This document shows, piece by piece, positions 1 through 64,000 of a stretch of DNA of 64,000 nt. Source of the stretch: Dehalococcoidia bacterium (GTDB lineage: Bacteria > Chloroflexota > Dehalococcoidia > Lucifugimonadales > UBA3495); assembly GCA_965220625.1 (NCBI GenBank), contig CBDCQN010000003.1, positions 1,994,186 to 2,058,185 of the forward strand, given 5' to 3'. Numbering within the stretch: the stretch's first letter is position 1; the number at the start of each line of letters is the position of its first letter. The notes beneath the pieces are model-generated. The model worked only from the letters and a program-made list of their open reading frames with translations. It made no database searches and was not told where the DNA came from. Made by a program: the position numbers and the translations under genes.

Positions 1-811
1 GCTTCCCACCGGCAGTTACCGGGTGATATTGGGACCGCAGCCGGTGGCCGAAATCCTCGAATGGATATTGATGGCGTCGTTCCAGTTGGAGATGTTTTAC
101 GCGGGCGCATCGTCGTTCATGGGAAAGCTGGGGCAGCAGGTTGCGTCCGAGCAACTCAGTATTTTCGACGACAGCCGCGCCGCCGGCCTCCCCAATTCCC
201 GGTCGATCACCGATGAAGGTCTGCCCACCGGCCGCGCCGAGCTGCTGAGCAACGGCCGGTTATCGGGGCTGATTTCCGACTTCTACAACTATCAGCGCAT
301 CCTGCGCGACCCGTCCGGCAGGGAAAAGCTGGGCCGCGACCCAATGGAGGCGCGACAGGACATCGCACCCCGGAACGGCTTTCGACCGGGCAACGGCGGC
401 GGCCGCGACTTCGGTGGTCCGCCCGGCGCCGTATCCTCCAATCTGATCGTGCAGGGCTCGCCCGGCGTATCCCGAGACGAACTGCTCCGGCAGGTCGGAG
501 ACGGCGTCTACATCGGCCGGATTTGGTACACCTATCCCGTGAACGGCATCAGCGCCGGCGACTTCAGCGGCACGATTATCGGTGACTCGTACCTGATCAA
601 GGATGGGCGGATCGCCGCGCCATTGAAGCCCAACACGCTGCGCATGAACGACAACGTACTCCGGGTCATCAACAGCATCCTGGGAATTGGCGCATTCCGG
701 CGGCCCACGGTACGGTGGTCTTCGGACCAAGTCACCTGGGCTCCGGAGATCGCGGTGGACGGTTTCGGCCTGGAAGAGATCAGCGAGTACATGGAGAACG
801 TTTACCAATAG
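1..811 (+). CDS. TldD/PmbA family metalloprotease, C-terminal portion (gene begins upstream of window)
   Basis: Frame is open from the window edge. C-terminal motifs GRIWYTYPVNGISAGDFSG and LIKDGRIAAPLKPNTL resemble TldD/PmbA family. Confidence 0.8.
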   Translation, partial: LPTGSYRVILGPQPVAEILEWILMASFQLEMFYAGASSFMGKLGQQVASEQLSIFDDSRAAGLPNSRSITDEGLPTGRAELLSNGRLSGLISDFYNYQRILRDPSGREKLGRDPMEARQDIAPRNGFRPGNGGGRDFGGPPGAVSSNLIVQGSPGVSRDELLRQVGDGVYIGRIWYTYPVNGISAGDFSGTIIGDSYLIKDGRIAAPLKPNTLRMNDNVLRVINSILGIGAFRRPTVRWSSDQVTWAPEIAVDGFGLEEISEYMENVYQ

Positions 812-840
812 CGGCCTCCCCGCCGACATGGAGCCCGAAG

Positions 841-1659
841 ATGTCTTCTGAGGAATCAAGGGAACAAGCCGTAAAATTCAGCGTCGCCAGGGGGGTGGGG
901 GTCATCACCCTGAACCGCCCCGAGTCTCGAAACGCCCTCACTCCCGAAATGATCGAATTGATTGGTCAGGCGGTCGAGAGCTGCAAACGCCCCCATGTTC
1001 GGGCGGTCCTGATCACCGGCGCTGGAGGCGCGTTCTGCGCCGGGGCGGACGTGAAGCAACTGGTGGAAACCCTGGAGAGCGATGGGCCCGAAGGGTTGTC
1101 GCGAGCGGTCCGAGAGCTGGCCGATTCCTTGCACCACAACGTTGTCCTGGCCCTGCGCCGGCTCGACAAGCCGGTCGTGGCTGCCGTTAACGGCGCGGCC
1201 GCCGGGGCCGGGTTCAGCCTTACTCTGGCCGCCGACCTGCGCCTGGCCGCACAGAGCGCGCGGTTTCTGATGGCCTACGCCAATATCGGCGCACCCGCCG
1301 ACGGCGGCTCCACCTATCTGCTGCCCCGTCTGGTGGGTGCTGGCAGGGCGATGGAGCTTTACCTCGCCAGCCAGCCGGTGGGCGCCCCCAGAGCCTTGGA
1401 GTTGGGCTTGGTGACCCAGGTCTGCCCGGACGGAGAGTTGGACCGGCACGCCTTGGAGACTGCCGAGAAGCTGGCCGCGGGTCCGACTGCAGCCTATGGG
1501 CGGGTAAAGGAGCTGTACGAGCGTACTTGGGACTCGAGCTTGGAGGCCCAGTTGGACGCTGAGACCGAGGCCTTCGCCCAAGTGACACTGACCCGCGACT
1601 TCCAGGAAGGCATCAAAGCCTTCACCGAACGCCGTCAGCCCTGGTTCCAAGGGCGGTAG
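841..1659 (+). CDS. enoyl-CoA hydratase/isomerase (crotonase) family protein
   Basis: ITLNRPESRNAL, GAGGAFCAGADV and AAVNGAAAGAGF crotonase motifs. ATG at 841 is in frame with the 715 ORF and preceded by GGAG. The earlier GTG would overlap the TldD gene. Confidence 0.9.
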   Translation: MSSEESREQAVKFSVARGVGVITLNRPESRNALTPEMIELIGQAVESCKRPHVRAVLITGAGGAFCAGADVKQLVETLESDGPEGLSRAVRELADSLHHNVVLALRRLDKPVVAAVNGAAAGAGFSLTLAADLRLAAQSARFLMAYANIGAPADGGSTYLLPRLVGAGRAMELYLASQPVGAPRALELGLVTQVCPDGELDRHALETAEKLAAGPTAAYGRVKELYERTWDSSLEAQLDAETEAFAQVTLTRDFQEGIKAFTERRQPWFQGR

Positions 1660-1679
1660 AGAGTTGCCGCGGGGCTGGA

Positions 1680-1910
1680 TCAGGTAAAGTCGAAAACTTT
1701 CACTTCGGCTATTCTGGTGGGTTTGCCGCTTTCATGGATGGCCCGACGGACTTTTTCGGTAATTTCCACGCTGAACGATTGCTCACCACAACGCCCGCAA
1801 ATCTCCGCCGGTACACCCCTGACAGCGAAGTATTCACCATCGATCTGAAAGACATCGTCGACCAGCTCCACTCGGCTGACCTTGGAACCACAAACCGCGC
1901 ACTTAAACAT
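1680..1910 (-). CDS. YgiT-type zinc-finger protein (MqsA-like antitoxin N-domain type)
   Basis: MFKCAVCG...VPAEICGRCGEQSF gives two CxxC pairs with the YgiT/MqsA zinc-ribbon layout. Start trimmed to ATG 1910, which overlaps the stop of a small upstream ORF (ATGTTTAA). Confidence 0.7.
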   Translation of the reverse strand: MFKCAVCGSKVSRVELVDDVFQIDGEYFAVRGVPAEICGRCGEQSFSVEITEKVRRAIHESGKPTRIAEVKVFDFT

Positions 1911-2007
1911 TGCTACCTCCGGACCGAGTAGTCCACCCACTCACCGCGTCTGGCTCATACAGAGTAACGATCTTGACCAGATCGGTGTCGGCCAGAGACA
2001 CCTGCAT
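1903..2007 (-). pseudogene. possible decapitated DUF4258-like toxin remnant upstream of the zinc-finger gene
   Basis: The frame reads ...GIPVKWRNRSNKMQVSLADTDLVKIVTLYEPDAVSGW, which resembles the C-terminal half of DUF4258-type toxins. No full-length ORF exists. The frame runs nonsensically into the mutS2 3' end. Confidence 0.25.
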
Positions 2008-2075
2008 CTTGTTCGATCGATTTCGCCATTTGACCGGAATACCGTATCCATGAAGAACCTGGAACGAAGTACCCC

Positions 2076-4511
2076 CTAGCGAATCTCCACCACCGTGACG
2101 CCGTCGCCTCCGGGGCCCTCGCCGTTGGCGGCGGATACCACCAGGGGGTGGTCGGCCAAGTACTCCCGGACGGCGCGGCGGAGGGCTCCGGTTCCCTTGC
2201 CGTGAATGATCCTGAACTCGCCGGCGCCGTCGAGGGCGGCGTTGTTGAGGGCCGCGTCCACCTTGGCGACCGCGTCATCGACACGAAGACCGCGCAGGTC
2301 CAAGTCCCCACCGGAACGCCGCGGGGCAGTCGTCCGGCTGAGGTAAACCCCTTGCCGGGCCGCTACGGCGTGTCCCTCAGCACGGCGCTCCAATTGGTAT
2401 ACCGGTATTTTGGCCCGCATCGTGCCCAGCAGCACTTCCAAGCGGTCCTGTTCGTCCGGCGGGGTGATGACCTCCACCGGCTGGCTGATGCCGCGAACAT
2501 AGACCCGGTCTCCTTCTTTGAGGGACTCCTGCCACCGGGACCGTTTGACCTCTATCGGTTGCCAGTCAGTGGATTCAAGCTGACGCTGTACCTCCCGGAT
2601 CTCAACCCGTTGCTGTTGTACCTGGACAGGCGTCTCCGGGCGTTCCAGCAACCGTTCCGCGCGTCTCAACCCGTCCAGGATGCCGGCTATCCGGTCCTGA
2701 AGTTCCTGTCGCGCTTCCTCCACCAAGGCCGCCTTGGCGCTTTCCACCGACGACAACTGCTCTTCCAGGTCTCTCTGTTGCCGGGAAGCCTGGGTGCGGG
2801 CCTCCTCCGCCTCTTCCCGCAAACGCTCCACCACCAGCCGTTCCTGCTGTAGCTCGTGCAACAAATTATCCGTGGCTTCCTGCGCCGGGGATATTCCGGA
2901 ACGAGCGTCTTCGATAATAGGTCCGGGGATTCCCAGCCGGGCCGCGATGGTCAGAGCATAGCTTCTGCCGGGCATACCAAGGGTCAGATGGTAGGTGGGC
3001 TCCAGGGTACCGGGATCCAGGTCGACACTGGCATTGACCATACCGGGTTGTTCCTGGGCCGTTCTGGCCACGCCTCGATGGTGGGTGGTGGCCACCAGGA
3101 AAACGCCTTTGTCCCTGAAATAGCGCAGGATCGCGCTGGCCAGGGCCGACCCTTCTTCGGGATCGGTGCTGGCGCCCAACTCGTCGGCCAAAACAAGGGA
3201 CCGGACAGTGGCCCGGTTCATTATCGATATGAGGTTGGTCATGTGGGAACTGAAGGTCGACAGCGACTGCTGGATGCTCTGTTGGTCGCCGATGTCGGCG
3301 TAGACGCCATCGAAGCAGGGGAGATGGGCTTCGTCGGCCGGGACGTGCAGACCCGCATGGGCCATTATCGCCAAAAGCCCCACCGTCTTCAGGGCCACCG
3401 TCTTGCCGCCGGCGTTGGGCCCGGTGATCAGCATCACCCCGGCTTCCGTGCCGAGTTCCACAGTCACCGGGACCACCCTTCCCGGCAGCAGGGGGTGGCG
3501 CGCCCGTACCAGCTTCAGACTCCGTTCCGGCGTCTCTTGAGACGCCAGCCACGGGGGGACTGCCTTGAGGGCGGCCGAGTAACGGGCCTTGGCCGTGTTC
3601 AGATCCAAGCGGGCTACGAGGTCCAGTGTTAACAACAGGTCTTCGCCGCTTTCTCCCACGAGACCGGAAAGCTGCCGCAGCACCCGCTCTTCTTCCCTCT
3701 CTTGGGCCAGACGCGCTTCCCGCCAGCGGTTGCCCAAATCGATGGCCTGCATCGGTTCGACGAAGACGGTGGCCCCGCTGTCGGAGACATCGTGGACGAT
3801 CCCGGGCACCCGCGGCCGCATCTCGGTCTTGATCAAGAGCACCATGCGGCCGTTGCGTTGAGTGATCAGTGGCTCTTGCACCAATTCCTGGCGTTGCAGC
3901 CGGCGCAGGTTCCGCTCCATTACCTCGTTGAGACGGTTCTGGGCCTGGCGGGCCTCGGTCCGCAACCGCCCCAAGACGGGACTGGCATGGTCCAAGACCT
4001 CTCCGGCGGGGCTGATGGCGCCTGTGATATCCCGTTCCAACTGGGACACGTCCGGGATGTCGCCCGCGATGCGGGCCAGCATCGGCATTCGTTCCTGGCG
4101 GGCCAGGACGGAGCGGTCATAACGAGCGGCGCGGGCCAGTTCCCTTACGGCGTAGAGTTCGATGCCCCGCAGAAGACCGCCCAGCAGCGCACGCTGCAAC
4201 AACTCGCGGAAGTCCTGCTCCGGTCCGAATTCCAGCGCGCCGGACTGTTCCAAGAACTGCCTGGCTTCGGTCGTTTCCTGCTGGCGGGTGGCGATCTCCA
4301 AAAGGTCTTGGGAAGGAGTGAGAGACATCGCCCGCTCCCGGCCCACGACCGTACGGGTATAGGAAGCCAACTGCAGCCGGATCTGGTCGAACTCCAGCAG
4401 CGACCCCGCTTGGCGAAAGCCGTCCAAGGCGCCGGGCGGAGGAACGGTATCGACGGGGAGCGTTGCGTCCTGACCCGGCTGTTCAGCGTCCAATTCAGTG
4501 TCGTTCAACAA
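2076..4511 (-). CDS. mutS2: endonuclease MutS2 (MutS domain plus C-terminal Smr domain)
   Basis: 811 aa. Walker A ITGPNAGGKT, MutS ATPase core, and C-terminal Smr (DLDLRGLRVDDA...IIHGKGTGALRRAV). Confidence 0.95.
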   Translation of the reverse strand: MLNDTELDAEQPGQDATLPVDTVPPPGALDGFRQAGSLLEFDQIRLQLASYTRTVVGRERAMSLTPSQDLLEIATRQQETTEARQFLEQSGALEFGPEQDFRELLQRALLGGLLRGIELYAVRELARAARYDRSVLARQERMPMLARIAGDIPDVSQLERDITGAISPAGEVLDHASPVLGRLRTEARQAQNRLNEVMERNLRRLQRQELVQEPLITQRNGRMVLLIKTEMRPRVPGIVHDVSDSGATVFVEPMQAIDLGNRWREARLAQEREEERVLRQLSGLVGESGEDLLLTLDLVARLDLNTAKARYSAALKAVPPWLASQETPERSLKLVRARHPLLPGRVVPVTVELGTEAGVMLITGPNAGGKTVALKTVGLLAIMAHAGLHVPADEAHLPCFDGVYADIGDQQSIQQSLSTFSSHMTNLISIMNRATVRSLVLADELGASTDPEEGSALASAILRYFRDKGVFLVATTHHRGVARTAQEQPGMVNASVDLDPGTLEPTYHLTLGMPGRSYALTIAARLGIPGPIIEDARSGISPAQEATDNLLHELQQERLVVERLREEAEEARTQASRQQRDLEEQLSSVESAKAALVEEARQELQDRIAGILDGLRRAERLLERPETPVQVQQQRVEIREVQRQLESTDWQPIEVKRSRWQESLKEGDRVYVRGISQPVEVITPPDEQDRLEVLLGTMRAKIPVYQLERRAEGHAVAARQGVYLSRTTAPRRSGGDLDLRGLRVDDAVAKVDAALNNAALDGAGEFRIIHGKGTGALRRAVREYLADHPLVVSAANGEGPGGDGVTVVEIR

Positions 4512-4571
4512 AAAAGCCCAGTATGTCGAATAGGGACGAATCGGTGCTGGGGAAGCGCGGGAGGGCGGTCA

Positions 4572-5300
4572 TTACCAAGCGACTGTCCAGACCCGGCTCT
4601 CCCGAATCATCAACCCCACTGATTCCAGCGTATCACGTTTGGGGTCGCGGATGTTGAGGCGCCGGGGCAGGGTGATGGCCGACAGCGCGGCCAGTGATGG
4701 ACATTGCTTGAGCAGGCCGTTCAGGGTGAACTTCTCTCCTCCCAACAGTACGTAGTCCAGACTGCCTGGAGCCAATCGCTGGCGAACTTCTTCGCATACT
4801 TTGTCGTAGAGCCGTTTCACTTGGCCCTCACGCACCCTGGTATACCGGAGCTGCGAAGTGCCGCCGGCGTGGTGCTTGCCCTTTACGTAGCGTGAGTCGG
4901 TCTTGGAGGCGACCAGCCTGTCGCCTTGGTACAGGGCAACCGAAAACCGGCCGAGACGGACCAGCACCACTCCCACCGTGAAGTCGCTGTCCAAGAGTTG
5001 CCGCAAGGGAGAGTCGTCCCATCCATCAATCGACCGCGTCTCCCGCACTGGGAAGGGCGGCGCGATGAGTAGCCCCCGGCTGCCCGAACGCAGTCCCACG
5101 ACGCCGCAGCCATTCTCCTCGACTAGAGGCCCCAACTCCCGGAGGTGCTGGCTCCAACCCGGGCCGACGCTGGCGTCCACGGCCGCGCCGGGGGTCAGGT
5201 ACAACGACGAACTGCCCTCGTTTTCCGGCTGCGAGGCGATTCCGTCCAGCATGCGAGTCAACCGGCCCGCAGGAATCCATTGTCCGGCCAAATCCATCAC
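4572..5300 (-). CDS. Vms1/VLRF1-type (acVLRF1-like) peptidyl-tRNA hydrolase, eRF1-fold
   Basis: VVLVRLGRFSVALYQGDRLVASKTDSRYVKGKHHAGGTSQLRYTR matches the actinobacterial/chloroflexal VLRF1 pattern (GG-x-SQ-x-R-F/Y-x-R) as I remember it. Lies 61 nt upstream of mutS2 on the same strand. Confidence 0.65.
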   Translation of the reverse strand: MMDLAGQWIPAGRLTRMLDGIASQPENEGSSSLYLTPGAAVDASVGPGWSQHLRELGPLVEENGCGVVGLRSGSRGLLIAPPFPVRETRSIDGWDDSPLRQLLDSDFTVGVVLVRLGRFSVALYQGDRLVASKTDSRYVKGKHHAGGTSQLRYTRVREGQVKRLYDKVCEEVRQRLAPGSLDYVLLGGEKFTLNGLLKQCPSLAALSAITLPRRLNIRDPKRDTLESVGLMIRESRVWTVAW

Positions 5301-5320
5301 TTCACGATTTAACCACAGAG

Positions 5321-5370
5321 AGGGCGGAGAGCACAGTGTCCGCCTCTGCGGTCTTCGCGCTCTCCGCGGT
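5321..5370. repeat. palindromic GGAGAGCAC-type intergenic repeat
   Basis: gcggagagc (5324-5332) pairs with gctctccgc (5359-5367). Related palindromes occur at 8120-8158 and 26440-26533. Confidence 0.6.
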
Positions 5371-5413
5371 TATAGTAAACTGGGCCAAGACATTCCGGCC
5401 AGCAGGAGGAGGC

Positions 5414-6217
5414 TTGACTGCGGAAGATTTCGACTCGTTATCGCGGCGGCGAGACCAGGCCTTGGTCCGGCTAGACGAGGGTCACCGGGCGCTCACCAAC
5501 TCCCTCGCCGGGCTCGACCCGGAGGAAGCGTTCCTCGGCTCCCGCTGGTCGGTACGCGAGGTGCTGCTCCACCTGGACTCGGAAAACTTCATCGACGCTC
5601 TGGAGAAGTTTGCGCGAGGCGAGCACGAAATGCTGCCTCCCTTCTCGACCCGCGAGGAAGAGCTGAAGAAGGAAATCGCCCACATGGAGGAAACGCATCA
5701 ACGGTTTCGCTCTCTGGTAGCCGGACTCAACCCGGCACAGCTTGGCCAACCCGTAACACCGCCGAACCCGGAGAACGCCTTCCCCGGCCTGTCCCTGCTG
5801 GAGCTGATCGAACGGGTCTGCGGCCATGAAGCGTCCCACGCCCGGCAGATCGAGCTGACCCGCAAGTACGTCGCCGCCTTCCGCTCACAGGAACGGGCGC
5901 TTAACATCGTCGCACTGGGCGACGGCAGCCCGGCCCGCCTGTCGCAGGGCGTCAAAGACCTGCTGAACATGGCCGACTACGTGGTGGGAGAACCAGCGGC
6001 CCTGGAATTGGTGAGCCGTTGGACCCGTGGGGTCGAGCTGACCCTAACCGACGATAACACCGAGGAACTTATCGCCAGAATGGGGCGCGAAGTGCAGGCC
6101 GGACTCTGGGCGGTGGTCTGCTGCTTCGGCGACCCGGCAGCCGACGGCAACGCCATTGTGACCTTGGCCCACCAGCACGCCGACGCGGTGGCGGTGTACG
6201 GGCCGGCGGGGGAATAG
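5414..6217 (+). CDS. DinB-family domain protein with C-terminal tetrapyrrole-methylase-like half domain
   Basis: N-terminus has a DinB-like four-helix pattern (WSVREVLLHL...CGHEASHARQI). C-terminus has IVALGDGSPARL...ADYVVGEP...CCFGDPAADG, like the N-subdomain of TP methylases. Start moved to TTG 5414, preceded by AGGAGGAGG. Confidence 0.55.
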   Translation: MTAEDFDSLSRRRDQALVRLDEGHRALTNSLAGLDPEEAFLGSRWSVREVLLHLDSENFIDALEKFARGEHEMLPPFSTREEELKKEIAHMEETHQRFRSLVAGLNPAQLGQPVTPPNPENAFPGLSLLELIERVCGHEASHARQIELTRKYVAAFRSQERALNIVALGDGSPARLSQGVKDLLNMADYVVGEPAALELVSRWTRGVELTLTDDNTEELIARMGREVQAGLWAVVCCFGDPAADGNAIVTLAHQHADAVAVYGPAGE

Positions 6218-6228
6218 GCCGGTTGGCC

Positions 6229-6723
6229 TTATCCCAAGGCGACAGGTTCCCACTGCAGAGGGATATCCAGCAGAGTCCCTTGCAAGCGTTCAAGGATTGG
6301 CCGATAACTATCGGCGGGCTCAAGCCTTACCCGCAAATATACAGGCGCATCGCTGCTGACAATCAAACGGTGTGCCGTTTCCATTACTGCGGCCAGCATC
6401 CGGCACTGCTCCGGATAGTCTACGTCTCTGCCGCCAGGCCCGCGCAGCCACAAGACTGAAATCCGATGATCGTCTATCAAATTCCGGTGTTTGCGACGGG
6501 CAAACCAATCGCCGGTAATCCATAATGCCCGGTGACCAGCTTTGGCCCCCAGATGACGAATTATATCTTCGTCTGGGAGAGGAACGACGGACAGATCCCG
6601 ACCGGGCCACTCATCCCAAACCGTCGCGATCGGGTATCCGGTCAATCTGGATACACTTGGAACAATACCCGAACTCAAAGATTCGTCAATGAGGAAGAAC
6701 GGCTCAGACGTTGACGGCCGCAA
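6229..6723 (-). CDS. PIN-like (DUF5615-like) putative toxin
   Basis: FFLIDESLSS...PDEDIIRHLGAKAGHRALWITGDWFARR resembles DUF5615/Mut7-C type PIN-like proteins. Overlaps the upstream DUF433 gene by 20 nt. Confidence 0.5.
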   Translation of the reverse strand: MRPSTSEPFFLIDESLSSGIVPSVSRLTGYPIATVWDEWPGRDLSVVPLPDEDIIRHLGAKAGHRALWITGDWFARRKHRNLIDDHRISVLWLRGPGGRDVDYPEQCRMLAAVMETAHRLIVSSDAPVYLRVRLEPADSYRPILERLQGTLLDIPLQWEPVALG

Positions 6724-7336
6724 GCTGCCTTTCCCATTCCAAGGCGTTCAACACCCGCTCTTTGGTCAGCCTGTATCCATCCGCTAAATTCTCAACGCTA
6801 TCCCCACGTTTCAACATTCCGGGGAATATGCAGGTCGGAGTTCGCGTTCCGATTACACACGGGCTGCCGGATACAACGCCGGGGTGGATTACAACGTCTT
6901 CAAAGGGCCGCCATATGCAGGCGACCCCTTCGCTGTCAAACTCCAGGTCCAATGGAGAATTGTTCAGAGAGCAGAGGGAGAGTATCTTGAGAAAATAGCT
7001 TATCGTTTCGCCTTCAAGCGCACTGAGATCAGAAAAACTCCACAAGGCCTTGCTGGCGAAAGGCCACTCCACACCCAACTCCCGCCTGAGCGAGAGGCCG
7101 GATTCGTTGATGGCGCCGACGGACACTCCCCGAGCGTAAAGCTGGGAAATCAGCCGCAGGGAAATCATGGCACGGAAGTCAATGTATTTCTCCCCTTCCC
7201 AAATGTCATCCCACTCCAGCGACGCAACGCCTGCGTCGACCCAATCCCGCAACTGCTTTTCGGAGAGTCGTTCCGCACCGGACTTCTCATTGGACCAAGA
7301 GATGAGCCGCGCCGCTTTCGCTGCCTCGTAACTCAA
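6704..7336 (-). CDS. DUF433 domain protein (putative antitoxin partner)
   Basis: C-terminal GSPCVIGTRTPTCIFPGMLKRGDSVENLADGYRLTKERVLNALEWE matches the DUF433 signature. Operonic overlap with the PIN-like gene. Confidence 0.65.
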   Translation of the reverse strand: MSYEAAKAARLISWSNEKSGAERLSEKQLRDWVDAGVASLEWDDIWEGEKYIDFRAMISLRLISQLYARGVSVGAINESGLSLRRELGVEWPFASKALWSFSDLSALEGETISYFLKILSLCSLNNSPLDLEFDSEGVACIWRPFEDVVIHPGVVSGSPCVIGTRTPTCIFPGMLKRGDSVENLADGYRLTKERVLNALEWERQLAAVNV

Positions 7337-7474
7337 AACGCCAGCCTCCCAACAAGGGATGTGTCAACATTGTAAATCTTCGCCAACCGTTCTCTCAATT
7401 GCCCGCCATCGGCCGTTTTGCTACACTAGCCTGTGCCGCAGTCAGGGAATCCCAAACGCCGGAGATGAGTCAGC

Positions 7475-8095
7475 ATGATCTATGAAGTCCGCACCTATAC
7501 CCTGAAGCCTGGCAGCGTGGCCACGTTCGAAGAGAACTTCGGCGCAGCCCTGCCGCACCGCCAAAAATACTCTCCCCTGGCTGCCTTTTGGCACACCGAG
7601 ATCGGCCCGTTGAACCAAGTGATCCACGTTTGGCCTTACGAGAGCCTGGACGAGCGCACCAAGATCCGGGCTGAAGCCGCCAATGACCCCAATTGGCCTC
7701 CCCACAACGACCCCGAAATGTACGTCAACATGGAATCGGAAATTTTCATTCCGGCCCCTTTCATGCGGCCCTTGGGTGGAGACCAGGCCTTGGGAAACAT
7801 CTACGAGATGCGGTCCTACAACTACCGGCAGGGCAGCATGGGCGAAGTGATCAAGCGCTGGGCCGAGGCTGTCCCCCATCGCGAGGAATACTCTCCCTTG
7901 GCCGCCGCTTGGTACACCGAGTTGGGCGGGTTGAACAAGTGGGTGCATATCTGGCCCTACGCCGATCTCGAAGAGCGAAACCGGGTGCGGGAAGAGGCCG
8001 TTAAGAGCCCCCACTGGCCGCCGCCCACCCGGGAGTTTCTGGCGAGCCAGGAAAACAAGATCATGGTGCCCGCTTCCTTCTCGCCCACGCACTGA
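7475..8095 (+). CDS. NIPSNAP family protein (two NIPSNAP repeats)
   Basis: MIYEVRTYTLKPGS...VIHVWPYESLDER is repeated as IYEMRSYNYRQGS...WVHIWPYADLEER. Confidence 0.8.
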   Translation: MIYEVRTYTLKPGSVATFEENFGAALPHRQKYSPLAAFWHTEIGPLNQVIHVWPYESLDERTKIRAEAANDPNWPPHNDPEMYVNMESEIFIPAPFMRPLGGDQALGNIYEMRSYNYRQGSMGEVIKRWAEAVPHREEYSPLAAAWYTELGGLNKWVHIWPYADLEERNRVREEAVKSPHWPPPTREFLASQENKIMVPASFSPTH

Positions 8096-8119
8096 AATAT
8101 TCCACCGCTGAAAGCACGG

Positions 8120-8158
8120 AGAGAGCACAGAGATTCTTGACCGGTCTCTGTGCTCTCT
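8120..8158. repeat. 14-bp-stem hairpin of the GGAGAGCAC repeat family (terminator-like, no U tract)
   Basis: agagagcacagaga (8120-8133) pairs with tctctgtgctctct (8145-8158), with an 11-nt loop. Lies just downstream of the NIPSNAP gene. Confidence 0.6.
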
Positions 8159-8195
8159 GTGTTCCTGCGGTGAACAATCGTAATGAGCGACCGTA

Positions 8196-8918
8196 ATGAG
8201 CGACGTGGATAGCCAGCTTGAAGATTTGGTGACCGCCAACCGCATTCTCGCCAGAGAAGAGGTGGTGGACGCTTACGGCCACGTCAGCATCCGCCATCCC
8301 AAGAACCCCGACCGGTATTTCCTGTCCCGGTCGCGGGCGCCGGAGTTGGTCGAAGCCGGCGACCTCATGGAATACACGCTGGAGGGAGAGCCGGTGGACC
8401 GGCGGGGCCGGGCCATGTACTCGGAGCGCCCGATTCACGGAGGCGTATATGAAGCACGCTCCGAGGTAATGGCGGTGGTGCACAACCATTCGCAGCCAGT
8501 GGTCCCATTCGGTGTTACCGGTACGCCGTTGCGTCCGGTGTTCCACTTGGCCGCAATAATCGGCGACGATATCCCGGTGTGGGACATCCGCGACAATTTC
8601 GGCGACACCAACCTTCTGGTGACGACGATGGAGCAAGGGCGGAATCTTGCCGCCGCACTGGGACCGCGACGGGTGGCCCTGATGCGGGGCCACGGCTGCG
8701 TCGTGACCGGGCGGTCCCTCAAAGAGGCGGTGATGGCGGCAGTCTACCTGCAGGTAAACGCCCGCCTGTTGCTCGAGTCGTTGCGGCTTGGAGACGTGAA
8801 GTATCTGTCTCGGGGCGAGATCGCCGAGATGTCGGAGAGCCAGGTGCAGCCCCGCACCTTGGCGCGCGCTTGGGAATACTGGGCCGCCCGTGCCGGACGG
8901 AACGCGTCTGAACTCTGA
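8196..8918 (+). CDS. class II aldolase/adducin family protein
   Basis: ILAREEVVDAYGHVSIRHP... and VVHNHSQPVVPF, GHGCVVTG are class II aldolase motifs. Confidence 0.85.
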   Translation: MSDVDSQLEDLVTANRILAREEVVDAYGHVSIRHPKNPDRYFLSRSRAPELVEAGDLMEYTLEGEPVDRRGRAMYSERPIHGGVYEARSEVMAVVHNHSQPVVPFGVTGTPLRPVFHLAAIIGDDIPVWDIRDNFGDTNLLVTTMEQGRNLAAALGPRRVALMRGHGCVVTGRSLKEAVMAAVYLQVNARLLLESLRLGDVKYLSRGEIAEMSESQVQPRTLARAWEYWAARAGRNASEL

Positions 8919-9027
8919 TTTGTTTGACCAAGTGATTGCCGTGATTGCCAGCGTCTCCAGGTGCGGACAGATCGAGGAAATCTGTTAATCACAAAAATCC
9001 CGGTCCAGGCAGAGGCGAAAGGATACC

Positions 9028-9426
9028 GTGCTTAACGAAGAGCCTGAAATCATCGAAGAGATCAAGGCGGCGAACCAAGGGTTCTACGACGCTTTCAACG
9101 AACTCAGCATCGAGCGAATGGCTGCGGTCTGGGAGGAGTCGGACCGGGCCCTGTGCGTCCATCCCGGTTGGCAGCCGCTGGTAGGTTGGGCGCCCATCCG
9201 GCAGAGCTGGGAGCGGATTTTCGACAACGCCAACTTGATGCAGTTCAACATACGCTACCTGAACGTGGTGGTGCAGGGCGACTTCGGCTATGTCACCTGC
9301 GTCGAGGGCATAACCAGCGTGGTACAGGGCCGGGCCACCAACTTCAGCACCTTCGCCACCAACATCTTTGCCCGCAGCCAGTCCGGCTGGCGTATGATCG
9401 CCCACCACGCCTCCACCAGCGGCTAG
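9028..9426 (+). CDS. SnoaL-like / NTF2-fold (DUF4440-like) protein
   Basis: 132 aa. IKAANQGFYDAFNELSIERMAAVWEE...WRMIAHHAS is the typical NTF2-like pattern. Confidence 0.7.
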   Translation: MLNEEPEIIEEIKAANQGFYDAFNELSIERMAAVWEESDRALCVHPGWQPLVGWAPIRQSWERIFDNANLMQFNIRYLNVVVQGDFGYVTCVEGITSVVQGRATNFSTFATNIFARSQSGWRMIAHHASTSG

Positions 9427-9559
9427 CCTCCGCTTTCTCGGAGACCCCCTTTGCGGAAGGGGGAGACAACGGGGCAGTCCGGTTTTGAGATAGTCTCTTT
9501 ACCTCATCGCCCTCAGCGCGTCAAAAATCCTCCGTGGGCCGCTGCTCCTTGGTACAATT

Positions 9560-9624
9560 GGTTCAGGCCGCTGATTCAGGCCGCTGATTCAGGCCACTGA
9601 TTCAGGCCACTGATTCAGGCCACG
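9560..9624. repeat. tandem repeat, 13 nt x 5 (gattcaggccRct), each unit carrying TGATTCA
   Basis: Read directly: ggttcaggccgct gattcaggccgct gattcaggccact gattcaggccact gattcaggccacg. Ends 41 nt before ATG 9666 of the ferritin-VIT1 gene. Confidence 0.9.
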
Positions 9625-9665
9625 GTCGGCCAAATAATCACGAGGGCGTGTTCGCGGGACTTGCG

Positions 9666-10922
9666 ATGACTGCTGACCCTTCCACCCTTTCCGCCACCCA
9701 GAAGAACCTTTGGAGCGCCATTGTCTCCGAGGCGCTGGCCAACCTGAAGTACAACGCCTACGCTCAGCGCGCAATGCAAGAAGGCCACCCGGAGATCGCC
9801 CGGATTTTTCAGGAAGTGGCCGTCGCCGAGACGGAGCACGGCGTCAACCACCTGCGCGTGTCGGGCGACGTGGCCACCACGGTTGAAACCCTCCGGACGA
9901 TCACTCACGGCGAGGCCAGGGAGGCCGCAACCGTTTATCCCCGGATGATCCAGGCAGCCTTGGCCGAAGGCAACCAGGAAGCCGCCGATTCCTTCACCAT
10001 AGCGATGGAGCAGGAGTGGAGTCACCTGGAGACGTTCATCGAGGCGCTCGAAAACCTCGAAACCAAGCTGGCCGTCGAATCAGGACGTATCCGTCCGGCA
10101 GTGCCCGAAATTCCGCTCATGCCCGCCGGACCGGAGGCGGTTTCAACCGCGTCGGACGGCTCGTCTCAGGCTGGCACGGCCGCTGCACCGGTCTTCGACC
10201 GTGGCACCTACAATACGGCCGTCGGCGAACTCGACCAGGAACGCTGGCGGGTGGCGCGCATGGGGCGGCTCCGCGAGGTCGTATTCGGCGCCCAGGACGG
10301 CCTGCTCAGCACCGTCGCGCTGGTGACCAGTCTGGCTGTGGCCGTGGAGAGCCAGACCACCATCCTGGTAGCGGGACTGGCCGGAGCACTGCCCGGCATG
10401 ATATCGATGGCCACTGGAGCCTTGCTTGGCTCACGCGCCGAGCAGGACGTGCAACGCGCCGAGATCGAGCACGAAGCCCAGGAACTGGAAACCAACCCTG
10501 CCGAGGAATTAGCCGAACTTGTGGTGCTTTTCCAGCGGGAGGGCATGACCTACCGGGACGCGAGGCAGGTCGCCGACGAAATCTCCCAAGACCGTGGCCT
10601 GTGGTTGAAGACCCTCGTCGAGAAGGAGCTGGGCATCAGCGCGGAAGTCACCTCCAATCCGGCCAAGGATGCCATGGCGATGGGCCTGGCCTTCATCTTG
10701 GGCGCGGCCGTCCCGCTGGTCCCCCACTTTTTCCTGACGGGCGGAGAGGCCATCGGCGTCTCGGTGGGAGCAACGCTGGCCGGGCTCTTCACGCTGGGGC
10801 TGGTCAAAGGACGCTTGGTGCAGCGCGCCCCGCTGCTCCAAGGCCTCGAAATCCTGGGCATCGGCGCAATCTCCGCCTGCGTCGGTTACGCCTTGGGCGC
10901 ACTAATTCCCCGGCTGTTTTAG
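9666..10922 (+). CDS. ferritin-like (rubrerythrin-type) domain fused to VIT1/CCC1 iron transporter domain
   Basis: N-terminus has an ExxH di-iron pattern (ALANLKYNAYAQRA...AETEHGVNH...AMEQEWSH). C-terminus has VIT1/CCC1 TM helices (VFGAQDGLLSTVALV...). ATG 9666 preferred over GTG 9648. Confidence 0.8.
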   Translation: MTADPSTLSATQKNLWSAIVSEALANLKYNAYAQRAMQEGHPEIARIFQEVAVAETEHGVNHLRVSGDVATTVETLRTITHGEAREAATVYPRMIQAALAEGNQEAADSFTIAMEQEWSHLETFIEALENLETKLAVESGRIRPAVPEIPLMPAGPEAVSTASDGSSQAGTAAAPVFDRGTYNTAVGELDQERWRVARMGRLREVVFGAQDGLLSTVALVTSLAVAVESQTTILVAGLAGALPGMISMATGALLGSRAEQDVQRAEIEHEAQELETNPAEELAELVVLFQREGMTYRDARQVADEISQDRGLWLKTLVEKELGISAEVTSNPAKDAMAMGLAFILGAAVPLVPHFFLTGGEAIGVSVGATLAGLFTLGLVKGRLVQRAPLLQGLEILGIGAISACVGYALGALIPRLF

Positions 10923-11004
10923 TTAGACTAACGACAAGGACAACCGACGTCTCAGCGCGACGCGCAGGTGCAGCCCAACCGGCCCGCGCCTAACGCGGCG
11001 GCCG

Positions 11005-11904
11005 CTACGCGCGGGCCAGGTGGGCGCGGGCGGCGGCCAGGAAGTCGACCGGGTTGTCTCCCTGCACCAGATGGCCAGCGTTGGCTATGGTGACGCAGGT
11101 GCAGTCGGCAATATCCTCGCACATCCTGTCCATGGTTTCGGCTGCAAAAATGTCGCTGCGGTCTCCCCGGGTGACCAGGGTTGGGCAATCGATGCGCTTG
11201 ACGCAGTCCCAAAGCTGCTCGGGAGTCCAATAAGACTCGGCTCGTCCGGACTGCCTCATCACCTTGTCGTATTTCCAGGTCCACTTGCCGTCGGCGCCTT
11301 GGCGAATGCTGTATTTCAGCGCGCCCAGCACCTGCTCCCGGCTTCGGCCCGTATATTCCTGCACCCGGTCGGCGAACTCTTCGAAAGTGTCCAAATTGTC
11401 AGGGAGCTCACGAAAGCGCCGGATGCGGTCGCTGCCCCGGGGTACCGTCTCGGGGCCAGTGTCCACGATGGTCAGCGACCGCAGCATCCCAGGGTGCCGG
11501 GAGGCCCAAACGAAGCTGTTGCGGCCGCCCATCGAATGGCCCATCAGGTTGAAATCGGACAGCCCCAAAGCATCCACGATTCCGTCCAAGTCCCCCTGCG
11601 CGGCCTCGATGGAGTAGTCGCCGTCCGGGGCCCAATCGCTGTCCCCGTGGCCCCGTTGGTCCAACACCAGGACGTGGTACTCCGAGGACAGGCCAAGACT
11701 GATGAAGTCCCAGCTATGCGCTTGCTGGGACGCTCCGTGAAGCATCAGGACGCCGGGTTTCCCCGGGTCTCCCCACGCCAGCAGGTGGAAGTTCATCCCG
11801 TTGGCTCTGACCCAACGGTCAACGGGTTCATTTTCCTCCTGGAAGGGCACGCCCATCTGCCGGGCTGCTTCGTGAAGGGACAATCCGAGAGAATCAGCCG
11901 CCAT
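11005..11904 (-). CDS. alpha/beta hydrolase fold protein
   Basis: LMLHGASQQAHSWD plus nucleophile elbow GHSMGG. Start set at ATG 11904, preceded by GGAGG. Confidence 0.8.
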   Translation of the reverse strand: MAADSLGLSLHEAARQMGVPFQEENEPVDRWVRANGMNFHLLAWGDPGKPGVLMLHGASQQAHSWDFISLGLSSEYHVLVLDQRGHGDSDWAPDGDYSIEAAQGDLDGIVDALGLSDFNLMGHSMGGRNSFVWASRHPGMLRSLTIVDTGPETVPRGSDRIRRFRELPDNLDTFEEFADRVQEYTGRSREQVLGALKYSIRQGADGKWTWKYDKVMRQSGRAESYWTPEQLWDCVKRIDCPTLVTRGDRSDIFAAETMDRMCEDIADCTCVTIANAGHLVQGDNPVDFLAAARAHLARA

Positions 11905-11987
11905 TGGGGGCCTCCAGCAAGAAATCAAAACCCTGAAGTTGGTATGATACCCCGAGTGTCCTGAGAGTCAAGGAAGCCTGCGGTCTC

Positions 11988-12073
11988 GTAAGCGTTCAGT
12001 CCCGGTGAGAAGCCCCAGCCACACCCTGTGGTCACCAGTTTTCGCCGGACCGCGCTTATCGAGGGACTGTCAC
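11988..12073. repeat. REP-like element, copy A of the gttcagtcccggtgagaagcc family
   Basis: Diverged copy of the 69-nt core found identically at 30910-30978 and 48558-48626. Confidence 0.75.
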
Positions 12074-12272
12074 GAAGTCGGAAGCCGGGATGACTCATGC
12101 CGTGGGTTCAGCCATCGTCCGCCGACAATTAGGTGAGCCTGCCCGCCAGCCGGGGCATTCCTTTTGGAGACCCCCGGTGCTATGATTGCCCGGTTGTTTT
12201 CATCTTGCCCGGTCTCATTTGTCCACCACGAATCCAGACGTTGCACTGACGTCAAGGGAGTACCCCCACCCG

Positions 12273-12893
12273 ATGACCACCGACGCGGTCCAGCTACAAC
12301 TCGAACCCAGGGAACTGCTTCGCAAAAAGGTGGGCCGTCTGCGCCGCGCCGGCATAGTGCCGGTGCACCTGTACGGTCCCGGGATTGAGCCCCGCGCCCT
12401 GCAATGCCCCGCTCCCCGTCTCATCCAGGCCCTGTCCCTGGCGGGAGCGAGTACTCCGATTTCCATAAAAATCGAAGGTGAGTCCGGTACCCACTTAGCC
12501 TTCGTCAGGGAAATCCAGTGGGACCCCCGGCGGGATGACCTCGTCCACGTCGATCTGTTGGCGGCGGACGTCGGCCGCCTGTCGACAGCCCAGGTCACCA
12601 TTGTCTTGGTGGGTGAGTCCTCCGGAGCCCAGTTGGCCGGCGGGAACGTGGTGCAGCAACTGCGCACCATAGACGTTCAAGCTCTGCCTCTGGACATGCC
12701 GGCCCAAGCCGAAGTAGACCTCTCCACGCTCACCGACCCGGATGGCACTATCAGGGTGGCGGACCTGGGTCTGCCGGCCAACGTAACGGTGCTGACGGAC
12801 CCCGAAGAGGTGATAGCCCGCATCGACGTGGCCCGCGCCGGTGCGATTGACGGAGCAGAAACCGCACCGGCCGACGACCAGCCCGGCGGATAG
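12273..12893 (+). CDS. rplY: 50S ribosomal protein L25 / general stress protein Ctc
   Basis: RELLRKKVGRLRRAGIVPVHLYG and HVDLL...VTIVLVGES match the Ctc-form L25 layout. ATG 12273 preceded by GGGAG. Confidence 0.85.
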   Translation: MTTDAVQLQLEPRELLRKKVGRLRRAGIVPVHLYGPGIEPRALQCPAPRLIQALSLAGASTPISIKIEGESGTHLAFVREIQWDPRRDDLVHVDLLAADVGRLSTAQVTIVLVGESSGAQLAGGNVVQQLRTIDVQALPLDMPAQAEVDLSTLTDPDGTIRVADLGLPANVTVLTDPEEVIARIDVARAGAIDGAETAPADDQPGG

Positions 12894-12925
12894 CAAACGG
12901 CAAGTCATCTTATGGAGACGGCGTC

Positions 12926-13693
12926 GTGTACCTAGTCTACATGGGCCAGTCGGGCGATACCGGCAACAGCACCGCAGACCCTTCCCAACCCCACCAAGTC
13001 TACACCGGCCTGCTGGTCCATGAGACCCAGGTCGTATCCATGACCGGGGAGTTCGACGCCCTCTGCCGCCGCCATTTCAGTTATCCCTTGGGCGAATCGG
13101 GAGCACCCCGGGGGATCCGTCCGGTCGATGTATTCCACGGCTTGCGGCACTACACATCATGGCCCCAAGCGAAGCGCAATGAGTTAATTCAAGACTGCCT
13201 GAACATAATGGTCCGGCGGGAATCCCCTGTGATCGCCGCCTACATCGACAAGCGGGAACTGGCCGACGCCAAGGCCGCCGGCGACTCCCCCAGCGCCCTC
13301 TGGAAGAATCCTACTGAACCTATTGTCAGCCGGTTCCTCTTTGCCCTCAACATGTTCTTGGACGAGATGAGCATGTCCACCCTGTCCCACGACCAGATCA
13401 TGGGGGGGCAACTCCCAATTTCAGATTTCGCCTTGGTGGTGGCCCAGCAGCGGGACTCGGTGGAGCCCCGTTTCTTAACTGAATTCCTGCGCTCCGAAGA
13501 CGGGCAGGACGCCACCGCCATGCTGAGCAACTTCTGCTTCGTTACTCCGGAGTATTCAGTGGGCACACAGCTCTCCAACCTCTGCGCCTACTTCGCCCGG
13601 CGCTGGCTGCAGCACCCATCCCGTCCCCAACCCTATTTCGAAGCCCTCCGGGACAACCGGGTAATCCAGGTCATTTACCCTGTAACCGTCTAG
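12926..13693 (+). CDS. DUF3800-like protein with substituted signature residues
   Basis: Layout YLVYMGQSGD...FHGLRHY...VIAAYIDKREL...SVGTQLSNLCAY parallels DUF3800 (yiDESG...QlADl). DE is replaced by GQ and AD by SN. Confidence 0.4.
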   Translation: MYLVYMGQSGDTGNSTADPSQPHQVYTGLLVHETQVVSMTGEFDALCRRHFSYPLGESGAPRGIRPVDVFHGLRHYTSWPQAKRNELIQDCLNIMVRRESPVIAAYIDKRELADAKAAGDSPSALWKNPTEPIVSRFLFALNMFLDEMSMSTLSHDQIMGGQLPISDFALVVAQQRDSVEPRFLTEFLRSEDGQDATAMLSNFCFVTPEYSVGTQLSNLCAYFARRWLQHPSRPQPYFEALRDNRVIQVIYPVTV

Positions 13694-13822
13694 GCGTTAA
13701 CGCCCGGTCTTCTTTACAACGCCCGGTTCCGAGATTACAATCGGCGCCAGTAGAGACGGCGCTTTGCGCGGCTTCTACTGTGTTTTTATCCCCGGTGGTT
13801 ACCTCCGGTAGTTGGAAGAAAG

Positions 13823-14290
13823 ATGCCCCAGCCTATTTACCTGACGAGAGAGGGACTAGAAAAACTCCAGGCTGAGTTGGAGCACCTGCGTACCGTGCGC
13901 CGCCACGAAGTCGCGGGGAGCATTCAGCAGTCACGGGAACGCGGCGGCACGGTGAGCAACGCCGAATATGAGGACGCAAGAAACGAGCTTGCCTTCACTG
14001 AAGGCCGCATCCAAACCCTGGACAACATGGTTAACAACGCACTAATCATTGAAGAAAACCGCAGCGCCGCCGACGCCGTGGAGGTAGGAGCCAAAGTCAC
14101 CGTCCAAAATCAGGAAGGCAAGTCATACCAGTACACAATTACCGGCAGCGCTGAAGCGGACCCATCCCAAGGAACAATCTCCAACGTTTCGCCGATAGGC
14201 CGCAGCCTGTTGGGCAAAAAGGTTGGCGAGATCACCGAAGTAAGCGCGCCCTCGGGAAAGATCAAGCTCGAAATTCTGGCTATCGAATAG
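13823..14290 (+). CDS. greA: transcription elongation factor GreA
   Basis: 155 aa. LTREGLEKLQAELEHL coiled coil plus C-terminal FKBP-like domain (ISNVSPIGRSLLGKKVGE). Confidence 0.95.
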   Translation: MPQPIYLTREGLEKLQAELEHLRTVRRHEVAGSIQQSRERGGTVSNAEYEDARNELAFTEGRIQTLDNMVNNALIIEENRSAADAVEVGAKVTVQNQEGKSYQYTITGSAEADPSQGTISNVSPIGRSLLGKKVGEITEVSAPSGKIKLEILAIE

Positions 14291-14351
14291 GCCCGGTACG
14301 GCCGGCGTGATAGACATCCCCGCAGCCCGCCGCGCCGACTGAACGGTTTTT

Positions 14352-15869
14352 ATGCCCGACCGAGAAGAGTCCCTTCTGTCCAACCGTGCCGCCAAGTTGC
14401 AACGCCTTCGCGGCAACGGCATCGACCCCTACCCACCGCGTTACCATCGCACCTTCGACGCCGCGACCGCCGCCAAGACTTTCGAAGCCGTCGAGGCGGG
14501 GCAGCAACCGGAAGACGCCTCCCTGGACGTGTCCATAGGAGGCCGCATCACGTCCATGCGCGTCATGGGGAAAGCGGCGTTCCTAGACCTCCAAGACGGG
14601 TCCGGCAACCTCCAGGTACTGATGCGCCAGAACAATCTGGGCGAGGGCTTCGGCCTGCTGAAGGACCTGGACATCGGCGACCACCTGGGGGCCCGGGGCA
14701 ACCTCATCCGGACCCGGACGGGCGAAATCACGGTCGACGCGAGTCAGGTGACGATCACCTCCAAGGGTATGCGCCCTCTTCCCGAAAAGTTTCACGGGCT
14801 GCGCGACACCGAGACCCGGTTCCGCCAACGCTACCTGGACCTCATCGCGAACCGCGACGTGATGCCCGTGTTCGCCCTCCGCAGCAAGGTCATCAGCGGC
14901 ATTCGGCGATTCCTGGACGCCCGGGGGTTCCTGGAGGTCGACACACCGATACTGGTGCCGGTGGCCGCCGGGGCCCACGCCCGTCCGTTTGTCACGCATC
15001 ACAATGCCTTGGACCAGCAGCTTTACCTGAGAATCGCCACCGAGCTGTATCTGAAGCGTCTCATCATCGGGGGATTCGACAAGGTGTACGAGTTGGGCCG
15101 GGTCTTCCGGAACGAGGGAATAGACCAGGACCACAACCCCGAGTTCACCCTTCTGGAAAGCTACGAGGCCTACGCCGACTACAACGACGTCATGGAAATG
15201 GTCGAGCAGATGGTCTTCCAAGTGGCCACCGACACCCTGGGGACGGCCCGGGTCGAAGTGGGAGAAAACATCGTGGATTTCACGCCGCCGTGGCGCCGCG
15301 TGGAGTTGCGCCAGGAGTTGTACGCCCGGGGCGGGATCGACCTTGACGCCGGTTCCGATCAAGAGCTGCAACGCCGGGCCGCCGCCTTGGGAATAGACAC
15401 CGGCGCAAGGGAGAGCCGGGGCCGCATCATCGACAAGCTGCTGTCGTCCCTGGTGGAGCCCCACCTGATACAGCCGACCTTCGTGCTGGACTACCCCGAG
15501 GAGATGTCGCCCTTGGCCAAGGCCAAGCCGGGAACGCCGGGGTACGTGGAACGGTTCGAGGCCTTCGCCTGCGGCATGGAGATCGCCAACTCCTATACTG
15601 AGCTCAACGACCCCCAGGTACAGCGGAAACGCTTCGAAGCCCAAGAGGAGATACGCCGCCTCTACCAGGACGAAGAGGTGGACCGTCAGGACGACGATTT
15701 CCTCACCGCCATGGAGTACGGCATGCCCCCCACCGGCGGGTTGGGGGTCGGAATCGACCGGCTGGTGATGCTGCTGTCGGGCCAGACCTCCATCCGGGAC
15801 GTAATGTTGTTTCCACAGATGCGCACCAGGCGGGACGGTTCAGAAGGGGATTCCATAGATGTCGACTAA
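14352..15869 (+). CDS. lysS: lysine--tRNA ligase (class II)
   Basis: 505 aa. OB anticodon domain and class II motifs (FRNEGID..HNPEFT, GGLGVGIDRLVMLL). Confidence 0.97.
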   Translation: MPDREESLLSNRAAKLQRLRGNGIDPYPPRYHRTFDAATAAKTFEAVEAGQQPEDASLDVSIGGRITSMRVMGKAAFLDLQDGSGNLQVLMRQNNLGEGFGLLKDLDIGDHLGARGNLIRTRTGEITVDASQVTITSKGMRPLPEKFHGLRDTETRFRQRYLDLIANRDVMPVFALRSKVISGIRRFLDARGFLEVDTPILVPVAAGAHARPFVTHHNALDQQLYLRIATELYLKRLIIGGFDKVYELGRVFRNEGIDQDHNPEFTLLESYEAYADYNDVMEMVEQMVFQVATDTLGTARVEVGENIVDFTPPWRRVELRQELYARGGIDLDAGSDQELQRRAAALGIDTGARESRGRIIDKLLSSLVEPHLIQPTFVLDYPEEMSPLAKAKPGTPGYVERFEAFACGMEIANSYTELNDPQVQRKRFEAQEEIRRLYQDEEVDRQDDDFLTAMEYGMPPTGGLGVGIDRLVMLLSGQTSIRDVMLFPQMRTRRDGSEGDSIDVD

Positions 15870-16407
15870 GGAAGAATCTTCGAACTCCAGGTTCTTGGAA
15901 AAGCTCAGAGAGTACGTATTCCTTTCCGAGATTTTGCAGGAAGCCTGGGTGCGTAGGCACCAGACCGTCGACATATTGAGGGCCGAAGTTGACAGTTCCG
16001 GCTACGACTTGGTGTTGGAATGCGCCGGTATTCGCAGATATATCCAACTCAAAAGCTCACGGGCGGATGCCAAGACAAGCCGGCAAACGGTCAACGTCAA
16101 ACTGGCTGAAAAAGCGGGTGGGTGCATTATTTGGCTTTTCGATAACGACTCTGATGACTCTGTCAAATTGGAGTACGGGTTTTTTGGCGGAGAGCCAGGC
16201 AAACGCCTAGAACTGGGCGCCAAAGTTGGCAAGCACACTAAGAGCACTGCGCAGGGTGTCAAAACCGAACGGCCGAATACCCGCGTAGTCAATAAAGGGC
16301 AGTTTGACAAACCGGTTCCTGTTAGCAAATTGTTCGACAAGCTTTTTCCCGGCTACCAATCATCCGGAACTTTGACTCCACAGACTGTTACCCATGCTGT
16401 CGATTGA
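15859..16407 (+). CDS. PD-(D/E)XK nuclease-like (DUF4365-like) orphan protein
   Basis: DSSGYDLVLECAGIRRYIQLKSS fits a D...E-x-K nuclease core. Visibly AT-richer than its neighbours. Overlaps the lysS stop by 11 nt and the serS start by 14 nt. Confidence 0.45.
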   Translation: MSTKEESSNSRFLEKLREYVFLSEILQEAWVRRHQTVDILRAEVDSSGYDLVLECAGIRRYIQLKSSRADAKTSRQTVNVKLAEKAGGCIIWLFDNDSDDSVKLEYGFFGGEPGKRLELGAKVGKHTKSTAQGVKTERPNTRVVNKGQFDKPVPVSKLFDKLFPGYQSSGTLTPQTVTHAVD

Positions 16408-17674
16408 CCTAATACGCCGGGACCCGGACGGCATCCGCAACGCCATGGACTCCCGGGGCGAGCCCGACCAGATTACCGAACTTCTCGGTCTTGACGCCGA
16501 GTTCCGGCGGTACAAAACTCAGGCCGACGAGATACGCAATCAGCGCAATCAGGTCAACCGGGAGATCGGGCACGCGCGGTCGTCCGGTGAACCCCCTTCC
16601 CCGGAAATCATCGAGCAGATGCGCGGCTTGGGGCGCGAGCTTGATTCCGTCGACAGCGCGGCACAAGCGCTTGAAGAGCGCATCCGCGAAATACTTCTCG
16701 GCTTGCCCAACCCTCCGTTGCCGGATGTTCCCCGGGGTTCCGGGGAAGAGAACAACATAATCGTTCGGGAGTACGGTAAAGTACCGGTCCTCGATTTCAC
16801 CCCGATACCCCACTGGGAGTTGGGCGAGCGGTTGGGAATCATTGATTTCCAGCGCGGGGCAAAGCTCTCCGGGAGCCGGTTCTATACCACTGTAGACCAC
16901 GCGGCAAAGCTCGAACGGGCCCTGATCTTTTGGATGCTGGACCTGCATACCCGGGAGCATGGCTACACCGAGGTGTCCTTGCCCGCAGTGGTGCGGCGGG
17001 ACGTCATGGAAGGGTCGGGCAACCTGCCGAAGTTCGCCGACAACCTCTACCACGACGAAGAGGATGACCTCTGGCTGATACCCACCGCCGAGGTGCCCAT
17101 CACCAATCTCTACCGGGACGAAATCATCCCGGCGGAGTCGCTCCCTCTGTACTACGTGGCCCAAACGCCATGTTTCCGGCGGGAGAAGGCGGCGGCCGGC
17201 CGGGACACCCGGGGCATTAAGCGCGTCCACCAATTCAACAAGGTGGAAATGTACAAGTTCGTCGAGCCCGAGACCTCTCACGACGAGTTGGAGAGCCTCT
17301 TGACCCACGCCGAAGAGGTGTGCCGCCGGCTGGGCTTCGCCTACCGGGTGATACAACTCTGCACCGGCGACATGGGGTTCTCCGCCGCCAAGACCTACGA
17401 CATAGAAGTGTGGGCCGCGGGCTGCCAGGAGTGGCTGGAGGTCAGCTCCTGCTCCAACTGCACCGACTTCCAGGCCCGGCGTTCCAACATCCGGTACCGT
17501 CCGCCGGGAGGAGGGCGACCCCGAGTTCCGCACACCCTCAACGGCTCCGGATTGGCCTTGCCCCGGGTGATGATCGCCATCCTGGAAAACTACCAGCAGC
17601 CCGACGGGTCGGTGGTCATCCCGGAAGTCCTCCGCCCCTACACCGGCTTCGACCGGATCCCGGCGGCTACGTAA
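16394..17674 (+). CDS. serS: serine--tRNA ligase
   Basis: 426 aa. N-terminal coiled-coil arm and class II core (FRREKAAAGRDTRGIKRVHQFNKVE, TLNGSGLALPR). Confidence 0.97.
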   Translation: MLSIDLIRRDPDGIRNAMDSRGEPDQITELLGLDAEFRRYKTQADEIRNQRNQVNREIGHARSSGEPPSPEIIEQMRGLGRELDSVDSAAQALEERIREILLGLPNPPLPDVPRGSGEENNIIVREYGKVPVLDFTPIPHWELGERLGIIDFQRGAKLSGSRFYTTVDHAAKLERALIFWMLDLHTREHGYTEVSLPAVVRRDVMEGSGNLPKFADNLYHDEEDDLWLIPTAEVPITNLYRDEIIPAESLPLYYVAQTPCFRREKAAAGRDTRGIKRVHQFNKVEMYKFVEPETSHDELESLLTHAEEVCRRLGFAYRVIQLCTGDMGFSAAKTYDIEVWAAGCQEWLEVSSCSNCTDFQARRSNIRYRPPGGGRPRVPHTLNGSGLALPRVMIAILENYQQPDGSVVIPEVLRPYTGFDRIPAAT

Positions 17675-17698
17675 GTAATCGTACCGTCTTCGGTAGAA

Positions 17699-18040
17699 GT
17701 GGTGACGTTGCCTAACGCGACGATGGCCCGTGTCGAAGAGTCGAAGGTCTTGACTTATCTCCTGTCGACGTCGCATGAAGACGGCAAGAGCAAGGCCGAG
17801 TTTTTCCTTCGCCACGGATTCTCTCGCGAGCGATGGACCGAGTTCGGGGAGGCGCAGCGCGTCCACGCTCTGATGAACGCCGTTTCAGAGGTTCGGGAAA
17901 GTGAACACGGTACGACGTTTCGCATCGATGGTATTCTTGAAATGCCCGATGGACGAAACTCCAGGATACGTACCGTCTGGTTCATCTCGGCTGACGGCCA
18001 TGTGCCGAGGCTGGCAACTGCCTATCCGCTGGGGAGGTGA
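17699..18040 (+). CDS. DUF6883 domain protein (putative toxin of DUF6883/DUF4926 pair)
   Basis: LPNATMARVEESKVLTYLLSTSHEDGKSKAEFFLRHGF...IRTVWFI...PRLATAYP matches my memory of DUF6883 proteins. Confidence 0.65.
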   Translation: MVTLPNATMARVEESKVLTYLLSTSHEDGKSKAEFFLRHGFSRERWTEFGEAQRVHALMNAVSEVRESEHGTTFRIDGILEMPDGRNSRIRTVWFISADGHVPRLATAYPLGR

Positions 18041-18042
18041 AC

Positions 18043-18276
18043 ATGATCAAGGAGCATGATCGAGTAGTTCTCACCGCTGATATTCCGGAAGAAGGCTTAC
18101 GGCGCGGGGACGTTGGTACAATCGTCCAAATCTACGGACAAGACGAAGCCTTTGAAGTGGAATTCTTCACCCTCGACGGCAGCACTGCCGCTTTAGCTAC
18201 TGTATTGGCGTCCCAGGCACGGCCCGTAACCGGCAATGACCTTACCCACGCCCGCCATGTAAAGACTCTTCCTTGA
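18043..18276 (+). CDS. DUF4926 domain protein (putative antitoxin partner)
   Basis: MIKEHDRVVLTADIPEEGLRRGDVGTIVQIYGQDEAFEVEF is the DUF4926 pattern. ATG 18043 preceded by GGAGG. Confidence 0.65.
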   Translation: MIKEHDRVVLTADIPEEGLRRGDVGTIVQIYGQDEAFEVEFFTLDGSTAALATVLASQARPVTGNDLTHARHVKTLP

Positions 18277-19220
18277 CCTCCAGCCATAATATTCTCGAAT
18301 GCTGCGGCTTGCGCAAGAGCTTCGGTGAGCGCGTTGCCGTCGACGGCGTCAGCTTCCATATCGCCGAGGGCGAGACCTACGGCCTGTTGGGCCCCAACGG
18401 CGCCGGCAAGACTACCATCATCTCCATGATCTGCGGTCTGTTGCAGAGCGATGGTGGAGAGGTGCTGGTCGCCGGGACCCGGATGACGCCGTCCAGCGTC
18501 GGCGTCAAGGCCCAGATTGGCCTCGTCCCCCAAGACCTGGCCGTCTACCCCGACCTCACGGCTCGGGAAAACCTGAGCTTCTTTGCCCGCCTCTACGGGA
18601 TGGACGGAAAGACCCGCCGGGCGCGAATCGACGAGGTCCTGGAAATCACCAGTTTGGCGGACCGTGCCGACGACGCGGCCAAAGAGTTCTCCGGAGGCAT
18701 GAAACGCCGCCTCAACATCGCCGTCGGCCTCCTGCACCGGCCCCGGCTGCTGGTGCTGGACGAACCCACCGCCGGGGTCGACCCCCAGAGCCGCAACGCC
18801 ATCCTGGAGAACGTCGCCCAACTCAGCGACGAGGGTCTCGCGGTCCTCTACACTACTCACTACATGGAAGAAGCCGAACGCCTCTGCGACCGGGTGGGCA
18901 TCATTGACCTGGGTGAACTGAAGGCCGAGGGAAACCGCCGGGAGTTGGTGGGCTCCATCGGGGAACACGACCGCCTGGAGCTGTCCGCCACCGGGGACCT
19001 CGCCGCCGGGGCCCGCGCCATCGCCGGCGTAAAGGGCGTGCGGGAGGCAGTGGCCTGGGACGGCGGCATCACCATCTCGGTGGACCAAGCCCGCGAGGCA
19101 CTGCCCGAGGTTCTTTCCAATACCGCCGCCGCCGGTATCACGGTACGGAACGTAGAGGTGAGGGAACCGGACCTGGAGGCTGTCTTCCTGCACCTTACCG
19201 GCAAAGCGCTCCGGGACTGA
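18273..19220 (+). CDS. ABC transporter ATP-binding protein (ABC-2/DrrA type)
   Basis: Walker A GPNGAGKTT, signature FSGGMKRRL, Walker B LLVLDEPT. TTG start overlaps the DUF4926 stop (TTGA). Confidence 0.9.
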   Translation: MTSSHNILECCGLRKSFGERVAVDGVSFHIAEGETYGLLGPNGAGKTTIISMICGLLQSDGGEVLVAGTRMTPSSVGVKAQIGLVPQDLAVYPDLTARENLSFFARLYGMDGKTRRARIDEVLEITSLADRADDAAKEFSGGMKRRLNIAVGLLHRPRLLVLDEPTAGVDPQSRNAILENVAQLSDEGLAVLYTTHYMEEAERLCDRVGIIDLGELKAEGNRRELVGSIGEHDRLELSATGDLAAGARAIAGVKGVREAVAWDGGITISVDQAREALPEVLSNTAAAGITVRNVEVREPDLEAVFLHLTGKALRD

Positions 19221-19223
19221 CCC

Positions 19224-20396
19224 GTGTCCACCGCTCTCCTCATTGCTTGGAAGGACCTGCGCCAACGGTTCCGGGACCGTTCGATGTTCCTCATCGCATT
19301 CGTCGTCCCATTGGTCTTGGCTTTCATTTTTGGCCGCATCCTTGGAGACATCGGACAGGAAGTAACCTTTCAGTATGCCTTGGCCAACCAGGACGACGGA
19401 CTGATCTCCAGCGTCTTCGTAGACGAAGTGTTGACCCCCCTGGAACGGCAGGGCTTCTTGGAATTAACTCCGGTGGACTCACGAGAAGAGGCTTTGGCGC
19501 TGGCGACAGATGGCGCCGTCTCTGCGGCGTTCGTCATTCCTGCGGGATTCTCCGCCGCCGTGGAGCAGGCCCAACCCGCCGAGATCGAGGTAATCGGCAA
19601 CGTAGATCAGCAGATCGGCACGCTCATGGCCTCGTCCATGGTCACGACCTTCGCCAACGAGGTGCGGGCCGCCCAACTGGCATTCGTGACCGCCGTGAGT
19701 TTCGATGAGTCCGCCTTCAGCAAACTCGATCAACTGACCGAAGGCCGGGCGCTGCCCAACCCCATCACACTGGAAGACGTCTCAGCCACCCGCAAGGAGC
19801 TGGACGCCCGGACGTTTTTCTCGGCCGGGATAGCCGTGTTCTTTCTCTTCTTCACCGTGCAGTTCGGGGTCACCAGCCTGCTGGATGAACGGCGGGAGGG
19901 CACTCTGGCCCGCTTGATGGCGGCGCCGGTGCGGCGTTCCGCCATATTCGCCGGCAAGCTGATCACCAGCTACGTCGTCGGCGTAGTCAGCATGGCGGTC
20001 TTGGCCGTCGCCACCACCCTGATACTCGGGGCCGAGTGGGGAGACCCCTTTGGCGTGGCGCTCCTGATCCTGGCCGGAGTGTTGGCGGCAACGTCCATTA
20101 CCGCCCTCATCGCCACCATCGCCAAGAGCAGCGATCAGGCCAGCAACTGGCAGACCATAGTAGCGTTGGTGCTGGGGATGCTGGGCGGGTCCTTCTTCCC
20201 CGTGACTCAGGCCGGCGGAGCGATAGTAACCCTGAGCCTGATCACACCCCATGCCTGGTTCCTCCGGGGGCTGGGAGACCTGCAGGGCGGCGGCGGAGTC
20301 AGTGACATAGTTCCGGCACTGGCGGCCATTCTGGCTTTCGCCGGCGTAGCAGGGACTGCCGCCATGTTGCGGCAGGGGAAGATATTCCAACCATGA
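19224..20396 (+). CDS. ABC-2 type transporter permease
   Basis: 390 aa. N-terminal TM helix, large extracytoplasmic loop and C-terminal 5-TM bundle typical of ABC-2 permeases. Directly follows the ATPase gene. Confidence 0.8.
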   Translation: MSTALLIAWKDLRQRFRDRSMFLIAFVVPLVLAFIFGRILGDIGQEVTFQYALANQDDGLISSVFVDEVLTPLERQGFLELTPVDSREEALALATDGAVSAAFVIPAGFSAAVEQAQPAEIEVIGNVDQQIGTLMASSMVTTFANEVRAAQLAFVTAVSFDESAFSKLDQLTEGRALPNPITLEDVSATRKELDARTFFSAGIAVFFLFFTVQFGVTSLLDERREGTLARLMAAPVRRSAIFAGKLITSYVVGVVSMAVLAVATTLILGAEWGDPFGVALLILAGVLAATSITALIATIAKSSDQASNWQTIVALVLGMLGGSFFPVTQAGGAIVTLSLITPHAWFLRGLGDLQGGGGVSDIVPALAAILAFAGVAGTAAMLRQGKIFQP

Positions 20397-21553
20397 AAGA
20401 GCTGGCGATTGCAGGCTTCAACCTTCGCCGTCTCTTCCGCTACCGGCCGAATTTCTTCTTCGTAATAATCTTCCCCATGCTGATAATCCTGTTGCTGGGC
20501 GCAACCTTCGGCAGCGGCTTCAACCCCGCAATCGGCATCGCGGCCGAAGACACCGGCGCGTTGGGCGAAGAGTTAGTCGCGGCACTGGAAGCGGAAAAGG
20601 ACTTGAAGGTACGTCGTTTCGATAACGAGGATGACTTGGCCGACGGCGTCAACCGCGGCCGGGTAGAGGCCGGCCTCGTGGTGCCGGCAGGCTACGACAC
20701 CATGGTCCGCAACGGCGATACCGTGATTCTGAAGTTCTTCAGCCGCCCCGGGAGCTTCGGCGCCCAGTTGGGGGGCACCGTTGCCGCCGTCGTATCCGAC
20801 CAGAGCGTACTGGTGCGGGCCAGCCGCTACGTCGAAGATGCGGGATACGCTTCCCAGGATGAAGCCCGGGCGAGAGCGGAGGCCCTCTCCCGGATTATCC
20901 CAGCCGTGAATGTACGGGTCACCAGGGCCGGGGAGGCGTTGTTCCCCGAAGAACTGGGGAAATTCGACATGGGCGCTACATCCCAGTTGCTGCTCTTCGT
21001 GTTCCTCACGTCGTTGACCGGGTCGGTGGCGTTGATCGAAACCCGGCAGCTGGGTTTGTCCCGCCGCATGCTCTCGACGCCGACGCCGGTGCGGACAATC
21101 CTGATGGGAGAGGCTTTGGGCCGTATAGCCGTGGCCTTGCTGCAGGGGGTAATCATCATGGTTGGCTCGGGCCTGCTATTCGGCGTGAATTGGGGAAACC
21201 CGGTGGGCGCCGGACTGGTGTTGGTGTTCTTCGCATTTGTCGGGGCCGGCGCCGGTATGGTTGTTGGGAGCGTGTTCAGCACCGAGCAGCAGGCCATACC
21301 CATCGCCTTGCTGGCGGGGCTGGGCCTGGCGGCCATAGGCGGCAGCATGGTCCCCTTGGAGATCTTCCCCGACACCATGCGGACCATTGCCCATTTCACG
21401 CCCCACGCCTGGGGCAACGACGCCTTCGCTGAATTGGTGCGCCGAAACGGGAGCGTGGTGGATATTCTCCCTGACCTCGGAATACTCGCCGCTTTCGCTG
21501 CGGTCCTTTTCACCGTGGCCACTTGGCGGCTACGCAAGGTTATGACGAATTAG
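20393..21553 (+). CDS. ABC-2 type transporter permease (second subunit)
   Basis: Paralogous architecture to 19224-20396. ATGA start/stop overlap. Confidence 0.8.
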   Translation: MKELAIAGFNLRRLFRYRPNFFFVIIFPMLIILLLGATFGSGFNPAIGIAAEDTGALGEELVAALEAEKDLKVRRFDNEDDLADGVNRGRVEAGLVVPAGYDTMVRNGDTVILKFFSRPGSFGAQLGGTVAAVVSDQSVLVRASRYVEDAGYASQDEARARAEALSRIIPAVNVRVTRAGEALFPEELGKFDMGATSQLLLFVFLTSLTGSVALIETRQLGLSRRMLSTPTPVRTILMGEALGRIAVALLQGVIIMVGSGLLFGVNWGNPVGAGLVLVFFAFVGAGAGMVVGSVFSTEQQAIPIALLAGLGLAAIGGSMVPLEIFPDTMRTIAHFTPHAWGNDAFAELVRRNGSVVDILPDLGILAAFAAVLFTVATWRLRKVMTN

Positions 21554-21650
21554 AGAATCCTTGGGCAAGGATGTACAATCCGGATAGTCGCTTCCGGGAA
21601 GCGGTCACCTGAAGCCGAGACCGAGATAACGACTTTATGGGAGGGCAGTC

Positions 21651-22466
21651 ATGGCTGGAATCTGGCCTGGTGATATTCAATGTGTAGCCATGTTGGGGTT
21701 CGACGTCGACGGTGTATCCTCGTGGCTCAACCGCGACCCGTCGTTCAAGGACCATCCCAGCTTGATGTCCATGGCAGAGTACGGCCCCGCCGTCGCCACC
21801 CCCCGCATCCTGGACCTGCTGGACGACGCCGCCGTACCGGCCAGCTTCTACGTCCCAGGGTACGTCGCGGAGAACTACGTCGACCTGGTAAAGGAGATTG
21901 CCGGGCGGGGGCACGAAGTGGCCCACCACGGCTACATGCACGAGCCGCCTTCGACGCTCTCACGGGAACAGGAGGACGACATCCTGCGGCGCGGCATCGA
22001 CATCCTGGAAGGCATCACCGGGGAGCAACCGCTGGGCTATCGCTCTCCCAGTTGGGAGCTTAGCGAACACTCCCTGGACCTGCTTGCATCCCACGGCTTT
22101 CTCTACGACACCAGCCTGATGGGTGACGACGCCCCCTATATCGAGACCGCCCCGGGCACCGGTCAGCAGATCGTAGAAATCCCGATCCACTGGCTGCTGG
22201 ACGACGCCCCGAATTTCGTCTACGCCCCGGTGGCGAACCGCTTGGGACCCATGCGCAACCCGGACGAAGTCTACGGCGCCTGGGCCGCCGAGTTTGAGGG
22301 ACTCTACCGCTACGGCCGTTCCTTCGTCCTGACCATGCATCCCCAGTACATAGGCCGCCCCGGCCGGCTCCTGATGCTGGAACGCCTGATCAACCACATC
22401 AAGTCCTACCCCAACGTAGAGTTCATGCGCGCCGTAGACGTAGCGAGGATGTGGCAGCCGGGATAG
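21651..22466 (+). CDS. polysaccharide deacetylase (NodB homology) family protein
   Basis: FDVDGVS..., HEVAHHGYMHE and RSPSWE are NodB-type motifs. Confidence 0.8.
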   Translation: MAGIWPGDIQCVAMLGFDVDGVSSWLNRDPSFKDHPSLMSMAEYGPAVATPRILDLLDDAAVPASFYVPGYVAENYVDLVKEIAGRGHEVAHHGYMHEPPSTLSREQEDDILRRGIDILEGITGEQPLGYRSPSWELSEHSLDLLASHGFLYDTSLMGDDAPYIETAPGTGQQIVEIPIHWLLDDAPNFVYAPVANRLGPMRNPDEVYGAWAAEFEGLYRYGRSFVLTMHPQYIGRPGRLLMLERLINHIKSYPNVEFMRAVDVARMWQPG

Positions 22467-22649
22467 TTATTAAGAGTTATCAGCTAAATATTAATACGAG
22501 GCGCCTCTATTAAGAGTTGCTTCATTAGGGTAGCGGTGAGTAATCCCATGGAGCCTCTTGACCGTTAGAGCTATCAGTATTAAGATTTAGGCTCTAACTA
22601 TTAATAAAGGTTCGGGCTATTAAGCAATGCTTAATAAGGGGTTCCTCCT
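22467..22649. promoter_or_regulatory. AT-rich leader with phased TATTAA(G/T) boxes and a 19-bp palindrome upstream of fic
   Basis: Boxes start at 22468, 22489, 22508, 22578, 22599 and 22618, with spacings of 19-21 nt or 70 nt. tattaagcaAtgcttaata (22618-22636) has perfect 9-bp arms and ends 13 nt before the GTG start. Confidence 0.5.
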
Positions 22650-23810
22650 GTGAGGCGCAGCCTTATCGGCCGGTACGAGGTTATCACAACTTCTGGAGAG
22701 CAAGTCCGCGCTTTCATCCCCGAACCGTTGCCGCCTGAGCCGTCAATCGACATCGCTTCCCTACAGCCATCTCTATCGCAGGCCCTCGTATCCTTGGGGC
22801 GTTTGGACGGCTTGGCCCGCGTACTGCCCAATACACTCCTCTTCCTATACTCCTATGTAAGAAAAGAGGCTGTCCTCTCCTCGCAGATCGAGGGCACTCA
22901 GTCATCGATATCCGACCTGTTGCTCTTTGAGGTCAGAGAAATGCCCGGGACTCCAACCGGCGAGGTCGTGGAGGTTTCCAACTACGTAAGCGCGTTGGAA
23001 CACGGACTGAATCGCATCACCAACGGATTTCCTCTCTCCAATCGTCTGATACGGGAAATTCACGCCGAGCTGTTGGCCCGAGGCCGGGGCAGCAACCAGA
23101 TGCCCGGAGAGTTCCGAAGATCACAGAATTGGATCGGCGGCAGCCGTCCTGGAACAGCCCACTTCGTGCCGCCCCCTCCACTGGTAATCCCTGACTGCAT
23201 GTCGGATTTTGAGAGATTCTTACATTCGAGTAATCCAGGGCTTGATCCCGTGCTTCGGGCCGGGGTTGCTCATCTCCAGTTTGAGACCATTCATCCCTTC
23301 CTAGACGGCAACGGAAGAGTCGGCCGGCTGCTGATCACGTTGCTGTTATGTCACTCCGGTCTGCTCCGACATCCGCTGCTATACCTCAGTCTCTATTTCA
23401 AAGAGAACCGCGACCGCTACTACGAATTATTGGACTGGGTCCGCCAGACCGGAGACTGGGAGAGTTGGTTGGAGTTTTACCTGGACGGTGTAGCCGAGAC
23501 TGCCGAGAGCGCCGTGCGGACCGCCGAACGGGTCCTCGAGCTCTTCGACGGTGACGAAGCGGCTATTCAACAACAAGGCCGCGTTGCCGGTTCGGCGTTA
23601 CGGGTCCACCAAGCGCTTAAAGAGCGGCCTATTACCTCCCTCCGAGGTGTCTCGGACCGCACCGGGCTATCACCTCCGGGCGCTGCTTCCGGGATGCGTG
23701 TACTGGAAGGACTCGGCATTGCCAAGGAGATGACCGGCCAGATTCGCGACCGGAGATACGGCTACGAGCGGTACATCGCCATCCTGAACGAAGGCGCAGA
23801 GCCCCTGTAA
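22650..23810 (+). CDS. Fic family protein (AMPylase-type) with N-terminal inhibitory motif
   Basis: Fic motif HPFLDGNGRVGR. An upstream SSQIEG matches the (S/T)xxxE(G/N) auto-inhibition helix. C-terminal winged-helix-like region. Confidence 0.9.
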   Translation: MRRSLIGRYEVITTSGEQVRAFIPEPLPPEPSIDIASLQPSLSQALVSLGRLDGLARVLPNTLLFLYSYVRKEAVLSSQIEGTQSSISDLLLFEVREMPGTPTGEVVEVSNYVSALEHGLNRITNGFPLSNRLIREIHAELLARGRGSNQMPGEFRRSQNWIGGSRPGTAHFVPPPPLVIPDCMSDFERFLHSSNPGLDPVLRAGVAHLQFETIHPFLDGNGRVGRLLITLLLCHSGLLRHPLLYLSLYFKENRDRYYELLDWVRQTGDWESWLEFYLDGVAETAESAVRTAERVLELFDGDEAAIQQQGRVAGSALRVHQALKERPITSLRGVSDRTGLSPPGAASGMRVLEGLGIAKEMTGQIRDRRYGYERYIAILNEGAEPL

Positions 23811-23908
23811 GCCCAGTTGTCGCCTGGCTCCGCAGGCTCCCTTGCCTGAACGCCAGCGGGATACTAACATTGACCCAACCGACGAATACCATCAAGAGGA
23901 CGGCATTC

Positions 23909-24211
23909 ATGCCCAAGGTGCACGACATGGGCGGCGCGCCCAACAGCGACCCTATAGACCACGATGGACACGTCCTGATGGACTGGGAACGCCGAATCGA
24001 CTCCATTCGCGGTGTGCTGGGTGAAAAGGGTTACCTGGGAGTTGATGAGCTGCGCCGGGCCATCGAGGGTCTGGGAGAAGCCCGGTACAAGTCACTGAGC
24101 TACTACGAGCGCTGGGCCGCGGCGGTGGAGGCCTTGCTGGTGGAGAAGGGTGTTCTGACCGGCGACGAGCTAGACCGTATGATGGCCCGGCTCGAAGGGC
24201 CGAGGGGCTGA
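23909..24211 (+). CDS. nitrile hydratase beta subunit, N-terminal-half equivalent
   Basis: VHDMGGAPN...DWERRIDSIRGVL...YYERWAAAVEALLVEKGVLT is the beta N-domain pattern. ATG 23909 preceded by AAGAGGA. Confidence 0.7.
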   Translation: MPKVHDMGGAPNSDPIDHDGHVLMDWERRIDSIRGVLGEKGYLGVDELRRAIEGLGEARYKSLSYYERWAAAVEALLVEKGVLTGDELDRMMARLEGPRG

Positions 24212-24213
24212 CT

Positions 24214-24513
24214 TTGGCCGCTGAACGCGAGGCCTCATTCCATACCGGGGACTTGGTGCGAGTGCGGGTAGGATCGCCGCCCACCCATTTCCGCACCCCT
24301 GAGTACGTCCAAGGCCAGACCGGCCGGGTCTCAGGCCTTTGCGGTGTTTTCCCCAACCCCGAGTCATTGGCCCACGGGGGCGACGGGCTTCCCTTCGTTG
24401 CTCTTTACCAGGTCGAGTTCGCCCAGACCGACCTATGGAATGGATATGCCGGTTCGGCGTCGGACCGCTTGCTTATCGACATCTACGAGCACTGGCTGGA
24501 AGTACCCCCGTAG
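24214..24513 (+). CDS. nitrile hydratase beta subunit, C-terminal (SH3-like) half equivalent
   Basis: FHTGDLVRVRV...THFRTPEYVQGQTGRV...LYQVEF is the beta C-domain pattern. TTG start lies 2 nt after the previous stop, in a different frame. Confidence 0.65.
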   Translation: MAAEREASFHTGDLVRVRVGSPPTHFRTPEYVQGQTGRVSGLCGVFPNPESLAHGGDGLPFVALYQVEFAQTDLWNGYAGSASDRLLIDIYEHWLEVPP

Positions 24514-24567
24514 GCCCAGATACACCGCAGGCAGATACGGTAAGCGACAGTCGACTTGGAGGGAGCC

Positions 24568-25209
24568 ATGAGCGTTGACCATGGAGACCATACCCATCCC
24601 GGAATGGACACCGATGAGTTGGGCTATATCGCGAAGCGGGTCCGGGCCATAGAGGCGGTGTTGGAGGAGAAAGGCGTGTTGACCACCGCCGAGGTACAAG
24701 CCAACGTCGACGCCGTCGAGTCGCGCTCACCCACGGACGGCGCCCGGGTTGTGGCCAAAGCCTGGGCCGACCCGGCTTTCAAAGAGCGGCTCCTTTCCGA
24801 ACCCGGCGCCGCGTTGAACGAGCTCGGCTACCAGTTGCCAGACCCCACGCCCAAGCTGGGAGTGTTCGAAAACACCGGCGAAGTCCATCACTTGGTGGTC
24901 TGCACCCTCTGTTCCTGCTACCCCCGGGCGCTGTTGGGCCGGCCTCCCGACTGGTACAAAAGCTTCGCCTACCGGTCCCGGGCGGTGGTCGACCCCCGCG
25001 GGGTCATGCGGGAGTTCGGTCTTGAGATCGGCGACGACACCGAGGTGCGGGTGTTGGACAGCACCGCAGACCTGCGATACCTGGTGCTGCCCCAGCGTCC
25101 TGCCGGCACCGAGGGGATGAGCGAGGAGGAACTGGCCGAGTTGGTGACCCGGGACAGCATGATCGGCGTTTCCTTGGCCCGCTCGCCGCAGTTAGCCGGT
25201 GAGTTTTAG
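24568..25209 (+). CDS. nitrile hydratase alpha subunit family protein (cobalt-type CTLCSC motif)
   Basis: VVCTLCSCYPRALLG metal-binding claw. ATG 24568 preceded by GGAGGG. Confidence 0.85.
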   Translation: MSVDHGDHTHPGMDTDELGYIAKRVRAIEAVLEEKGVLTTAEVQANVDAVESRSPTDGARVVAKAWADPAFKERLLSEPGAALNELGYQLPDPTPKLGVFENTGEVHHLVVCTLCSCYPRALLGRPPDWYKSFAYRSRAVVDPRGVMREFGLEIGDDTEVRVLDSTADLRYLVLPQRPAGTEGMSEEELAELVTRDSMIGVSLARSPQLAGEF

Positions 25210-25228
25210 AATTCATTTGGGCGGACGT

Positions 25229-25531
25229 TCAGCTGCGGGTAGCCAGCGTGATGAGGTTGGCTACCAGCGTGGCTATAGTCGCTGCGCCTAAGCCGTATAG
25301 CACGAACATTAGCTTGTCTAACCGGGTATTCGTTTCAGTAATGCGAGCGTGACCGTCATCAAAGCGTGTGTTGAAATCAGACCGCATATCCTCAAAGCGG
25401 GTATTGAAGTCAGACCGCATATCCTCAAGGCGGGCGTTGAAATCAGACCGCATATCGTCCAGCCGTTGGTTGGTAGCTTCCTGTCTCTCCTCCAGCCGGC
25501 CGAGACGTTCCTCATCAGTTGCCATCGTCAT
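25229..25531 (-). CDS. small tail-anchored coiled-coil protein with three 11-residue repeats (family member P1)
   Basis: LDDMRSDFNAR/LEDMRSDFNTR/FEDMRSDFNTR followed by a C-terminal TM helix (LMFVLYGLGAATIATLVANLITL). Paralogs at 39248, 40596 and 49601. Confidence 0.65.
   Translation of the reverse strand: MTMATDEERLGRLEERQEATNQRLDDMRSDFNARLEDMRSDFNTRFEDMRSDFNTRFDDGHARITETNTRLDKLMFVLYGLGAATIATLVANLITLATRS
25364..25462. repeat. 33-bp x 3 in-frame tandem repeat inside the small protein gene
   Basis: Units 25364-25396, 25397-25429 and 25430-25462, read directly. Confidence 0.9.
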
Positions 25532-25608
25532 GGCACCGCTCCTTACCCCGCGGTTCCACCCTACCGCAAAGTGCTACGATTATACTACGCCGCGGGCGAG
25601 GTTTAGCC

Positions 25609-26430
25609 CTATTGGGCGAGGAGCGCGTCGCGTAGGCCGGCCAGCAGCCCCGACACCCGGGCCAGGCTGGCGTCGTCGCCCATCCCCAGCTTCAGCGGGG
25701 TCACGGACACCCAATTGTTCCTTACCGCCCAGATATCGGTGTCGGCCTCCGGCTGCCCTGGGATCGGACGGTTGCGGGCGATGCGGTACAGCTTCCCTTC
25801 CTGGCCCGTGCCGTTGGCGCTGGGCCCCTCTTGGCGCACCGACTCTCCATACGAGCGATTGCCCAATCGGGTGATCTTGATGCCGGCGATTTGCGGCTGG
25901 GCCACGTTGGGAATATTCACGTTGAGGAACATTGGAGCCGACGGGTTGTCCCTGACCTGCCCGGCCAATGACTCAAGAATGCGCTCGGCGGTCTCGTAGC
26001 GAGGGTTGGTTACCGAACCGACGGAGATCGCGATGGTGGAACAACCCCGGATGAACCCTTGTACGGCGCCGCCCACCGTGCCCGAAACCATTACGTCCCA
26101 ACCGGTGTTGGTGCCCGAGTTGATCCCGGAAACCACCAGGTCGACCGGCCCGGTCACCGATTCCAACGCCAGGATGCAGCAGTCTCCGGGTGTACCGTCC
26201 GCGGAGTAGGCGGTCACCGGGAACAGGTCTTCGCCAGCCTCCTGGAACTCAGGGGCCGGTTCCCACGGGCCCACGCGCACCGGCGCATGGAGGGTGAGTG
26301 ACGCGCCCACACCGCTCTGCTCCTGTGCCGGCGCCATCACGAACACCTCCCCAACCCGGCGGAGGGGCCTGACGGCGGCCCACAGGCCCGGGGAAGAAAT
26401 GCCGTCGTCATTAATCAGGAGAATCTTCAT
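25609..26430 (-). CDS. surE: 5'/3'-nucleotidase SurE
   Basis: MKILLINDDGISSPG and SGINSGTN are SurE motifs. Confidence 0.95.
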   Translation of the reverse strand: MKILLINDDGISSPGLWAAVRPLRRVGEVFVMAPAQEQSGVGASLTLHAPVRVGPWEPAPEFQEAGEDLFPVTAYSADGTPGDCCILALESVTGPVDLVVSGINSGTNTGWDVMVSGTVGGAVQGFIRGCSTIAISVGSVTNPRYETAERILESLAGQVRDNPSAPMFLNVNIPNVAQPQIAGIKITRLGNRSYGESVRQEGPSANGTGQEGKLYRIARNRPIPGQPEADTDIWAVRNNWVSVTPLKLGMGDDASLARVSGLLAGLRDALLAQ

Positions 26431-26439
26431 GGGGGTCCG

Positions 26440-26533
26440 TTCACGCGGAGAACGCAGAGAAATTACGGAGGGCGTGAGGTCTGTTGATGAAATCTCCGCG
26501 CTCTCGGCGCGTTCTTCGTGCTCTCCGCGTGAA
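26440..26533. repeat. palindromic GGAGAGCAC-family element (long inverted repeat)
   Basis: ttcacgcggagaacgcagagaa (26440-26461) versus the reverse complement of ttcttcgtgctctccgcgtgaa (26512-26533). Confidence 0.6.
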
Positions 26534-26545
26534 ACCGTTTCCAGG

Positions 26546-27421
26546 CTAGTGGTGGGCCAAGCCCACGGCGTGGAACAGGGCGTGCTTCAGCTCGATGGCG
26601 GCCATCGCACGGCGGTAGTCGGCCGACGCGAAAATGTCGCCGATGATGTCGGAGCCCAGGTCGTCGGCCACCCGGTCGGCGGCCGCCGCGATGGACTCTT
26701 GGGTGAGTTCCTGTCCCGTCAACGCCGCCTCCACAGAGGGCGCCCTCACCGGGCTGGGCACCAGCCCCCCTACGGCGATACTGGCGCCGGTGCAATGATG
26801 GTGGCTACCGGCCTCCAGCGTTATCACGGCCGCAGCGCCCACTACCGCAAACGAGGTGGCAGGGTGGGCCATCTTGGCATATTCGGCCACTTGGTTCGCC
26901 GCCAACACCGGGACTTCAACACCGGTCAGAATCTCGTTGTCTCCCAAGGTGGTTGTGAACGCCCCGATGAAAAAATCAGAGGCCGCAACCGACCGGTTGC
27001 CCTGTCCCTGGATGTTGAACTGCGCGTTCAAGGCAGTAAGCACAGTAGGCAGGTCGGAGGCCGGGTCGGCGTGGGAAACGTTGCCTCCGATGGTGCCCCG
27101 GTTCCTCACGGCCGGGTCGCCCACGCCCTCAGCCGCCTCAGCCAGGATACCGCAAGACTGTTGCACCTGGGACGATGAGGCAATCTGGTTGTGGGTGGTC
27201 AGGGAACCTATACTGACGGTGCCGCCGTTCACCGAAATCCCCTTCAACTCCGCTATGCCGCCGATGTCCACCACCAATGCGGGGCGGGCCAAGCGCAGTT
27301 TCAGCAGCGGGATCAGGCTCTGTCCGCCGGCCAGCACCTTGGCCTCGCTATTGTTGGCGAGGGCGTGAATGGCTTCGGCGACCGACGCGGCTTTTTGATA
27401 ATCGAATTTGGGCGCGAACAT
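26546..27421 (-). CDS. molybdopterin dehydrogenase FAD-binding medium subunit (CoxM-like)
   Basis: VLAGGQSLIPLLKLRLARP FAD-binding pattern. Last gene of an S-L-M operon. Confidence 0.85.
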   Translation of the reverse strand: MFAPKFDYQKAASVAEAIHALANNSEAKVLAGGQSLIPLLKLRLARPALVVDIGGIAELKGISVNGGTVSIGSLTTHNQIASSSQVQQSCGILAEAAEGVGDPAVRNRGTIGGNVSHADPASDLPTVLTALNAQFNIQGQGNRSVAASDFFIGAFTTTLGDNEILTGVEVPVLAANQVAEYAKMAHPATSFAVVGAAAVITLEAGSHHHCTGASIAVGGLVPSPVRAPSVEAALTGQELTQESIAAAADRVADDLGSDIIGDIFASADYRRAMAAIELKHALFHAVGLAHH

Positions 27422-27424
27422 CGC

Positions 27425-29773
27425 TTAACTCCCCTGTTGATGGATGGCCTGCCAGACCTTTTGCGGCGTGAGGGGCATGTCGATGTGGGTAACCCCGAAC
27501 GGCCGCAGCGCATCAATCACCGCGTTATATATTGTGACAGTCGAAGCTATGGTCCCCGTTTCGCCAATTCCCTTGACCCCCAACGGATTATGGGGCGACG
27601 GAGTCTCCGACGAAATGGTCTCGATGTCGGGCACCATATGGGCCCTGGGCAGCACGTAATCGTTCATGGTCCCGGTAAGCAGTTGGCCGTTGTCGGCGTA
27701 AACCGCACCCTCCCACAGGGCCTGGCCGGCCCCTTGGACCACGCCGCCGTGTATCTGCCCTTGTACAATCATGGGGTTGATCTGGGGGCCGCAGTCGTCG
27801 GCCGCCACATAGCGCTGGAGTTCGACTAACCCGTTGTCCGGGTCGACGGTCACCACAGCGACGTGAGCTCCGAAAGGATAGACGAAGTTGGGCGGGTCGT
27901 AGAAAGCGGAGGCCTCCAGCCCCGGTTCCATCCCCTCCGGCATATTCCAGGCAACATTGGCCATCAAGGCAATGTCCTGGATGGACCGGCTCTGGTCGGG
28001 GGACCCTCTGACCGAGAATTGGCCGTCGGCATACTCGATGTCTGCCTCGGCGGCCTCCAGAAGGTGGGCCGCCAATGCCGTGGCTTTGTCCTTGATCTTG
28101 CGTAGTCCCAGAACCAGCGCCCCGGCGCCCACCGCGGTGGTGCGGCTGCCGTAGGTGCCCCATCCCATTGGGGCGCTGGCGGTATCGCCGTGGATAATCT
28201 CCACGTCATCCACCGGCACACCCAATTCGTCTGACACGATCTGGGCGAAGGTGGTCTCCTCGCCTTGGCCGTGGGGGGACACGCCAACATAGGCATTGAC
28301 CTTGCCGGAGGGATGGAACCGCACGACGGCGCTCTCCCAGAGGCCGCCGCCAAATCCCACGGCTCCCGCCACCTGGGAGGGTCCCAACCCGCATATTTCA
28401 CAGTAGCAGGAGACGCCGATGCCCATGTACTGGTGGTGCTCCCGCAGATGGGCCTGCTCCTCGCGAAGCCCGGTGTAATTCGCGCGGTCCAGCACCAGGT
28501 CAAGGGAGGTCTCGTAATCGCCGCTGTCGTAGGTAAGCCCCGTGGCGACGTCCCGTCCCTCCTCGAATTTCGGAATCAGGTTCTTCCGCCGCAGTTCCAC
28601 CGGGTCCATTCCCAACTCGGCGGCCAGAACGTCCACCATGCGCTCAAGGAGGAAAGTGGCCTCAGGGCGTCCGGCGCCCCGATAGGCGTCCACCGGCGTG
28701 GTGTTGGTGAAGACGCCGTAGACATCGGCCTTGGTGGCCCCGATGTCATAGGGCCCGGAATACATCAACCCGTGGAGAATGGTGGGGACACCGGGCGCCG
28801 CAGTGCTGAGGTAGGCGCCCATGCCGGCGTAGACCACTGCACGCACACCGGTGATCTTTCCGTCGCTGGTGGCCGCCATCTCCACGTGTTGGATGTGGTC
28901 CCTGCCGTGGATGGTGGCGATGTAGTTCTCCGACCGCGTCTCCGTCCACTTCACCGGGCGGCCCAGTTGCATTGAGCAAAAGGCGGTGATCATCTCATCG
29001 GCATAGACCGGTATCTTGCTGCCGAACCCTCCACCAACCTCCGGCGCGATCACCCTCAGCTTGTGTTCCGGCACACCGGTGACCAACGAGCCGAGAAAGC
29101 GGCAGATATGGGGGTTTTGGCTGGTGGTCCAGATGGTCAGTTCCCCCATAGCTCCCAGCCAAGTGGCCACGGCGGAACGGGGCTCCATCGCGTTGGGCAC
29201 CAGACGTTGCTGCAGGATAGTGTCCCGCACCACCACGTCGGCGTTGGCGAAGGCAGCGTCGGTGTCACCGCCCTCGGCGACCCAATGGAAAGCCTGGTTG
29301 TTGGGAGCGTCCTCATGCAGTTGGGGCGCTCCGGCCTGCATGGCGGCCTCCGAGTTCACGGTGGCCGGCAGCACTTCGTAATCGACCTGGATGAGTTCCA
29401 TAGCGTCTTCGGCCTGGTAACGGCTGTCGGCGACCACCACAGCCACGGCGTCGCCTTGGTACCGCACCACATCCTTGGCAATGGCGGGGTGGGCCACAGC
29501 TTTGACGTCGGAATCAGGGACAATCCAGGCGCACGGAATGGGGTTGATCACGCCTTCCACGTCTGCGCCGGTATAGACCGCCAGCACCCCCAGAGCGCTG
29601 GCCGCCCCAGTGGTGTCAATGCTGCGGATGCGAGCGTGGGCATGCGGGCTGCGCAGTATGGCCGCATGGACCGTTCCCGGCAACGAAACATCGTCGGTGT
29701 AGGTCGCGCCCCCGGTAATGAGCCTGGGGTCTTCCCGGCGACGTATGCCGGAACCGAATATTCTGGTCGTCAT
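27425..29773 (-). CDS. xanthine dehydrogenase family molybdopterin-binding large subunit, form II CoxL-like
   Basis: 782 aa. Active-site loop AYRGAGR (form II type) rather than AYxCSFR (form I). Confidence 0.85.
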   Translation of the reverse strand: MTTRIFGSGIRRREDPRLITGGATYTDDVSLPGTVHAAILRSPHAHARIRSIDTTGAASALGVLAVYTGADVEGVINPIPCAWIVPDSDVKAVAHPAIAKDVVRYQGDAVAVVVADSRYQAEDAMELIQVDYEVLPATVNSEAAMQAGAPQLHEDAPNNQAFHWVAEGGDTDAAFANADVVVRDTILQQRLVPNAMEPRSAVATWLGAMGELTIWTTSQNPHICRFLGSLVTGVPEHKLRVIAPEVGGGFGSKIPVYADEMITAFCSMQLGRPVKWTETRSENYIATIHGRDHIQHVEMAATSDGKITGVRAVVYAGMGAYLSTAAPGVPTILHGLMYSGPYDIGATKADVYGVFTNTTPVDAYRGAGRPEATFLLERMVDVLAAELGMDPVELRRKNLIPKFEEGRDVATGLTYDSGDYETSLDLVLDRANYTGLREEQAHLREHHQYMGIGVSCYCEICGLGPSQVAGAVGFGGGLWESAVVRFHPSGKVNAYVGVSPHGQGEETTFAQIVSDELGVPVDDVEIIHGDTASAPMGWGTYGSRTTAVGAGALVLGLRKIKDKATALAAHLLEAAEADIEYADGQFSVRGSPDQSRSIQDIALMANVAWNMPEGMEPGLEASAFYDPPNFVYPFGAHVAVVTVDPDNGLVELQRYVAADDCGPQINPMIVQGQIHGGVVQGAGQALWEGAVYADNGQLLTGTMNDYVLPRAHMVPDIETISSETPSPHNPLGVKGIGETGTIASTVTIYNAVIDALRPFGVTHIDMPLTPQKVWQAIHQQGS

Positions 29774-29776
29774 CGC

Positions 29777-30253
29777 CTAGCCTCCCCCACTCGTATTCAT
29801 GCCAGGGGCGGCCTCGAGCACCGCCTGAACGATGTTGTGGTAGCCGGTGCACCGGCAGATGTTGCCTTCCAGTCCTTGGCGGACTTCCTCGGCCGTCGGG
29901 TTAGGGTTTCGTTCCAGAAGCTCCACCGAGGTCATGATCATGCCAGCGGTGCAATATCCGCACTGGAGACCGTGTTTGTTCCAGAACGCCTCTTGGACCG
30001 CGTGCAACTCGCCGCCTTGGGCGAGCCCTTCGATGGTCGTGATGTCGCTGCCGTCAGCCTGCACCGCCAAACAGGTGCAGGACTTTACGGTGACGCCGTC
30101 CATCCGGACCACACAGGAGCCGCACTGGCTGGTATCGCACCCGATTTTGGTGCCGGTGAGGCCCAGGTTATCCCGGAGGAAATGGACCAGCAGCACCCGC
30201 GGGTCCACGTCGCCCTCGCGGGCCCGGCCATTGACAGTGACCTGAATTCTCAA
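29777..30253 (-). CDS. (2Fe-2S)-binding small subunit (CoxS-like)
   Basis: [11 protein letters not shown] and CGYCTAGM cysteine clusters. Start set at TTG 30253 (MRIQVTVNG), 7 nt after GGAG. Confidence 0.85.
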
Positions 30254-30540
30254 GGCGATACTCCTGTTGGGTAGGATTCGGAACCGAGGGAATCCGGCCT
30301 CCGGCCGGTCCACAACGGCAGGGGATTAGGAGAGGGTCGCGGCACCCGAAAAGGCGGGGTCGAATTGTGCCCGGAGTATATACTTGCCCAGAAGCAACGT
30401 CAACGCGAGTCAGAGCCCGCAGAGTGCACCAGGACCCTTTCATTCTTCGCCGTGGGCGAATGCTGTCGGGGCGTTGTCTGAACTGTGATTCGTTTGATTT
30501 ATATGATTTCTGTGATTGTTTCATTGGGACTGTTTCGTAA

Positions 30541-30864
30541 CTAGCAGAACCTGGGAGGGGGATAGTCCCGGGACCAGGGGATTAGGGCACGGAGGAGGTC
30601 TTCGCGGTCGGGGAGGGAGCTGTTGGCGCGGCACCGCTCCAGGTATTTATGGACCGCCATGAAGGAAGGGAGCCGGAAGCCGGCGGAGGCTACCCGGCGG
30701 ATGAAGGCATGGGACTCGGGAGGAGGTTGGCGGTCGGCGCGAGCTGCGGAGGATTGGAGGCAATGCTCCCCGGCCAACCGGCGGAGCCGGAGGAGGGCGA
30801 GCTGGCGGGCCAATTTTCGTTGGAGGGCGCGGACGCGGACTCTCAGGGAGCTCAGGGTATCCAT
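30541..30864 (-). CDS. hypothetical Arg-rich protein
   Basis: ORF trimmed to ATG 30864 because the upstream part runs through a REP element. No family recognised and no clear RBS. Confidence 0.3.
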   Translation of the reverse strand: MDTLSSLRVRVRALQRKLARQLALLRLRRLAGEHCLQSSAARADRQPPPESHAFIRRVASAGFRLPSFMAVHKYLERCRANSSLPDREDLLRALIPWSRDYPPPRFC

Positions 30865-30909
30865 ATAGGGTTCACATCGTTTTATCGGGCGTTTGGTTGG
30901 GGGTGTTTT

Positions 30910-30991
30910 GTAAGTGTTCAGTCCCGGTGAGAAGCCCCCGCCGCACCCCTGTGGATACCGGCTTTCGCCGGTATGACGAAAGGACTGACTT
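30910..30991. repeat. REP-like element, copy B (69-nt core identical to copy C)
   Basis: 30910-30978 is identical by eye to 48558-48626. The matching tail cgcttattggcagaccgtcac sits at 31100-31120, after an inserted GEG/PSP-type hairpin repeat. Confidence 0.85.
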
Positions 30992-31432
30992 AGAAACTGT
31001 CTCAAAACTGATGGCGCGTTTCGTCTGTTTTGGCGTCAGTTGACCCGGCGGGACCCACCCCCATCCTGACCTTCCCCCTGAGGGGGAAGGGGCTTTAGTC
31101 GCTTATTGGCAGACCGTCACGAGGCCGAACGGTTACGATGTGCGGCGGGGCGTTTGGCCTGGACGCTTCTTATGGTAGTGCGGGGTCTCAAGGCTTGGGA
31201 ATGGGCAAGTGTCAGGGCTTTTTTGTGAGGGTGGCAGGGTAAATATTTGAATCAGGGTTATCAGGATGGGAGGATTCGCAGAATGAAAGGCGCCCATTTT
31301 GAGATCCAGGAATCCGGTAAATCCTGATTCAGACATTAAGGGAGCAGCCCTTGCGGCTCGATTATTGCTTGGATTCCAACATTCTATTTCCAAGACGCAC
31401 CCCGGCAGAGTCGACAAGCGGCCGGCGGCCAT

Positions 31433-31572
31433 GGTCATTTAATTGTCCGCTCCTCCAAATGGGGGAGGGATAGGGTGGGGGAGTCCCCTGACGTGAGCGA
31501 CCATCGCTATTGCCAGTATTTCACCCTCACCCCAACCCTCTCCCTCTAGGGAGAGGGAGAATTAAAAGGCCC
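31433..31572. repeat. MITE-like 140-nt element E1 with imperfect terminal inverted repeats
   Basis: Starts ggtcatttaattg and ends gaattaaaaggccc. Roughly 85-90 percent identical by eye to the reverse complement of 45418-45555. Two internal GC hairpins. Confidence 0.8.
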
Positions 31573-31611
31573 TTTCGCCATGCTAGAATGGGGACGAGGT
31601 GTAAGGCCGTC

Positions 31612-32169
31612 ATGACTACGAGAACCAAATCTATCACCGCCGACGAACTTCTGGCTATGCCGCGCGGAGATGGCACACGCTATGAGCTTATCCGTGGAGT
31701 TTTGATTCAGAAAATGCCTACCGGTACTCCTCACGGCCTCACCGTCAGCAATACAGACTTTGTCTTAAACCACTACTGCCGGTCCACCGACTATGGTGAT
31801 ACAGTTGCCGCAGACCCTGGTTATCTGCTGGACCGGGACCCCGACACCGTTCGCGCGCCAGACATTGCGTGGTTCGCTCCAGGGAGGCTTACTTCGGTTG
31901 GGCCTGGGTTCCCGGAATTAGCCCCTGACCTGGCGGTGGAAGTCAAATCACCCAGCAACTCCAATCCCGAAATGGCCGCCAAGGCGGCAATGTGGCTCAG
32001 CTACGGTTCGCAAGAATCGTGGGTGCTCGACCCGGAGCACACCGTAGTCACGGTCTACCGCCCAAACGCCGAGCCGGTAACGCTGACAGAAGACGACACC
32101 CTTGACGGCGGCGACTTGTTGCCCGGCTTCACCTCCCCAATCTGGCAACTTTTCCGCCGCCGCCGCTAG
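31612..32169 (+). CDS. Uma2 family (DUF820) PD-(D/E)XK endonuclease-like protein
   Basis: YELIRGVL...APDIAWF...PDLAVEVKSPSN...SWVLDPE..VTVYRP are Uma2 motifs. ATG 31612 after GAGGTG, with tgctagaat upstream. Confidence 0.8.
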   Translation: MTTRTKSITADELLAMPRGDGTRYELIRGVLIQKMPTGTPHGLTVSNTDFVLNHYCRSTDYGDTVAADPGYLLDRDPDTVRAPDIAWFAPGRLTSVGPGFPELAPDLAVEVKSPSNSNPEMAAKAAMWLSYGSQESWVLDPEHTVVTVYRPNAEPVTLTEDDTLDGGDLLPGFTSPIWQLFRRRR

Positions 32170-32267
32170 ACCATCTGAAATGCGGAGTGCGGAATGGGGG
32201 ATTATTAAAACATTGCCCACTCCTCATTCCACGTTCCACATTCCTAATTCTGCGGAGGTTTTCCTGA

Positions 32268-33575
32268 ATGTTCCCCCACTCCGTATTTCCTGACACCGCT
32301 GAAATCAACGGCGACGGCCATTTGATTATCGGCGGTTGCAGCTCCCTGGATTTGGCCGAAGAGTACGGCACGCCCGTCTACATTCTAGACGAGCAGACGA
32401 TTCGGGCCCGCTGCCGGGAGTTCTTCGGCGAGTTCCGACAGCGTCACGCCGACAGCCGCGTCAGCTACGCCTGCAAGGCCTACATCAACCCGGCGTTGAC
32501 CCGGCTGCTCCAAGAGGAGGGGATGGGGTTCGACGTGGTGTCCGGTGGCGAGCTGGCCACCGCCATTAGCGCCGGCGTCCCGCTTGACGAAGTCTATTTC
32601 CACGGCAACAACAAGACCCCTCAAGAGCTGATTGAAGCCTTGGACCATTCGATCGGATGGGTGGTGGTGGACAGCTTCCACGAATTGGACTTGTTGGACC
32701 GGTTGGCCGGCGACGCCGGAAAGAAACAGGACATACTCCTTCGGGTGTCCCCGGGCATCGACCCCCATACCCACGTTTACACCACCACCGGCATCCTGGA
32801 CTCCAAGTTCGGGTTCTCCATCCAGACCGGAGACGCCGCCGAAGCCGTGCGCCGCGGGCTGGCGGCGGAGAACCTCAAGCTCAGAGGGCTGCATTTCCAC
32901 CTCGGTTCGCCGGTGTTCGAGTTGGAGCCGTACCGGGTGGCCACCGAGTTGGTGCTGCGGTTCGCGGCCGAGTTCCGCGAAGAAGGACTCGCGATGCAGC
33001 GGTTCAGCCCCGGCGGCGGGTTCGCCGTGGCCTATACCCGGGACCAGCACCCCCCCTCGGTGGCCGACTACGCGGAAGCCATCGTCTCGTCCATGAGCTC
33101 CACATGCCGGGAACTCGGCATGGAGCCGCCGACCCTGGTCATCGAGCCGGGCCGTTCTATTATCGGCCCGGCAGGCGTGGCCCTTTACCGGGTTGGGGCC
33201 ATCAAAGACGTGCCCGGAGTCCGCAAGTTCCTCAGCGTAGACGGCGGAATGGGCGACAACATCCGCCCGGCCCTGTACCAGGCCGAATACGAGGTCGTCG
33301 CCGCCAACAAGGCGTCTCTGGAACCGGTGGAGAAAGTCACGGTAGCGGGAAAGTACTGCGAGTCCGGCGACCTCTTGGCCTCGGATATCATGCTGCCCGA
33401 AATCGCCTCCGGAGACCTCCTGGCCATCCCGGCGGCAGGCGCATATTGCCCGTCTATGGCCAGCAATTACAACCTCAACCCACGGCCTCCCATGGTGCTG
33501 GTGTCCGGCGGCCGCAGCCGGTTGATTCGCCGCCGGGAAAGCTACCAAGACATGATGCACTGCGACGTCGCCTGA
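32268..33575 (+). CDS. lysA: diaminopimelate decarboxylase
   Basis: GTPVYILDE, YACKAY (PLP lysine), HFHLGS, EPGRSI and CESGD are motifs of fold-III decarboxylases. Confidence 0.95.
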   Translation: MFPHSVFPDTAEINGDGHLIIGGCSSLDLAEEYGTPVYILDEQTIRARCREFFGEFRQRHADSRVSYACKAYINPALTRLLQEEGMGFDVVSGGELATAISAGVPLDEVYFHGNNKTPQELIEALDHSIGWVVVDSFHELDLLDRLAGDAGKKQDILLRVSPGIDPHTHVYTTTGILDSKFGFSIQTGDAAEAVRRGLAAENLKLRGLHFHLGSPVFELEPYRVATELVLRFAAEFREEGLAMQRFSPGGGFAVAYTRDQHPPSVADYAEAIVSSMSSTCRELGMEPPTLVIEPGRSIIGPAGVALYRVGAIKDVPGVRKFLSVDGGMGDNIRPALYQAEYEVVAANKASLEPVEKVTVAGKYCESGDLLASDIMLPEIASGDLLAIPAAGAYCPSMASNYNLNPRPPMVLVSGGRSRLIRRRESYQDMMHCDVA

Positions 33576-33581
33576 GACCAA

Positions 33582-34607
33582 ATGTGGCGGGTCATCGGCC
33601 AAGACCATGTGCTGCGCCAGTTGGAGTCAAGCCTGGCCCGGGGGCGGACGGCCCACGCCTACCTGATAGCGGGGCCCCCTCACGTGGGCAAAATGACCCT
33701 GTCCATTGACTTGGCCCAGGCGGCGAACTGTCTGGAGAGCGCCCCCGCGCCTTGCGGCTCTTGTACCCAGTGCGACCGGATCGCCCGGCTCCTCCACCCC
33801 GACGTCAGGGTGATTGGCGTGGGACAGAGCACCGCAGGCGGAGGGCGGGGCAGCCGGACCGTCATCGGCATCGACGACATCAAGGACGTGCTGCGCTCCG
33901 TTAATTTGAACCCCTTCGAGGGCTCCAAGAAGGTCATCATCCTTGACGGCGCGGAGTCGATGAGCGCCGAGGCCGCCAACGCCCTGCTCAAGACCCTGGA
34001 GGAGCCGCCTCCGCAAGTGATGTTTCTGTTGCTGACCGGAGACGCCGATTTCGTGCTGCCGACGATCAGCTCACGGTGCCAGGTGTTCAACCTGCAGCCT
34101 CTGGCGAGAGAGGAAATGCTGGAACGGCTGATCGGCGCCCATCAGGCCAGCCCAACAGAAGCCGAGCAGTTGTACCGGTATTCCCGGGGCTGCCTAGGCT
34201 GGGCCATCCGTGCCTTGGACGACCAACAGGTGCTTGAGCAGCGCCAAGCCGACCTGGAACGATTGCAGGAGGCCATGGCCTCGGACCTTCAGACGAAGTT
34301 TGCCTACGCCAATGAGGTGGCTACCCTCTTCAGCAACAATCGCGATTCCGCCTTTCAGTTATTGAACCTGTGGCTGCGCTGGTGGAGAGACCTGCTCCTG
34401 ATCAAAGAAGGAGCGAACGAATACCTGCAAAACGTGGATTTCGCCGAGACACTTCGCAGCCAGGCAGGAGGCCTGAGCACCGGTGAGATAGTGGGGTTCA
34501 TTCAACGGCTGACGGGGACGGTGGCGGCCTTGGAGCGCAACGCCAGCGCCAGGCTCGCGCTGGAAGTGCTGATGCTGAACCTTCCCGCCGAGAGGACCCG
34601 GGTGTAA
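33582..34607 (+). CDS. holB: DNA polymerase III subunit delta'
   Basis: HAYLIAGPPHVGKMT, zinc module CGSCTQC, and clamp-loader AAA+ layout. Confidence 0.85.
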   Translation: MWRVIGQDHVLRQLESSLARGRTAHAYLIAGPPHVGKMTLSIDLAQAANCLESAPAPCGSCTQCDRIARLLHPDVRVIGVGQSTAGGGRGSRTVIGIDDIKDVLRSVNLNPFEGSKKVIILDGAESMSAEAANALLKTLEEPPPQVMFLLLTGDADFVLPTISSRCQVFNLQPLAREEMLERLIGAHQASPTEAEQLYRYSRGCLGWAIRALDDQQVLEQRQADLERLQEAMASDLQTKFAYANEVATLFSNNRDSAFQLLNLWLRWWRDLLLIKEGANEYLQNVDFAETLRSQAGGLSTGEIVGFIQRLTGTVAALERNASARLALEVLMLNLPAERTRV

Positions 34608-34646
34608 CGGTCCCCATTACACAGCTTACCGCCTTCCGCCCGGCCA

Positions 34647-34815
34647 GGGTCTTTTAATTGTTGAATCCGCCCCCTCCCGTCGTCCCGGTCGCAACCGGGA
34701 CCCAGGACCCGACGCCGGTTTTGGTTCCCCCAAGACGCCTCTAACCCAAGGTTGGGGTCTGGATTCCGGCTGTGGCCGGAAAGACGGGGGGATTCTTTCC
34801 GACAATTAAATGACC
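34647..34815. repeat. MITE-like element E3 (same termini as E1/E2, different hairpin modules)
   Basis: Starts gggtcttttaattg and ends gacaattaaatgacc. Internal stems gtcccgg/ccgggac and ttccggc/gccggaa. Followed by a taaatgacccc duplication. Confidence 0.7.
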
Positions 34816-34945
34816 CCTAAATGACCCCGTCCGTCAGGCGGGTCTTCAATTCAGAGTTGATGTGCTACTATGAAACTACCGGGTCCGGCGGCAGTGCCGA
34901 TCCCGGCCTCATGCTTCGATCCTACGATATTACGAACGATCGGCC

Positions 34946-35581
34946 ATGGCGGTTGAACGAAACGGAACCGGTCCAACAAGGGACCAGACAAACGAGCAGT
35001 CCAACGGTCTAACCGCCGAGCAGACAAACGGGCTGGCGGACCTGCCGGGACCTGTGGACCCGGCTGTGTTGATTCGCGCTCCGGTCTTGGTGCTGAACCT
35101 CAACTACGTTCCGGTGAACGTCTGCTCGGTCCGCCGGGCCGTGGTGATGCTCGACAAAGGCAAAGCCGAGACGCTTGAGAACCACGAGGGACAACTCCAC
35201 ACCGTCACTGCGGTAATCGAGGCCCCCTCCATCATCCGGCTGGTCTACATGGTCAAACGGCCGTTCCTGCCCCGGAAGCTGTCCAAGAAAGAGGTGTTCC
35301 TGAGAGACCGGTTCACCTGCCAGTATTGCGGCAAGAAGGCCCAGGACTTGACCTTGGACCACGTGATACCCCGTCGCCAGAACGGCGGCCACACTTGGGA
35401 GAATGTGGTTGCCGCCTGCAGCCGCTGCAATTTGCGGAAAGCAGGGCGGACGCCGGTGGAAGCCAGAATGACCCTTAACAAGTCTCCCCGGGCGCCAGAC
35501 CCGAACCCATACCTGATCCTGCAAAACCGGGTGATCCTGGAAGCCTGGCGTCCCTACGTCCCTTGGTCCGACGGCGGCTGA
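34946..35581 (+). CDS. HNH endonuclease family protein
   Basis: CQYCGKKAQDLTLDHVIPRRQNGGHTWENVVAACSRCNLRK is an HNH motif. Confidence 0.85.
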   Translation: MAVERNGTGPTRDQTNEQSNGLTAEQTNGLADLPGPVDPAVLIRAPVLVLNLNYVPVNVCSVRRAVVMLDKGKAETLENHEGQLHTVTAVIEAPSIIRLVYMVKRPFLPRKLSKKEVFLRDRFTCQYCGKKAQDLTLDHVIPRRQNGGHTWENVVAACSRCNLRKAGRTPVEARMTLNKSPRAPDPNPYLILQNRVILEAWRPYVPWSDGG

Positions 35582-35606
35582 CCCTATTTTGTTAGGGGTC
35601 GGTCGG

Positions 35607-36119
35607 TTATTCGAAGAGCCCTCCGGCGGTCTCGTCCCAGTCGCCGGGTATCAGACCCACCCCGCGAATTACCACATCGAAATTGTCGGCCAGGAACGGG
35701 CCCAGCGCGGACTCTTCGATCTTCTCATCCGAATCCGCGAATGGGTATTTCTGCAGACCCGTCAACACGGCCGACAAGACCGCAAAAGCTATCACCAGTC
35801 CCAAGACGAGCCCGCCCGCGCTGTTCACCATGCCACCAAGAGGAATGAACGCAAGGACTTTGCGCAGCAGTTGCCCCAACACAATCCCGATGATCACCAC
35901 GACCGCCAATACGAGAAGCATCCCGGCGACGGCCTCGGCGTTTTCGCTGAGGTCGAGTCCCGAAAACAACACGCCCGCCGACTCCCCGAATCGGCTGGCG
36001 ACTGGAATGCCGATCAGCAGAGCGATGAAAGGTACGGCCAAGCTTAACAGGCCCTGGGAATAACCCCAGATGGCACTGACCGCCCACACGACAATAATGG
36101 CCAAATCAACCAAGTTCAT
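35607..36119 (-). CDS. CvpA family membrane protein
   Basis: MNLVDLAIIVVWAVSAIWGYSQGLL and 4 TM helices. Start trimmed to ATG 36119. Confidence 0.7.
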   Translation of the reverse strand: MNLVDLAIIVVWAVSAIWGYSQGLLSLAVPFIALLIGIPVASRFGESAGVLFSGLDLSENAEAVAGMLLVLAVVVIIGIVLGQLLRKVLAFIPLGGMVNSAGGLVLGLVIAFAVLSAVLTGLQKYPFADSDEKIEESALGPFLADNFDVVIRGVGLIPGDWDETAGGLFE

Positions 36120-36290
36120 GGCGCCCCACCCCCGCACTCGCGGTTTCGTCCACGAGTGTAGCACGGTGGGAGCCGCCGCAGACAGGCGATAACAACAGTC
36201 GGCGTCACAATTCTTCGGGCCCCTCTACCGCGATGCTATAATGCCAAAAACCTCAACAGAAGCCGGTGGCGCTCCGTCACCCAGGGCAAA

Positions 36291-36962
36291 ATGGCGAGCC
36301 AAAACGGCGTGATAGCAATTGACGGTCCGGTGGCCTCCGGCAAAACAGTGGTCGGCAGGACCCTGGCGCGGCGGTTGGGTTTCTCCTTTGTCGATACTGG
36401 GATTATGTACCGGGCCATAACCTGGCTGGTGCTTCATCGCGGGGCCGACGTCGACGATGCAGGGTCCTTGGGCAGGTTGGCCCGGGCGAACCCGGTGTAT
36501 CTGGTCGACGGCGACAGCTCCGTGGTGAAACTGGCGGGCAAAGAGGTTGGCCCCGAATTGCGGGACCCAGAGGTGGAAAAGAACGTATCGTTGGTCTCGC
36601 GGGTCGCTGAAGTCAGAGAAGCCATGGTGGCCCAACAGCGCGATCTGGCCGCTCACGGCAGGATGGTCATGATCGGCCGGGATATCGGCACAGTGGTGCT
36701 GCCGGAAGCCGGCCTCAAAGTCTACCTGCTGGCTTCCCCGGAGCAACGGGCCCGCCGGCGTTGGCAGGAAATGCGGGACGGGGGACAGAACGTCGCATAC
36801 GAGACGGTATTGGAACAAACGAAGCGACGCGACGGGATCGATTCCAAAAGGGGCAACTCGCCCCTCAGGCCCGCCGCGGATGCGTGGCTCCTCGATACCG
36901 ACGACCTCACTGTCGACCAAGTGGTGGACCGGATCATCGAGAGGGCGGTGGGAATTCAATGA
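36291..36962 (+). CDS. cmk: (d)CMP kinase
   Basis: IAIDGPVASGKTVVGR P-loop and GRDIGTVVLP. Confidence 0.95.
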   Translation: MASQNGVIAIDGPVASGKTVVGRTLARRLGFSFVDTGIMYRAITWLVLHRGADVDDAGSLGRLARANPVYLVDGDSSVVKLAGKEVGPELRDPEVEKNVSLVSRVAEVREAMVAQQRDLAAHGRMVMIGRDIGTVVLPEAGLKVYLLASPEQRARRRWQEMRDGGQNVAYETVLEQTKRRDGIDSKRGNSPLRPAADAWLLDTDDLTVDQVVDRIIERAVGIQ

Positions 36963-37639
36963 GCGGAGAGCGCTCCACCTGGCTTTACAAGGTGGGCCGC
37001 CGTGTCGGCCGTTTCTGTTTCGGATACCTGGGCCGGCTGGAGATCAAAGGGCTGGAAAACGTTCCTCCCCACGGCCCGGTGATCCTGGCCTGCAACCACC
37101 TCTCCTATACCGACCCGCCGCTGTTGGTGGTAACGATGCCGCGGCCCCTCTTCTTCGTAGGCAAGAAGGAATTGTTCGGCAATCCGTTGACCCGGTTCGT
37201 TATGCGCAGTTTCCACGTCTCTCCCATTGACCGTTCGTCATCGGGACTGGACGCGGTACGGATTTTAACGCGGCACCTTGAGAAGGACCGGACGGTAGTC
37301 ATATTCCCTGAAGGACACCGGAGCCCGGACCACACCCTGCAGCAGGGGATGCTGGGAATCGCTTATCTGGCGGTGAAATCCCAAGCGCCGATTGTGCCCG
37401 TGGGAGTGACCGGGACCCAGAAGATTTCCGCTTGGCGAATGCCGTTGCCCCTGTGCCGGCTGACCATCAGCATAGGGCCGCCTTTCACCCTGCCGGTGTT
37501 GGAAGGAAAACCGTCCCGAGAGGTGTTGCACAGCATCGCGGACATGATCATGGAACGGGTCGCCGCCCAGCTTCCGCCGGAATTCCGCGGGGCCTATGGA
37601 AAGAACGCCTCCATCCCCCGGGAAGCCAGCGCAGCCTGA
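36959..37639 (+). CDS. plsC: 1-acyl-sn-glycerol-3-phosphate acyltransferase family protein
   Basis: ACNHLSYTDPP (HX4D block) and FPEGHRS block. ATG 36959 overlaps the cmk stop (ATGA). Confidence 0.85.
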   Translation: MSGERSTWLYKVGRRVGRFCFGYLGRLEIKGLENVPPHGPVILACNHLSYTDPPLLVVTMPRPLFFVGKKELFGNPLTRFVMRSFHVSPIDRSSSGLDAVRILTRHLEKDRTVVIFPEGHRSPDHTLQQGMLGIAYLAVKSQAPIVPVGVTGTQKISAWRMPLPLCRLTISIGPPFTLPVLEGKPSREVLHSIADMIMERVAAQLPPEFRGAYGKNASIPREASAA

Positions 37640-37709
37640 ACAGGGACCGAGTAACACCCGTTTCGTTTACTAAACCCCTCATCTTGAGCCTTTAGGCCGG
37701 GAGTTTCCC

Positions 37710-37931
37710 ATGCAGGACGCGTCCAAGTTTGGTATCTACCTGAACGCCCGGGAAAATCAGGTGGTGAGAATCAACTCTCCGTACTGGTTCCCGGAAGAGC
37801 CCGATTGGGTGTTTCTTACCCCGGAAGTGAACGCCACCCTGGTCAGCATCCGGGAGCTGGCTGCCGAACAAGGGCTTTCCCAAGAGTCCGGTTCCATCAC
37901 TTGGGGCACCATTCCCATGAAGGATGAATAA
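37710..37931 (+). CDS. hypothetical small protein
   Basis: 73-aa ORF with plausible composition, followed by a strong hairpin. No family recognised. Confidence 0.4.
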   Translation: MQDASKFGIYLNARENQVVRINSPYWFPEEPDWVFLTPEVNATLVSIRELAAEQGLSQESGSITWGTIPMKDE

Positions 37932-37944
37932 GACCGGAAAAACC

Positions 37945-37972
37945 GTGGGGGCGCTTCGTGAAGCGCCCCCAC
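37945..37972. terminator. bidirectional stem-loop between convergent genes
   Basis: gtgggggcgctt cgtg aagcgcccccac gives a perfect 12-bp GC-rich stem. Confidence 0.6.
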
Positions 37973-38015
37973 CAACTGTACGCCGACTCCTTGTACGCTG
38001 GCCGTCCGCCGCGGG

Positions 38016-39167
38016 CTAACCCTTGAAAGCCGGCATCACCTCTTCGGCGAAGATGCTCAACTGGTCTTTGAACACTTCCAGGGGCATGCCCATCACCGAG
38101 CCGATGTTGACCCGCTCCACTCCGGGGTACTTCTCTTCAGCGGACTTCAGGCGCTCGACTACCGACTCGGGAGGTCCGCAGAGCCACGAGCCTGCTTCGA
38201 CCGCCTGCTCAAGGGTCGGAAGCTCGACACCGCGAGAGCGCCCGCCGTCGGCCACCGACTCAATCTGCTCCGGCGTCAGCGGCATGAGCCCCAAGGGAGC
38301 GGCGAACTTCATCGCCTCCTCGAAGTACGGCTTGGCCGTTTCGATGGCTTTCTCCTTGGTTTCGGCCATGAACACCCGGTAGCCCAGCGCCACGCCCTCG
38401 CCCAGCCGGGTCTCCCGCCCGTAGGCTAGCTGCGCTTCCTGGTACATCCGCATACGCTCGCCCAACACCGGCTCGGGGTTGTTTGCGATCAACGGCTTGA
38501 TGCCCATTTTGGCCATGAAGTCGATGCCACGAGGGTTGCCGCTGACCAAGGGCTGCCAGATGTCCACCGGCTGGTTGATGGGCCGGGGGACCAGCGTCAG
38601 CTTCTCCAGCTCGTAGCCCCGGTACGGCACCCGCGCCGGTATCTGAAAATACTTACCTTGGTGGGAAAAGGACTCTTCGTTAAACGCCTTGATAATCACT
38701 TCGACCTGTTCTTCGAACAGTTCCCGGTTGGCGTCGGCATCCCGCATCGGCGAGCCGAACGTCTCAACTTCCCGCGTGTGGTAGCCGCGGCCGACGCCGA
38801 AAATCACCCTGCCCTTGGACAATATGTCAGCCATGGCGAAGTCTTCGGCCAACCGGAGTGGGTGCCACATCGGCGTGATGTTGAAACCGCAGCCGTATTT
38901 GAGGTTTTCGGTCTGGGTGGCCAAGTACAGGCCCAGCATCAACAGGTTGGGAATTCCCTCGTAGCCTTCCGGCTGGAAATGGTGCTCGGCCATCCAAAAC
39001 TCGTTAAAGCCATTCTTTTCCAGATGCCGGGCGATGTCCAGGGCCCAGTCGTAGGTCTCGACCAGTTGCTCGTTGGAATACCAGCGGTCATTGGCAGGAG
39101 TACCGTTGAACCCGATATTGTCGTCGACCACATGGCCGGCATAAGAGGCTGAGAAATTGGTGAACAT
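38016..39167 (-). CDS. LLM-class (luciferase-like) flavin-dependent monooxygenase
   Basis: FWMAEHHFQPEGY... and GRVIFGVGRGY are LLM motifs. Confidence 0.85.
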   Translation of the reverse strand: MFTNFSASYAGHVVDDNIGFNGTPANDRWYSNEQLVETYDWALDIARHLEKNGFNEFWMAEHHFQPEGYEGIPNLLMLGLYLATQTENLKYGCGFNITPMWHPLRLAEDFAMADILSKGRVIFGVGRGYHTREVETFGSPMRDADANRELFEEQVEVIIKAFNEESFSHQGKYFQIPARVPYRGYELEKLTLVPRPINQPVDIWQPLVSGNPRGIDFMAKMGIKPLIANNPEPVLGERMRMYQEAQLAYGRETRLGEGVALGYRVFMAETKEKAIETAKPYFEEAMKFAAPLGLMPLTPEQIESVADGGRSRGVELPTLEQAVEAGSWLCGPPESVVERLKSAEEKYPGVERVNIGSVMGMPLEVFKDQLSIFAEEVMPAFKG

Positions 39168-39247
39168 CAGCTAGGCCTCAGATTTGAATTTGTTCGTTAC
39201 ACCCTGCAACGTCTATGGGCGAGGGTTGAGGTGCTTCCGTGGTCATA

Positions 39248-39517
39248 TTAGCCGCCCAGCAGGGTAATTACGATACTTGCCACCACCGCGGCTATGATCG
39301 TTGCGCCGAACCCGAACATACCAAACATCAACCGGTCAAGCCGCGCTTCCAGCCGGGCAAACTGCCGGTCGTTATGCTCCTCATGGCGGGCCATTACCTG
39401 GTCCAGCCGCGCCTCGAGACGAGTAATCCGCTCGTTGGTTTGGACTTGTTCACCCTCCAGACGCCCCAAAGCGCGGTATACTTCGGTCGCGTCAATCTGC
39501 GTGGTCTCAGTCGCCAT
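39248..39517 (-). CDS. small tail-anchored coiled-coil protein (family member P2)
   Basis: LGRLEGEQVQTNERITRLEARLDQV...FARLEARLDRLMFGMFGFGATIIAAVVASIVITLLGG shows 11-residue periodicity plus a C-terminal TM helix. Confidence 0.6.
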   Translation of the reverse strand: MATETTQIDATEVYRALGRLEGEQVQTNERITRLEARLDQVMARHEEHNDRQFARLEARLDRLMFGMFGFGATIIAAVVASIVITLLGG

Positions 39518-39580
39518 GTCATCCTTCTCTCATACGGTCTGGGGTGGACGTTCGAAATGGCGGCTTTCGGCCAGCCGCCT

Positions 39581-40498
39581 CTACTCCCGCACCTGGCTGG
39601 GGGCCGGGTTGTGCAGCTCCAGGCCAATAGTAGCCGGAAAGACCCGCGCCAGTTCCTCGACAGTCCACTTGCCTTGTTTTTGAATGGTCTTGACCGGTTC
39701 CGGCTCGTTGAGCAGGTTGATGAGTCCCTCGGTGACGTGGAACACATGGCCGTTGACGTGGGCCGCCTCGTCGGAGGCAAGCCAGGTTACCATGGGAGCT
39801 ATGTCTTCCGGGCCGCCCCGCAACGTGATGCTGGCGCCGGTGCTGATTCCCCGGGCCGTACGCAGTTCCCGCGCCTCGTCGGGCACGCTGGTGATCATCC
39901 GTGTGGAAGCGCTGGGGGATATCGCATTGGCCGTCACGCCATAACGTCCCATGTCCCGCGCCACCACCCGGGTAAAGCCGGCGATGCCGTCTTTGGCCGC
40001 GCCGTAGTTGGCTTGGCCGGAGTTGCCGTAGAGCCCGGATGTCGAGCTGAAGGTGATAACCCGGCCGGAACGCTGTTGGCGGAACAAAACACAAGCGTTC
40101 TTGACGACTGAGAAGGTCCCTTTCAGGTGCACGGCGATAACGTCGTCCCACTCCTCTTCGCTCATGTTGAAGACCATGCGGTCCCGGAGGATGCCAGCCA
40201 CCGTGACCACGATGTCCAGCTTGCCGAAATTGTCCAAGGCAGTCTGGACGATCTTCTCTCCGCCGTCCATGGTGGCCACCGATTCCATGCAGGCCGCGGC
40301 CTCTCCGCCGTTCTCCCTGATCTCGGCCACCACCTGCCCCGCCACCGAATCGTCGGAGCCGGAGCCGTCCACGTTGACCCCCGGATCGACCACCACGACC
40401 TTTGCGCCCTGCGCGGCCATCAGCATGGCCACGCCACGGCCGATGCCGCGGCCCGCGCCGGTTACAATTGCGACTTTGTCTTCGAGGAGGTTGGGCAT
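39581..40498 (-). CDS. SDR family oxidoreductase, MFE-2-type dehydrogenase-like (paralog 1)
   Basis: VTGAGRGIGRG, NYGAAK catalytic YxxxK, plus a roughly 90-aa C-terminal extension. Roughly 70 percent identical by eye to 41081-42001 over the core. Confidence 0.85.
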   Translation of the reverse strand: MPNLLEDKVAIVTGAGRGIGRGVAMLMAAQGAKVVVVDPGVNVDGSGSDDSVAGQVVAEIRENGGEAAACMESVATMDGGEKIVQTALDNFGKLDIVVTVAGILRDRMVFNMSEEEWDDVIAVHLKGTFSVVKNACVLFRQQRSGRVITFSSTSGLYGNSGQANYGAAKDGIAGFTRVVARDMGRYGVTANAISPSASTRMITSVPDEARELRTARGISTGASITLRGGPEDIAPMVTWLASDEAAHVNGHVFHVTEGLINLLNEPEPVKTIQKQGKWTVEELARVFPATIGLELHNPAPSQVRE

Positions 40499-40595
40499 TT
40501 GTTTGGCCTCTTGAGATTGTTTCGTTATGGGGATTTTCGAGTGTCGGTCTAACCGCCCGCCCGAATCACAGTTTGAGCCGCCCTTCTTTCTCCGC

Positions 40596-41051
40596 CTAGC
40601 CGGGAAGCTTTTCCAAGACTGTTACTGTCGTGGTTATGGCTGCGGCCATAAGAATGGCCCCCAAAGAGAGCAAGGCCAGAAAGTAAGTGCGGGACTCTTT
40701 CCGCGCGGCTTCAACAAGTTGAAGCATTTCCCGGCGCGTCGAATCGTTCATATCCCGCGTGTCTTGTCGCAAGGCTTGGTTCGCCTCTCGCATCTCTTGT
40801 CGCAAGGCTTGATTCGCCTCTTGCATCTCTTGTCGCAAGGCTTGATTCGCCTCTTGCATCTCTTGTCGCAAGGCTTGGTTCGCCTCTTGCATCTCTTGTC
40901 GCAAGGCTTGATTCGCTTCTCGGGCCTCCTGACGCGCGGCGTCATTCCCCCGGATTATGGTATCCAAGCGGGCGTTCACGTCGTCGAAGCGCTGAACGTT
41001 GGCCTCTTGCAGCGCCTCCAGTCGAGTAATCCGTTCTTCTGGCGTTACCAT
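40596..41051 (-). CDS. small tail-anchored protein with five 11-residue repeats (family member P3)
   Basis: EANQALRQEMQ x5, N-terminal ERITRLEALQEANVQRFDDVNARLD, and C-terminal TM helix YFLALLSLGAILMAAAITTTV. Confidence 0.65.
   Translation of the reverse strand: MVTPEERITRLEALQEANVQRFDDVNARLDTIIRGNDAARQEAREANQALRQEMQEANQALRQEMQEANQALRQEMQEANQALRQEMREANQALRQDTRDMNDSTRREMLQLVEAARKESRTYFLALLSLGAILMAAAITTTVTVLEKLPG
40761..40925. repeat. 33-bp x 5 near-perfect in-frame tandem repeat
   Basis: Units 40761-40793, 40794-40826, 40827-40859, 40860-40892 and 40893-40925, read directly. Confidence 0.95.
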
Positions 41052-41080
41052 TCAGATTATTGCGCTGGCGTCAGCCGCCG

Positions 41081-42001
41081 CTACACCCGGGCCGGAGCGG
41101 GATTGTAGATGTCCTTGGTCAGCACGTCGGCGGCAATCGGCCTTAAGACGTCCAGGTCCCAGTGGCCGGACGGTTCGTATATAGAGCGTTGGGGACGGGG
41201 TTGAGACATTAGAGAGACGGTGTTTCCGTACACGAGGAAGGTCTGGCCGTTAACGTTGTCTGCGTAGTCTGAGGCCAGGTAACAGATGAAGGGAGCGATG
41301 GCGTCGGGGTCCAAGGCGCCCATGTCGAAGTCCTCGGTCAACGTGGCAACGCCGCTCCGCTCCCGGATCTCGGCCGCAGTGTCAGGGATGTCCCCAATCA
41401 TGCGGGTGGAGGCCCGTGGAGCGATGGCGTTGGCGGTTACACCGTACCGGCCCATGTCCTTGGCCACCACCTTGGTGAAGCCGGCGATTCCCGATTTGGC
41501 CGCGCCGTAGTTGGCCTGGCCGGAGTTGCCCACCAAGCCCGACTCCGATGTGAAGGTGATGATGCGGCCGGAGCGTTGTTGCCGGAAGAGTATGCAGGCA
41601 TTTTTGACCACGGTGAAGGTCCCTTTGAGATGGACCGCGATAACGTCGTCCCATTCCTGCTCGGTCATGTTGAATATCATCCGGTCACGGAGAATACCGG
41701 CGCAGGTGACGACAACATCCAGACGTCCGAAGGTGTCCACGGCGGTCTGAATAATCTTCTCGCCGCCCTCCATGGTCACCACCGATTCCATACAGGCCAC
41801 GGCGTCGCCGCCCGCAGCCTTGATCTCTTCGACCACCTGTGCCGCCACCGAGTTGTCGGCCCCGGACCCGTCGACGTTGACGCCCGGGTCCACCACTACG
41901 ACCTTGGCGCCTTCCGCCGCCATCTCCATGGCGACGCCACGGCCAATGCCACGGCCGGAGCCGGTCACGACAGCTACTTTGCCGGTTAGCGTGTCAACCA
42001 A
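41081..42001 (-). CDS. SDR family oxidoreductase, MFE-2-type dehydrogenase-like (paralog 2)
   Basis: VTGSGRGIGRG and NYGAAK, with the same architecture as 39581-40498. Confidence 0.85.
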   Translation of the reverse strand: MVDTLTGKVAVVTGSGRGIGRGVAMEMAAEGAKVVVVDPGVNVDGSGADNSVAAQVVEEIKAAGGDAVACMESVVTMEGGEKIIQTAVDTFGRLDVVVTCAGILRDRMIFNMTEQEWDDVIAVHLKGTFTVVKNACILFRQQRSGRIITFTSESGLVGNSGQANYGAAKSGIAGFTKVVAKDMGRYGVTANAIAPRASTRMIGDIPDTAAEIRERSGVATLTEDFDMGALDPDAIAPFICYLASDYADNVNGQTFLVYGNTVSLMSQPRPQRSIYEPSGHWDLDVLRPIAADVLTKDIYNPAPARV

Positions 42002-42231
42002 TGTTCACTCCTTTTGGACAGCGCCAGGACCTCATTTTCAGGCGCGAGCGGTGTTTATGGACAAGCCTGGCCACTTTCGGACGGTTGGCAATGCTCCGGC
42101 GGGCCTGCTTAGTAACCGGAACTGCCGTCACCCGATTCCGGCGGCCGTTCGGGCTCATAGAGCGTGCGGGGCCGAACGATATAGCCTGAAAAATCGAGCC
42201 TGAAGGCCGGTGTTCCCGGTAGGGCTCCCGG

Positions 42232-42660
42232 CTAGTTCTTGGGAAGAACTACAGTCGCCGAACCCGGGGTGGTCGTCTCTCCCTCCACGTTCTCAAGCCA
42301 GATATCGCAGTCCACCAAGTAGTTGGCGCCTTCCTGGTACTTTCGGGTCACCACCCCCTTGGCGGTGATGGGGCGGCCCGGACTATCCATGCCACGGTAC
42401 TGGCAGGCCAGCCGTCTCAGGGTGCCGTCTGGTCCCATCCAATCGGTCATCAGGTGGCCCAGAAAGGCATTCTTCAGCGCGCCGTGAAGAATTACATCAT
42501 CGAGGTTGTTGTTTTTCGCGTAATCCTTATCGTAGTGGATCTGGTAATAGTCGCCGGACGCCCCGGCGTACTTCACCAACTGCTGGGTGGTCGGGTCCTT
42601 CCGCAGGGAGGGTAGTTCCATTCCCTCGGAAACATCGTCCCAATAAACCTGGTCCGCCAT
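42232..42660 (-). CDS. MaoC-like (R)-specific enoyl-CoA hydratase, hot-dog fold
   Basis: YAGASGDYYQIHYDKDYA...ILHG is the MaoC dehydratase motif. Confidence 0.8.
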   Translation of the reverse strand: MADQVYWDDVSEGMELPSLRKDPTTQQLVKYAGASGDYYQIHYDKDYAKNNNLDDVILHGALKNAFLGHLMTDWMGPDGTLRRLACQYRGMDSPGRPITAKGVVTRKYQEGANYLVDCDIWLENVEGETTTPGSATVVLPKN

Positions 42661-42724
42661 GACCTGGCACCCCTAACGGTTTTTTCGGTTCCCGGCGCCT
42701 GGTCTAGGTCCGGCGCCGACCGTC

Positions 42725-43183
42725 CTAATATCGAATCGACGTGTTGGTCTGAGTGGCGACTACCTGATCGAACTGGTTCCGGTAGGTGATGACGTAGATC
42801 GTGATGACCATCAATCCCATCCGGCCCGTTCGTTCGTTGATGTCGGTGATGCCGGAGACGGCGGTGATGCGGTCCCCGGCGCGGACGGGCTCGAAATACT
42901 CCCATTCGCTGCCGCCGTCCAGCAACCGGTCATAAGGCATGTGGAACGGGTACTCGGCTCGACCCACCGGCACCGACCGCAGGAAGGTCGGCGGGGCGAC
43001 GAGCCCGCCGTAGCGGGACTGCCGCGCGGCCATTTCGTCGTTGAATACGGGGTTATCGTCGCCTATGGCCTGGGCGAATTTAATAATCGCCCCTTTTTCC
43101 ACGTCCGCAGTCACGGGTCGGCTCTCTTGGCCGATAGCCCGGTCACGCATTTCTTCGGTCAAAAACGACGCTGGAGTGTTCAC
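42725..43183 (-). CDS. MaoC N-terminal-type (FAS1-like) dehydratase domain protein
   Basis: IIKFAQAIGDDNPVFNDE...GGLVAPPTF is the pattern of the non-catalytic hot-dog partner. Confidence 0.75.
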   Translation of the reverse strand: MNTPASFLTEEMRDRAIGQESRPVTADVEKGAIIKFAQAIGDDNPVFNDEMAARQSRYGGLVAPPTFLRSVPVGRAEYPFHMPYDRLLDGGSEWEYFEPVRAGDRITAVSGITDINERTGRMGLMVITIYVITYRNQFDQVVATQTNTSIRY

Positions 43184-43424
43184 TTGCAGCCTCTAACCCG
43201 GCCCTCAAAATCGCAGTCTACAAGTAGGGTATAGTAGTGTCAAGAACGGTCCGAGCGCGTAGTGTTCAGAGTTGATGAGGGTGGATTCCAGCAGGGCGGG
43301 ATGACGCATCAAGTCTGAACACGCGCCGAAGCGGCTGCGAGCCGGGTGCGGTTGGCTCGTTGCCAAGCCCGTTACGTCGTAATATAGTCTGGACACTCAA
43401 CCGGCCCGACCTCTCCGTTTTCGG

Positions 43425-44414
43425 ATGGGACCCGGGCCGCGGAGTTTGCAGGTGCAGTTCGGGTTCTATCTGCCCAACAGCGGCGAGGGCGCCTCCCCCG
43501 ATGCGCTGGCCAGCATAGCCCGCACCGGAGACCGCTTGGGCTATTACTGCATGGTGGCCCCGGACCACATCCTCCAGCCCCGGGAAGTACATTCCAGGTA
43601 CCCCTACAGCGTCACCGGGAACATCCTCGCCGGGGGCAACTCGGGCCAAGGAGAATGGCCGGAACAGGTCACTACCCTGGCCTTTCTGGCCGGGGTGACG
43701 GAACACATCCGCCTGGTCACCAGCGTCATGATTATCCCCTACCGGAACCCCCTGCTGACGGCCAAGATGCTGGCCACGCTGGACGTGCTCTCCAAAGGCC
43801 GTCTGGTCGTGGGCGCGGGCGTCGGTTGGATGGAAGAGGAGTTCCGATTGCTGAGCGCTCCCCCCTTCGCGGAGAGGGGAGAAGTGACCAACGAGTACCT
43901 CAGGGCCTTCATCGAGCTTTGGACCAGCGACGACCCGACGTTCTCCGGAAAATACTGCGAATTCTCCAACATCACCTTCCTGCCCAAGCCGGTGCAGAAG
44001 CCCCATCCTCCCATCTGGATCGGCGGGCAGAGCCGCCGGGCGTTGCGGCGCGCCGCCGAGCTTGGCGACGCCTGGCACCCGGTGGGAGCGATTCCGGCGG
44101 CGCCACTGGAGCCCGATGAACTGGCGGACAACGTGCGGGCCATGCGGGCCCACGCCCAACGGGTGGGACGCGACCCGGGCCGGATCCAGGTGTCGATGAA
44201 AGCTCCCCTGTATGACGCATCAATTGTCCAGAGAGGCGGCCAGGACGGCCCAAGGCGCAGGTTCTCCGGCTCCCCCGAGGACGTTCTGGAGGACGTCCAC
44301 GCCTACGAGGAGGCCGGCGCCACCCATCTGATATTCGATTTTCGGAGCCCGTTCCACAACGAGACAGAGGAGCGGATGTCGCGCTTCGCCGAAGAGGTGA
44401 TGGCGGCGGCGTAG
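43425..44414 (+). CDS. LLM-class F420-dependent-type oxidoreductase
   Basis: FGFYLPNSG..., VTSVMIIPYRNPLLTAKMLATLDVLSKGRLVVGAGVGW and PHPPIWIGG. The start may be slightly downstream. Confidence 0.8.
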   Translation: MGPGPRSLQVQFGFYLPNSGEGASPDALASIARTGDRLGYYCMVAPDHILQPREVHSRYPYSVTGNILAGGNSGQGEWPEQVTTLAFLAGVTEHIRLVTSVMIIPYRNPLLTAKMLATLDVLSKGRLVVGAGVGWMEEEFRLLSAPPFAERGEVTNEYLRAFIELWTSDDPTFSGKYCEFSNITFLPKPVQKPHPPIWIGGQSRRALRRAAELGDAWHPVGAIPAAPLEPDELADNVRAMRAHAQRVGRDPGRIQVSMKAPLYDASIVQRGGQDGPRRRFSGSPEDVLEDVHAYEEAGATHLIFDFRSPFHNETEERMSRFAEEVMAAA

Positions 44415-44552
44415 CCGAACACCCACATCAAACTCTCTCTCCCTGTGGAAGGTATCCCGACTCTGCCGGGGTACCCATGAGCCGGACTTTCCCCTTCGAG
44501 AATACGGGTCAGGCTCCCCAGGGAGCGAGGATAACTGAAGAGGAGAAGAACG

Positions 44553-45365
44553 TTGGATACGTTGGATGACCGCTATAACCGCGGACACGAGATGCGGAGC
44601 CGCATGGCTGCGGGAAACCCCAGTCACTACACCCTCCCCGGCATTGACCAACTCGCTCCGGACCTGAAGCGGATTATCGACGAAGCGCTGTGGGGTTCGG
44701 TCTGGACCCGGCCGGGGTTGGACCCGGCGCACCGTTGCATGTGCACCATGTCGGCCCTCACGGCGCTGAATCAGCTTCCTCTGTTGCGACGCAACATCGA
44801 ACGAAGCCTGAATTTGGGGGTGACCCCGGACCAGATAGTGGAGGTCTTCATCCAAATGACCTTCTTCGTCGGTGTTCCGGGCGTGGAGACGGCGATGCGT
44901 ATCACCAAGGAAATTTTCGAGGAGCAGGGCATCTCTTACACCCCGACACTGGTGTACGACACCGACCGGACCGTGGACGAACTCCACGAAGCCGGGATGA
45001 AAATATACGATGAGCAGATGGGCGAACCTCCACTCTATCCGGTGGACGATCCCGAATCGGTGGAAATGGAGGTCCAGCGTATTGTCGAGGAGTACCATTG
45101 GGGAGCGATACACGGCCGCCCCGGCTTGTCCCCCAAGAGCCGGGCGCTCTGCGGCCTTTCCGCCATGACCGTCCTGGGCCAATACGACCGCCAGATACGC
45201 CGTCTTATCGAGGGCGCGATTCACGTTGGCGCCACACCCCGGGAAATCATGGAGGTGTTCATTCAATTGATTTTCTACGGCAGCTATACCAACTCGCGTA
45301 CCGCGATGCGGGTGGCCCGTTCGGTATTCGTGGAACACGGCCTGACGCCCGCCCCGGCGGACTAG
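44553..45365 (+). CDS. carboxymuconolactone decarboxylase (CMD/AhpD-like) family protein, two domains
   Basis: WTRPGLDPAHRCMCTMSALTA... and a second copy HGRPGLSPKSRALCGLSAMT. TTG start after AGGAG. Confidence 0.8.
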   Translation: MDTLDDRYNRGHEMRSRMAAGNPSHYTLPGIDQLAPDLKRIIDEALWGSVWTRPGLDPAHRCMCTMSALTALNQLPLLRRNIERSLNLGVTPDQIVEVFIQMTFFVGVPGVETAMRITKEIFEEQGISYTPTLVYDTDRTVDELHEAGMKIYDEQMGEPPLYPVDDPESVEMEVQRIVEEYHWGAIHGRPGLSPKSRALCGLSAMTVLGQYDRQIRRLIEGAIHVGATPREIMEVFIQLIFYGSYTNSRTAMRVARSVFVEHGLTPAPAD

Positions 45366-45417
45366 AACCGTGAACAGCGAATTATGAAACGTAGATCCGG
45401 TCCGGACTCAAGACAGG

Positions 45418-45555
45418 GGTCTTTTAATTCGTCCTCTCCCTTGAGGGAGAGAGCTGGGGTGAAGTTGAAATGCTGGCAATAACGATGGTCGCTCGCGTCA
45501 GGGATCGCCCCCACCCTAACCCTCCCCCATAGGGGGAGGGGACAATTAAATGACC
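45418..45555. repeat. MITE-like element E2 (inverted copy of E1)
   Basis: The reverse complement aligns end to end with 31433-31572. Hairpins cctccccc/gggggagg and ctctccctc/gagggagag. Confidence 0.8.
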
Positions 45556-45622
45556 TTGGGATTCAAGGATGTACTGATATTGATTCACGTAAAGAGAGAC
45601 TGGCAAGTTAAGAGGGACTGGT

Positions 45623-46411
45623 ATGAAGCTTCGCTTGGACGACGGCACAGAACTGTTCTACACGGTGGACGACTTTACCGACCCGTGGACTGAGCCGGAA
45701 ACCGTGGTAATGCACCACGGCATGGCCAAGAACCACAAGATGTGGTTCGGCTGGGTCCCGGTCATCGCCCGCCATTACCGGGTGATACGCTTCGACATGC
45801 GAGGAATGGGACAGTCGGACGTGCCCGAACCGGGCTACCCTTGGTCATTAGACCACTTTACCGACGATTTGACCGAGGTGGCCGACAAGCTCGATCTGGA
45901 GAAGTTCCACCTCATCGGCGAGACCGTTGGCGGCTCCATCTCCATGAACTACTCCACCAGGCGCCAAGAGCGGTTGCGGTCCCTCGCCGTGTGCACCTCG
46001 CCCACCAGCTTCGATTCCCATCACCAGGAAAGCGCGGCCCTCATCGAACGCGAGGGAATCGACACCTGGGTGGACGAGTCCATCGGACGCCGGTTGGACC
46101 CGCAGATGGTCGACCCGGCCTACATTCGCTGGTACGCCGACCAGATGAAGGCGACGCCGGCACATGTGGTGGCCGGGTTCCAGGCCAACGCCTCCGGCGA
46201 CATCGGCCCCTTGTTGAAAGACGTGCAAACGCCGGTCCTCGTGCTGGCGGCCGCCAACCTGCGAGAGGAGGTGCTCGGCGATTTTCGAGGCGCGGCCGAC
46301 CTGTTCCCCAACGGCAAACGGGTGGTGTTTCCCGGAGTCTACGGGTTCGTGCAACACATATTGCCCGTTCCCTGCGCACGGGCCTGGCTGGACTGGGTCC
46401 GAGACTTGTAG
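45623..46411 (+). CDS. alpha/beta hydrolase (3-oxoadipate enol-lactonase-like)
   Basis: VVMHHGMAKNHKMW and nucleophile elbow GETVGG. Adjacent to the CMD gene, as in pcaC/pcaD pairs. Confidence 0.75.
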   Translation: MKLRLDDGTELFYTVDDFTDPWTEPETVVMHHGMAKNHKMWFGWVPVIARHYRVIRFDMRGMGQSDVPEPGYPWSLDHFTDDLTEVADKLDLEKFHLIGETVGGSISMNYSTRRQERLRSLAVCTSPTSFDSHHQESAALIEREGIDTWVDESIGRRLDPQMVDPAYIRWYADQMKATPAHVVAGFQANASGDIGPLLKDVQTPVLVLAAANLREEVLGDFRGAADLFPNGKRVVFPGVYGFVQHILPVPCARAWLDWVRDL

Positions 46412-46450
46412 GGTGCTCCGCCCACGCTCCCGGAGACAAGACTGCATCGA

Positions 46451-47059
46451 ATGCCGGACAGATTAACCAACCGGGGCCTGTGGCGGCGCAGGAGGCTGGA
46501 CCGGAACCTGGTCTTACGGCGCTTGTTCCACGGGCGGGACCCGGAGACCGGCGACCGATGGATTTGGCGAGACCCGGGATTTGTCGCCCAACCGACCAGG
46601 TTCGTTGTCCAGGCGGGTCTGGCCGCTCTGGTGATGCTGGTCGCCCTGATATTCGTCGATTCACTGTCCAACGCCGCTATCGCCGCCGGGTTGGCATCCA
46701 GTGTCGTAATCATCTTCATCAATCCCTCAAACCGCACGGCTCGGATCAGGGCGGTGGTCGGGGGACACGGCTTGGCGCTGGTCCTGGGTTCCGCCTTCTC
46801 GTTCTTTCTCTTCTTCACGCCGGTGGCGGCGTTCCTGGAAGGGACCGACGTGTTCAGGAACTTGGCGTACGCCTGTGTCGTCGGCCTGTCCGTGCTGCTG
46901 ATGGCAATCACCAACGCGGAGCACCCTCCGGCCGCCGCCACCGCCATCGGGATGGCCAGCCGGGAATGGGAGGCGACCATTTTCGGCAGCATCATCGGGG
47001 CGGTATTCATGCTGGCCTTGATCAAGTTGGCCCTCCGCTCTCACCTACGGGACTTGTAA
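46451..47059 (+). CDS. HPP family membrane protein
   Basis: 4-5 TM helices and NAEHPPAAATAIG containing the HPP motif. Confidence 0.65.
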   Translation: MPDRLTNRGLWRRRRLDRNLVLRRLFHGRDPETGDRWIWRDPGFVAQPTRFVVQAGLAALVMLVALIFVDSLSNAAIAAGLASSVVIIFINPSNRTARIRAVVGGHGLALVLGSAFSFFLFFTPVAAFLEGTDVFRNLAYACVVGLSVLLMAITNAEHPPAAATAIGMASREWEATIFGSIIGAVFMLALIKLALRSHLRDL

Positions 47060-47071
47060 AGGAGCCGGACT

Positions 47072-48475
47072 ATGCCCGAAGCCCTAAGCCGAACTTACGC
47101 CAGGTTCATCTCCTCCCTGGAATACGAGCATCTTCCTCCGGAAGTGACCGACAAGCTGAAGGCCTCGCTGTTACACGCTATGGTGGTGTCCATCATCGGC
47201 GCCCAGACCAGCCACGGCCAAGCCGCCATAGCCCTCGCCAAAGAGGAAGAAGGCAGGGATTCCGGGGCGACGGTCCTTGTGGATGGCAGTCGCGCCACCC
47301 GCGGCGGAGCGGCCTTCGCCAACAGCAAGCTCATGCACGCCACCAACCAGACGGACTCCTACCGTATGCTGATACACCCCGGCCCCTGCATCATCCCGGC
47401 GGGCCTGGCTTCGGGGGAGTTGGGCGGCAAAACCGGAGCGGACCTGCTCACGGCCATGGCGGCCGGGTACGAGGTGGAAGCCCGCATCGCCGGGGACTTT
47501 ATCCCGACGACCCAAGCCCGGGGTTTCCGGTGCAGTCCGGTGTACGGCACACTGGGAGCGGCCGTGACCACCGCCAAGCTCTTGGGGCTCAATCAGGACC
47601 AGACGGTTACCGCCTTGGCCCTCGGCTGCACCTTCGCCGGCGGCACCACCGAGGGTCCGAGGACCAGCGGCCGGGAGATGCTCTACCACGAGCCCAACGC
47701 CACCCGGAACGGCATAATGGCGGCCCTGTTGGCCCGTGAGGACCTGCAGGGCTCCGAGACCTGTTTGGAGGGAGACGCCGGTTTCTACAACGCGTTCACC
47801 GGCAACAACCGGGGCGAGCTTACCTATACCTTCGGCGGACCTCAGCAGACCGACCTGGGTCAGACAGTACAAGGATTGGGCGACCGCTGGGAGCTGCTCC
47901 ACGTCACTCCCAAAATCTACCCCACGGCGGGCTACAACTGCCCGGTGATCGAGCTCACCACCAGGATGCGGGCACGCCACGACGTACCTCCCGGCAACAT
48001 CGCGGGCATCACCGTGGAGATGAACTGGCTGGAAACCACCTATCCGTCGCCCGCTTTCCCCAACCCCGACCGCAACATGCCGGGAGTCGGCAGCACCCAC
48101 TACTTCACCGCGTATACCTGGGTCCACGGCAGCTATCCGCCCCTGCGCCAACGGCTCGACCCTGGGCAGGGCGCGACCGAGGCCGACCGCGCGGTGACGG
48201 AGCTCCAGCAGAGAGTGGAAGTAGTGGGACAGCGCGACCGGGGCGGCTTCGCCCCGCGGATCACCGTCCGCACCAATTCCGGTGAAGAATTCAGCGACGA
48301 AATGCTCGGCAATGAGCTGGAGTGGGACCTCGCCACCGAGACCGGGCGCATCAGCGCGTTGTTCCCGGACCTGCCGTGGCCCGCCCCTCAACTGGACAAT
48401 TTGGTGGCTGCGGTGAACGACATCGAACACCAGCCGGACATCGGCGGGCTCATCGCCGCCTGCGTACCGTCTTAA
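47072..48475 (+). CDS. MmgE/PrpD family protein
   Basis: 467 aa. PrpD-family N- and C-domain layout (LLHAMVVSIIG..., SPVYGTLGAAVTTAKLLGL). Confidence 0.85.
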   Translation: MPEALSRTYARFISSLEYEHLPPEVTDKLKASLLHAMVVSIIGAQTSHGQAAIALAKEEEGRDSGATVLVDGSRATRGGAAFANSKLMHATNQTDSYRMLIHPGPCIIPAGLASGELGGKTGADLLTAMAAGYEVEARIAGDFIPTTQARGFRCSPVYGTLGAAVTTAKLLGLNQDQTVTALALGCTFAGGTTEGPRTSGREMLYHEPNATRNGIMAALLAREDLQGSETCLEGDAGFYNAFTGNNRGELTYTFGGPQQTDLGQTVQGLGDRWELLHVTPKIYPTAGYNCPVIELTTRMRARHDVPPGNIAGITVEMNWLETTYPSPAFPNPDRNMPGVGSTHYFTAYTWVHGSYPPLRQRLDPGQGATEADRAVTELQQRVEVVGQRDRGGFAPRITVRTNSGEEFSDEMLGNELEWDLATETGRISALFPDLPWPAPQLDNLVAAVNDIEHQPDIGGLIAACVPS

Positions 48476-48557
48476 AATAGCGATGTCCTTTTACCTGACA
48501 CAAGAGAGTACAATTCTAAAAACCCTTCCGGAAAGGAACTTTCAAATGGGAGTCAAA

Positions 48558-48655
48558 GTAAGTGTTCAGTCCCGGTGAGAAGCCCCCGCCGCACCCCTGT
48601 GGATACCGGCTTTCGCCGGTATGACGGGGGACTGCGCTTATTGGCGGATTGTCAC
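48558..48655. repeat. REP-like element, copy C (69-nt core plus tail), abutting the IS insertion
   Basis: 48558-48626 is identical to 30910-30978. The tail cgcttattggcggattgtcac runs up to the IS target site. Confidence 0.85.
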
Positions 48656-48658
48656 TAA

Positions 48659-49573
48659 GTAACTATCTCAAATAGCGAGGCGGCGTTGACGGCGGTACCA
48701 GATGAGGGCACAAGCCAATTGAAGCAGGCCCAGGTAATTGGCGGGCTTCTTGTCGTAGCGCACCAGTATCGCCCGGCACTTGGACAGCCAGCCCAAGGTG
48801 CGTTCCACCACCCATCGCCGGGCGGGGAAGGTTTTCCCGCCCCATTGATCCAGCTTCTCCTCCCCAATGCGCCGGATATGCGGACAGTACTGGAAAGCGG
48901 CAACGGTCCCGTGGCCTGTGGGATTGTCATACCCTTTGTCCAGGCACAGGTTTTGAGCGCCTTCCGGACGCGCCACCACTATACTCTCCAAGGTCGGTCT
49001 CAAGAGTTTCGTATCATGGACGTTGGCTCCAGCCAACGCTACGCTCAGGGGTCCGCCTGCCGCGTCGACCAGGATGCTCTTCTTGCTCCCGGCTTTGCCC
49101 CGGTCGGTGGGGTTGCGTCCAATAGCACCCCCCCAAAACGCGCTTTGCCCATAGAGCAATCCGCCGACTGCCATTCCCAGTTCACGCCTCCCAACTCCCC
49201 GCATTCTTCTATCAGGACAGCCCAGATGCCCGCCAGCGCTCCACACCCCACCCAGCGCTGGAAGGTCCGATGGATGGTGCTATCGTCTCCCAACTCCTGG
49301 GGCAAGTGGTTCCACTGGCAACCGCTTCGCATCCGAAAGATAATGCCTTCCAGCATCTTCCGCTGGTCCACCCGTTTGCGCCCCTTGGATTTGGGCGGGT
49401 CCAACTCCAGTATCACCGGTTCGATTCGCTCCCAAAGGCCGTCCGGAACATCCCAAATCGTAGGTAACGGTTTCCCCTCCAGCACGATTCACCTCCACCC
49501 ACCTTTTGGAATAATCCTAGCGACTACCTTCACACATTAACTACAATTTGAAACCGCTATTTGAGATAGTTAC
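48659..49573 (-). mobile_element. IS5-family insertion sequence (IS1031/IS427-like), 915 bp, apparently intact
   Basis: 19-bp perfect terminal inverted repeats gtaactatctcaaatagcg (48659-48677; reverse complement at 49555-49573). Flanked by a direct TAA (48656-48658 and 49574-49576). Confidence 0.85.
48668..49485 (-). CDS. IS5-family DDE transposase, two overlapping frames joined by -1 frameshift
   Basis: orfA (49485-49045) carries MRSGCQWNHLP. orfB (49246-48668) carries NPTDRGKAGSKKSILVD...CLDKGYD. Frames overlap at the T4G7 run (plus strand C7A4, 49128-49138). Confidence 0.8.
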
Positions 49574-49600
49574 TAAGTCTGAACAGTTACGAGTCGAACG

Positions 49601-49765
49601 ATGGCTGCCATAGGAGAACCAGTCGCTAGGCTCGAAGGAGCCTATGAGCAAGTAGACAAGCGGCTGGACGATATGAACCGGCGGCTGAACACTATTTTGG
49701 TCCTGCTTTGCGGTTCTTGGGTCACGATAATTGCCGCGATCATTGGACTGTATTTCAAAGGGTAG
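49601..49765 (+). CDS. 54-aa tail-anchored protein, minimal member (P4) of the repeat family; not in the supplied ORF track
   Basis: My own translation is MAAIGEPVARLEGAYEQVDKRLDDMNRRLNTILVLLCGSWVTIIAAIIGLYFKG. It shares the RLE..Q...RLDDMN.RL plus TM pattern with P1-P3. Confidence 0.55.
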   Translation: MAAIGEPVARLEGAYEQVDKRLDDMNRRLNTILVLLCGSWVTIIAAIIGLYFKG

Positions 49766-49798
49766 CCCAGGATCCCAAGAAAAGAGCAGGGACGATAC

Positions 49799-50593
49799 AT
49801 GGACCTTTCGCTGGAAGGGAAGATCGCCATCGTAACCGGCGGCAGCAAGGGAATCGGCCGCACCACGGCCTTGGCGCTGGCCCAAGAGGGCGTCGACGTC
49901 GCGATCTGCGCCCGCGGCATGGAGGACCTGGAGGACGCGGCGGCGGATATACGCGCCAAGACTGGACGCAGGGTCGTGGCGGTCCGCGCCGATACCGGCG
50001 TCCCCGATGACATCAGCAACTTGGTGGCCGTCACCGTGGCCGGGCTTGGGGGCGTGGATATTCTGGTCAACAACGCCGTGAACTCCACCGCCGCGCCCTT
50101 CATGGAGTTGGCTGACGAGGACTGGCTCAATCACATCAACGTCAAGGTGATGGGCTACGTGCGGTGCTCCCGGGCAGTCATCCCCCACATGCAAGCTCGC
50201 GGCGGAGGCCGCATCATCAACATCGGCGGTATGGCCGCGCGGTCGGCCAGTTCTCTGACCAACAGCAACGGCGTGACCAATTCGGCCGTTTCAAACATCG
50301 CCAAGAACCTCTCCGACCAGGTCGCCAAAGACGGCATACTGGTCAACTGCATCCATCCCGGCACCACCCGGACTCCCCGTCAGACCATGATGTTGGAACG
50401 CCAGGCCAAGGACGGGAATATATCCATGGAAGAGGCCGAGCGGCGGGCTGTCGCCCAGATACCCATCGGCCGGATGGTGGAGCCCGAGGACATCGCCGAC
50501 CTGGTACTCTTTCTGGTTTCCGACCGGGCCGGGGCCATCACCGGCCAGACCATAGCCGTCGAGGGCGGCGCGGGCCGGGGGATCCACTACTGA
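49799..50593 (+). CDS. SDR family oxidoreductase (FabG-like)
   Basis: VTGGSKGIGR and NNAV. The serine-tyrosine-lysine region is atypical (SNGVTNSAVSNIAK), but the overall layout is classical SDR. Confidence 0.85.
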   Translation: MDLSLEGKIAIVTGGSKGIGRTTALALAQEGVDVAICARGMEDLEDAAADIRAKTGRRVVAVRADTGVPDDISNLVAVTVAGLGGVDILVNNAVNSTAAPFMELADEDWLNHINVKVMGYVRCSRAVIPHMQARGGGRIINIGGMAARSASSLTNSNGVTNSAVSNIAKNLSDQVAKDGILVNCIHPGTTRTPRQTMMLERQAKDGNISMEEAERRAVAQIPIGRMVEPEDIADLVLFLVSDRAGAITGQTIAVEGGAGRGIHY

Positions 50594-51501
50594 TTTTTAG
50601 AATCGCCAGTTTGGGCGGGCTGCTTTTAGCCTTGCTTTTCGCTTCCGGCTGCGCTTCGGCAGGCCGGGACGCGGCTATCGTCGTGCCGCCCACGGAGGAG
50701 TTTGGCGGGCCGGAGTTTTCGGTTATTATCGTCTCCACCGATTTGGCCGTTGGCAGCGGGAACCGCCTTTCGTTCGGCGTCCTCGACCGTGAGGGGATGC
50801 CGGTACGCGCCAGCCAGGCGGAGATACGCACCTATTTTTTCCCTGAAGGCCAAGACGAGCGACAGCCCAGAGGGGCGGCCGTTGCGGACTTCCAGCAATG
50901 GAACGCCGCCGCGGGCATCTTCATCACCAACCTCAATTTCGATACGGCGGGACTCTGGGAGCTTGAAGCGGATCTGACCGCCGAAGGCGCATCGATCACC
51001 GCCGCATCCAAATTCACGGTCAAAGAGACCAGCGACACGCCCTCCATCGGCGCCCCCGCGCCAGCCAGCGTCACCCTGACCGCCGCCGACGTCGACGACT
51101 TGTCCCAAATCAGCACCGCCAATCCTCCCGACCCCGCCTTCTACCAGCTTTCGCTCCACGAGGCCCTGGATCAGGGAAAACCATTCGTCGTGGTGTTTGC
51201 CACGCCTGCCTTTTGCGTCAGCGCCACCTGCGGGCCGCAATTATCGGAGTTGGGCAAGGTCAAGGAGCAGTTCGAGGGCCGGGCCAACTTCGTTCACGTG
51301 GAGGTCTTCAAAGACCCCCATCTGATCACCGGCGGCCGTCCCACCGCCGGGTTGGTCCCCGCCGTGGAGGAATGGGGGCTGCCAACCGAGCCTTGGGTCT
51401 TCGTTGTCGACGCCCGTGGATTGATCAGCGCCAAGTTCGAGCAGTTCATTCCGGCGGGAGTAATCGTTGCGGCGCTGTCGGAAGCTCTAGGCGCCCTGTA
51501 A
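50590..51501 (+). CDS. lipoprotein with C-terminal thioredoxin-like (TlpA/redoxin-type) domain
   Basis: Lipobox LLFASGC. C-terminal FVVVFATPAFCVSATCGP motif. Start uncertain (CTG 50590 overlapping the SDR stop). The long upstream part of ORF 50164 overlaps the SDR gene and is rejected. Confidence 0.5.
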   Translation: MIFRIASLGGLLLALLFASGCASAGRDAAIVVPPTEEFGGPEFSVIIVSTDLAVGSGNRLSFGVLDREGMPVRASQAEIRTYFFPEGQDERQPRGAAVADFQQWNAAAGIFITNLNFDTAGLWELEADLTAEGASITAASKFTVKETSDTPSIGAPAPASVTLTAADVDDLSQISTANPPDPAFYQLSLHEALDQGKPFVVVFATPAFCVSATCGPQLSELGKVKEQFEGRANFVHVEVFKDPHLITGGRPTAGLVPAVEEWGLPTEPWVFVVDARGLISAKFEQFIPAGVIVAALSEALGAL

Positions 51502-51505
51502 CGCC

Positions 51506-51832
51506 TCAGTCCCGCAATTGGATGGCCACCAGCGCGTCGCCCTTCCTCACCCAAGCCACCAGGATGGACTCCCCCTGAAGCTGGTGCGACCGCAGGTGGG
51601 ACCCGTTCTTGCCCAAGCTTCCCTCGGTGGTGAACGACCACAGCTTGCCGTCGCCGTCACGGATTTTCAGTGTTTCGATTTCCGCAATGTCGCGGTCCAC
51701 CACTTCGATTACTATGCCGCGAACGGCCCCGGAATCGCCTTCGCATCCAAGTCCAACACCCCAAGCGACCGCCACAGCCACAACGGCGAAACACAAAGGC
51801 CGGGCCAGCCGTTGACAGGAGTTTCGTTTCAC
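51506..51832 (-). CDS. small putative lipoprotein, unknown function
   Basis: GTG 51832 gives VKRNSCQRLARPLCFAVVAVAVAWGVGLGC (signal peptide plus lipobox). Lies 13 nt downstream of the ABC-2 permease stop. Confidence 0.35.
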   Translation of the reverse strand: MKRNSCQRLARPLCFAVVAVAVAWGVGLGCEGDSGAVRGIVIEVVDRDIAEIETLKIRDGDGKLWSFTTEGSLGKNGSHLRSHQLQGESILVAWVRKGDALVAIQLRD

Positions 51833-51845
51833 TGGCGGAATGTCA

Positions 51846-52928
51846 CTAGCTGAACTTGAAAACCCTGGTGGCCGCCACCGCCGTCGCCGCCGCCCAGCCG
51901 GCCAAGGCGGCCAGTTGGGGCCAAGCCTCGGCAATCGGGGCTTGGTCCAACCCGACCTCCCGCAAGGCAGAGAGCATTGGGGTCAAGGGCAGGACCTCGG
52001 CGGCGTAGGGCAGCACCCAAGGCAGGGAGGTGGTGGAGAAAAAGGTGCCGGCGAAGAACACCATGGGCAGGGCCACCGCGTTCCCCATGCCCGACGCCGC
52101 AGCGGGACTGCGGGCCCATGCGGACAGAATGAAACCGATGTTCAGGAACACGATGCTTCCCAACGCTGTGATGAGCAACACCCACCCCAGGTTGCCGTGA
52201 AGCCTGCCTCCGAAGACGAACACCCCCACGGCCAGGATGATACCGGCCTGCACGAGAGCCAGCAGCAGGTGGGCCGCGATCTCGCTGGCGAAGAACTTCC
52301 AGATGGGAAGGGGTGTCGCCAGCAGCCGCTTGAGGATCGCCTGGTTGCGGTACGTGGAGATACGCACCGCTATGGAGATTATCGAGTTCGTCATGATGCC
52401 CAGCCCCAACAGGCCGAGCAGCACAGTATCGAAATAGTCGACTTCCGGAACGTCGATGACGTTGGCCGTGGTCAGCCGGGAGGCCTGGACCGGTTGGCCG
52501 TCGGACCACACCTCGGCCACCAGACCGCGCACCGTAGCCTCGACTAATTGGTTGCGGTCGGGGTTGCGGGAAGTGTAGACCAACCCCACCGGATCATGGC
52601 CCGGCTCCCCGACTGCGGCGGCCGTTTCGTCAAACCCCGGCGGAATGACGATCAGATATCCCAGGTCTCCTTCCCGCAGGGCCTCGGCCATGTCCGTCCG
52701 CACGAACTCTTCGACGTCCAGGAATTCGACATCGGCCAGCCGCTCACGGAACACTTGGGCGCGAGACCCGTCCGAGAGGTCGACGACGGCGACGGGAGCG
52801 GGGACCACGCCGTTGAAGTCGATCAGACCGAATACCACCACCAACAGCAGCGGGAAAAAGAGCGCCCAGAAAAGCCCTTGGCGATTGCGCGCCATCATCA
52901 TCAGGTTCGAGCGGGTGAGAGCCAGCAT
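51846..52928 (-). CDS. ABC-2 type transporter permease
   Basis: 360 aa. N-terminal TM helix, periplasmic loop and C-terminal TM bundle. Downstream of the ATPase gene. Confidence 0.8.
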   Translation of the reverse strand: MLALTRSNLMMMARNRQGLFWALFFPLLLVVVFGLIDFNGVVPAPVAVVDLSDGSRAQVFRERLADVEFLDVEEFVRTDMAEALREGDLGYLIVIPPGFDETAAAVGEPGHDPVGLVYTSRNPDRNQLVEATVRGLVAEVWSDGQPVQASRLTTANVIDVPEVDYFDTVLLGLLGLGIMTNSIISIAVRISTYRNQAILKRLLATPLPIWKFFASEIAAHLLLALVQAGIILAVGVFVFGGRLHGNLGWVLLITALGSIVFLNIGFILSAWARSPAAASGMGNAVALPMVFFAGTFFSTTSLPWVLPYAAEVLPLTPMLSALREVGLDQAPIAEAWPQLAALAGWAAATAVAATRVFKFS

Positions 52929-52945
52929 GGGTCAGTCCGTCACCG

Positions 52946-53872
52946 TTAGTCCCGCAGGCCGGCGCCCGTAAGACCCAAGTAGACGTCTTCGAGGGTCACC
53001 GGGGTTATCTCCAGGTGTTCCAGACCGAGGTCAGAGTTGCCTATCTCGCTCAATACGGCGTTGAGACCGCCGGCGCCGTCTTTCAGCCGCAGGACGTAGG
53101 TGGTTGCTTCGCCGGTCTCCATTTGGGTAATGTCCACTCCTAGGGAGGCGAAGCGGGAGGCGTCCAGAGGCCTGGACAAGACCAACTTGACCGAGTAGGC
53201 GGCTTTCACGCCGTGGACCAAATTCTCCACCGAGTCCACCGCCAACAGCCTGCCGCCGTCCATAATGGCGATGCGGTCGCAGAGGGCTTCCGCCTCTTCC
53301 ATGTAGTGGGTGGTGAGCAGCACGGTAACCCCGCTTTCCCGGATGTCGCGCACCAGGTCCCACAGGTTGCGCCTGGCCTGGGGGTCGAGGCCGGTAGTGG
53401 GCTCGTCCAGGATCACCACCTCGGGTGAATTGACCAAGCTTGCCGCCACGGCGAACCGCTGTTTCTGCCCGCCGGACAACTGGCGGTGGTAGCTCTTGGC
53501 CCGGTCGGCCAGCCCCACCTGTTCCAGCAGGGTTCGCGGCGAGACCCGCCGGGGATAGAAGCTGCCGAGGAGGGAGATAGTCTCGGAGAGGGTGAGGTAA
53601 TCGTAATAGGAGGAGGACTGCAGTTGCACCCCGATCCGGGACTTCACCTGCCGGGACCGGGTACGGACTTCCAACCCCAGCACCTCCACCGATCCTTCCG
53701 TAGGGGTCTGCAGGCCTTCGATAATCTCCAGGGTCGTGGTCTTGCCCGCGCCGTTGGGTCCCAGTATTCCGAAAATCTCACCGCGTTCGACGGAGAACGT
53801 GACGCCGTCGACTGCGGTTAGAGACCCGAACCGTTTGACCAAGCTTTCGACTCGGACCGCATGCTCCATCAC
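52946..53872 (-). CDS. ABC transporter ATP-binding protein
   Basis: Walker A GPNGAGKTT, signature LSGGQKQR, Walker B VVILDEPT. Confidence 0.9.
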   Translation of the reverse strand: MMEHAVRVESLVKRFGSLTAVDGVTFSVERGEIFGILGPNGAGKTTTLEIIEGLQTPTEGSVEVLGLEVRTRSRQVKSRIGVQLQSSSYYDYLTLSETISLLGSFYPRRVSPRTLLEQVGLADRAKSYHRQLSGGQKQRFAVAASLVNSPEVVILDEPTTGLDPQARRNLWDLVRDIRESGVTVLLTTHYMEEAEALCDRIAIMDGGRLLAVDSVENLVHGVKAAYSVKLVLSRPLDASRFASLGVDITQMETGEATTYVLRLKDGAGGLNAVLSEIGNSDLGLEHLEITPVTLEDVYLGLTGAGLRD

Positions 53873-53918
53873 GAGGAAAAATCATATCACAACGCGGTAC
53901 GGCCCCGTCGGGCGGGTT

Positions 53919-54064
53919 GCTGTTTAATTTAATGCTTCATTGCGGCCCCGAGCCGGAATCCGGAACGTTTGCTGGTGTCCCCTTCGCCTTGGTTAAGGGG
54001 TTGTGCGCGGCAGGATTCCGGCTGCGGCCGGAAAGACAGGGGATTTTTCCGACGATCAAAAGGC
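53919..54064. repeat. MITE-like element E4 (right half homologous to E3)
   Basis: ggattccggctgcggccggaaagacaggggatttttccgacgatcaaaagg parallels 34765-34815. Left end is gctgtttaattt. Confidence 0.65.
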
Positions 54065-54125
54065 TCTGTCCCTCACTTCTCCCGCCTTGTGTTAATATGA
54101 GCTACAACCTACGGAGGAATGGAAT

Positions 54126-54599
54126 ATGGCAGCGGATGTTGGTCAGGCAGCCCCGGACTTCAACCTTTACGATTTCGACCGTCAGCAGCGCAAGCTGAGC
54201 GACTTCAAGGGCCAGAACGTGGTGCTGGCCTTCTTCCCCGGCGCGTTCACCGGCGTATGCACCACCGAGATGTGCACCTTCCGGGACCGGAACGACGCCC
54301 TGAATTCGCTGAACGCCCAGGTGTTGGGCATCAGCGCCGACCCGCCCTTCGCCCAGAAGGCTTGGGCCGACCAGAACAACCTCAACTTCACCCTGCTCAG
54401 CGACTTCAACCGGGAGGCCATCTCGGCCTACGACGTCGCCCTGCACAACCTGGCCGGTATGGAAGGCTACGTGGCCTGCCAGCGGGCCGTGTTCGTGGTG
54501 GACAAAGAGGGCGTGATCCGCTTCAAGTGGGTCGGCGAAACCCCCCTGAACGAGCCCGACTACGACGAGGTCCAAGCCGAGGTCGGCAAACTGGGCTAA
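54126..54599 (+). CDS. peroxiredoxin (AhpC/TSA, Bcp-like)
   Basis: APDFNL...VVLAFFPGAFTGVCTTE contains the peroxidatic Cys motif. Confidence 0.85.
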   Translation: MAADVGQAAPDFNLYDFDRQQRKLSDFKGQNVVLAFFPGAFTGVCTTEMCTFRDRNDALNSLNAQVLGISADPPFAQKAWADQNNLNFTLLSDFNREAISAYDVALHNLAGMEGYVACQRAVFVVDKEGVIRFKWVGETPLNEPDYDEVQAEVGKLG

Positions 54600-54635
54600 A
54601 GTCCCATTCACCCCGGGAAAAACGAGGAAGAACGA

Positions 54636-54666
54636 GTTGCCCACCTCCAGAACCGAGGTGGGCAAC
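54636..54666. terminator. stem-loop downstream of the peroxiredoxin gene
   Basis: gttgcccacctc cagaacc gaggtgggcaac gives a perfect 12-bp stem followed by tgtcatt. Confidence 0.55.
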
Positions 54667-54724
54667 TGTCATTCCGGCCCTGTTGGGATGCCGGCCTTTC
54701 TTCCGTCACTCCGCCACCCCTTCC

Positions 54725-54914
54725 GTCATTCCGGCGAACGCCGGAATCCACGTCGCCTCTGCGGTGTCTCTTAAAGGGCGCCGTACAGCCGGATATGTTT
54801 GATGGATTGGCGTGGATGGGCTTTGGCTATCCCAGGAGTTGCCCGTAGACTGGAACTGACCTGCTGTCCCTGAGAGTTGGGGTTACGTGGATTCCGGCGT
54901 TCGCCGGAAAGACG
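54725..54914. repeat. inverted pair of 28-nt ggattccggcgWWcgccggaa REPs flanking about 133 nt
   Basis: gtcattccggcgaacgccggaatccacg (54725-52) versus cgtggattccggcgttcgccggaaagacgg (54886-914). The reverse complement matches with one mismatch over 28 nt. Confidence 0.75.
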
Positions 54915-54983
54915 GCATCTCTGCGAAGGTAACGGCACCCCTGGACCCCAACTCCGGGATGACCCGCGTTGTTGCCAAGTTAG

Positions 54984-56477
54984 TCAATCTTGGACCATTA
55001 TCGGGCTGGGCGATAAGCCGGCGGCTATTTCCTCGAGTTGCTCCAGGGCCGCCCGAAGGTCTTCTACAATCTCCTCAGCGATTTCGTCCGGCGGCGGCAG
55101 GCTTGCCGAGTCTTCCATGCTCTCGTCGCGGAGCCAGAAGATGTCGAGGTTGGCCTTGTCGCGCTTGACCAGCTCGTCGTAGGTGAAGCGGCGGAAGCGT
55201 TCCGTCTCCTCGCGTTGCATCCGGTTTTCGGGGTTGTAGCAGGCCACGAAGTCGTCCAGGTCGGCGCGGGTCAGCGGGTTGGTCTTGAGGGTGAAGCGGC
55301 GGTTGGTGCGCAGGTCGTAGATCCACAGCTCCTTGGTCCACGGCGTCTCGCTGGCCGGCTTGCGGTCGAAGAACAGCACGTTGGCCTTGACGCCCTGGGC
55401 GTAGAAGATGCCCGTCGGCAGACGCAGCAGGGTGTGGACGTCGCACTCGGCCAGCAGCCGGCGGCGAACCGTCTCCCCGGCGCCGCCCTCGAACAGCACG
55501 TTGTCCGGCACCACGATGGCCGCCCGCCCGGTGTTCTTCAACAGGGTGCGCACGTGCTGCAGGAAGTTGAGCTGCTTGTTGCTGGTGGCGGCCCAGAAGT
55601 CGGGACGCTCCACCGTGAGCGACTCCCGCTCCGACTCGCCCTCGCTGTTGACGAAGGTCAGGCTGGACTTGCGGCCGAAGGGAGGGTTGGTCAGCACCAT
55701 GTCGTAGTTGACCCCTGGATGGGCCCGCAGGCTGTCGTCCACGGTGATATTGGTCTCGTCGCCGCCGATGCCGTGGAGGTAGAGGTTCATGGCGCAGAGC
55801 CGCGCCGCGCTGTCCACGATCTCCCAGCCGTGCAGGGCGTCCCGCTGGAGCCGCTCCCGCTGGCCCCGGTCCATGGACGGGTGGCGGTCGACGATGTAGT
55901 CGTGGGCGGCCAGCAGAAAGCCGCCGGTGCCGCAGGCCGGGTCGCATAAGGCGTCGTCGGGGCCGGGGCGCATCACGTCCACGATGGCCCGGATCAGCGG
56001 GCGCGGCGTAAAATACTGCCCGGCGCCGGTCTTCACGTCTTGGGCGTTGCGCTCCAGCAGCGACTCGTAGGCGTCGCCCTTCACGTCGGCGTCCATCGAC
56101 AGCCAGTTCTCGCTGTCGATGAGCTCCCGGACCAGCCGGGTCAGCATGGCCGGTTCCTGGATCCGGTTCTGGGCCTTGCGGAAAATTACGCCCAAGGTGC
56201 CGGGCTGACCGCCCAGCGTCTCCAGGGTGCGCCGGTAGTGGGATTCCAACTCGTCGCCGTCCCGGGCCAGCAGGTCGGCCCAGCCGTAGCCGCCGGGGAT
56301 GGGCGGAGGCCGGTAGCCGGGCAGCAGGGTGTAGGGTGGGCGGCTGCGCTCGTGCATCATCTTGAGGAAGATGAGGTAGGTGAGCTGCTCCAGGTAGTCG
56401 CCGTAGGACAGCCCGGCGTCGCGCAGGATGTTGCAGTAGTTCCACAGCTTCTGCCCGATGTTCACCGAGGTCGTCAT
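54984..56477 (-). CDS. hsdM: type I restriction-modification system methyltransferase subunit
   Basis: N-terminal HsdM domain (LWNYCNILRD...), AdoMet motif DPACGTGGFL and catalytic NPPFG. Confidence 0.95.
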   Translation of the reverse strand: MTTSVNIGQKLWNYCNILRDAGLSYGDYLEQLTYLIFLKMMHERSRPPYTLLPGYRPPPIPGGYGWADLLARDGDELESHYRRTLETLGGQPGTLGVIFRKAQNRIQEPAMLTRLVRELIDSENWLSMDADVKGDAYESLLERNAQDVKTGAGQYFTPRPLIRAIVDVMRPGPDDALCDPACGTGGFLLAAHDYIVDRHPSMDRGQRERLQRDALHGWEIVDSAARLCAMNLYLHGIGGDETNITVDDSLRAHPGVNYDMVLTNPPFGRKSSLTFVNSEGESERESLTVERPDFWAATSNKQLNFLQHVRTLLKNTGRAAIVVPDNVLFEGGAGETVRRRLLAECDVHTLLRLPTGIFYAQGVKANVLFFDRKPASETPWTKELWIYDLRTNRRFTLKTNPLTRADLDDFVACYNPENRMQREETERFRRFTYDELVKRDKANLDIFWLRDESMEDSASLPPPDEIAEEIVEDLRAALEQLEEIAAGLSPSPIMVQD

Positions 56478-56485
56478 GCTGTTGC

Positions 56486-57211
56486 CTACTGAGCGTCGAA
56501 AATCAGGGCGCGGACATCGAACACGAACCCCGGCAGTTCGGGCGCGCCGGTCAACTGCTCCGGGTCGTCCAAGGTGATGGGTTCGGCGCCGGGGCGGTAG
56601 ATATGCGCCTGCCGCCGGAAGGGATCAATGAGCCAGCCCAGCCGCCCGCCGTGGGCGATATATTCTTCCATCTTGCGCCGGGCCGCCGACGGACGGTCAT
56701 TGCGCGACATCACCTCCACCACGAAGTGAGGGCAGAAACGCAGCAGCCATGTCCCGCCCGAAGCCGCGTAGTCCGCCAGTTGTTCCGGGGACAGCCAGGC
56801 CGCGTCGGGAGCGTAGCGCGCACCGTTGGGCAGTTCGACGCCCAGCCGCGAGCCGTGGACCTCACCACCATGCTCCCGCGCCCAGACGTACAATTCCGCG
56901 CCGAATGTCAACTCAAATCGCGAACCCAATATGCCCGGCATAGGCGATACCAGCAACCTTCCCTCTGCATCCAACTCCAGCTTGCCCGCCATTGTCCTGT
57001 TGGCCTGGTTGAACTGGACCAGCCATTCGTTAAGCCGTTCGCCAACGTAGCCGGCCTCGGCCAATACTTCCAGGACCGGCCCGAACTCCAGGCAGATGGG
57101 CAGGGACAGGGGGTCCCGCTCAAGCCGGGCCTCATCGGATGCCATTGCCGGCCCATGTATATCGGGTTTGGCAACCATTTCGCTCACCGTCCTTACCGGC
57201 CAGTATGCCAC
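56486..57211 (-). CDS. Uma2 family (DUF820) PD-(D/E)XK endonuclease-like protein embedded between hsdS and hsdM
   Basis: LLVSPMPG..., YAPDAAWL, PHFVVEVMSRND, GWLIDPFRRQAHIYRPG and LPGFVFDV. Lies 3 nt after the hsdS stop and 8 nt before the hsdM start. Confidence 0.75.
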   Translation of the reverse strand: MAYWPVRTVSEMVAKPDIHGPAMASDEARLERDPLSLPICLEFGPVLEVLAEAGYVGERLNEWLVQFNQANRTMAGKLELDAEGRLLVSPMPGILGSRFELTFGAELYVWAREHGGEVHGSRLGVELPNGARYAPDAAWLSPEQLADYAASGGTWLLRFCPHFVVEVMSRNDRPSAARRKMEEYIAHGGRLGWLIDPFRRQAHIYRPGAEPITLDDPEQLTGAPELPGFVFDVRALIFDAQ

Positions 57212-57214
57212 AAA

Positions 57215-58738
57215 TCACCGCGTCACCTTCCTCTTGCCGCGCCTCCTGGGCTTGCTCTTGACGGTGGCCAACGCCTGCGCTTCCGCCTCGCGCTCGGCCC
57301 TGATTCGCTCCAGGAGCGCGGACGCCGGCTCGTCGCCGGGGTCCTGAGGGACGAGCTTGCCGGAGAACGCCTGCTTGAGGATGCTTTGGCGCAGCCGCTC
57401 CGCCCGCGCCAGGCTGGCCTCCACGGCGGCCTCCGCCTGCTGGACGACCGACAGCCGCCGCTCCACCTCCGCCACAATGCGGCGCTGCTCAGCCAACGGC
57501 GGGAGGGGGATGGGCATCGTGTGAATCAGCGACAAGCTGACGTTATTCTGCCCCGCTGACGATGCCGCATTCTGTTCGATGAAAGCCCTTCCCAACTGAC
57601 TCGTTGAGTATATGTGAAACCACTTCGGTATGAACTCGGCTTCCATCAATCGAAACCGGAGAAGGTACGATGCGAAACCGTGGTACGGCTTCAAATCTGA
57701 ATGCACCACCGCTGTCTTGCCGACGAGTCGGACGCTGCCGTTAGTCCGGCACATGAGGACATCCCCTTTGGCGAGGGACGTTTCAGAGTCAATCTTGACA
57801 GGCTGGATGGCGTACTTGATGTCCGCAAGGTCGATCTCACCAGCGACTATGTTCGGGATACGAAGTACGGGCACCCCAGTTGCTTCGTAACTGCACTTTA
57901 CGGATGTGCCGTATTCGCTTCGGGCAAGTAGCTGCTCAACCACCGCCCACGCCCACCCCTCCGGCAATTCCGGCAGGGTGGAGGTGGCCGGTGCGGAGGG
58001 ATCCTTGTACTGACCCCGCCGCTTCTCCTGGGACTCCCAGCGGGCGCGGCGCTCGGCCAGGATGCGCTCCAGCAGGACGCCGGCGGGTTCGTAGTCGCGG
58101 TCCTCGGAGCGGGCCAGAGCGGCCTCGGTGGGGACCAGCCGGCCCTCGCAGGCGGCCTTGAGGACGCTGGCCCGGTAGCGCTTCAGGTTGGCCCGCGCCC
58201 GCCGCAGCGCGGCAACGGAGGCGTCCAGCCGCGTGAACTGCGTTTCGATTTCGGCGACGATGCGGTGTTGCTCGGCGAGGGGTGGAACGGGAAATGGGTA
58301 GTTCGAAAAGGTGTTTCCTCTAACTCTCATCAGAGAGCCACCAACTCCTGATGCGTTGGCCGAAAGAAAATCTCTAAAGGCATCTAGCCGCATGTAGTAC
58401 GCAAGAAAATGAGAAAATACATCATCTACTGGAGAAAATCCAAGCCATTCAGTTGACGCTATCTTTTGGTGGTCCGAATACTCACCAACCACCCAGGTGC
58501 GATTTATTCGAGGGTTAATTTTGCAAAGGAGAACAGTATCGTTGTCAACAGTTTGTTTGCTTGAACCGATTTCACCCCCAGATACAATTTCGGGCCTTCC
58601 TTCTGAGAAACTGGGAACGCTATAAAGCTCAAATGTCTGTCGAGGCGTTTTGCTAGGGGTGATGGACTTGGATTTGTCCCGGCGAACATAGCCGAGAGTA
58701 GTAATCGCCCAGCCTGCGGGGAAGTCTGCCTGGGTCAT
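57215..58738 (-). CDS. hsdS: type I restriction-modification specificity subunit (two TRDs)
   Basis: Two conserved spacers, LAEQHRIVAEIETQFTRLDA and LAEQRRIVAEVERRLSVV, separate two variable target-recognition domains. Confidence 0.9.
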   Translation of the reverse strand: MTQADFPAGWAITTLGYVRRDKSKSITPSKTPRQTFELYSVPSFSEGRPEIVSGGEIGSSKQTVDNDTVLLCKINPRINRTWVVGEYSDHQKIASTEWLGFSPVDDVFSHFLAYYMRLDAFRDFLSANASGVGGSLMRVRGNTFSNYPFPVPPLAEQHRIVAEIETQFTRLDASVAALRRARANLKRYRASVLKAACEGRLVPTEAALARSEDRDYEPAGVLLERILAERRARWESQEKRRGQYKDPSAPATSTLPELPEGWAWAVVEQLLARSEYGTSVKCSYEATGVPVLRIPNIVAGEIDLADIKYAIQPVKIDSETSLAKGDVLMCRTNGSVRLVGKTAVVHSDLKPYHGFASYLLRFRLMEAEFIPKWFHIYSTSQLGRAFIEQNAASSAGQNNVSLSLIHTMPIPLPPLAEQRRIVAEVERRLSVVQQAEAAVEASLARAERLRQSILKQAFSGKLVPQDPGDEPASALLERIRAEREAEAQALATVKSKPRRRGKRKVTR

Positions 58739-58986
58739 CCGCCGGTCTCAATGGCGACCTGTTGCGACACATCGAGGGCCGGGATTTCCACCTCCACGGC
58801 GGAGTAGTTGGGCTGAGGGACGGTATCGCCGTCCTCCAGCATCCCTTCGACGTGGAAGTTGGCGGCTTCTTCAATAAGGTTACGGGTTTCCTCGAAGGTG
58901 TCGGCGGCGGCTATGCAGCCGGGCAGGTCGGGCAGGTGGGCCGAATAGCCGTTGCCGGTCTTGCAAATTATTGCCACGTATTTCAT
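58735..58986 (-). CDS. HicB-like (UPF0150, RNase H-fold) antitoxin-type protein without DNA-binding domain
   Basis: MKYVAIICKTGNGYSAHLPDLPGCIAAADTFEE. The stop overlaps the hsdS start (ATGA at 58735-58738). Start trimmed to ATG 58986. Confidence 0.7.
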   Translation of the reverse strand: MKYVAIICKTGNGYSAHLPDLPGCIAAADTFEETRNLIEEAANFHVEGMLEDGDTVPQPNYSAVEVEIPALDVSQQVAIETGG

Positions 58987-59407
58987 CGGTAATCCCTCGT
59001 CCATAGAACGCCGCCGCGCCGCGCTCAGGTAGCTGCGGACGCCAACTGCGCAGCCGCGTTGAAGGCAGTTTCCGAAGGGTCTGATTGTGCGGGTCCACCT
59101 CAACTCCGATTGATTCCAGAGCGGTTACTCCCAGCAGCGGTCCCGCGTCCGGCGGGCCGCAGACGATGGTTGCACCAGCGATTTCTCCCATAAACTCGAT
59201 ATCGCCGGTGGTGACATCCATTCTGATTTCGCTGCCGTCCGCCAAGCCGTATACCCGCTGGCCTTTAGGGAACAGGCCAAGGGCGTCAAGGTGTTGCTTC
59301 GGCACGAGGCAGTCTACGGCTCCGGTATCCACCAGGAACAGACCTTCCCAAGTCCGTTCCGGTTCGGCCGGGTTGCGTATAGTGGCCGTTACGTGTGTGA
59401 TACCCAT
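58880..59407 (-). CDS. retropepsin-like (clan AA) aspartic protease
   Basis: LFLVDTGAVDCLV (D-T-G active site) and LLGVTALESIGVEVD. An Arg-rich 3' tail overlaps the next gene by 107 nt. Confidence 0.65.
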   Translation of the reverse strand: MGITHVTATIRNPAEPERTWEGLFLVDTGAVDCLVPKQHLDALGLFPKGQRVYGLADGSEIRMDVTTGDIEFMGEIAGATIVCGPPDAGPLLGVTALESIGVEVDPHNQTLRKLPSTRLRSWRPQLPERGAAAFYGRGITDEIRGNNLQDRQRLFGPPARPARLHSRRRHLRGNP

Positions 59408-59432
59408 TTCAACTCCCGAATAATTCTCCTGC

Positions 59433-59666
59433 TCAGGATTTAGCCAGAAGCTCCATCAGCAGCCGGTTGCGCTCAACGCTGGCATAGTAGCAGGCCATAA
59501 CTTCGGGGCGCACATTTTCCGGGAGCTTGCTCTTGAAGTAATCCCACATGGCCTCTTCCAAGACTTCCTCGGAATCCCGGCCCTCACGCCGGGCAATCTC
59601 GCGCATCGCGGCCAGCAGCTCCGGTACAGCTTGGCCGGTAAACTTTTCCCGTGCGGCGACCATCAC
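59433..59666 (-). CDS. ribbon-helix-helix-like small protein (antitoxin-type)
   Basis: FTGQAVPELLAAMREIARREGRDSEEVLEEAMWDYF fits a strand-helix-helix (CopG/RHH) pattern. Confidence 0.45.
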   Translation of the reverse strand: MMVAAREKFTGQAVPELLAAMREIARREGRDSEEVLEEAMWDYFKSKLPENVRPEVMACYYASVERNRLLMELLAKS

Positions 59667-59704
59667 ATATCTCCTGTCAATTATCTACCCGTCTCAACGG
59701 CAAT

Positions 59705-59932
59705 TTACTCGCTCGTGATGGGGCGCTGGACTTCCACCTCGATGGCTGTGCTCACGGGTTCCGGGATGGCCTCTCCATGCTCGGTCATCAACTCAACGTG
59801 GTCCACGACCGCCCCAGTGATGAGCGAAACAACTTCCTCCCTGGTCTCCCCCGCGGCGACGCAGCCCGGCAGGTCGGGGATATAGGCGCCGTAGCTGGTG
59901 GGTCCCCTTTCGATGATGACGGTGTATTTCAT
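59705..59932 (-). CDS. HicB-like (UPF0150) antitoxin-type protein, N-domain only
   Basis: MKYTVIIERGPTSYGAYIPDLPGCVAAGETREE. Paralog of 58735-58986. Confidence 0.7.
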   Translation of the reverse strand: MKYTVIIERGPTSYGAYIPDLPGCVAAGETREEVVSLITGAVVDHVELMTEHGEAIPEPVSTAIEVEVQRPITSE

Positions 59933-59944
59933 CGGGTACTTCTT

Positions 59945-60125
59945 ATCTAAGGAACCTCTGAATAAGCCAGCGACATGGCTGCGAAAGCCGTGAATCCGGA
60001 GGGTAGATTAGGGAACTCAGCTATGCAATGAGCGCCGGCACCCCCATCCTAACCTTCCCCCGCGACGGGGTAAGGGTCTTGTTCAGAGGTTTTCTAATCT
60101 ACCCCCGCCTGCGGGAAGGTCTTGT
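59945..60125. repeat. repeat-dense spacer with interleaved inverted repeats and a GEG/PSP-type hairpin
   Basis: The reverse complement of aacctctgaa (59953-62) matches ttcagaggtt (60082-91). ggtagattag (59999-) pairs with ctaatctacc (60094-). ggtcttgtt is duplicated. Confidence 0.55.
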
Positions 60126-60129
60126 TGTA

Positions 60130-60375
60130 TCACCTGCTGAACAATTCCCGCATCAACTCGTCTTGTCCAATCTCCAGATATACAGAAACTTGCCCAATAA
60201 TTTCTTCCAATGTGCCAACTCTAACAGGGTTATGACGCGGAACAGAGACATAATGTTCATAGCCCATAATGGTTGAGACCAGTCTCATGTGGCTACCCCT
60301 TTGCCGGGTAAGGTTGTAGCTGTATTTCCGGCGTAGCAGGGTAACAAGCTCCATACCGGATAGATTCCGAGGCAT
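60130..60375 (-). CDS. hicA: HicA family mRNA interferase toxin
   Basis: LSGMELVTLLRRKYSYNLTRQRGSHMRLV...VSVPRHNPVRVGTLEEII. ATG 60375 lies 2 nt after the upstream stop. Confidence 0.8.
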   Translation of the reverse strand: MPRNLSGMELVTLLRRKYSYNLTRQRGSHMRLVSTIMGYEHYVSVPRHNPVRVGTLEEIIGQVSVYLEIGQDELMRELFSR

Positions 60376-60377
60376 TC

Positions 60378-60782
60378 TCACACGGGTATGACTTCTTTTT
60401 GGACCAGGTGTATCCGAATCGCCTGGGGCGCTTCGCCGTCGTCGAAGTGGCACAGCACCGCGTCCCGCATCATGTAAATCAATTCATCCCAATCGTCGCC
60501 CTGGGTGATTATGCTCTGCCCGACGGCACTGGCTGAGTAGCCGCCGTCGGGGGATTCCCTTACCCGGAAAACTATTTCCGTGTCAGGATTACCGAGGGAT
60601 CCCTGCTTTCCGGCTTCCAGAACTTTCTCTTTGAGAAACTCCAGCCTTCCGGCTTTGATGTCCTCTTGAAGCTGACGGTCCCACCGCTCCCAGTCGTGGT
60701 CCCATACCCACTTCATCAAATCGGAGAATTCAGCTTCGGGTAAAGCCAGGATATCCTGCGCAATCTCCGCCACAGTTCTCAT
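60378..60782 (-). CDS. antitoxin-type fusion: N-terminal addiction-module-like helix domain plus C-terminal HicB-like fold
   Basis: N-terminal ILALPEAEFSDLMKWVWD...WDRQLQEDIKAGRLEFL. C-terminal EIVFRVRESPDGGYSASAVGQSIITQGDDWDEL. Immediately precedes hicA. Confidence 0.55.
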   Translation of the reverse strand: MRTVAEIAQDILALPEAEFSDLMKWVWDHDWERWDRQLQEDIKAGRLEFLKEKVLEAGKQGSLGNPDTEIVFRVRESPDGGYSASAVGQSIITQGDDWDELIYMMRDAVLCHFDDGEAPQAIRIHLVQKEVIPV

Positions 60783-60832
60783 ATAAGGCCCTCACGCGTC
60801 CATTTCCACCCATTATACCGCCGTCCTCCGGC

Positions 60833-63658
60833 CTACCCCGCCAGTGCGAGGTTCAGCTCCTCCAGCAGCGCCGCCAGCCCGTCGCCGAACACCTCGTAGG
60901 CTCGGCCGATGCCGCCGCGCTGAGCGAAGGGGGACAACTGGAGGTCGCCAGGGTCGATGCTGACGCTGCCGGCGATGTGGTCCTTAATGTCATTCAGCCA
61001 CTGGCGCTGCTCGTCGGTGAAGGAGCGTCCGGCGATTTCCTGGGTATCCAGCCAGCCTTGGAACCGTTCCTCAACACGCTCGGCGAAGGGCGCCAGTTCC
61101 TCATCGTTTCCAATGGCGTAGCGCACCAGCGACACAATGTCGGCCATCACCCGCTGGCTGGAGCCGCGCACCCGGGACTGCTCAAGCTGCCGGTAGGCGG
61201 CCCACAGCCGTTCCGGAGTCCAGGAGCGGGGCGGGCTTGCCAGCGAATCGGCCAAGGCCCGGATTTCCGCATAGCTCAACCGCTGGCTGTAGGGCCGCTG
61301 GTACAGCACTTGCAGCGCGGTTATCTCGTCCCGGTTCTCCTCGATGTACTCCCGGAAGGAGCGGGTGAGCGCGTCGGCCTCCGTCCCGGAGAACTCCGCC
61401 CGGACCACCGTATCCTGGGATACCGTGTCGATGGTCTGCTCGTAGGCGCGGTGGGTATCGATCAGCCGTTGCCGCAGTTCCGGGTTGGCGGCGAAGGGCC
61501 TGGCCGCCGCATCCAGCAGTTGCCGCGCCGCTTGGGCTATGGCTTCTTCCGGCGGGTCGTCCTGCCCGGTGGCCGCCCGCGCCGCGTCCAGGGCGGCGTC
61601 GGGATCGGTGGCGGTGAGCAGCTCCCTGACCAGCTCCTTCAAGGTAGAGCCTCCGGCCACGTCCTCCACCGCCTGCCGGTCTTGGGGCGAGAGCCGCCGG
61701 TCAAGGCGGGCGAGACGGCTGGCCAGTGACGACAGGGTGTCAGGCTCACGGTCGCCCATGGCCACCATGTCCAGCAGCTTGTCGAAGGCCACCGACGGGT
61801 GGCGGTCCAGCGAGTAGGACTCGGACAGCTCGCTCTCGGTGACGCCCACCGCGTCCACTATAACGAAGCGGTCCTTGCCATCGGCGTCGGGCGTAACCGC
61901 GTTGAAGTCGGTGGCGGAGATGGTGCGGACGCCGCGCCCCTTCATCTGCTCGAAGAAGTTGCGGCTGCGCACGTTGCGCATGAAGAACACCACCTCCACC
62001 GGCTTGATGTCGGTGCCGGTGGCGATCATGTCCACGGTGACCACGATGCGGGGGTTGAAGCTGTTGCGGAACTGCGTGATCAGGTCCTCGGGCCTCGCCC
62101 CGGTGGTGCGGTAGGTGATCTTCTGGCAGAAGTCGTTGCCCTTGGCGAACTCCTCCCGCACGATGTTCACGATGTCGTCGGCGTGGCTGTCGTCCTTGGC
62201 GAAGATGATGGTCTTGGGCACGTGCTGGCGTCCGGGAAAAATCTCGGTCGTTACCCTGTCGCGGAAGGTCTGGATGACCGTGCGTATCTGGTCCGTTGCC
62301 ACCACGTCGCGGTCGAGTTGGCCGGGCGTGTAGGTCAAATCCTCGTCCAGTTCCTCCCAACGCTTATCGCGGGTGCGCCGGTCGCGCCGGTCCACCTTCA
62401 GGCCGGCCTCGATGGTGGCCCCTTCCTCCGTGATCTTCGTCTCGATGCGGTAGACGGTGTAGCCCACGTTGATGCCGTCGGCCACCGCCTGCTGATGGTT
62501 GTACTCCATCACCAGGTTCTGGTTGAAGAAACCGATGGTCTGCTTGGAGGGCGTGGCGGTCAGCCCGATGAGGAAGGCGTCGAAGTATTCCAGCACCTGC
62601 CGCCACAGGTCGTAGATGGAGCGGTGACACTCATCGGTGATGATGAAGTCGAACTCCTCGATGGGGAAGTTCCGGTTGTACTCCACTGTTTGCGGAGAGG
62701 GCCGGGTCGAGGCCACGTCATAGCCGGAGGGCTCGTCCATCTCCGGGTCCAGCTCCTCACCCTTCAGCATGGAGTAGACCCTTTGGATGGTGGCGATGCA
62801 CACCCGGCTGACCGGGTCGATGCTGGCGGACTGGAGGAGCTGGACGTTGTAAAGCTCGGTGAACTTCCGTCCGTCGCCGGGCACGGTGAAGCCTTGGAAT
62901 TCCCGGAGCGTCTGCCGGGCCAGGTTGCTGCGGTCGACGAGGAACAGCACCCGCCGGGCGCCGGCGTGCCGGATGAGCCGGTACACCTGGTTGCAGGCCA
63001 TGAACGTCTTGCCGCTGCCCGTCGCCATCTGCACCAAGGCGCGCGGCCGGGCCTCGGCCAGCGACTGTTCCAGGTTCCGGATGGCCTGCCCCTGCACCGT
63101 CCAGAGATTGGAGTCGTCCAGCGGCGGCATCGCGGTCAACCGGCGACGCAGGCTGCGATGGGTCCGATAACCCCCGCCGCCAGCGTCCGCTATCAGTTCC
63201 GGCCCATCCGGCGACGTTCCAACAGAGGCGTCCCGCGCACCCAGCCACCCGGCCAGCGTTTCCGGAGTATGGAAGGAGAAGACGTTCCTGCTGCGCGGCT
63301 GGGGATCGAGGCCGTTGGTAAACCGGGTCTCAACACCGGTGCTCTCATACAGGAACGGCAGGGGGCGCCTGTGGGCGGGCAGGTTGTCGGGAAGGCCCGC
63401 GCCGTACTTCTCGGACTGTATTTCGACGCCGGTAAGAGAGTGCCCCTCGGGCTTGGCTTCCACTACCCCTGCCGCCTTGCGGTCGACATAGAGAAGGTAG
63501 TCTGCCCCTCCATGACCCGGCTTCAACGAAAACTCCCGGACCGCTACTCCGTTGCTGGCGTACAGGTTGATGGATGAGGCGTCCTGCACCGCCCACCCGG
63601 CTTGCTCCAGCATCCTGTCTATATTGACCCGAGATTGTCGTTCCGGTGTCATCGCCAT
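60833..63658 (-). CDS. hsdR: type I restriction endonuclease subunit R (DEAD/DEAH helicase-nuclease)
   Basis: 941 aa. N-terminal nuclease region, Walker A MATGSGKT, DEAH-box ITDECHRS, and helicase C motifs. Confidence 0.95.
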   Translation of the reverse strand: MAMTPERQSRVNIDRMLEQAGWAVQDASSINLYASNGVAVREFSLKPGHGGADYLLYVDRKAAGVVEAKPEGHSLTGVEIQSEKYGAGLPDNLPAHRRPLPFLYESTGVETRFTNGLDPQPRSRNVFSFHTPETLAGWLGARDASVGTSPDGPELIADAGGGGYRTHRSLRRRLTAMPPLDDSNLWTVQGQAIRNLEQSLAEARPRALVQMATGSGKTFMACNQVYRLIRHAGARRVLFLVDRSNLARQTLREFQGFTVPGDGRKFTELYNVQLLQSASIDPVSRVCIATIQRVYSMLKGEELDPEMDEPSGYDVASTRPSPQTVEYNRNFPIEEFDFIITDECHRSIYDLWRQVLEYFDAFLIGLTATPSKQTIGFFNQNLVMEYNHQQAVADGINVGYTVYRIETKITEEGATIEAGLKVDRRDRRTRDKRWEELDEDLTYTPGQLDRDVVATDQIRTVIQTFRDRVTTEIFPGRQHVPKTIIFAKDDSHADDIVNIVREEFAKGNDFCQKITYRTTGARPEDLITQFRNSFNPRIVVTVDMIATGTDIKPVEVVFFMRNVRSRNFFEQMKGRGVRTISATDFNAVTPDADGKDRFVIVDAVGVTESELSESYSLDRHPSVAFDKLLDMVAMGDREPDTLSSLASRLARLDRRLSPQDRQAVEDVAGGSTLKELVRELLTATDPDAALDAARAATGQDDPPEEAIAQAARQLLDAAARPFAANPELRQRLIDTHRAYEQTIDTVSQDTVVRAEFSGTEADALTRSFREYIEENRDEITALQVLYQRPYSQRLSYAEIRALADSLASPPRSWTPERLWAAYRQLEQSRVRGSSQRVMADIVSLVRYAIGNDEELAPFAERVEERFQGWLDTQEIAGRSFTDEQRQWLNDIKDHIAGSVSIDPGDLQLSPFAQRGGIGRAYEVFGDGLAALLEELNLALAG

Positions 63659-63689
63659 AATCGTAACTGTTCAGACTTGATATTTCATT

Positions 63690-63905
63690 CCCGGCCTTGA
63701 ACAAATATCCCCTCCGCCCGCGCACGGGGGAGGGTTAGGGTGGGGGCGCCTTCGTTGAAGGCGTCTGCTGGATTCGGGGAGGTCGAGCGCCAATGGCCCC
63801 CCTTCCTAACCTTCCCCCCCTTCCCCCCGCCGGGGGGAAGGGACAGGTGTTTTTCCTCCCCTCAAGGGGGGAAGGGCCACGTGTTTTTCGCAATGACAGC
63901 CGCAA
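63690..63905. repeat. cluster of GEG/PSP-type GC hairpin REPs
   Basis: gggagggttagggtggggg, ccttccccccgccggggggaaggg and cctcccctcaaggggggaaggg are hairpins upstream of hsdR. Confidence 0.6.
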
Positions 63906-63935
63906 TTGTATGGCAGCGCCAACCATCACCCCCCG

Positions 63936-64000
63936 TCACTCGTGTATCTCTTCGCCGCAGTGGGGGCAGATTCGGGTTTCGTGCTCCCGGCGGCGTTGTA
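63936..64000 (-). CDS. 3' end of an unidentified gene (zinc-ribbon-like C-terminus), truncated by window edge
   Basis: The minus-strand frame reads ...QRRREHETRICPHCGEEIHE then a stop at 63936-63938. Only 20 codons are visible. Confidence 0.3.
   Translation of the reverse strand, partial: QRRREHETRICPHCGEEIHE

Follow-up and report, generated by a model that had tools for sequence, protein, structure and literature searches.

A MutS2-linked acVLRF1-family gene in Dehalococcoidia encodes a candidate release factor for ribosome rescue

[quoted passage not shown] No dedicated RQC termination factor is known in bacteria, and in B. subtilis the release step falls to the general, housekeeping Pth (PMC11317155). 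The window analysed here, a 64,000-nucleotide stretch of DNA from an uncultured Dehalococcoidia bacterium, carries a gene of the acVLRF1 family, a group of eRF1-type release-factor homologues, next to mutS2. In B. subtilis, and there only, MutS2 is known to sense collisions and to split ribosomes in an ATP-dependent manner (PMC10897456). Does this arrangement couple a collision sensor and splitter to a release factor of its own, or do the two genes merely lie side by side? We found no paper in the literature that describes an acVLRF1-mutS2 pairing, and no experimental papers on any acVLRF1.

An eRF1-like protein encoded upstream of mutS2

The earlier note on this DNA had proposed that a VLRF1-type gene lies 61 nt upstream of mutS2 on the same strand. 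The coordinates of both open reading frames and their shared minus strand check out, as does the order with mutS2 downstream, while the spacer proved to be 60 nt long (Table 1). The peptide pattern reported for the upstream frame, ...VLVRLGRFSVALYQGDRLVASK..KGKHHAGGTSQLRYTR..., is present in its translation, and the proposed VLRF1-type identity is borne out by profile searches. PF18859 (acVLRF1) is the best Pfam family: its score of 98.6 bits exceeds the cut-off of 27.1, and the match spans profile positions 2-127 of 130, with weaker overlapping matches to baeRF_family10 (53.8 bits) and eRF1_2 (37.9 bits). The top NCBIfam match, NF041024, scores 116.5 bits (E 1.3e-33), just under a strict cut-off of 125 that is a naming threshold and not the boundary of the family. 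An alternative ATG start lies one codon past the GTG, and the database protein P0001, 98% identical, is 241 aa long.

Table 1. Features of the acVLRF1-mutS2 locus, in window positions
Feature	Position	Strand	Details
acVLRF1-family gene	5300..4572 (4572..5300)	-	242 aa from GTG 5300; 241 aa from ATG 5297
GGTSQ loop codons (G146 G147 T148 S149 Q150)	4865..4851	-	counterpart of the eRF1 GGQ loop
Spacer, acVLRF1 stop codon to mutS2 start codon	4512..4571	-	60 nt
mutS2	4511..2076 (2076..4511)	-	811 aa, TTG start; MutS-family ABC-type ATPase paralogue
MutS2 ATPase domain MutS_V, residues 360-538	2898..3434	-	PF00488, 122.9 bits
MutS2 KOW-like/SH3 MSSS domain, residues 666-704	2400..2516	-	PF20297, 29.1 bits; cut-off 26.8
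MutS2 Smr domain, residues 737-811	2079..2303	-	PF01713, 77.7 bits; DLR ... IHGKGTG

In the acVLRF1 protein, an eRF1-type N domain in reduced form (about residues 1-95) precedes an eRF1 M-like domain with an RNase-H fold (about 96-242). In a profile alignment to the archaeal factor aRF1 (3agk), the 17-residue segment that holds the NIKL/NIKS stop-codon element is absent, and the alignment stops at aRF1 residue 264 of 373, leaving no C domain. Having lost both, the protein would be unable to serve as a codon-dependent termination factor. An AF2 model (pLDDT 92.1, pTM 0.88) is matched by Foldseek to aRF1, eRF1, Pelota and Vms1 with a probability of 1.00, the top matches being aRF1/eRF1 (E 1e-11 to 1e-9), and by its predicted fold the domain would be an aeRF1 RNase-H-fold peptidyl-hydrolase domain. 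Profile searches of the PDB likewise return aRF1 (3agk, E 1.8e-19; 4af1, 3.2e-16), whereas no Vms1 chain matches in sequence at E<=1. As judged from sequence and modelled structure, the protein is more aRF1/eRF1-like than Vms1-like, and Vms1 also ranks behind Balon and Pelota. Its closest solved relatives, aRF1 and eRF1, can be aligned with it over the M-domain-like core, which bears a GG..Q loop, and over the remnants of its N domain, but they have the NIKS segment, the entire C domain and a GGQ loop in place of GGTSQ, and acVLRF1 is a bacterial gene adjoining mutS2.

The protein encoded by mutS2 matches TIGR01069 over profile positions 6-790 of 790 (772 bits, cut-off 400), and Walker A (GPNAGGKT) and Walker B (LVLADE) motifs are readable in its translation. 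MutS_V, MSSS and Smr are its only Pfam matches, with no match to the mismatch-binding domain MutS_I. The earlier note spoke of an Smr nuclease domain; the Smr domain is there, but its nuclease activity is doubtful, since it carries DLR and IHGKGTG, as in B. subtilis MutS2, instead of the DxH catalytic motif of SmrB-type Smr nucleases. DLR is the state of the B. subtilis protein, for which mRNA cleavage was not found (PMC10897456). By motif scan, it also occurs at 48 of 53 loci of the window clade and at 53 of the 54 loci of a second clade (cluster 35, described below) in which an Smr motif was found. The architecture of ATPase, KOW-like and Smr domains with DLR/HGxG is therefore that of MutS2 in the B. 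subtilis pathway (MutS2/RqcU - RqcH - RqcP/YlmH - Pth), where the KOW domain brings MutS2 to collided ribosomes (PMC10897456; PMC11317155).

Promoter and terminator scans found no such sites in the 60-nt spacer, nor does it contain a stable RNA fold (z-score +1.38 against shuffles). Across 53 loci the median length of the homologous spacer is 76 nt; 18 of these spacers measure 10 nt or less, among them 3-nt spacers in marine lineages. Spacings of 1-3 nt or overlaps are frequent in the two linked clades described below, taken together. The two genes of the window very probably make up the operon that they appear to be.

Conservation of the pair in two gene orders

All 53 close genome loci carry acVLRF1 followed by mutS2 on the same strand. 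At 38-42% identity, mutS2 is kept 1-3 kb downstream at four of four informative loci, with toxin-antitoxin genes sitting in between. In P0279, P0356 and P0288 the order is acVLRF1, a hicB-like gene, mutS2. P0274 (44% identity) keeps the pair, but its flanks differ. In a Dehalococcoidales-type clade at only about 35% identity the order is reversed: mutS2 precedes acVLRF1 at 73 of 73 informative metagenome loci, with a gap below 200 nt at 71 of them, and in both context look-ups. Here the commonest outer neighbour family accounts for only 17 of 53 loci downstream and 7 of 31 upstream, and this diversity indicates that the conserved unit is the pair itself and not a syntenic block.

Counting both gene orders, the pair is kept at more than 130 related loci; further context look-ups found mutS2 adjacency in 6 of 12. 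Same-strand adjacency survives across diverged lineages whatever the flanking genes. Confinement to one genome would have refuted the reading in the earlier note, but the adjacency is conserved in two deeply diverged clades with opposite order and unrelated flanks. The adjacency is far beyond chance. Because the pairing recurs in both orders with unrelated flanks, functional coupling of acVLRF1 and MutS2 is well supported within Dehalococcoidia. The pair ties a collision sensor and splitter to an eRF1-type release-factor homologue. These gene identities are observed, as are the fold match, the motif, an arrangement like that of an operon and a strongly conserved pairing.

The earlier note had asked how often the two genes adjoin across Chloroflexota and Actinomycetota. 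Linkage was observed in the class Dehalococcoidia of the Chloroflexota and in that class only, and mutS2 was found in none of 3,213 genomes of Actinobacteriota (PMC11633108 Table 1). In Chloroflexota, 35 of 41 genomes have mutS2 and only 26 of 41 have rqcH (PMC11633108). In two other clades of the family, MutS2 is absent within 6 kb of acVLRF1; their contexts are rpiB|acVLRF1|SDR and rsmI-like->acVLRF1->metG. MutS2 is also absent nearby in one member of the window protein's own broad cluster. Hence the pairing cannot be a family-wide rule, and the absence of mutS2 from Actinobacteriota implies that the family is able to work without MutS2.

The original description of the acVLRF-1 family (PF18859; Burroughs & Aravind 2019, PMC6514570) fits the window protein in its GGxSQ loop, the arginine-rich helix that follows, the lost stop-codon element, the short N-terminal region and the occurrence in Chloroflexota. 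That study regarded prokaryotic VLRF-1 proteins as stand-alone and independent of RQC components, whereas here the gene shows a tight and recurrent link to mutS2, whose part in RQC came to light only later. The linkage revises the earlier view.

A variable glutamine in the release-factor loop

Residues 146-157 of acVLRF1, GGTSQLRYTRVR, comprise the GGxSQ motif that defines the family (PMC6514570) and the conserved arginines R152, R155 and R157, which lie early in helix 148-175. Model confidence is lower around the loop (mean pLDDT 75 for block 141-150), consistent with its being flexible. Conservation of the GG-x-SQ loop among homologues, which the earlier note had made a condition of its reading, holds for most of the motif. 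Among 132 sequences (131 full-length family representatives and the window protein), G146 and G147 are each kept in 131, S149 and R152 in 130 and R155 and R157 in 128, which puts the conservation of GG-x-S and of the arginines after it at about 97-99%. The exception is the glutamine: it is invariant, with the rest of the loop, in 17 of 17 near relatives and kept in 97 of 104 members of the window protein's broad cluster, but Q150 is present in only 94 of the 132, with Ala or Ser in its place in 38. In the reverse-order clade it has become Ala or Ser at 27 of 80 loci, and this clade is still tightly linked to MutS2. Gln-less forms have a His in place of the neighbouring residue.

These substitutions mean that a Gln-dependent hydrolase mechanism for acVLRF1 is not secure, and a strict requirement for Gln in hydrolysis is difficult to square with its loss, not least within a MutS2-linked clade. 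Since orthologues with and without the glutamine are both MutS2-linked, they offer a natural experiment on the hydrolase-versus-nuclease question posed by the Vms1 clade.

Candidate routes from splitting to release

The reading we favour, though at no better than even odds, is that the two genes form a conserved functional unit that acts as a ribosome-rescue module in Dehalococcoidia. In such a module, MutS2 would recognise collided ribosomes via its KOW-like and Smr (DLR/HGxG) domains and, with ATP, would separate a stalled ribosome into 30S and 50S-peptidyl-tRNA, a reaction established for the B. subtilis homologue (PMC10897456) that we infer for the window protein. acVLRF1, as an eRF1 derivative stripped of the NIKS element and of the C domain that binds the GTPase and ABCE1, could then move its M-like domain into the empty A-site side of the blocked 50S, where the flexible GGTSQ loop and arginine-rich helix would get to the peptidyl-transferase centre. 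The nascent chain might be freed from the P-site tRNA in one of two ways. First, acVLRF1 could hydrolyse the ester, as eRF1 does. Second, it could cut the 3' end of the tRNA, as Vms1/ANKZF1 does, Vms1 having been described as a tRNA CCA endonuclease (PMC11317155). Either reaction would allow the 50S subunit to be recycled. Every biochemical step of this rescue, including release from 50S-peptidyl-tRNA after splitting, is inferred.

A more specific version is tentative, and we think it possible but somewhat doubtful: a minimal two-protein route in which MutS2 splits and acVLRF1, as a dedicated eRF1 derivative of archaeal type, discharges the 50S peptidyl-tRNA, as a bacterial counterpart of the Vms1 step, perhaps without RqcH tailing and with a chemistry that tolerates Gln loss, such as tRNA 3'-end cleavage or catalysis by the neighbouring His. 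No rqcH, rqcP, smpB, arfB, pth or ssrA was found in the 64-kb window, whose 64 ORFs were scanned with Pfam for the proteins. Collision sensing and splitting, the step presumed to come first, would be identical to that in B. subtilis; the difference is that a putatively dedicated eRF1-like gene is linked to mutS2 here, whereas Pth releases the chains there, so a dedicated release factor is not strictly required. Compared with Vms1/ANKZF1 (eVLRF-1), acVLRF1 shares the superfamily fold (Foldseek 6r84_R, Vms1-60S: E 6e-4, TMq 0.45, rmsd 5.0, 191 columns), a Gln-bearing loop after small residues, an expected lack of codon dependence and, as proposed, a substrate consisting of the large subunit with peptidyl-tRNA after splitting. 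It differs in having a GGxSQ and not a GxuQ loop, and in lacking the Rei1 zinc finger, ankyrin repeats, VIM and other Vms1 modules (PMC6514570). Kept with mutS2 in both gene orders, acVLRF1 is a strong, cloneable, putative candidate for the dedicated release step that is missing from bacterial RQC.

Alternatively, acVLRF1 may act before splitting, as a non-catalytic or Gln-independent A-site factor that, like Pelota/Dom34, helps MutS2 to split stalled or collided 70S ribosomes. The Gln-less loci of the MutS2-linked clade, with GG-x-S and the three arginines near-invariant, point in this direction, as do the Foldseek matches to Pelota/Dom34 (E 2e-6 to 1e-4) and the analogy of MutS2, an ABC-type ATPase by its MutS_V domain, to the ABCE1 that works with Pelota or eRF1 in archaea and eukaryotes; Park et al. 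also explicitly set active and inactive eRF1-family members in parallel with ribosome splitting (PMC10897456). However, Pelota is a three-domain protein without a catalytic loop, while acVLRF1 has neither the C domain through which eRF1 and Pelota contact ABCE1 and the GTPase nor a decoding-centre element, and its lineage in the window keeps GGTSQ, with the glutamine unvaried in the near relatives. MutS2 and ABCE1 have only their ABC ATPase class in common, and in vitro the B. subtilis protein needs no such partner to split disomes (PMC10897456). We regard this role as rather unlikely.

Less probable still is that acVLRF1 works in a different complex, as an ArfB-like single-component release factor or a Balon-like hibernation factor, and shares a promoter with mutS2 only as part of a translation-stress response. 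Burroughs & Aravind suggested stand-alone, single-component roles for bacterial VLRF-1 (PMC6514570), and both the acVLRF1 clades without MutS2 nearby and the Actinobacteriota without mutS2 (PMC11633108) are in keeping with them. Balon (Msmeg1130/Rv2629), an aeRF1-family hibernation factor, is moreover a bacterial member of the eRF1 superfamily and binds to the A site of the ribosome, and its structures match the acVLRF1 model well (Foldseek 8v9j_z, E 1.8e-8). Yet Balon chains have about 360-375 residues and a C domain, whereas acVLRF1 has 242 aa, no C domain, a GG-x-SQ loop and acVLRF1 as its best Pfam family. Linkage at 126 of 126 informative loci, across two clades with opposite order and shuffled flanks, also argues against separate pathways, as do the very short or overlapping spacers, which are typical of proteins in one pathway or complex.

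That the adjacency is inherited synteny with no functional meaning is largely refuted, and we consider it very improbable. Most loci of the close clade do keep flanking DinB_2/TP_methylase and enoyl-CoA hydratase genes, so this clade alone cannot separate synteny from selection, but the reversed clade is linked throughout amid diverse flanks, P0274 and P0279 keep the pair with different flanks, and both genes persist despite insertions between them. Least likely of all is a DNA-side function, with MutS2 as a recombination or DNA-repair nuclease and acVLRF1 as its RNase-H-fold partner on nucleic-acid junctions: the historical TIGR01069 name 'endonuclease MutS2' and the fact that the aeRF1 catalytic domain has an RNase H fold (PMC6514570) would fit it, but experiments support ribosome splitting by MutS2 (PMC10897456, PMC11317155), the Smr motif is not DxH, and acVLRF1 retains the release-factor loop and rRNA-binding arginines.

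A reduced eRF1-like protein encoded ahead of MutS2

The earlier note had proposed a VLRF1-type gene directly ahead of mutS2, on the same strand, as a candidate ribosome quality control (RQC) pair. Both ORFs and the quoted peptide are found in the window (G+C ~62%), with a spacer of 60 nt. A promoter/terminator scan and RNA folding predict neither a terminator nor an attenuator within this spacer, and the layout of the two genes is operon-like. The nearest relative of the window, the Dehalococcoidia MAG contig CBDCUJ010000001.1, encodes proteins that are 98-99% identical across a five-gene block, which points to an uncultured bacterium of this Chloroflexota class as the source, and a database search returned a 241-aa homologue, P0001, that is 98% identical to the window acVLRF1.

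The smaller ORF matches the acVLRF1 models, as had been anticipated. It scores 98.6 bits against Pfam PF18859 (gathering score 27.1), with weaker overlapping Pfam matches to baeRF_family10 and eRF1 domain 2, and its top-ranked NCBIfam match is the acVLRF1 model, at 116.5 bits against a strict naming cut-off of 125. An AF2 model built with 61 homologues reached a pLDDT of 92.1 and a pTM of 0.88, and its sole softer stretch lies around the loop (residues 141-150). In a Foldseek search of the PDB, this model matched archaeal aRF1 (4af1, E 1.9e-11), many eRF1 chains (E about 1e-10), Balon (8v9j_z, E 1.8e-8), Pelota/Dom34 (E 2e-6 to 1e-4) and 60S-bound yeast Vms1 (6r84_R, E 6.2e-4, TMq 0.45, rmsd 5.0 Å over 191 columns). 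When a sequence profile was run against the PDB, aRF1 (3agk, E 1.8e-19) and eRF1 matched, and Vms1 did not.

In the profile alignment with 3agk, the N-terminal 90 residues of acVLRF1 pair with the beginning of the N domain of aRF1. The 17-residue NIKL-bearing segment of aRF1, at the position of NIKS, is unmatched, and the aRF1 C domain has no equivalent. Because the NIKL segment and the C domain are lacking while the start of the N domain is retained, acVLRF1 is an eRF1 derivative cut down to an N-domain stump and a catalytic M-like domain. [quoted passage not shown] Of the VLRF1/Vms1-type identity first suggested, membership of the acVLRF1 family stands, but the likeness to Vms1 itself is remote.

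The larger protein is MutS2 at the equivalog level (TIGR01069, 772 bits vs 400), with MutS_V, KOW-like MSSS and C-terminal Smr domains and no mismatch-recognition domain in Pfam/NCBIfam scans. The Smr domain is present as described, but a nuclease function is probably wrong, because a motif scan finds DLR...IHGKGTG, the DLR state of B. subtilis MutS2, and not DxH, the catalytic state of SmrB (PMC10897456). In B. subtilis MutS2, mutation of this motif left splitting unaffected, and mRNA cleavage was undetected (PMC10897456).

Linkage of acVLRF1 and mutS2 in both gene orders

The adjacency is conserved well beyond one genome. Scanning one genome per GTDB species with the narrow patterns AGGTSQLRY and DKVCEE[VAT]R yielded 58 loci, only from Dehalococcoidia/Chloroflexota MAGs. 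At 53% identity or above, mutS2 directly follows acVLRF1 on the same strand in 53/53 loci, with a median spacer of 76 nt; 18 of the spacers do not exceed 10 nt, among them one of 3 nt in a marine group. These loci alone cannot tell selection from synteny, because their outer flanks are shared too, with a divergently transcribed DinB_2/TP_methylase gene before the pair and a gene for enoyl-CoA hydratase after mutS2. At 38-42% identity, mutS2 lies 1.0-2.8 kb downstream in the four informative cases out of four, separated from acVLRF1 by insertions that include a gene for a PIN-type toxin and further small ORFs. The homologue P0274 (44% identical) forms a direct pair with quite different flanks. 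In P0279, P0356 and P0288, acVLRF1 is followed by an abutting HicB-like gene of 70-72 aa and then by mutS2. This three-gene arrangement is confined to one subclade and absent from other loci, so the HicB-like gene is rejected as a third component common to all of them.

A metagenome scan seeded with the alignment of one clade sampled a more distant, reverse-order clade, rather than the whole acVLRF1 family. Its acVLRF1 shares only some 35% identity with that of the window, and the members with a name are two MAGs, Chloroflexi RBG_13 and Dehalococcoidales. Here mutS2 immediately precedes acVLRF1, in the same orientation, in 73/73 loci whose upstream sequence extends for 300 nt or more, and the gap is below 200 nt in 71 of them; context look-ups gave gaps of 1 nt and 27 nt. 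No counter-example occurs among the 80 metagenome loci, seven of which are too short for judgement. Since the commonest outer neighbour family reaches only 17/53 loci downstream of the pair and 7/31 upstream of mutS2, the conserved unit in this clade is the gene pair itself. With both gene orders, shuffled flanks and retention despite insertions, the pairing bears the classical signature of functional coupling.

The linkage is not universal among acVLRF1 clades. Among 1.84 billion cluster representatives searched, 750 are acVLRF1-like with E<=1e-3, and 302 reach E<=1e-10. One clade, about 40% identical (loci L060, L066 and L072-L074), has no MutS2 nearby and is flanked upstream by a divergent rpiB and downstream by a short-chain dehydrogenase gene in convergent orientation; one such context comes from a marine (Tara) metagenome. 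Another clade without MutS2 nearby has a co-directional RsmI-like TP_methylase (RsmI-like/KsgA methyltransferase) gene upstream and metG downstream, and MutS2 is also missing within 6 kb in a member of the broad cluster to which the window protein belongs. Among 3,213 Actinobacteriota genomes, mutS2 and rqcH each number 0 (PMC11633108 Table 1), so the actinobacterial half of the acVLRF1 family must function without MutS2. In the same table, 41 Chloroflexota genomes include 35 with mutS2 and 26 with rqcH; by these counts, at least nine have MutS2 without RqcH. Among the 64 sizeable ORFs of the 64-kb window, Pfam found no NFACT/RqcH, S4/RqcP, SmpB, RF-1-domain ArfB or Pth, and ARAGORN found no tmRNA or tRNA genes in it.

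Catalytic loop and possible modes of action

The GGTSQ loop (residues 146-150) is the counterpart of the eRF1 GGQ loop, and its conservation was counted over 132 sequences (131 full-length representatives and the window protein). Conservation of GG-x-SQ among homologues, on which the earlier note had relied, holds for the glycines (G146 and G147, each 131/132), the serine (S149, 130/132) and the arginines (R152, 130/132; R155 and R157, each 128/132), but not for the glutamine: Q150 is found in 94/132, otherwise Ala (26), Ser (10) or Arg (2). Gln is kept in 17/17 near relatives of the window protein and in 97/104 of its broad cluster. In the reverse-order clade (L075-L154), Ala or Ser takes its place in 27/80 loci and is followed by His in 26 of these 27 (GGSS[AS]HRF), which may be a correlated replacement. 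MutS2 linkage is independent of Gln, because every judgeable locus of this clade is MutS2-linked, Gln or not. It is possible that Gln is dispensable for a shared function, that a different residue substitutes for it, or that part of the family is non-catalytic. Of the internal evidence, this loss argues most strongly against reading acVLRF1 simply as a 'GGQ-type hydrolase'.

MutS2 and acVLRF1 very probably act in one pathway. The best-supported reading, to which we give roughly even chances, is a two-step rescue module in which acVLRF1 would release the nascent chain after splitting; its biochemistry is what we infer, beside the identities, fold, domain losses, gene layout and conservation observed here. 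First, by homology to B. subtilis MutS2, MutS2 would bind collided disomes via its KOW and Smr domains and use ATP to split the leading ribosome, leaving a 50S subunit obstructed by peptidyl-tRNA (splitting in B. subtilis: PMC11317155; PMC10897456). Second, acVLRF1 would be suited to a subunit free of mRNA, because it has no codon reader and no GTPase-binding domain. Its flexible loop and arginine-rich helix could reach in towards the peptidyl-transferase centre, and the chain would be detached either by eRF1-like hydrolysis or by cutting at the 3' end of the tRNA, the activity now described for Vms1/ANKZF1 (PMC11317155).

Alternatively, acVLRF1 could be a Pelota-like helper of MutS2, an ABC-type ATPase, before splitting. 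Loss of Gln with linkage unaffected speaks for such a role, which we nevertheless consider unlikely. Somewhat less likely still, acVLRF1 could act in rescue or hibernation independently of MutS2 and have no more than co-regulation in common with it. Plain synteny is highly improbable, given the complete linkage in reversed order amid diverse outer flanks, and a DNA-side role for the pair is the least probable of all.

The acVLRF1 family and MutS2 are each already known, and we found no mention of their pairing in the open literature on acVLRF1, VLRF-1 and MutS2 with Vms1. The 2019 classification calls prokaryotic VLRF-1 proteins stand-alone and does not mention pairing with MutS2 (PMC6514570), and the pairing is absent from a MutS2 paper with the same comparative genomicists as co-authors (PMC10897456). 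One further paper cites both subjects, in sentences that do not relate them. The novelty would lie in a form of bacterial RQC that has its own candidate release factor of eRF1 type. A dedicated bacterial RQC termination factor is an acknowledged gap (PMC11317155), which the pair makes directly testable.

Surrounding genes

Coordinates of features in the window and in compared loci (L-numbers)
Feature	Location	Strand	Remarks
acVLRF1 ORF	5300..4572	-	242 aa, GTG start; ATG one codon further in
GGTSQ codons	4865..4851	-	read from sequence
acVLRF1-mutS2 spacer	4512..4571	-	60 nt
mutS2 ORF	4511..2076	-	811 aa
YgiT/MqsA-type zinc-finger protein without HTH	1680-1940	-	86 aa; TIGR03831 37.7 bits
DinB_2 + truncated TP_methylase fusion gene	5336-6217	+	divergent from acVLRF1
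DUF433 protein gene	6704-7336	-	overlaps 164-aa ORF 6229-6723(-) without Pfam match
HicB-like antitoxin-fold gene (PF15919)	L068 7070-7282; L155-L157 6735-6953; L158 6756-6968		70-72 aa; abuts/overlaps acVLRF1 stop
PIN-type toxin + small ORFs	L054 6608-8192		between acVLRF1 and mutS2
Rubrerythrin-VIT1 fusion protein	9648-10922	+	424 aa; Pfam
Ribosomal protein L25/Ctc	12186-12893	+	
255-aa ORF between L25 and GreA	12926..13693	+	no Pfam match
GreA	13823-14290	+	
LysRS	14352-15869	+	
485-aa ORF	16409-17866	-	no Pfam family at E<=1e-5
Fic/DOC-family protein with Fic_N domain	22650-23810	+	Pfam
665-aa ORF	45742-47739	+	no Pfam family at E<=1e-5
445-aa ORF	50164-51501	+	no Pfam family at E<=1e-5
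HsdM, Type I restriction-modification	54984-56477	-	Pfam
Uma2-family endonuclease gene	56486-57211	-	inserted between hsdM and hsdS; Pfam
HsdS, Type I restriction-modification	57215-58738	-	Pfam
HicB-like ORF	near 59744-59929		near Type I system
HsdR, Type I restriction-modification	60833-63658	-	Pfam

Toxin-antitoxin-like genes gather around acVLRF1-mutS2: in the window the DUF433 gene and the 164-aa ORF that it overlaps, and in L054 the inserted PIN-type toxin and small ORFs. The YgiT/MqsA-type gene lies 135 nt downstream of mutS2 and has a homologue at the same position in 14/58 genome loci, with a further weak match in locus L030. The DinB_2 fusion includes only the first ~90 residues of the TP_methylase domain and is kept upstream in about 51/53 close loci.

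Elsewhere, a Type I restriction-modification system spans 54984-63658(-), and translation and transcription genes cluster at 12186-15869(+). In B. subtilis, pth follows ctc, a position matching that of the 255-aa ORF; its identification as pth is unsupported by Pfam. The 665-aa ORF may be foreign DNA, because its third-position G+C (0.49) is unusually low compared with about 0.75-0.85 for most genes.

Follow-up and report, generated by a model that had tools for sequence, protein, structure and literature searches.

The window, a 64,000-nt stretch of the genome of a marine SAR202 bacterium, carries an apparent operon with the gene order hot-dog subunit, MaoC, SDR-A, SDR-B and LLM. This is probably a conserved, unfused MFE-2-like cluster with two ancient SDR paralogues, and the small genes P3 and P2 that lie beside the SDRs are in our view late, accessory members of a family and form no module with them.

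Layout and conservation of the cluster

The features of the locus are listed in Table 1. They include those of an earlier sequence-only reading, whose open reading frames and strands for both tandem SDRs, P3, P2, P4 and the third SDR were all confirmed, together with spacers of 29 nt (SDR-A to P3), 63 nt (SDR-B to P2) and 33 nt (P4 to SDR3), two upstream hot-dog genes (PF13452 and PF01575) and a downstream LLM gene. Promoter- and terminator-like sites were present at the two cluster ends only, with none comparable between the cluster genes, and judged from gene spacing and these consensus scans the cluster looks like one transcription unit.

Table 1. Features of the cluster and of other family members in the window (positions within the window).
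Feature	Position	Strand	Evidence
Hot-dog subunit (FAS1_DH_region/HadA-like)	42725..43183	-	PF13452 4.5e-31; NCBIfam HadA 1.8e-10, below curated cut-off
MaoC-type hydratase subunit (HadB-like)	42232..42660	-	PF01575 9e-12; NCBIfam HadB 7e-14, below cut-off
SDR-A, 306 aa, MFE-2/ChsB1-type hydroxyacyl-CoA dehydrogenase paralogue	41081..42001	-	PF00106/PF13561
P3, 151 aa, tail-anchored coiled coil (P3-type subfamily)	40596..41051	-	ORF in SDR-A/SDR-B gap
33-bp x 4.8 in-frame tandem repeat in P3, encodes EANQALRQEMQ	40762..40920	-	TRF
SDR-B, 305 aa, second MFE-2/ChsB1-type paralogue	39581..40498	-	Pfam; 64% identical to SDR-A
P2, 89 aa, tail-anchored coiled coil (P2-type subfamily)	39248..39517	-	ORF 3' of SDR-B
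Luciferase-like monooxygenase (LLM), last gene of apparent operon	38016..39167	-	PF00296 1.4e-46
Promoter-like site 5' of first hot-dog gene	43215..43243	-	10/12 consensus matches; consensus match only
Terminator-like hairpin (12 pairs) and T-run after LLM gene	37945..37972	-	Consensus scan
P4, 54 aa, minimal family member; 33-nt spacer to downstream SDR3	49601..49765	+	ORF
SDR3, 264 aa, classical SDR, not MFE-2-type	49799..50593	+	PF13561 1.3e-48
P1, 100 aa, family member with 33-bp x 3 repeat, downstream of surE	25229..25531	-	Family search; TRF

The comparison set consisted of 80 related Dehalococcoidia (SAR202-type) species loci. The hot-dog (FAS1_DH) and MaoC genes precede the SDR pair in 79 of these loci, SDR-B follows SDR-A in tandem in 79 and an LLM gene is found on the same strand downstream in 59, some of the loci being truncated. 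SDR-A orthologues are 72–97% identical across the 80 species. The locus is a conserved Dehalococcoidia (SAR202-type) cluster with a predicted catabolic role in fatty-acid-type breakdown. In the SDR tree (154 sequences) the first-position SDR-A and the SDR-B sequences form two separate clades and the A/B label changes once, indicating that the duplication is older than the species compared; by this topology SDR-A and SDR-B are ancient tandem paralogues, duplicated before the species split.

Enzyme identity of the dehydrogenases and the hydratase

Both SDRs carry the SDR core (PF00106/PF13561 at 1e-38 to 1e-42) with the cofactor motif TGSGRGIG/TGAGRGIG and the catalytic NYGAAK, fitting the TGxxxGIG and Ser...YxxxK patterns. 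PDB searches with SDR-A matched 2et6 (3.4e-88), 3qlj (4e-62) and 7lg9 (9e-52; residues 4–287); 1gz6 was a further PDB match. Among solved structures the pair is most closely related to the dehydrogenase domains of MFE-2 and to M. tuberculosis ChsB1. SDR-A and SDR-B are 64% identical overall and 78.5% identical over residues 1–205, close to the 70% or so previously estimated by eye for the core. The scores of the two SDRs against the curated NCBIfam PRK07791 (283.4 and 290.1 bits) fall below its cut-off of 373, which places them in a related but distinct subfamily. For SDR3 the top NCBIfam matches were generic SDR subfamilies, below cut-off.

The C-terminal extension shared by the two SDRs had been described as unusual and about 90 aa long. 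The Pfam SDR domain ends near residue 257–259 of 305/306, leaving a tail of about 45 aa, and this tail aligns with solved MFE-2-type enzymes (3qlj, query 5–296; 7lg9, 4–287; 2et6), the query being aligned up to residues 286–296 in 2et6, 3qlj, 7ulh and 7lg9, as is typical of the family. The tails of SDR-A and SDR-B are only 27% identical to each other. 7LG9 is ChsB1, an MFE-2-family dehydrogenase in which extra C-terminal beta7–beta9/alpha11 elements make a swapped dimer interface, the dimer being formed by the swapped C-terminal beta9/alpha11 (PMC8204306). By analogy with this structure, the tail of SDR-A and SDR-B is the known dimer-swap element of the MFE-2/ChsB1 family. SDR-A may therefore dimerise with SDR-B, in the manner of the two dehydrogenase domains (A and B) in yeast MFE-2.

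By sequence resemblance, the hot-dog gene pair looks like a split (R)-hydratase of the HadA/HadB type, with NCBIfam HadA/HadB scores far below cut-off. Inspection by eye revealed SGDYYQIH (SGD...IH) in the 142-aa MaoC subunit versus GDDNPVF, without a His, in the 152-aa hot-dog subunit; within a split (R)-specific enoyl-CoA hydratase, the latter (FAS1_DH/HadA-like) is probably the partner without catalytic function. Together with the PDB relatives of both SDRs, this HadA/HadB-like pair supports the proposal of the sequence-only reading that the genes resemble a disassembled MFE-2. The cluster would encode the chemistry of MFE-2, or of mycobacterial ChsH-ChsB, in unfused form, with a split (R)-specific enoyl-CoA hydratase acting before a (3R)-hydroxyacyl-CoA dehydrogenase.

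MFE-2 provides the closest solved relatives of the two SDRs, and the cluster shares with it the family-typical C-terminal extension and the implied (R)-hydratase and (3R)-hydroxyacyl-CoA dehydrogenase chemistry, of which activity and stereochemistry are predictions from sequence; with yeast MFE-2 specifically it shares two paralogous dehydrogenase units side by side. Unlike in MFE-2, the units are separate polypeptides, the hydratase consists of two hot-dog subunits, an SCP2 domain is absent from the cluster and an LLM monooxygenase is attached. Another of the closest known systems comprises M. tuberculosis ChsB1 (Rv3502c; PDB 7LG9/7LGB), the ChsH-type MaoC hydratases and the HadA/HadB split dehydratases. 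ChsB1 is likewise a stand-alone bacterial MFE-2-type dehydrogenase, and the adjoining two-subunit hot-dog genes of the cluster resemble HadA/HadB. The differences from the M. tuberculosis system lie in the PRK07791 and HadA/HadB scores given above, in a cluster context that is not steroid catabolic and in the presence of two tandem dehydrogenase paralogues where M. tuberculosis has one.

Small genes beside the SDR pair and elsewhere in the genome

P3/P2-like small genes were detected at 18 of the 80 species loci and at none of the other 62, and the gap between SDR-A and SDR-B is shorter than 200 nt in 42 loci. P3 orthologues with MVTPEERITRLEA...LERLPG occupy the same slot in 10 other loci of the 80 and P2-type orthologues lie directly after SDR-B in 12 species. 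The small-gene carriers all lie within one 38-leaf clade, which includes the window, apart from two leaves elsewhere (L052 and L077). At least nine presence/absence changes of the small genes were counted on the SDR tree, gain versus loss being assigned by parsimony on a midpoint-rooted quick tree, whose root position is likewise an estimate. A relative with 98% identical SDRs (L033) is cleanly devoid of P3: homology stops right after the SDR-A stop codon and resumes before SDR-B, with the tail-encoding 3' end of SDR-A essentially unchanged despite the missing P3. A simple microhomology deletion was considered for this relative and rejected; GGCGGCT flanks P3, yet L033 has about 55 nt of unrelated filler. 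The 33-bp repeat of P3 (4.8 copies, 96% match by TRF) differs in copy number between near-identical relatives, with five copies in the window and L032 and four in L031, and P2, aligned at the DNA level with close relatives, is mosaic in its N-terminal half: the 5' half of the gene diverges, the 3' half is nearly identical. Judged by this distribution, P2 and P3 are optional, accessory passengers of the SDR operon.

The sequence-only reading had taken the two SDR/small-gene pairs as a tandem duplication of one SDR plus repeat-protein module. This did not hold: 79 of 80 loci carry the SDR pair but only 18 of 80 the small genes, and the P2 and P3 types are distant from each other. Alignment of the P2-type with the P3-type by hhalign gave a probability of 28% over 18 non-colinear columns, and phmmer and jackhmmer tie P3 to P1, P4 and C1_733568 before P2. 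Since the small genes are patchy and the P2-type and P3-type are not closest relatives, no SDR-plus-small-gene module was duplicated. P3 and P2 would be different, distant members of a multi-copy family that entered their slots well after the SDR duplication and were then repeatedly lost, duplicated and resized via the 33-nt repeats.

Seven members of this tail-anchored family are present in the source genome; the family is common across the genus and rare in the rest of the phylum. The earlier observation that three of four members sit beside SDRs stands within the window; genome-wide the ratio becomes three of seven. The source genome has about 44 SDR genes, and for three of seven members to be SDR-adjacent by random placement is improbable, on the order of 1e-3 to 1e-4 by a rough, post hoc estimate in which the two operon slots are not independent; this counts against incidental placement. 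The co-occurrence check that had been proposed was run across 24 relatives and revealed no preferential linkage, with no SDR within about 1.5–1.8 kb at roughly 55 of 66 family sites; the 11 SDR-adjacent sites comprise the same operon in 10 genomes and P4-SDR3 in G005 (L175). A small ORF upstream of the SDR3 orthologue was absent in all 26 other genomes that have such an orthologue, G005 being the carrier of P4-SDR3. P4 itself carries the canonical RLEGAYEQVDKRLDDMN signature common to homologues. P1 (repeat at 25359–25456 by TRF) is flanked by SurE and nitrile hydratase alpha genes with the nearest SDR 14 kb away, and distant family members were located after a PALP gene, between xseA and xseB, and after ilvD. 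Members of the family are typically found at the end of, or within, unrelated operons, whose transcription they probably borrow.

These data bear on the proposal that P2 and P3, and also P4, serve as dedicated tethers or organisers that bring the adjoining dehydrogenases to the membrane for hydrophobic acyl-CoA substrates, with the SDR and its anchor duplicated in tandem as a unit. The short spacers and the adjacency itself speak for it, as do the slot-specific retention, in about a dozen species, of the P3-type behind SDR-A and the P2-type behind SDR-B, the predicted cytoplasm-facing rod with a membrane anchor, and a gene for Lipocalin_5, a hydrophobic-ligand-binding fold, which 35 of 79 species have in the same slot. 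However, 62 of 80 species have the same SDR pair with no small gene, P3 is missing from the relative with 98% identical SDRs and an essentially unchanged SDR-A tail, the SDR duplication is older than the small genes, the P2-type and P3-type are not close relatives, the family has no general SDR linkage and the SDR tail is a known dimerisation element and not a free docking arm. Absence of preferential SDR linkage across related genomes was what the sequence-only reading had itself named as counting against the tether idea, and with the absence of the P4-SDR3 arrangement in 26 of 26 other genomes that have the SDR3 orthologue and the P3-less near-identical relative most of that case has been made. 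We regard the proposal as unlikely, and an obligate SDR tether role for the small proteins is likewise unlikely.

A narrower version, in which in one SAR202 subclade the P3- and P2-type proteins are length-tunable tethers that hold SDR-A and SDR-B, perhaps with the lipocalin-like protein, under the membrane, seems distinctly improbable to us. Such tethers would set the distance to the membrane for receiving hydrophobic substrates, at about 1.6 nm of helix per 11-residue repeat. The retention of each type in its own slot is in keeping with such a role, and dispensability in most species and in the near-identical relative stands against it.

Returning to P2 and P3 as accessory passengers, their slot order is fixed, the P3-type always lying immediately after SDR-A and the P2-type immediately after SDR-B. 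Such fixed slots despite fast sequence change are a degree of order that a pure passenger model would not require. With this slot-specific order in about a dozen species in its favour, a clade-specific accessory role of P2 and P3 beside the SDRs may exist.

Nature of the small proteins and significance of the cluster

Slot-specific P2 and P3 orthologues have conserved termini, and dN/dS was about 0.18 for P3 and 0.26 for P2, rough values given that dS is saturated at about 1.8–1.9. This pattern of substitution indicates that the small genes are real and under purifying selection (dN/dS roughly 0.2). That the small ORFs are mere by-products of slippage-prone intergenic repeat DNA, neutral or decaying and without a protein function, is in our view extremely unlikely. 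Such an origin would fit the way near-identical relatives differ in gene presence and in copy number, the lack of curated family matches and the lack of an obvious Shine-Dalgarno sequence before P3 (by eye), but the N-terminal motif and C-terminal TM helix are conserved at saturated synonymous change with a dN/dS near 0.2, the RLEGAYEQ signature is invariant in hundreds of homologues and the repeats are always in frame (33-nt units).

The AF2 model of P3 consists of one helix spanning residues 4–148 (pLDDT 88), which predicts one long, unbroken helix with a membrane anchor at its end. Each small protein would form an alpha-helical rod that faces the cytoplasm and has one C-terminal membrane helix, in a putative N-in topology. 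Searches of Pfam, NCBIfam and PDB sequences returned no curated family for the small proteins and weak coiled-coil matches only. Among these, matches to trimeric coiled coils (TolA_bind_tri, Lpp, HSBP1, CLZ) suggest a putative oligomer. As evidence of homology, the matches to DUF1451, ApoLp-III, CCDC90-like, StbC, PA2779, TolA_bind_tri, Lpp and HA2 were rejected as reflecting composition or architecture. An apolipoprotein-like lipid-binding helix, suggested only by the 11-residue periodicity and E-values of 4e-3 to 4e-4, was set aside.

The same size and architecture recur in phage XhlA (PF10779; phrog_1193), with 70–90 aa, an N-terminal coiled coil and a single C-terminal TM helix. Descent from, or function like, XhlA-type lysis-associated proteins would make the family holin accessories or membrane-perturbing or stress peptides whose operon positions are incidental. 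Of 23 family members, 11 are hit by phrog_1193 (best E 5.4e-8), a profile annotated 'hemolysin' that we interpret as XhlA-like; canonical members are hit over their whole length and P0063 end to end (2–73 versus 8–73 of 76, 1.3e-5). Pfam XhlA gives sub-threshold hits to 12 of the 23 (best 6.6e-4). Nevertheless, P2, P3 and P4 have no phrog_1193 match and P1 only one at 0.006, no match reaches the Pfam gathering score and a coiled-coil-plus-TM composition inflates such scores. Unlike XhlA, the family is multi-copy and chromosomal, with stable copies under purifying selection and expandable 7- and 11-residue repeats, and no holin, endolysin or prophage genes or other lysis-cassette context adjoin any member inspected. 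We therefore judge the XhlA reading very unlikely.

We instead infer a general membrane-associated role for the small proteins that is not SDR-specific. E. coli ElaB, YqjD and YgaM (DUF883) are proteins of about 100 aa with a helical cytoplasmic N-domain and a C-terminal inner-membrane anchor, encoded as several paralogues per genome and associated with ribosomes or stress. The small proteins share with them architecture only, DUF883 being absent from the Pfam matches listed for the small proteins even at E up to 1, and these proteins serve as a functional analogue for a general membrane-associated rod.

These results remove the tempting but mistaken inference that small membrane genes neighbouring enzymes are tethers born of module duplication. 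The small proteins belong to a family of uncharacterised tail-anchored coiled-coil proteins that changes quickly between near-identical relatives; if length-tunable tethering were true, it would be an undescribed way to organise a soluble beta-oxidation-type pathway. SAR202 bacteria reportedly oxidise recalcitrant marine organic matter with expanded monooxygenase, dehydrogenase and hydratase families. The practical value of the analysis is mainly annotation, and it defines one conserved SAR202 module, a split (R)-hydratase with two ancient MFE-2-type paralogues and an LLM, as a concrete target for biochemistry.

Layout and enzymes of the cluster

The window (G000:C3:1994186-2058185) is part of a 4.6 Mb genome of 61.5% G+C, and all of the ORFs named in an earlier sequence-only reading were recovered in place. 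A promoter-like site was found only 5' of the first hot-dog gene and a 12-bp hairpin with a T-run only 3' of the luciferase-like monooxygenase (LLM) gene; because these signals lie only at the ends of the cluster, its seven minus-strand genes look like one transcription unit.

Genes of the cluster and of the separate P4-SDR3 pair (window coordinates)
Gene	Position	Strand	Product
Hot-dog gene (PF13452)	43183-42725	minus	152 aa
MaoC gene (PF01575)	42660-42232	minus	142 aa
SDR-A (first tandem dehydrogenase)	42001-41081	minus	306 aa
P3 (small tail-anchored protein)	41051-40596	minus	151 aa
SDR-B (second tandem dehydrogenase)	40498-39581	minus	305 aa
P2 (small tail-anchored protein)	39517-39248	minus	89 aa
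LLM	39167-38016	minus	383 aa
P4 (small tail-anchored protein)	49601-49765	plus	54 aa; 33 nt ahead of SDR3
SDR3 (classical SDR)	49799-50593	plus	264 aa

SDR-A and SDR-B share 64% identity overall, with 78.5% over residues 1-205, 41.5% over residues 206-260 (a region roughly corresponding to the variable loop of ChsB1, residues 217-230; PMC8204306) and 26.7% in the tail. In a PDB search both found their closest solved structures in Candida MFE-2 with its two dehydrogenase domains (2et6, 3.4e-88), mycobacterial SDRs (3qlj, 7ulh, 4kzp), ChsB1 (7lg9), a hydroxyacyl-CoA dehydrogenase of the MFE-2 family (PMC8204306), and mammalian HSD17B4 (1gz6, 1zbq), with alignments extending as far as query residue 286-296. 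The two SDRs had been credited with an unusual C-terminal extension of about 90 aa; because their Pfam core ends near residue 257-259, the tail is about 45 aa, and it is a hallmark of the MFE-2/ChsB1 family, in which each subunit of the dimer inserts its C-terminal extras beta7-beta9/alpha11 into the other (PMC8204306). SDR-A and SDR-B may likewise heterodimerise via swapped tails, by analogy with domains A and B of the yeast MFE-2 protein. The top NCBIfam model for both was PRK07791, at 283-290 bits against a cut-off of 373, and this score below the cut-off marks them as a distinct subfamily.

The two hot-dog proteins matched NCBIfam HadA and HadB, both sub-threshold, and an Asp/His stretch, read by eye, was retained only in the 142-aa subunit. 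The proposal that the cluster resembles a disassembled MFE-2 appears well supported by the MFE-2/ChsB1 structure matches and by the split hot-dog pair. In bacteria it is most closely paralleled by the HadAB split dehydratases and by ChsB1 together with MaoC-type hydratases; the enzymes of the cluster are further members of already known kinds.

Conservation of the SDR pair and turnover of the small genes

A scan with SDR-A over one genome per species returned 80 loci (72-97% identity). A second SDR lay directly 3' of SDR-A in 79 of the 80, both hot-dog genes lay 5' of the pair in 79 and, counted inside the fetched flank, the LLM gene lay 3' of it in 59. On a tree of all first- and second-position SDRs the A/B label changed exactly once, so the duplication of the SDRs is older than these species. 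At one locus (L108:4966-5882) the match to the second SDR is split over two frames that overlap, suggesting either a frameshift or an error of assembly.

The gap between SDR-A and SDR-B was shorter than 200 nt and gene-free in 42 loci. In 35 of 79 species (L037-L096, e.g., L037:4930-5373) it was occupied by a Lipocalin_5 gene (PF13924; about 145 aa), with no homologue detected anywhere in the genome of the window, and a few loci had other ORFs. A tail-anchored small ORF was present in the gap of 10 loci (L035, L036, L046, L048, L054, L060, L062, L071, L083 and L084; the sequence of L048 stops within the gap), at least nine of which also carried the Lipocalin_5 gene. Two gaps (L049:4934-5703; L050:4935-5303) also contained ORFs of 118-138 aa with a VDTGAS motif that, by eye, look like retropepsin-type aspartyl proteases. 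A tail-anchored ORF followed SDR-B in 12 loci, and no P3- or P2-like gene was found at the SDR locus in 62 of the 80. On an SDR-A+B tree (quick method, midpoint-rooted) the carriers of small genes fell into one 38-leaf clade that includes the window, plus L052 and L077, and at least nine presence/absence changes were required; the two deep clades showed the compact form of the gap.

The small ORFs of the gap are P3 orthologues, starting with MVTPEERITRLEAxQEAN and continuing through 3 to about 15 EAREANEAARQ-type repeats into a TM helix and LERLPG. Those after SDR-B are P2 orthologues, in which MTTE..PQ..EVYRxLGRLEEGQ is followed by RHEERNEQQFA-type repeats, NRRIDRLWY and a TM helix. Profile-profile comparison of the two types gave a probability of 28% over 18 non-colinear columns, and searches with P3 (phmmer, jackhmmer) reached P1, P4 and C1_733568, all of the same family, earlier than P2. 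This weak match, together with the closer relatives of P3, indicates that the two slots hold two different family members. The suggestion that an SDR and its small gene had been duplicated together as a module is contradicted both by this difference and by an SDR pair that is nearly always present where small genes are mostly missing. Tandem copies were also observed, with three P3-type genes in L036 (L036:4955-6667) and two P2-type genes each in L060 (L060:6740-7752) and L084 (L084:6834-7489), the repeat number varying from copy to copy within these arrays.

Presence/absence polymorphism was found between near-identical relatives. L033, whose concatenated SDR-A+B proteins match those of the window at 98% identity, lacks P3 (L033:4900-5060 compared to window 40596-41051): DNA homology is essentially complete to just beyond the SDR-A stop and restarts about 70 nt ahead of SDR-B, with the whole gene replaced by about 55 nt of unrelated sequence and the tail-coding 3' end of SDR-A essentially unaltered. 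The 33-nt repeat of P3 occurs in four copies in L031 and five in the window and L032. The 3' half of P2 is nearly identical and its flanks near-identical in the window, L031, L032 and L033, whereas the 5' half in the window (region 39400-39560) is strongly divergent from all three relatives and the spacer 5' of it is 33 nt longer; the 33-nt ARHEEQNERQF repeat of P2 is present in two, three and four copies in these relatives and in none in the window. The divergent 5' half and spacer look like a recombination or gene-conversion patch.

Distribution of the family and linkage to SDR genes

Seven tail-anchored members (P1-P4, C1:733568, C1:341054 and C1:1535569) and about 44 SDR genes were counted in the genome of the window. 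Only P2, P3 and P4 are adjacent to an SDR; the others lie 8-106 kb from the nearest one. Their neighbours are surE with a nitrile hydratase gene, rplI-dnaB, a pair of PIN-like genes and one radical-SAM-like gene; Pfam confirmed SurE and nitrile hydratase alpha, and the other identities were assigned by eye. Three look-alikes with an N-terminal TM helix (C3:1800552-1800833, C3:334154-334447 and C3:1084858-1085514) have R-x-D/E-rich heptad and hendecad repeats resembling the family, and may represent either a cousin family of reversed topology or an artefact of composition. In profile searches 20 of the 24 genomes from the genus carried the family, as did 4 of 16 other families in the same order and only 3 of 300 genomes sampled across the phylum. 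One genome of the genus (G011) gave 18 matches, including tandem arrays (C1:1884387-1885562, 2423342-2424173) and several matches in one 250-aa open frame (C1:2784389-2785042), so the family expands locally.

Flanks were inspected at about 66 distinct sites fetched from 24 relatives, and an SDR lay inside them at 11. Ten of these are the same SDR-A/SDR-B operon (G004, G005, G006, G008, G011, G015, G017, G021, G022 and G024) and the eleventh is P4-SDR3 in G005; no tail-anchored ORF was found 5' of the SDR3 orthologue in any of 26 other genomes. Canonical members, with the signature RVSRLEGAYEQVDRRLDD...NSRFNTLYVL..GSWVT, are found downstream of a PALP gene, in the stretch from xseA to DUF4389/xseB, and downstream of ilvD. 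At L144:2770-5815 the xseA-xseB interval holds a canonical member of 73 aa along with two DUF4389 genes, another small tail-anchored gene inside a housekeeping gene pair.

These counts argue against the preferential linkage to SDRs that had been proposed, the exception being a lineage-specific residence in this one operon. The sequence-only reading is partly confirmed in what it observed and partly supported in its interpretation: its MFE-2 analogy stands, whereas its module duplication and family-wide SDR link do not. Its further idea, that the small proteins may act as membrane tethers of the SDRs, sits poorly with so few SDR-linked sites and retains a minority probability because P3-type and P2-type genes are retained in a strictly slot-specific manner.

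Nature and possible role of the small proteins

Although synonymous sites are saturated, the N-terminal motif and the C-terminal helix are preserved among P3-type and P2-type orthologues (rough dN/dS of about 0.18 and 0.26, respectively). AlphaFold2, with an 11-sequence alignment, predicted P3 as one continuous helix (residues 4-148; mean pLDDT 88). From the Arg and Lys ahead of the TM helix and the lack of a signal peptide we infer an N-in (cytoplasmic) rod. Searches reached no curated family: recurring weak matches were to trimeric coiled coils (TolA_bind_tri, Lpp, HSBP1, CLZ, HA2), Pfam XhlA matched 12 of 23 members sub-threshold, and phrog_1193 ('hemolysin') matched 11 of 23 (best E 5.4e-8; one end to end) and none of P2, P3 and P4 of the window. 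On these grounds we describe an uncharacterised tail-anchored coiled-coil group concentrated in this genus. The family profile also matched a 475-aa 'conserved membrane protein' (PDB 8qox_B; E 0.0019) at residues 372-464, aligned to positions 8-80 of the 84 in the profile, which make up its coiled-coil and TM segments. XhlA and E. coli ElaB/YqjD/YgaM have a similar architecture, a likeness that implies no membership; the family is undescribed, its architecture familiar.

Overall, the cluster is a conserved arrangement with variable accessory slots, in which genes for a putative split (R)-hydratase are joined by two paralogous dehydrogenases of MFE-2 type and by an LLM. The small genes would be carried on the transcript of the operon and encode cytoplasm-facing, membrane-anchored oligomeric rods, whose length may drift through repeat slippage, and a general membrane-associated role is more likely for them than an SDR-specific one.

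Follow-up and report, generated by a model that had tools for sequence, protein, structure and literature searches.

Gene content of the locus

In the window, the stretch of 64,000 nucleotides that was analysed, ten genes run on the minus strand in the order hsdR, p134, hicA, HicBN, RHH, protease, HicBl, hsdS, Uma2 and hsdM. A gene-by-gene recheck bore out this order, the strand and nearly all coordinates of the original prediction. The genes hsdR, hsdS and hsdM are intact and form a complete type I restriction-modification (R-M) operon of the order hsdR-hsdS-hsdM, with an EcoEI/EcoAI-like HsdR, and cargo genes have colonised both of its internal gene junctions. The description of the cargo as embedded, co-oriented and tightly packed within an intact operon is supported.

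The restriction/translocase subunit of 941 aa is encoded by hsdR (60833-63658, minus strand; ResIII/DEAD/Helicase_C and EcoEI_R_C domains), and all of its motifs are present, the N-terminal D...EAK nuclease, the DECH helicase and the EcoEI_R_C tail. It is 94% identical in amino acids to HsdR of L001, the closest orthologous locus, and has a dN/dS of 0.13-0.18. HsdS (57215-58738, minus strand; 507 aa) has two target-recognition domains and two conserved repeats, and its identity to relatives is merely 41-63%. The N6-adenine methyltransferase HsdM (54984-56477, minus strand; 497 aa; MTase_I, E = 2e-191) carries the DPACGTGGF and NPPFG motifs. Loci related to hsdM number 80, and the best come from MAGs of Dehalococcoidia, Chloroflexota and Caldilineaceae, several of them sponge-derived.

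The first gene after hsdR, p134 (60378-60782, minus strand), encodes a 134-aa fusion of two antitoxin-type domains, as judged by the neighbourhood in relatives. Residues 1-64, aN, are elsewhere encoded by a separate gene of 66-69 aa followed by a ParE-like toxin gene, and residues 66-134, aC, by a separate gene of 63-70 aa followed by HicA. Searches of Pfam, NCBIfam and PADLOC with p134 gave no match; aC has a weak profile match to HicB-like, and a low-confidence structure model gives it the order beta-beta-beta-alpha-beta. Starting 2 nt past the p134 stop codon is hicA (60130-60375, minus strand; 81 aa), of the subtype HicA7 and the only toxin gene remaining in the array. It scores 27.2 bits to Pfam HicA_toxin (cutoff 27), has a GSH motif and matches the phrog_353 toxin. 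HicA7 is a narrow family of 72 clusters in which the gene is always preceded by aC.

A spacer of 197 nt (59933-60129, minus strand) follows, in the place that the canonical hicA gene, HicA4, has in relatives. HicBN (59705-59932, minus strand; 75 aa) has a HicB-like antitoxin domain (Pfam HicB_lk_antitox, E = 1.4e-12) and is an orphan in the window; it is preceded by the HicA4 toxin gene in L004, L011, L167 and L169-L171, and its homology to L011 begins 1 nt before the HicBN ATG. The RHH-like protein (59433-59666, minus strand; 77 aa) is of the subtype that follows HicBN. Its match to RHH_1 is weak (E = 0.06), as are those to Arc and Omega, and a sister subtype is the antitoxin gene ahead of Doc in 18 loci; the window array has no Doc gene. 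The label RHH is based on this weak RHH_1 match and on the Doc pairing in sister loci. The last gene before hsdS is HicBl (58735-58986, minus strand; 83 aa), also an orphan with a HicB-like antitoxin domain, which follows HicA4 in 21 other loci. The overlap of its stop codon with the hsdS start, ATGA, could be read directly in the sequence, as could the claimed 8-nt gap between Uma2 and hsdM. As antitoxins, aN, aC and RHH are putative, recognised by gene neighbourhood together with weak profile or secondary-structure similarity.

A hypervariable array between hsdR and hsdS

The same small families occupy the gap between hsdR and hsdS in nearly all loci of the sponge-type Chloroflexota lineage, while in distant taxa hsdR abuts hsdS, without an array. 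About 200 cargo-family matches lie in 212 kb inside hsd operons, as compared to 28 raw matches in 872 kb of flanks, sampled at about 10 kb per side; about 15 of the 28 are real and nearly all of these adjoin hsd genes, the rest being mis-set intervals. The tie of the cargo to hsd operons is far above chance, and the link that had been seen in the window holds strongly for the hsdR/hsdS junction throughout a whole lineage.

The arrangement is nevertheless rarely the same, with 53 distinct gene orders across 66 related Chloroflexota loci. The toxins in the related arrays are ParE-like, Doc or one of two HicA types, and each comes together with an antitoxin of its own. Single genes are occasionally present there too, for a retropepsin-like protease, an AbiJ-like HEPN protein, a membrane protein or a DUF5677 protein. 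The cargo is thus not one system, and the comparison shows that the junction carries a tandem array, hypervariable and composed of ordinary type II toxin-antitoxin (TA) modules. L001 is 92-97% identical in nucleotides to the window in the hsd genes and flanks, yet its array is different, aN ParE RHH Doc aC HicA4 HicBl aC HicA7 as compared to aN-aC HicA7 (repeat) HicBN RHH Prot HicBl. The arrays also differ between strains whose HicA7 proteins are identical and whose flanks are the same. The comparison of orthologous loci that was suggested with the original prediction thus found the cargo to be variable between L001, strains and the window, which by the prediction's own account speaks against it. 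The breaks between homology blocks coincide with gene boundaries. HicBN-RHH forms one block, which shares 92% identity with L011, and Prot-HicBl another, at 90% with L023. Copies of the hsdR 3' end were found internally in 6-7 arrays.

The window array is toxin-depleted, with HicA as the sole toxin left and the ParE-like, Doc and canonical HicA toxins of relatives absent. Its only complete pair is the aN-aC fusion with HicA7, and HicBN, RHH and HicBl would be genes of antitoxin type that remain after the loss or replacement of the toxins that accompany them in relatives (HicA4, Doc or ParE-like). It could be argued that the junction does no more than tolerate insertions and that the small genes are passengers in decay, without a function today. 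Compared with its relatives, the window has lost three or four toxin genes, one of them replaced by a repeat element, the stop codon of the protease is frameshifted, and the sister arrays are rich in fused, truncated and duplicated fragments. This explanation is nonetheless unlikely. Every reading frame is open, gene pairs and triplets recur and are kept across dozens of loci, and dN/dS is 0.07-0.5 for all cargo genes, which indicates purifying selection. The values for p134 (0.13-0.16), HicA7 and HicBN (both 0.11-0.17), HicBl (0.19-0.31) and the protease (0.07-0.10) are as low as those of hsdR and hsdM; that for RHH, against its closest copies, is 0.4-0.5. The protease is well conserved, as are the antitoxin-type genes left as orphans, and all of these may have a role beyond that of a decayed TA array.

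Promoters and coupling to hsdS

Directly after the hsdR stop codon there are module-specific promoter and operator motifs. In the window, the 50-nt spacer between hsdR and p134 contains a -10-like box, TATAAT, on the minus strand (60812-60817), which was read from the sequence and is a candidate start of a cargo-hsdS-Uma2-hsdM transcript. A consensus promoter scan did not call it and found no -35 box. Similar TAtAaT-like boxes lie 25-30 nt past the hsdR stop in L001, L168, L003, L018, L004 and L167. A scan for minus-strand terminator-like sites found none inside the array and one within hsdM, the only one of the region scanned.

These observations bear on a role of the modules in control or addiction, in which they would make the R-M operon addictive by post-segregational killing, and their autoregulated promoters would set the expression of hsdS-hsdM against that of hsdR in a controller-like manner. 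In cargo-less relatives hsdR overlaps hsdS directly, and inserted modules bring either palindromic operators over TTGAC -35 boxes or a TATAAT box. In at least 14 loci a 4-nt overlap couples translation of hsdS to that of the last cargo gene, irrespective of gene family. Nearly every locus of the lineage retains at least one module, and purifying selection acts on the antitoxin-type genes even where no toxin is left. On the other hand, loci with only the protease or no cargo look intact (L021, L026, L038, L039 and L081-L087), and a Pfam search gave no recognisable DNA-binding domain in the HicB-like and aC proteins. We regard such a role as somewhat unlikely as the main explanation, although it overlaps with the one that we prefer, self-contained modules in a recombination hotspot, and does not exclude it.

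The protease and the Uma2 nuclease

The retropepsin-like protein (58880-59407, minus strand) is a clan AA aspartic protease (TIGR03698, 68.6 bits, cutoff 57.35) with DTGA at residues 27-30. A deletion of 1 nt near 59027 has cost the gene its stop codon and added a tail of 48 aa, and this is the only reason why the reading frame runs 107 nt into the next gene. The natural length is 127 aa; relatives are 125-127 aa long, and that of L023 is 98% identical. The Uma2-family protein (56486-57178, minus strand; 230 aa; Pfam Uma2, E = 1e-27), located between hsdS and hsdM, is a nuclease of the PD-(D/E)xK type, with a weak match to PADLOC PDC-S03. The reading frame can be followed from a GTG at 57211 (56486-57211), and translation almost certainly begins with the ATG at 57178, because the homologues are 230 aa long and M12 is invariant. 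With this start the gap to hsdS is therefore 36 nt, and not 3 nt as first claimed. E79, D136, E166 and K180 are invariant and the predicted active site is intact. Uma2 occupies this site in 12 genome-collection loci, 17 of 67 loci in all with the window included, and is a stable insertion in one subclade.

One may ask if these two proteins are accessory to the enzyme, the protease as a dedicated regulator (for example by HsdR proteolysis in restriction alleviation) and Uma2 as an additional nuclease subunit within the R-M complex. The fixed position of Uma2 in a subclade would fit, and so would the very strong conservation of the protease, which is the sole cargo, with a 4-nt hsdS overlap, in L081-L087, a population with identical flanks, and also in L021. 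However, 66 relatives of the protease from metagenomes (59-76% identical for the most part) and P0093 have no hsd neighbours and adjoin housekeeping genes, a sister clade of Uma2 stands alone at a conserved non-R-M genome site, and both genes are missing from most loci of the lineage. Accessory subunits are thus hardly likely at all. The protease gene is widespread and stand-alone, an unrelated gene that appears to have landed in the array.

Relation of the toxins to the R-M enzyme

The original prediction held that the R-M complex keeps HicA, the protease and Uma2 latent, as it does PrrC: HsdRMS would hold one or more of them inactive until a phage anti-restriction protein releases them and causes abortive infection. 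Indeed the cargo sits inside the hsd operon, as prrC does (PMC12707154), neither the protease nor Uma2 is accompanied by an antitoxin-like partner, and Uma2 is packed tightly between hsdS and hsdM with an identity that broadly tracks that of hsdM. At 70% identity or more, all members found of the HicA7 and Uma2 subclades lie within this R-M lineage, a near-exclusive location that may point to a functional link with the R-M enzyme. Against this, close relatives live outside R-M loci, those of HicA at 65% identity, of the protease at 63-76% and of Uma2 at 57-63%. Domain searches showed the PrrC/RloC architecture, with its ABC-ATPase or HEPN anticodon nuclease, to be absent from every cargo protein of the window, and the window cargo is mostly antitoxin-type genes. 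Among the 67 loci, window included, 82 of the 83 toxin genes adjoin a cognate antitoxin-type gene, while 63 of the 162 antitoxin-type genes are without a toxin neighbour. Such pairing is the signature of self-contained TA modules and argues against latency imposed by the R-M enzyme. Together with the variable cargo and the relatives outside R-M loci, it makes a PrrC-like guard very unlikely.

It has been reported that type I R-M operons harbour nested TA genes and other genes of defence, and the junction of hsdS and hsdR has been described as a likely hotspot of recombination (PMC12255303; bioRxiv 10.1101/2024.01.29.577857; PMC5499597). Such nesting is already described for PrrC and DarTG2 and as guilt-by-embedding, and the window operon is a striking example of it. 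The locus is probably best explained as an intact type I R-M operon whose junction is a recombination hotspot with self-contained TA modules, toxin-depleted in the window. In the sponge-type Chloroflexota lineage the hotspot would hold a fast-turnover tandem array drawn from aN with ParE-like, RHH with Doc, HicA4 with HicB-like and aC with HicA7. Each toxin would be neutralised by the antitoxin encoded alongside and not by the R-M complex, and the modules would supply their own promoter and operator, with read-through into hsdS-(Uma2)-hsdM. They would act as independent addiction or abortive-infection units that move along with the R-M operon and are exchanged with it through homologous recombination, for which the hsdR 3' end and hsdS/hsdM serve as anchors.

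Repeats in and around the locus

The spacer at 59933-60129 had been called repeat-dense. It does bear a dispersed repeat, GGGGGAAGGTTAGGATGGGGG, but in one copy (60041-60061). An Rfam search of the spacer gave no match, and its RNA fold was not significant (z = -1.08). The repeat has 6 copies in the window as compared to 0.02 expected. The repeats claimed at both ends of the locus were borne out by a repeat scan, with a second dispersed repeat, TCATTCCGGCGAACGCCGGAATCC, as an inverted pair directly downstream of hsdM (54723-54915) and a cluster of dispersed repeats upstream of hsdR (63726-63889).

The type I R-M operon and its cargo

The open reading frames of the region 53000–64000 bear out the gene content originally proposed, ten genes on the minus strand in the order hsdR (63658–60833), a 134-residue fusion gene (p134, 60378–60782), hicA (60130–60375), a HicB-like gene (hicBN, 59705–59932), an RHH-like gene, a retropepsin-like protease gene (58880–59407), a second HicB-like gene (hicBl, 58735–58986), hsdS, uma2 (ORF 56486–57211) and hsdM (56477–54984). 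The type I R-M set is complete by Pfam, NCBIfam and PADLOC. HsdR matches ResIII (E = 1.4e-34), DEAD, Helicase_C and EcoEI_R_C (E = 6e-42) in Pfam and REase_I (E = 1e-42) in PADLOC, and the N-terminal D...EAK of a PD-(D/E)xK nuclease as well as the DECH motif can be read in its translation. HsdM matches N6_Mtase (E = 2e-66) and HsdM_N in Pfam and MTase_I (E = 2e-191) in PADLOC, and HsdS, with its two target-recognition domains, matches Specificity_I in PADLOC (E = 2e-98) and contains an internal repeat. Compared with the EcoAI/EcoEI enzymes of type IB, HsdR has the EcoEI_R_C domain and scores 188.8 bits with the NCBIfam model restrict_EcoAI (cutoff 550) and 372 bits with PRK11448 (cutoff 729). 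The dN/dS of hsdR and hsdM is 0.12–0.19.

The genes are closely spaced, with 50 nt between hsdR and p134, 2 nt between p134 and hicA, and 38 and 25 nt around the RHH-like gene, the exception being a spacer of 197 nt between hicA and hicBN. The proposed ATGA overlap into hsdS and the 8-nt gap between uma2 and hsdM can both be read directly in the sequence. The cargo had also been labelled mostly correctly, with Pfam/NCBIfam matches for hicA, both HicB-like genes, the protease and Uma2. Beyond the HicA/HicB labels, PADLOC, a search already suggested in the original prediction, NCBIfam and PHROGs gave for the window cargo only a weak match between Uma2 and PDC-S03.

What fills the hsdR/hsdS junction in related loci

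A scan with HsdM of a collection of species-representative genomes gave 80 loci, and the best 52 of these (79–96% identity) come from MAGs of Dehalococcoidia, Chloroflexota, SAR202 and Caldilineaceae, several of them sponge bins. The orthologous locus of a close relative, L001, is 92–97% identical in DNA over hsdR, uma2-hsdM and both flanks. The window proteins were mapped on all loci, and the ORFs between hsdR and hsdM were called and clustered and their representatives scanned with Pfam. This gave four two-gene modules, in which an aN gene (aN and aC are the antitoxin-type domains at residues 1–64 and 66–134 of p134) precedes a ParE-like toxin (PF24732), an RHH-like gene precedes Doc (PF02661), HicA4, the canonical 68-aa HicA of the relatives (PF07927, E = 1e-16), precedes a HicB-like gene, and aC precedes HicA7, the HicA subtype of the window. 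Single genes also occur in the gap, namely the retropepsin-like protease, an AbiJ-like gene (AbiJ_NTD4 with DUF7014/Abi_C), a DUF5677 protein and a membrane protein. The AbiJ-like genes (L013, L016, L020, L052) and the DUF5677 gene (L010, 6489–7688) lie directly upstream of hsdS. Two loci, L014 and L044, have a gene of 386–388 aa with a weak PD-T7-5 match between hsdS and hsdM. PADLOC found only weak PDC and PD-T7-5 matches in the cargo of the sister loci.

The association of this cargo with the R-M operon is real and non-random. There are about 200 matches to the cargo families in 212 kb of intra-operon sequence as compared to 28 raw matches in 872 kb of flanks, sampled over about 10 kb per side, and only some 15 of the latter are real since those of L004, L022 and part of L024 actually lie inside operons. 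Most of the real flank matches are immediately beside hsd genes (L024, L025), and elsewhere in the 64-kb window the cargo families are absent, apart from a second, distant Uma2 gene. In more distant taxa (63–71% HsdM identity) hsdR mostly abuts or overlaps hsdS, and any cargo present is of other kinds and usually placed between hsdS and hsdM.

The arrays themselves differ almost from locus to locus. By best-hit family calls, the 66 loci of the lineage fall into 53 architectures, and in only four loci does hsdS come straight after hsdR. Among contigs that have an identical HicA7 protein and common flanks, three arrays occur, and hsdS differs as well. L001 has the array aN, ParE, RHH, Doc, aC, HicA4, HicBl, aC, HicA7, and L011 has as many as 15 array genes. 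The window has the fused aN-aC, HicA7, the repeat spacer, HicBN, RHH, protease and HicBl, so that compared with its relatives it is without the ParE-like toxin, Doc and both HicA4 genes, and no remnants of these toxins were detectable in the window at E ≤ 1. The HicBN-RHH block is 92% identical to that of L011 and begins 1 nt before the hicBN ATG; upstream of it is a HicA4 gene in L011 and the repeat spacer in the window. The block of protease and HicBl shares 90% identity with L023, and the blocks of homology stop at gene borders.

At the strain level hsdS was also seen to be hypervariable (L081–L088, L167–L175), with differing lengths, split or truncated forms and an IS insertion, in loci where the flanks, hsdR and the adjacent cargo protein are identical.

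Toxin pairing and the PrrC comparison

In 67 loci, 82 of the 83 toxin genes (ParE-like, Doc, HicA4 and HicA7) adjoin a cognate antitoxin-type gene, and 63 of the 162 antitoxin-type genes have no toxin neighbour. Loss of a toxin is harmless to the cell and loss of an antitoxin is lethal, and the asymmetry between paired toxins and orphan antitoxins is what this biology predicts. It is the opposite of what a toxin guarded by the R-M complex would allow. The pairing can serve as a simple rule, at the level of sequence, to tell self-contained TA cargo from true R-M-guarded effectors.

This bears on the suggestion in the original prediction that HicA, the protease and Uma2 are effectors of the PrrC kind, held in check by the R-M enzyme. 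PrrC and RloC are established effectors embedded in type I operons (PMC12707154). The window resembles the PrrC-encoding EcoprrI type IC hsd locus in having an extra effector gene inside a type I hsd operon, and in the general idea of a backup defence tied to R-M (PMC12707154). PrrC consists of an ABC-ATPase joined to an anticodon nuclease of the HEPN type; the enzyme holds it latent and T4 Stp sets it free. Pfam, NCBIfam and PADLOC found an ABC-ATPase with a HEPN-like anticodon nuclease in none of the window cargo proteins. Unlike in the PrrC locus, the toxins here have antitoxin-type genes of their own and the cargo is variable. When the orthologous hsd loci are aligned, the cargo varies independently of the hsd genes, an outcome that the original prediction had named as speaking against itself. 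With no PrrC/RloC architecture, paired toxins and a cargo that differs between orthologous loci, the PrrC-like reading is not supported.

HicA7, p134 and the orphan antitoxin-type genes

HicA7 passes the Pfam threshold for PF07927 (27.2 bits, gathering score 27), matches phrog_353, annotated as toxin, and has the catalytic G-S-H motif in RGSHMRL; PF07927 is precomputed on most of its homologues. The family is narrow (72 clusters), and members of at least 70% identity belong to this R-M operon, where they lie immediately ahead of hsdS. A member of 65% identity forms a free-standing pair with an upstream gene of 69 aa, after panC. In the arrays, aC, the C-terminal half of p134, precedes HicA7 in 17 of 17 cases. 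Pfam finds no match for p134, HicB included, and hhalign compares aC to HicB-like proteins at E = 0.009, with low probability. The single-sequence AF2 model of p134 has a pLDDT of 46, too poor for a fold search; the order of its predicted elements, three helices and then beta-beta-beta-alpha-beta, agrees with a fusion of antitoxin domains.

Both HicB-like genes of the window, 59705–59932 and 58735–58986, are HicB_lk_antitox in Pfam. Doc (PF02661, E = 4e-17) comes after an RHH gene in 18 sister loci, and no Doc homologue was found anywhere in the window at E ≤ 1. Searches with the RHH, aN and aC profiles against PDB sequences were uninformative, the best sensible matches of RHH being Arc (E = 0.07) and Omega (E = 1.1). 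We also considered that HicBN and RHH might be one frameshifted HicB; against this, the pair is kept as two ORFs in L011, L167 and L169–L171. The dN/dS values are 0.13–0.16 for p134, 0.11–0.17 for HicA7 as well as HicBN, 0.19–0.31 for HicBl and 0.4–0.5 for RHH. All cargo genes are under purifying selection, and the orphans are therefore not plain pseudogenes.

A three-gene unit of aC, HicA4 and a HicB-like gene recurs 17 times (e.g. L001 6615–7283; L011 5163–5832 and 5857–6497). In this unit the canonical HicA stands between two different HicB-like genes.

Repeats, putative recombination footprints and candidate expression signals

As had been claimed, the locus is flanked by repeats, which belong to two dispersed families. 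The repeat GGGGGAAGGTTAGGAWGGGGG has six copies in the window (31058, 31461, 45508, 60041, 63726, 63798) as compared to 0.02 expected, and TCATTCCGGCGAACGCCGGAATCC has four (30953, 48601, 54726, 54889) with 0 expected. One copy of the GGGGGAAGGTTAGGAWGGGGG family lies in the internal spacer of the array, where relatives carry a hicA gene. An alternative was that this 197-nt spacer is a structured RNA or riboswitch, which we rejected, the fold having a z of -1.08 and being no better than that of shuffled sequences; Rfam gave no match over 54000–64000. The spacer is taken to be a dispersed repeat insertion.

Several arrays contain extra copies of the 3' end of hsdR, found at 6960–7076 in L004, 6919–6999 in L005, 8299–8445 in L022, 7314–7487 in L024, 7751–7840 in L050, 5411–5527 in L082 and 5807–5883 in L001. 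These copies resemble the footprints that unequal recombination of R-M loci would leave, anchored at that point.

Where an RHH-Doc module comes right after the hsdR stop, the palindrome TCAAGAT-N3-ATCTTGA lies over a TTGAC -35-like box, with a -10-like box about 17 nt further on. It is conserved within the first 60–90 nt past the hsdR stop in L011, L019, L020, L027, L040, L046 and L052, and probably serves the RHH antitoxin as operator. Arrays that start with aN have a TAtAaT box, which in the window reads TATAAT at 60812–60817 and was found by eye and by comparison. A consensus promoter scan gave a single weak sigma-70-like call on the minus strand, located in hsdS, and nothing in the cargo. 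On this strand the array contains no terminator-like site, and the one such site of the scanned region falls within hsdM. In at least 14 loci the last cargo gene, be it HicA7, HicBl, AbiJ-like, membrane protein or protease, overlaps the start of hsdS by 4 nt. The boxes after the hsdR stop, the 4-nt overlaps and the lack of a terminator in the array together suggest that the array is co-transcribed with hsdS-(uma2)-hsdM. The TA modules may then contribute promoters to the transcription of these genes.

Relation to nested genes in other systems

The locus is a case of the known phenomenon of R-M-nested genes and not a new system, but it is a model of how nests of defence and TA genes assemble and decay. 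Immune systems are now being discovered through the nesting of genes in type I R-M operons, and the principle of guilt by embedding has been generalised to 17,432 embedded genes (Payne et al. 2024, bioRxiv 10.1101/2024.01.29.577857). The window shares both phenomenon and interpretation with the embedded genes of type I R-M, BREX and DISARM that make up the PDC candidates of PADLOC, though its cargo matches the PADLOC models in nothing but the weak Uma2/PDC-S03 hit. A further parallel is DarTG2, which is nested between hsdS and hsdR at a site called a potential recombination hotspot for defence genes (PMC12255303), and which is also a TA system that sits within a type I R-M operon and reads in the same direction. 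The differences are the families (HicAB, Doc and ParE-like), the multi-module array in place of one pair, the order hsdR-cargo-hsdS-hsdM, the extreme turnover of the array at strain level, and that no RptR regulator was noted among the annotated window genes or the array families of related loci. PIN-type TA systems are also coupled to type I R-M, and even close species differ in these arrangements (Matelska et al. 2017, PMC5499597). In the accounts drawn on here (PMC12707154, PMC12255303, 10.1101/2024.01.29.577857, PMC5499597), no modular multi-TA array is described that extends across a lineage and turns over at strain level, nor are the aN and aC antitoxin types or an R-M-embedded Uma2 clade.

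The modules follow canonical type II TA systems (HicAB, Phd-Doc, ParDE) in being two-gene units with the antitoxin beside the toxin, with many orphan antitoxins and hardly any unpaired toxins, and deviate in that the HicB-like proteins here are without the usual DNA-binding domain and that aN and aC are not in Pfam. TA cassettes of chromosomal superintegrons also accumulate in tandem in a variable region. Unlike these, the array lies within an operon, translationally coupled to hsdS. Its spacers are 2–50 nt and module-specific. Neither the clustered ORFs of the arrays nor the gene tables for sister loci showed an integrase-like family; only IS transposases were seen (L032, L175). The hsd loci of Campylobacter jejuni, in the work of Miller et al. 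from 2005, reportedly share the layout seen here, running from hsdR through variable ORFs to hsdS and through further variable ORFs to hsdM, and the inserted ORFs vary from strain to strain. These inserts are said to be rloA-H, including RloC, in type IC loci of another phylum, and not a tandem TA array.

The loci of this lineage are an unusually rich natural experiment. At a single junction, about ten module families are arranged in 53 architectures over 66 loci, and even the strains of one population differ. The loci indicate how a nest is assembled, by unequal recombination as marked by the hsdR 3'-end copies, by the loss of toxins, with orphan or fused antitoxins staying behind, and by replacement with repeat elements. 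They also flag conserved but uncharacterised items, the aN and aC antitoxin types, the narrow HicA7 clade and the R-M-embedded Uma2 clade. It is conceivable, but in our judgement unlikely, that in this R-M lineage, in Chloroflexota associated with sponges, TA modules dock and are expressed at a dedicated site, the hsdR/hsdS junction, where strains swap them through recombination at the hsdR 3' end. The array would then be wired to the enzyme, with antitoxin-regulated module promoters driving hsdS-(uma2)-hsdM and with translational coupling, making the type I system addictive and stress-responsive, and the conserved orphan antitoxin-type genes would be a standing repertoire against HicA, Doc and ParE toxins arriving on mobile elements.

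The retropepsin-like protease

The protease matches TIGR03698 over residues 6–111 (68.6 bits, cutoff 57.35) and has the catalytic LVDTGA of a clan AA aspartic protease. Its ORF enters the next gene by 107 nt only because one base is missing near 59027 and the stop is gone; at this site L023 reads ...CAGATACCATAA and the window ...CAGCTACC-TGA. The proteases of relatives are 125–127 aa, and the frameshifted form of the window is 175 aa. The family is large (5251 matches), and the dN/dS of the window gene is 0.07–0.10. A protease of 81% identity is the sole cargo of an hsdR-prot-hsdS-hsdM operon, and contigs in which one and the same protease makes up the whole cargo have differing hsdS. A protease of 72% identity sits between ggt and an acyl-CoA dehydrogenase gene. 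Among JGI metagenome relatives, mostly 59–76% identical, 66 of 66 have neither hsd neighbours nor a conserved partner, and their neighbours are genes such as truA, hisD and hisC-like genes. Embedded genes, this widespread protease being an example, need not be defence effectors.

The family is highly conserved, at 63–81% identity across many environments and with a dN/dS of about 0.08, and also stands alone beside housekeeping genes (L097–L162; L165, 4273–4632). A TA-like pair of RHH and protease was considered and rejected, as the protease follows hsdR, aC, HicBN or RHH depending on the locus and is without a conserved neighbour in the 66 metagenome loci.

Uma2

Uma2, of the PD-(D/E)xK nucleases, was identified correctly (PF05685, 97.1 bits, gathering score 27), but its start was not, the ATG at 57178 being most likely, as homologues have 230 aa and M12 is invariant. 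The catalytic-type residues E79, D136, E166 and K180 are invariant in 16 sequences that cover both identity tiers. Homologues of at least 70% identity form the R-M-embedded clade, and those of the next tier (57–63%) are found at a conserved position, with a luciferase-like gene on one side and apbA on the other. The dN/dS is 0.16–0.43.

One homologue, P0229, deposited as Geodia barretti, a sponge, and named type I restriction enzyme M protein, has Uma2 fused to HsdM_N. It is most likely symbiont DNA within the sponge assembly, with two genes joined by the gene caller, and points to a sponge origin, as do the sponge bins. A second, free-standing Uma2-family gene of the window (31510–32169, plus strand) is 34% identical to the embedded one over the C-terminal part, and lies just upstream of a lysA-like gene (32268–33575) and beside the repeat copies at 30953, 31058 and 31461.
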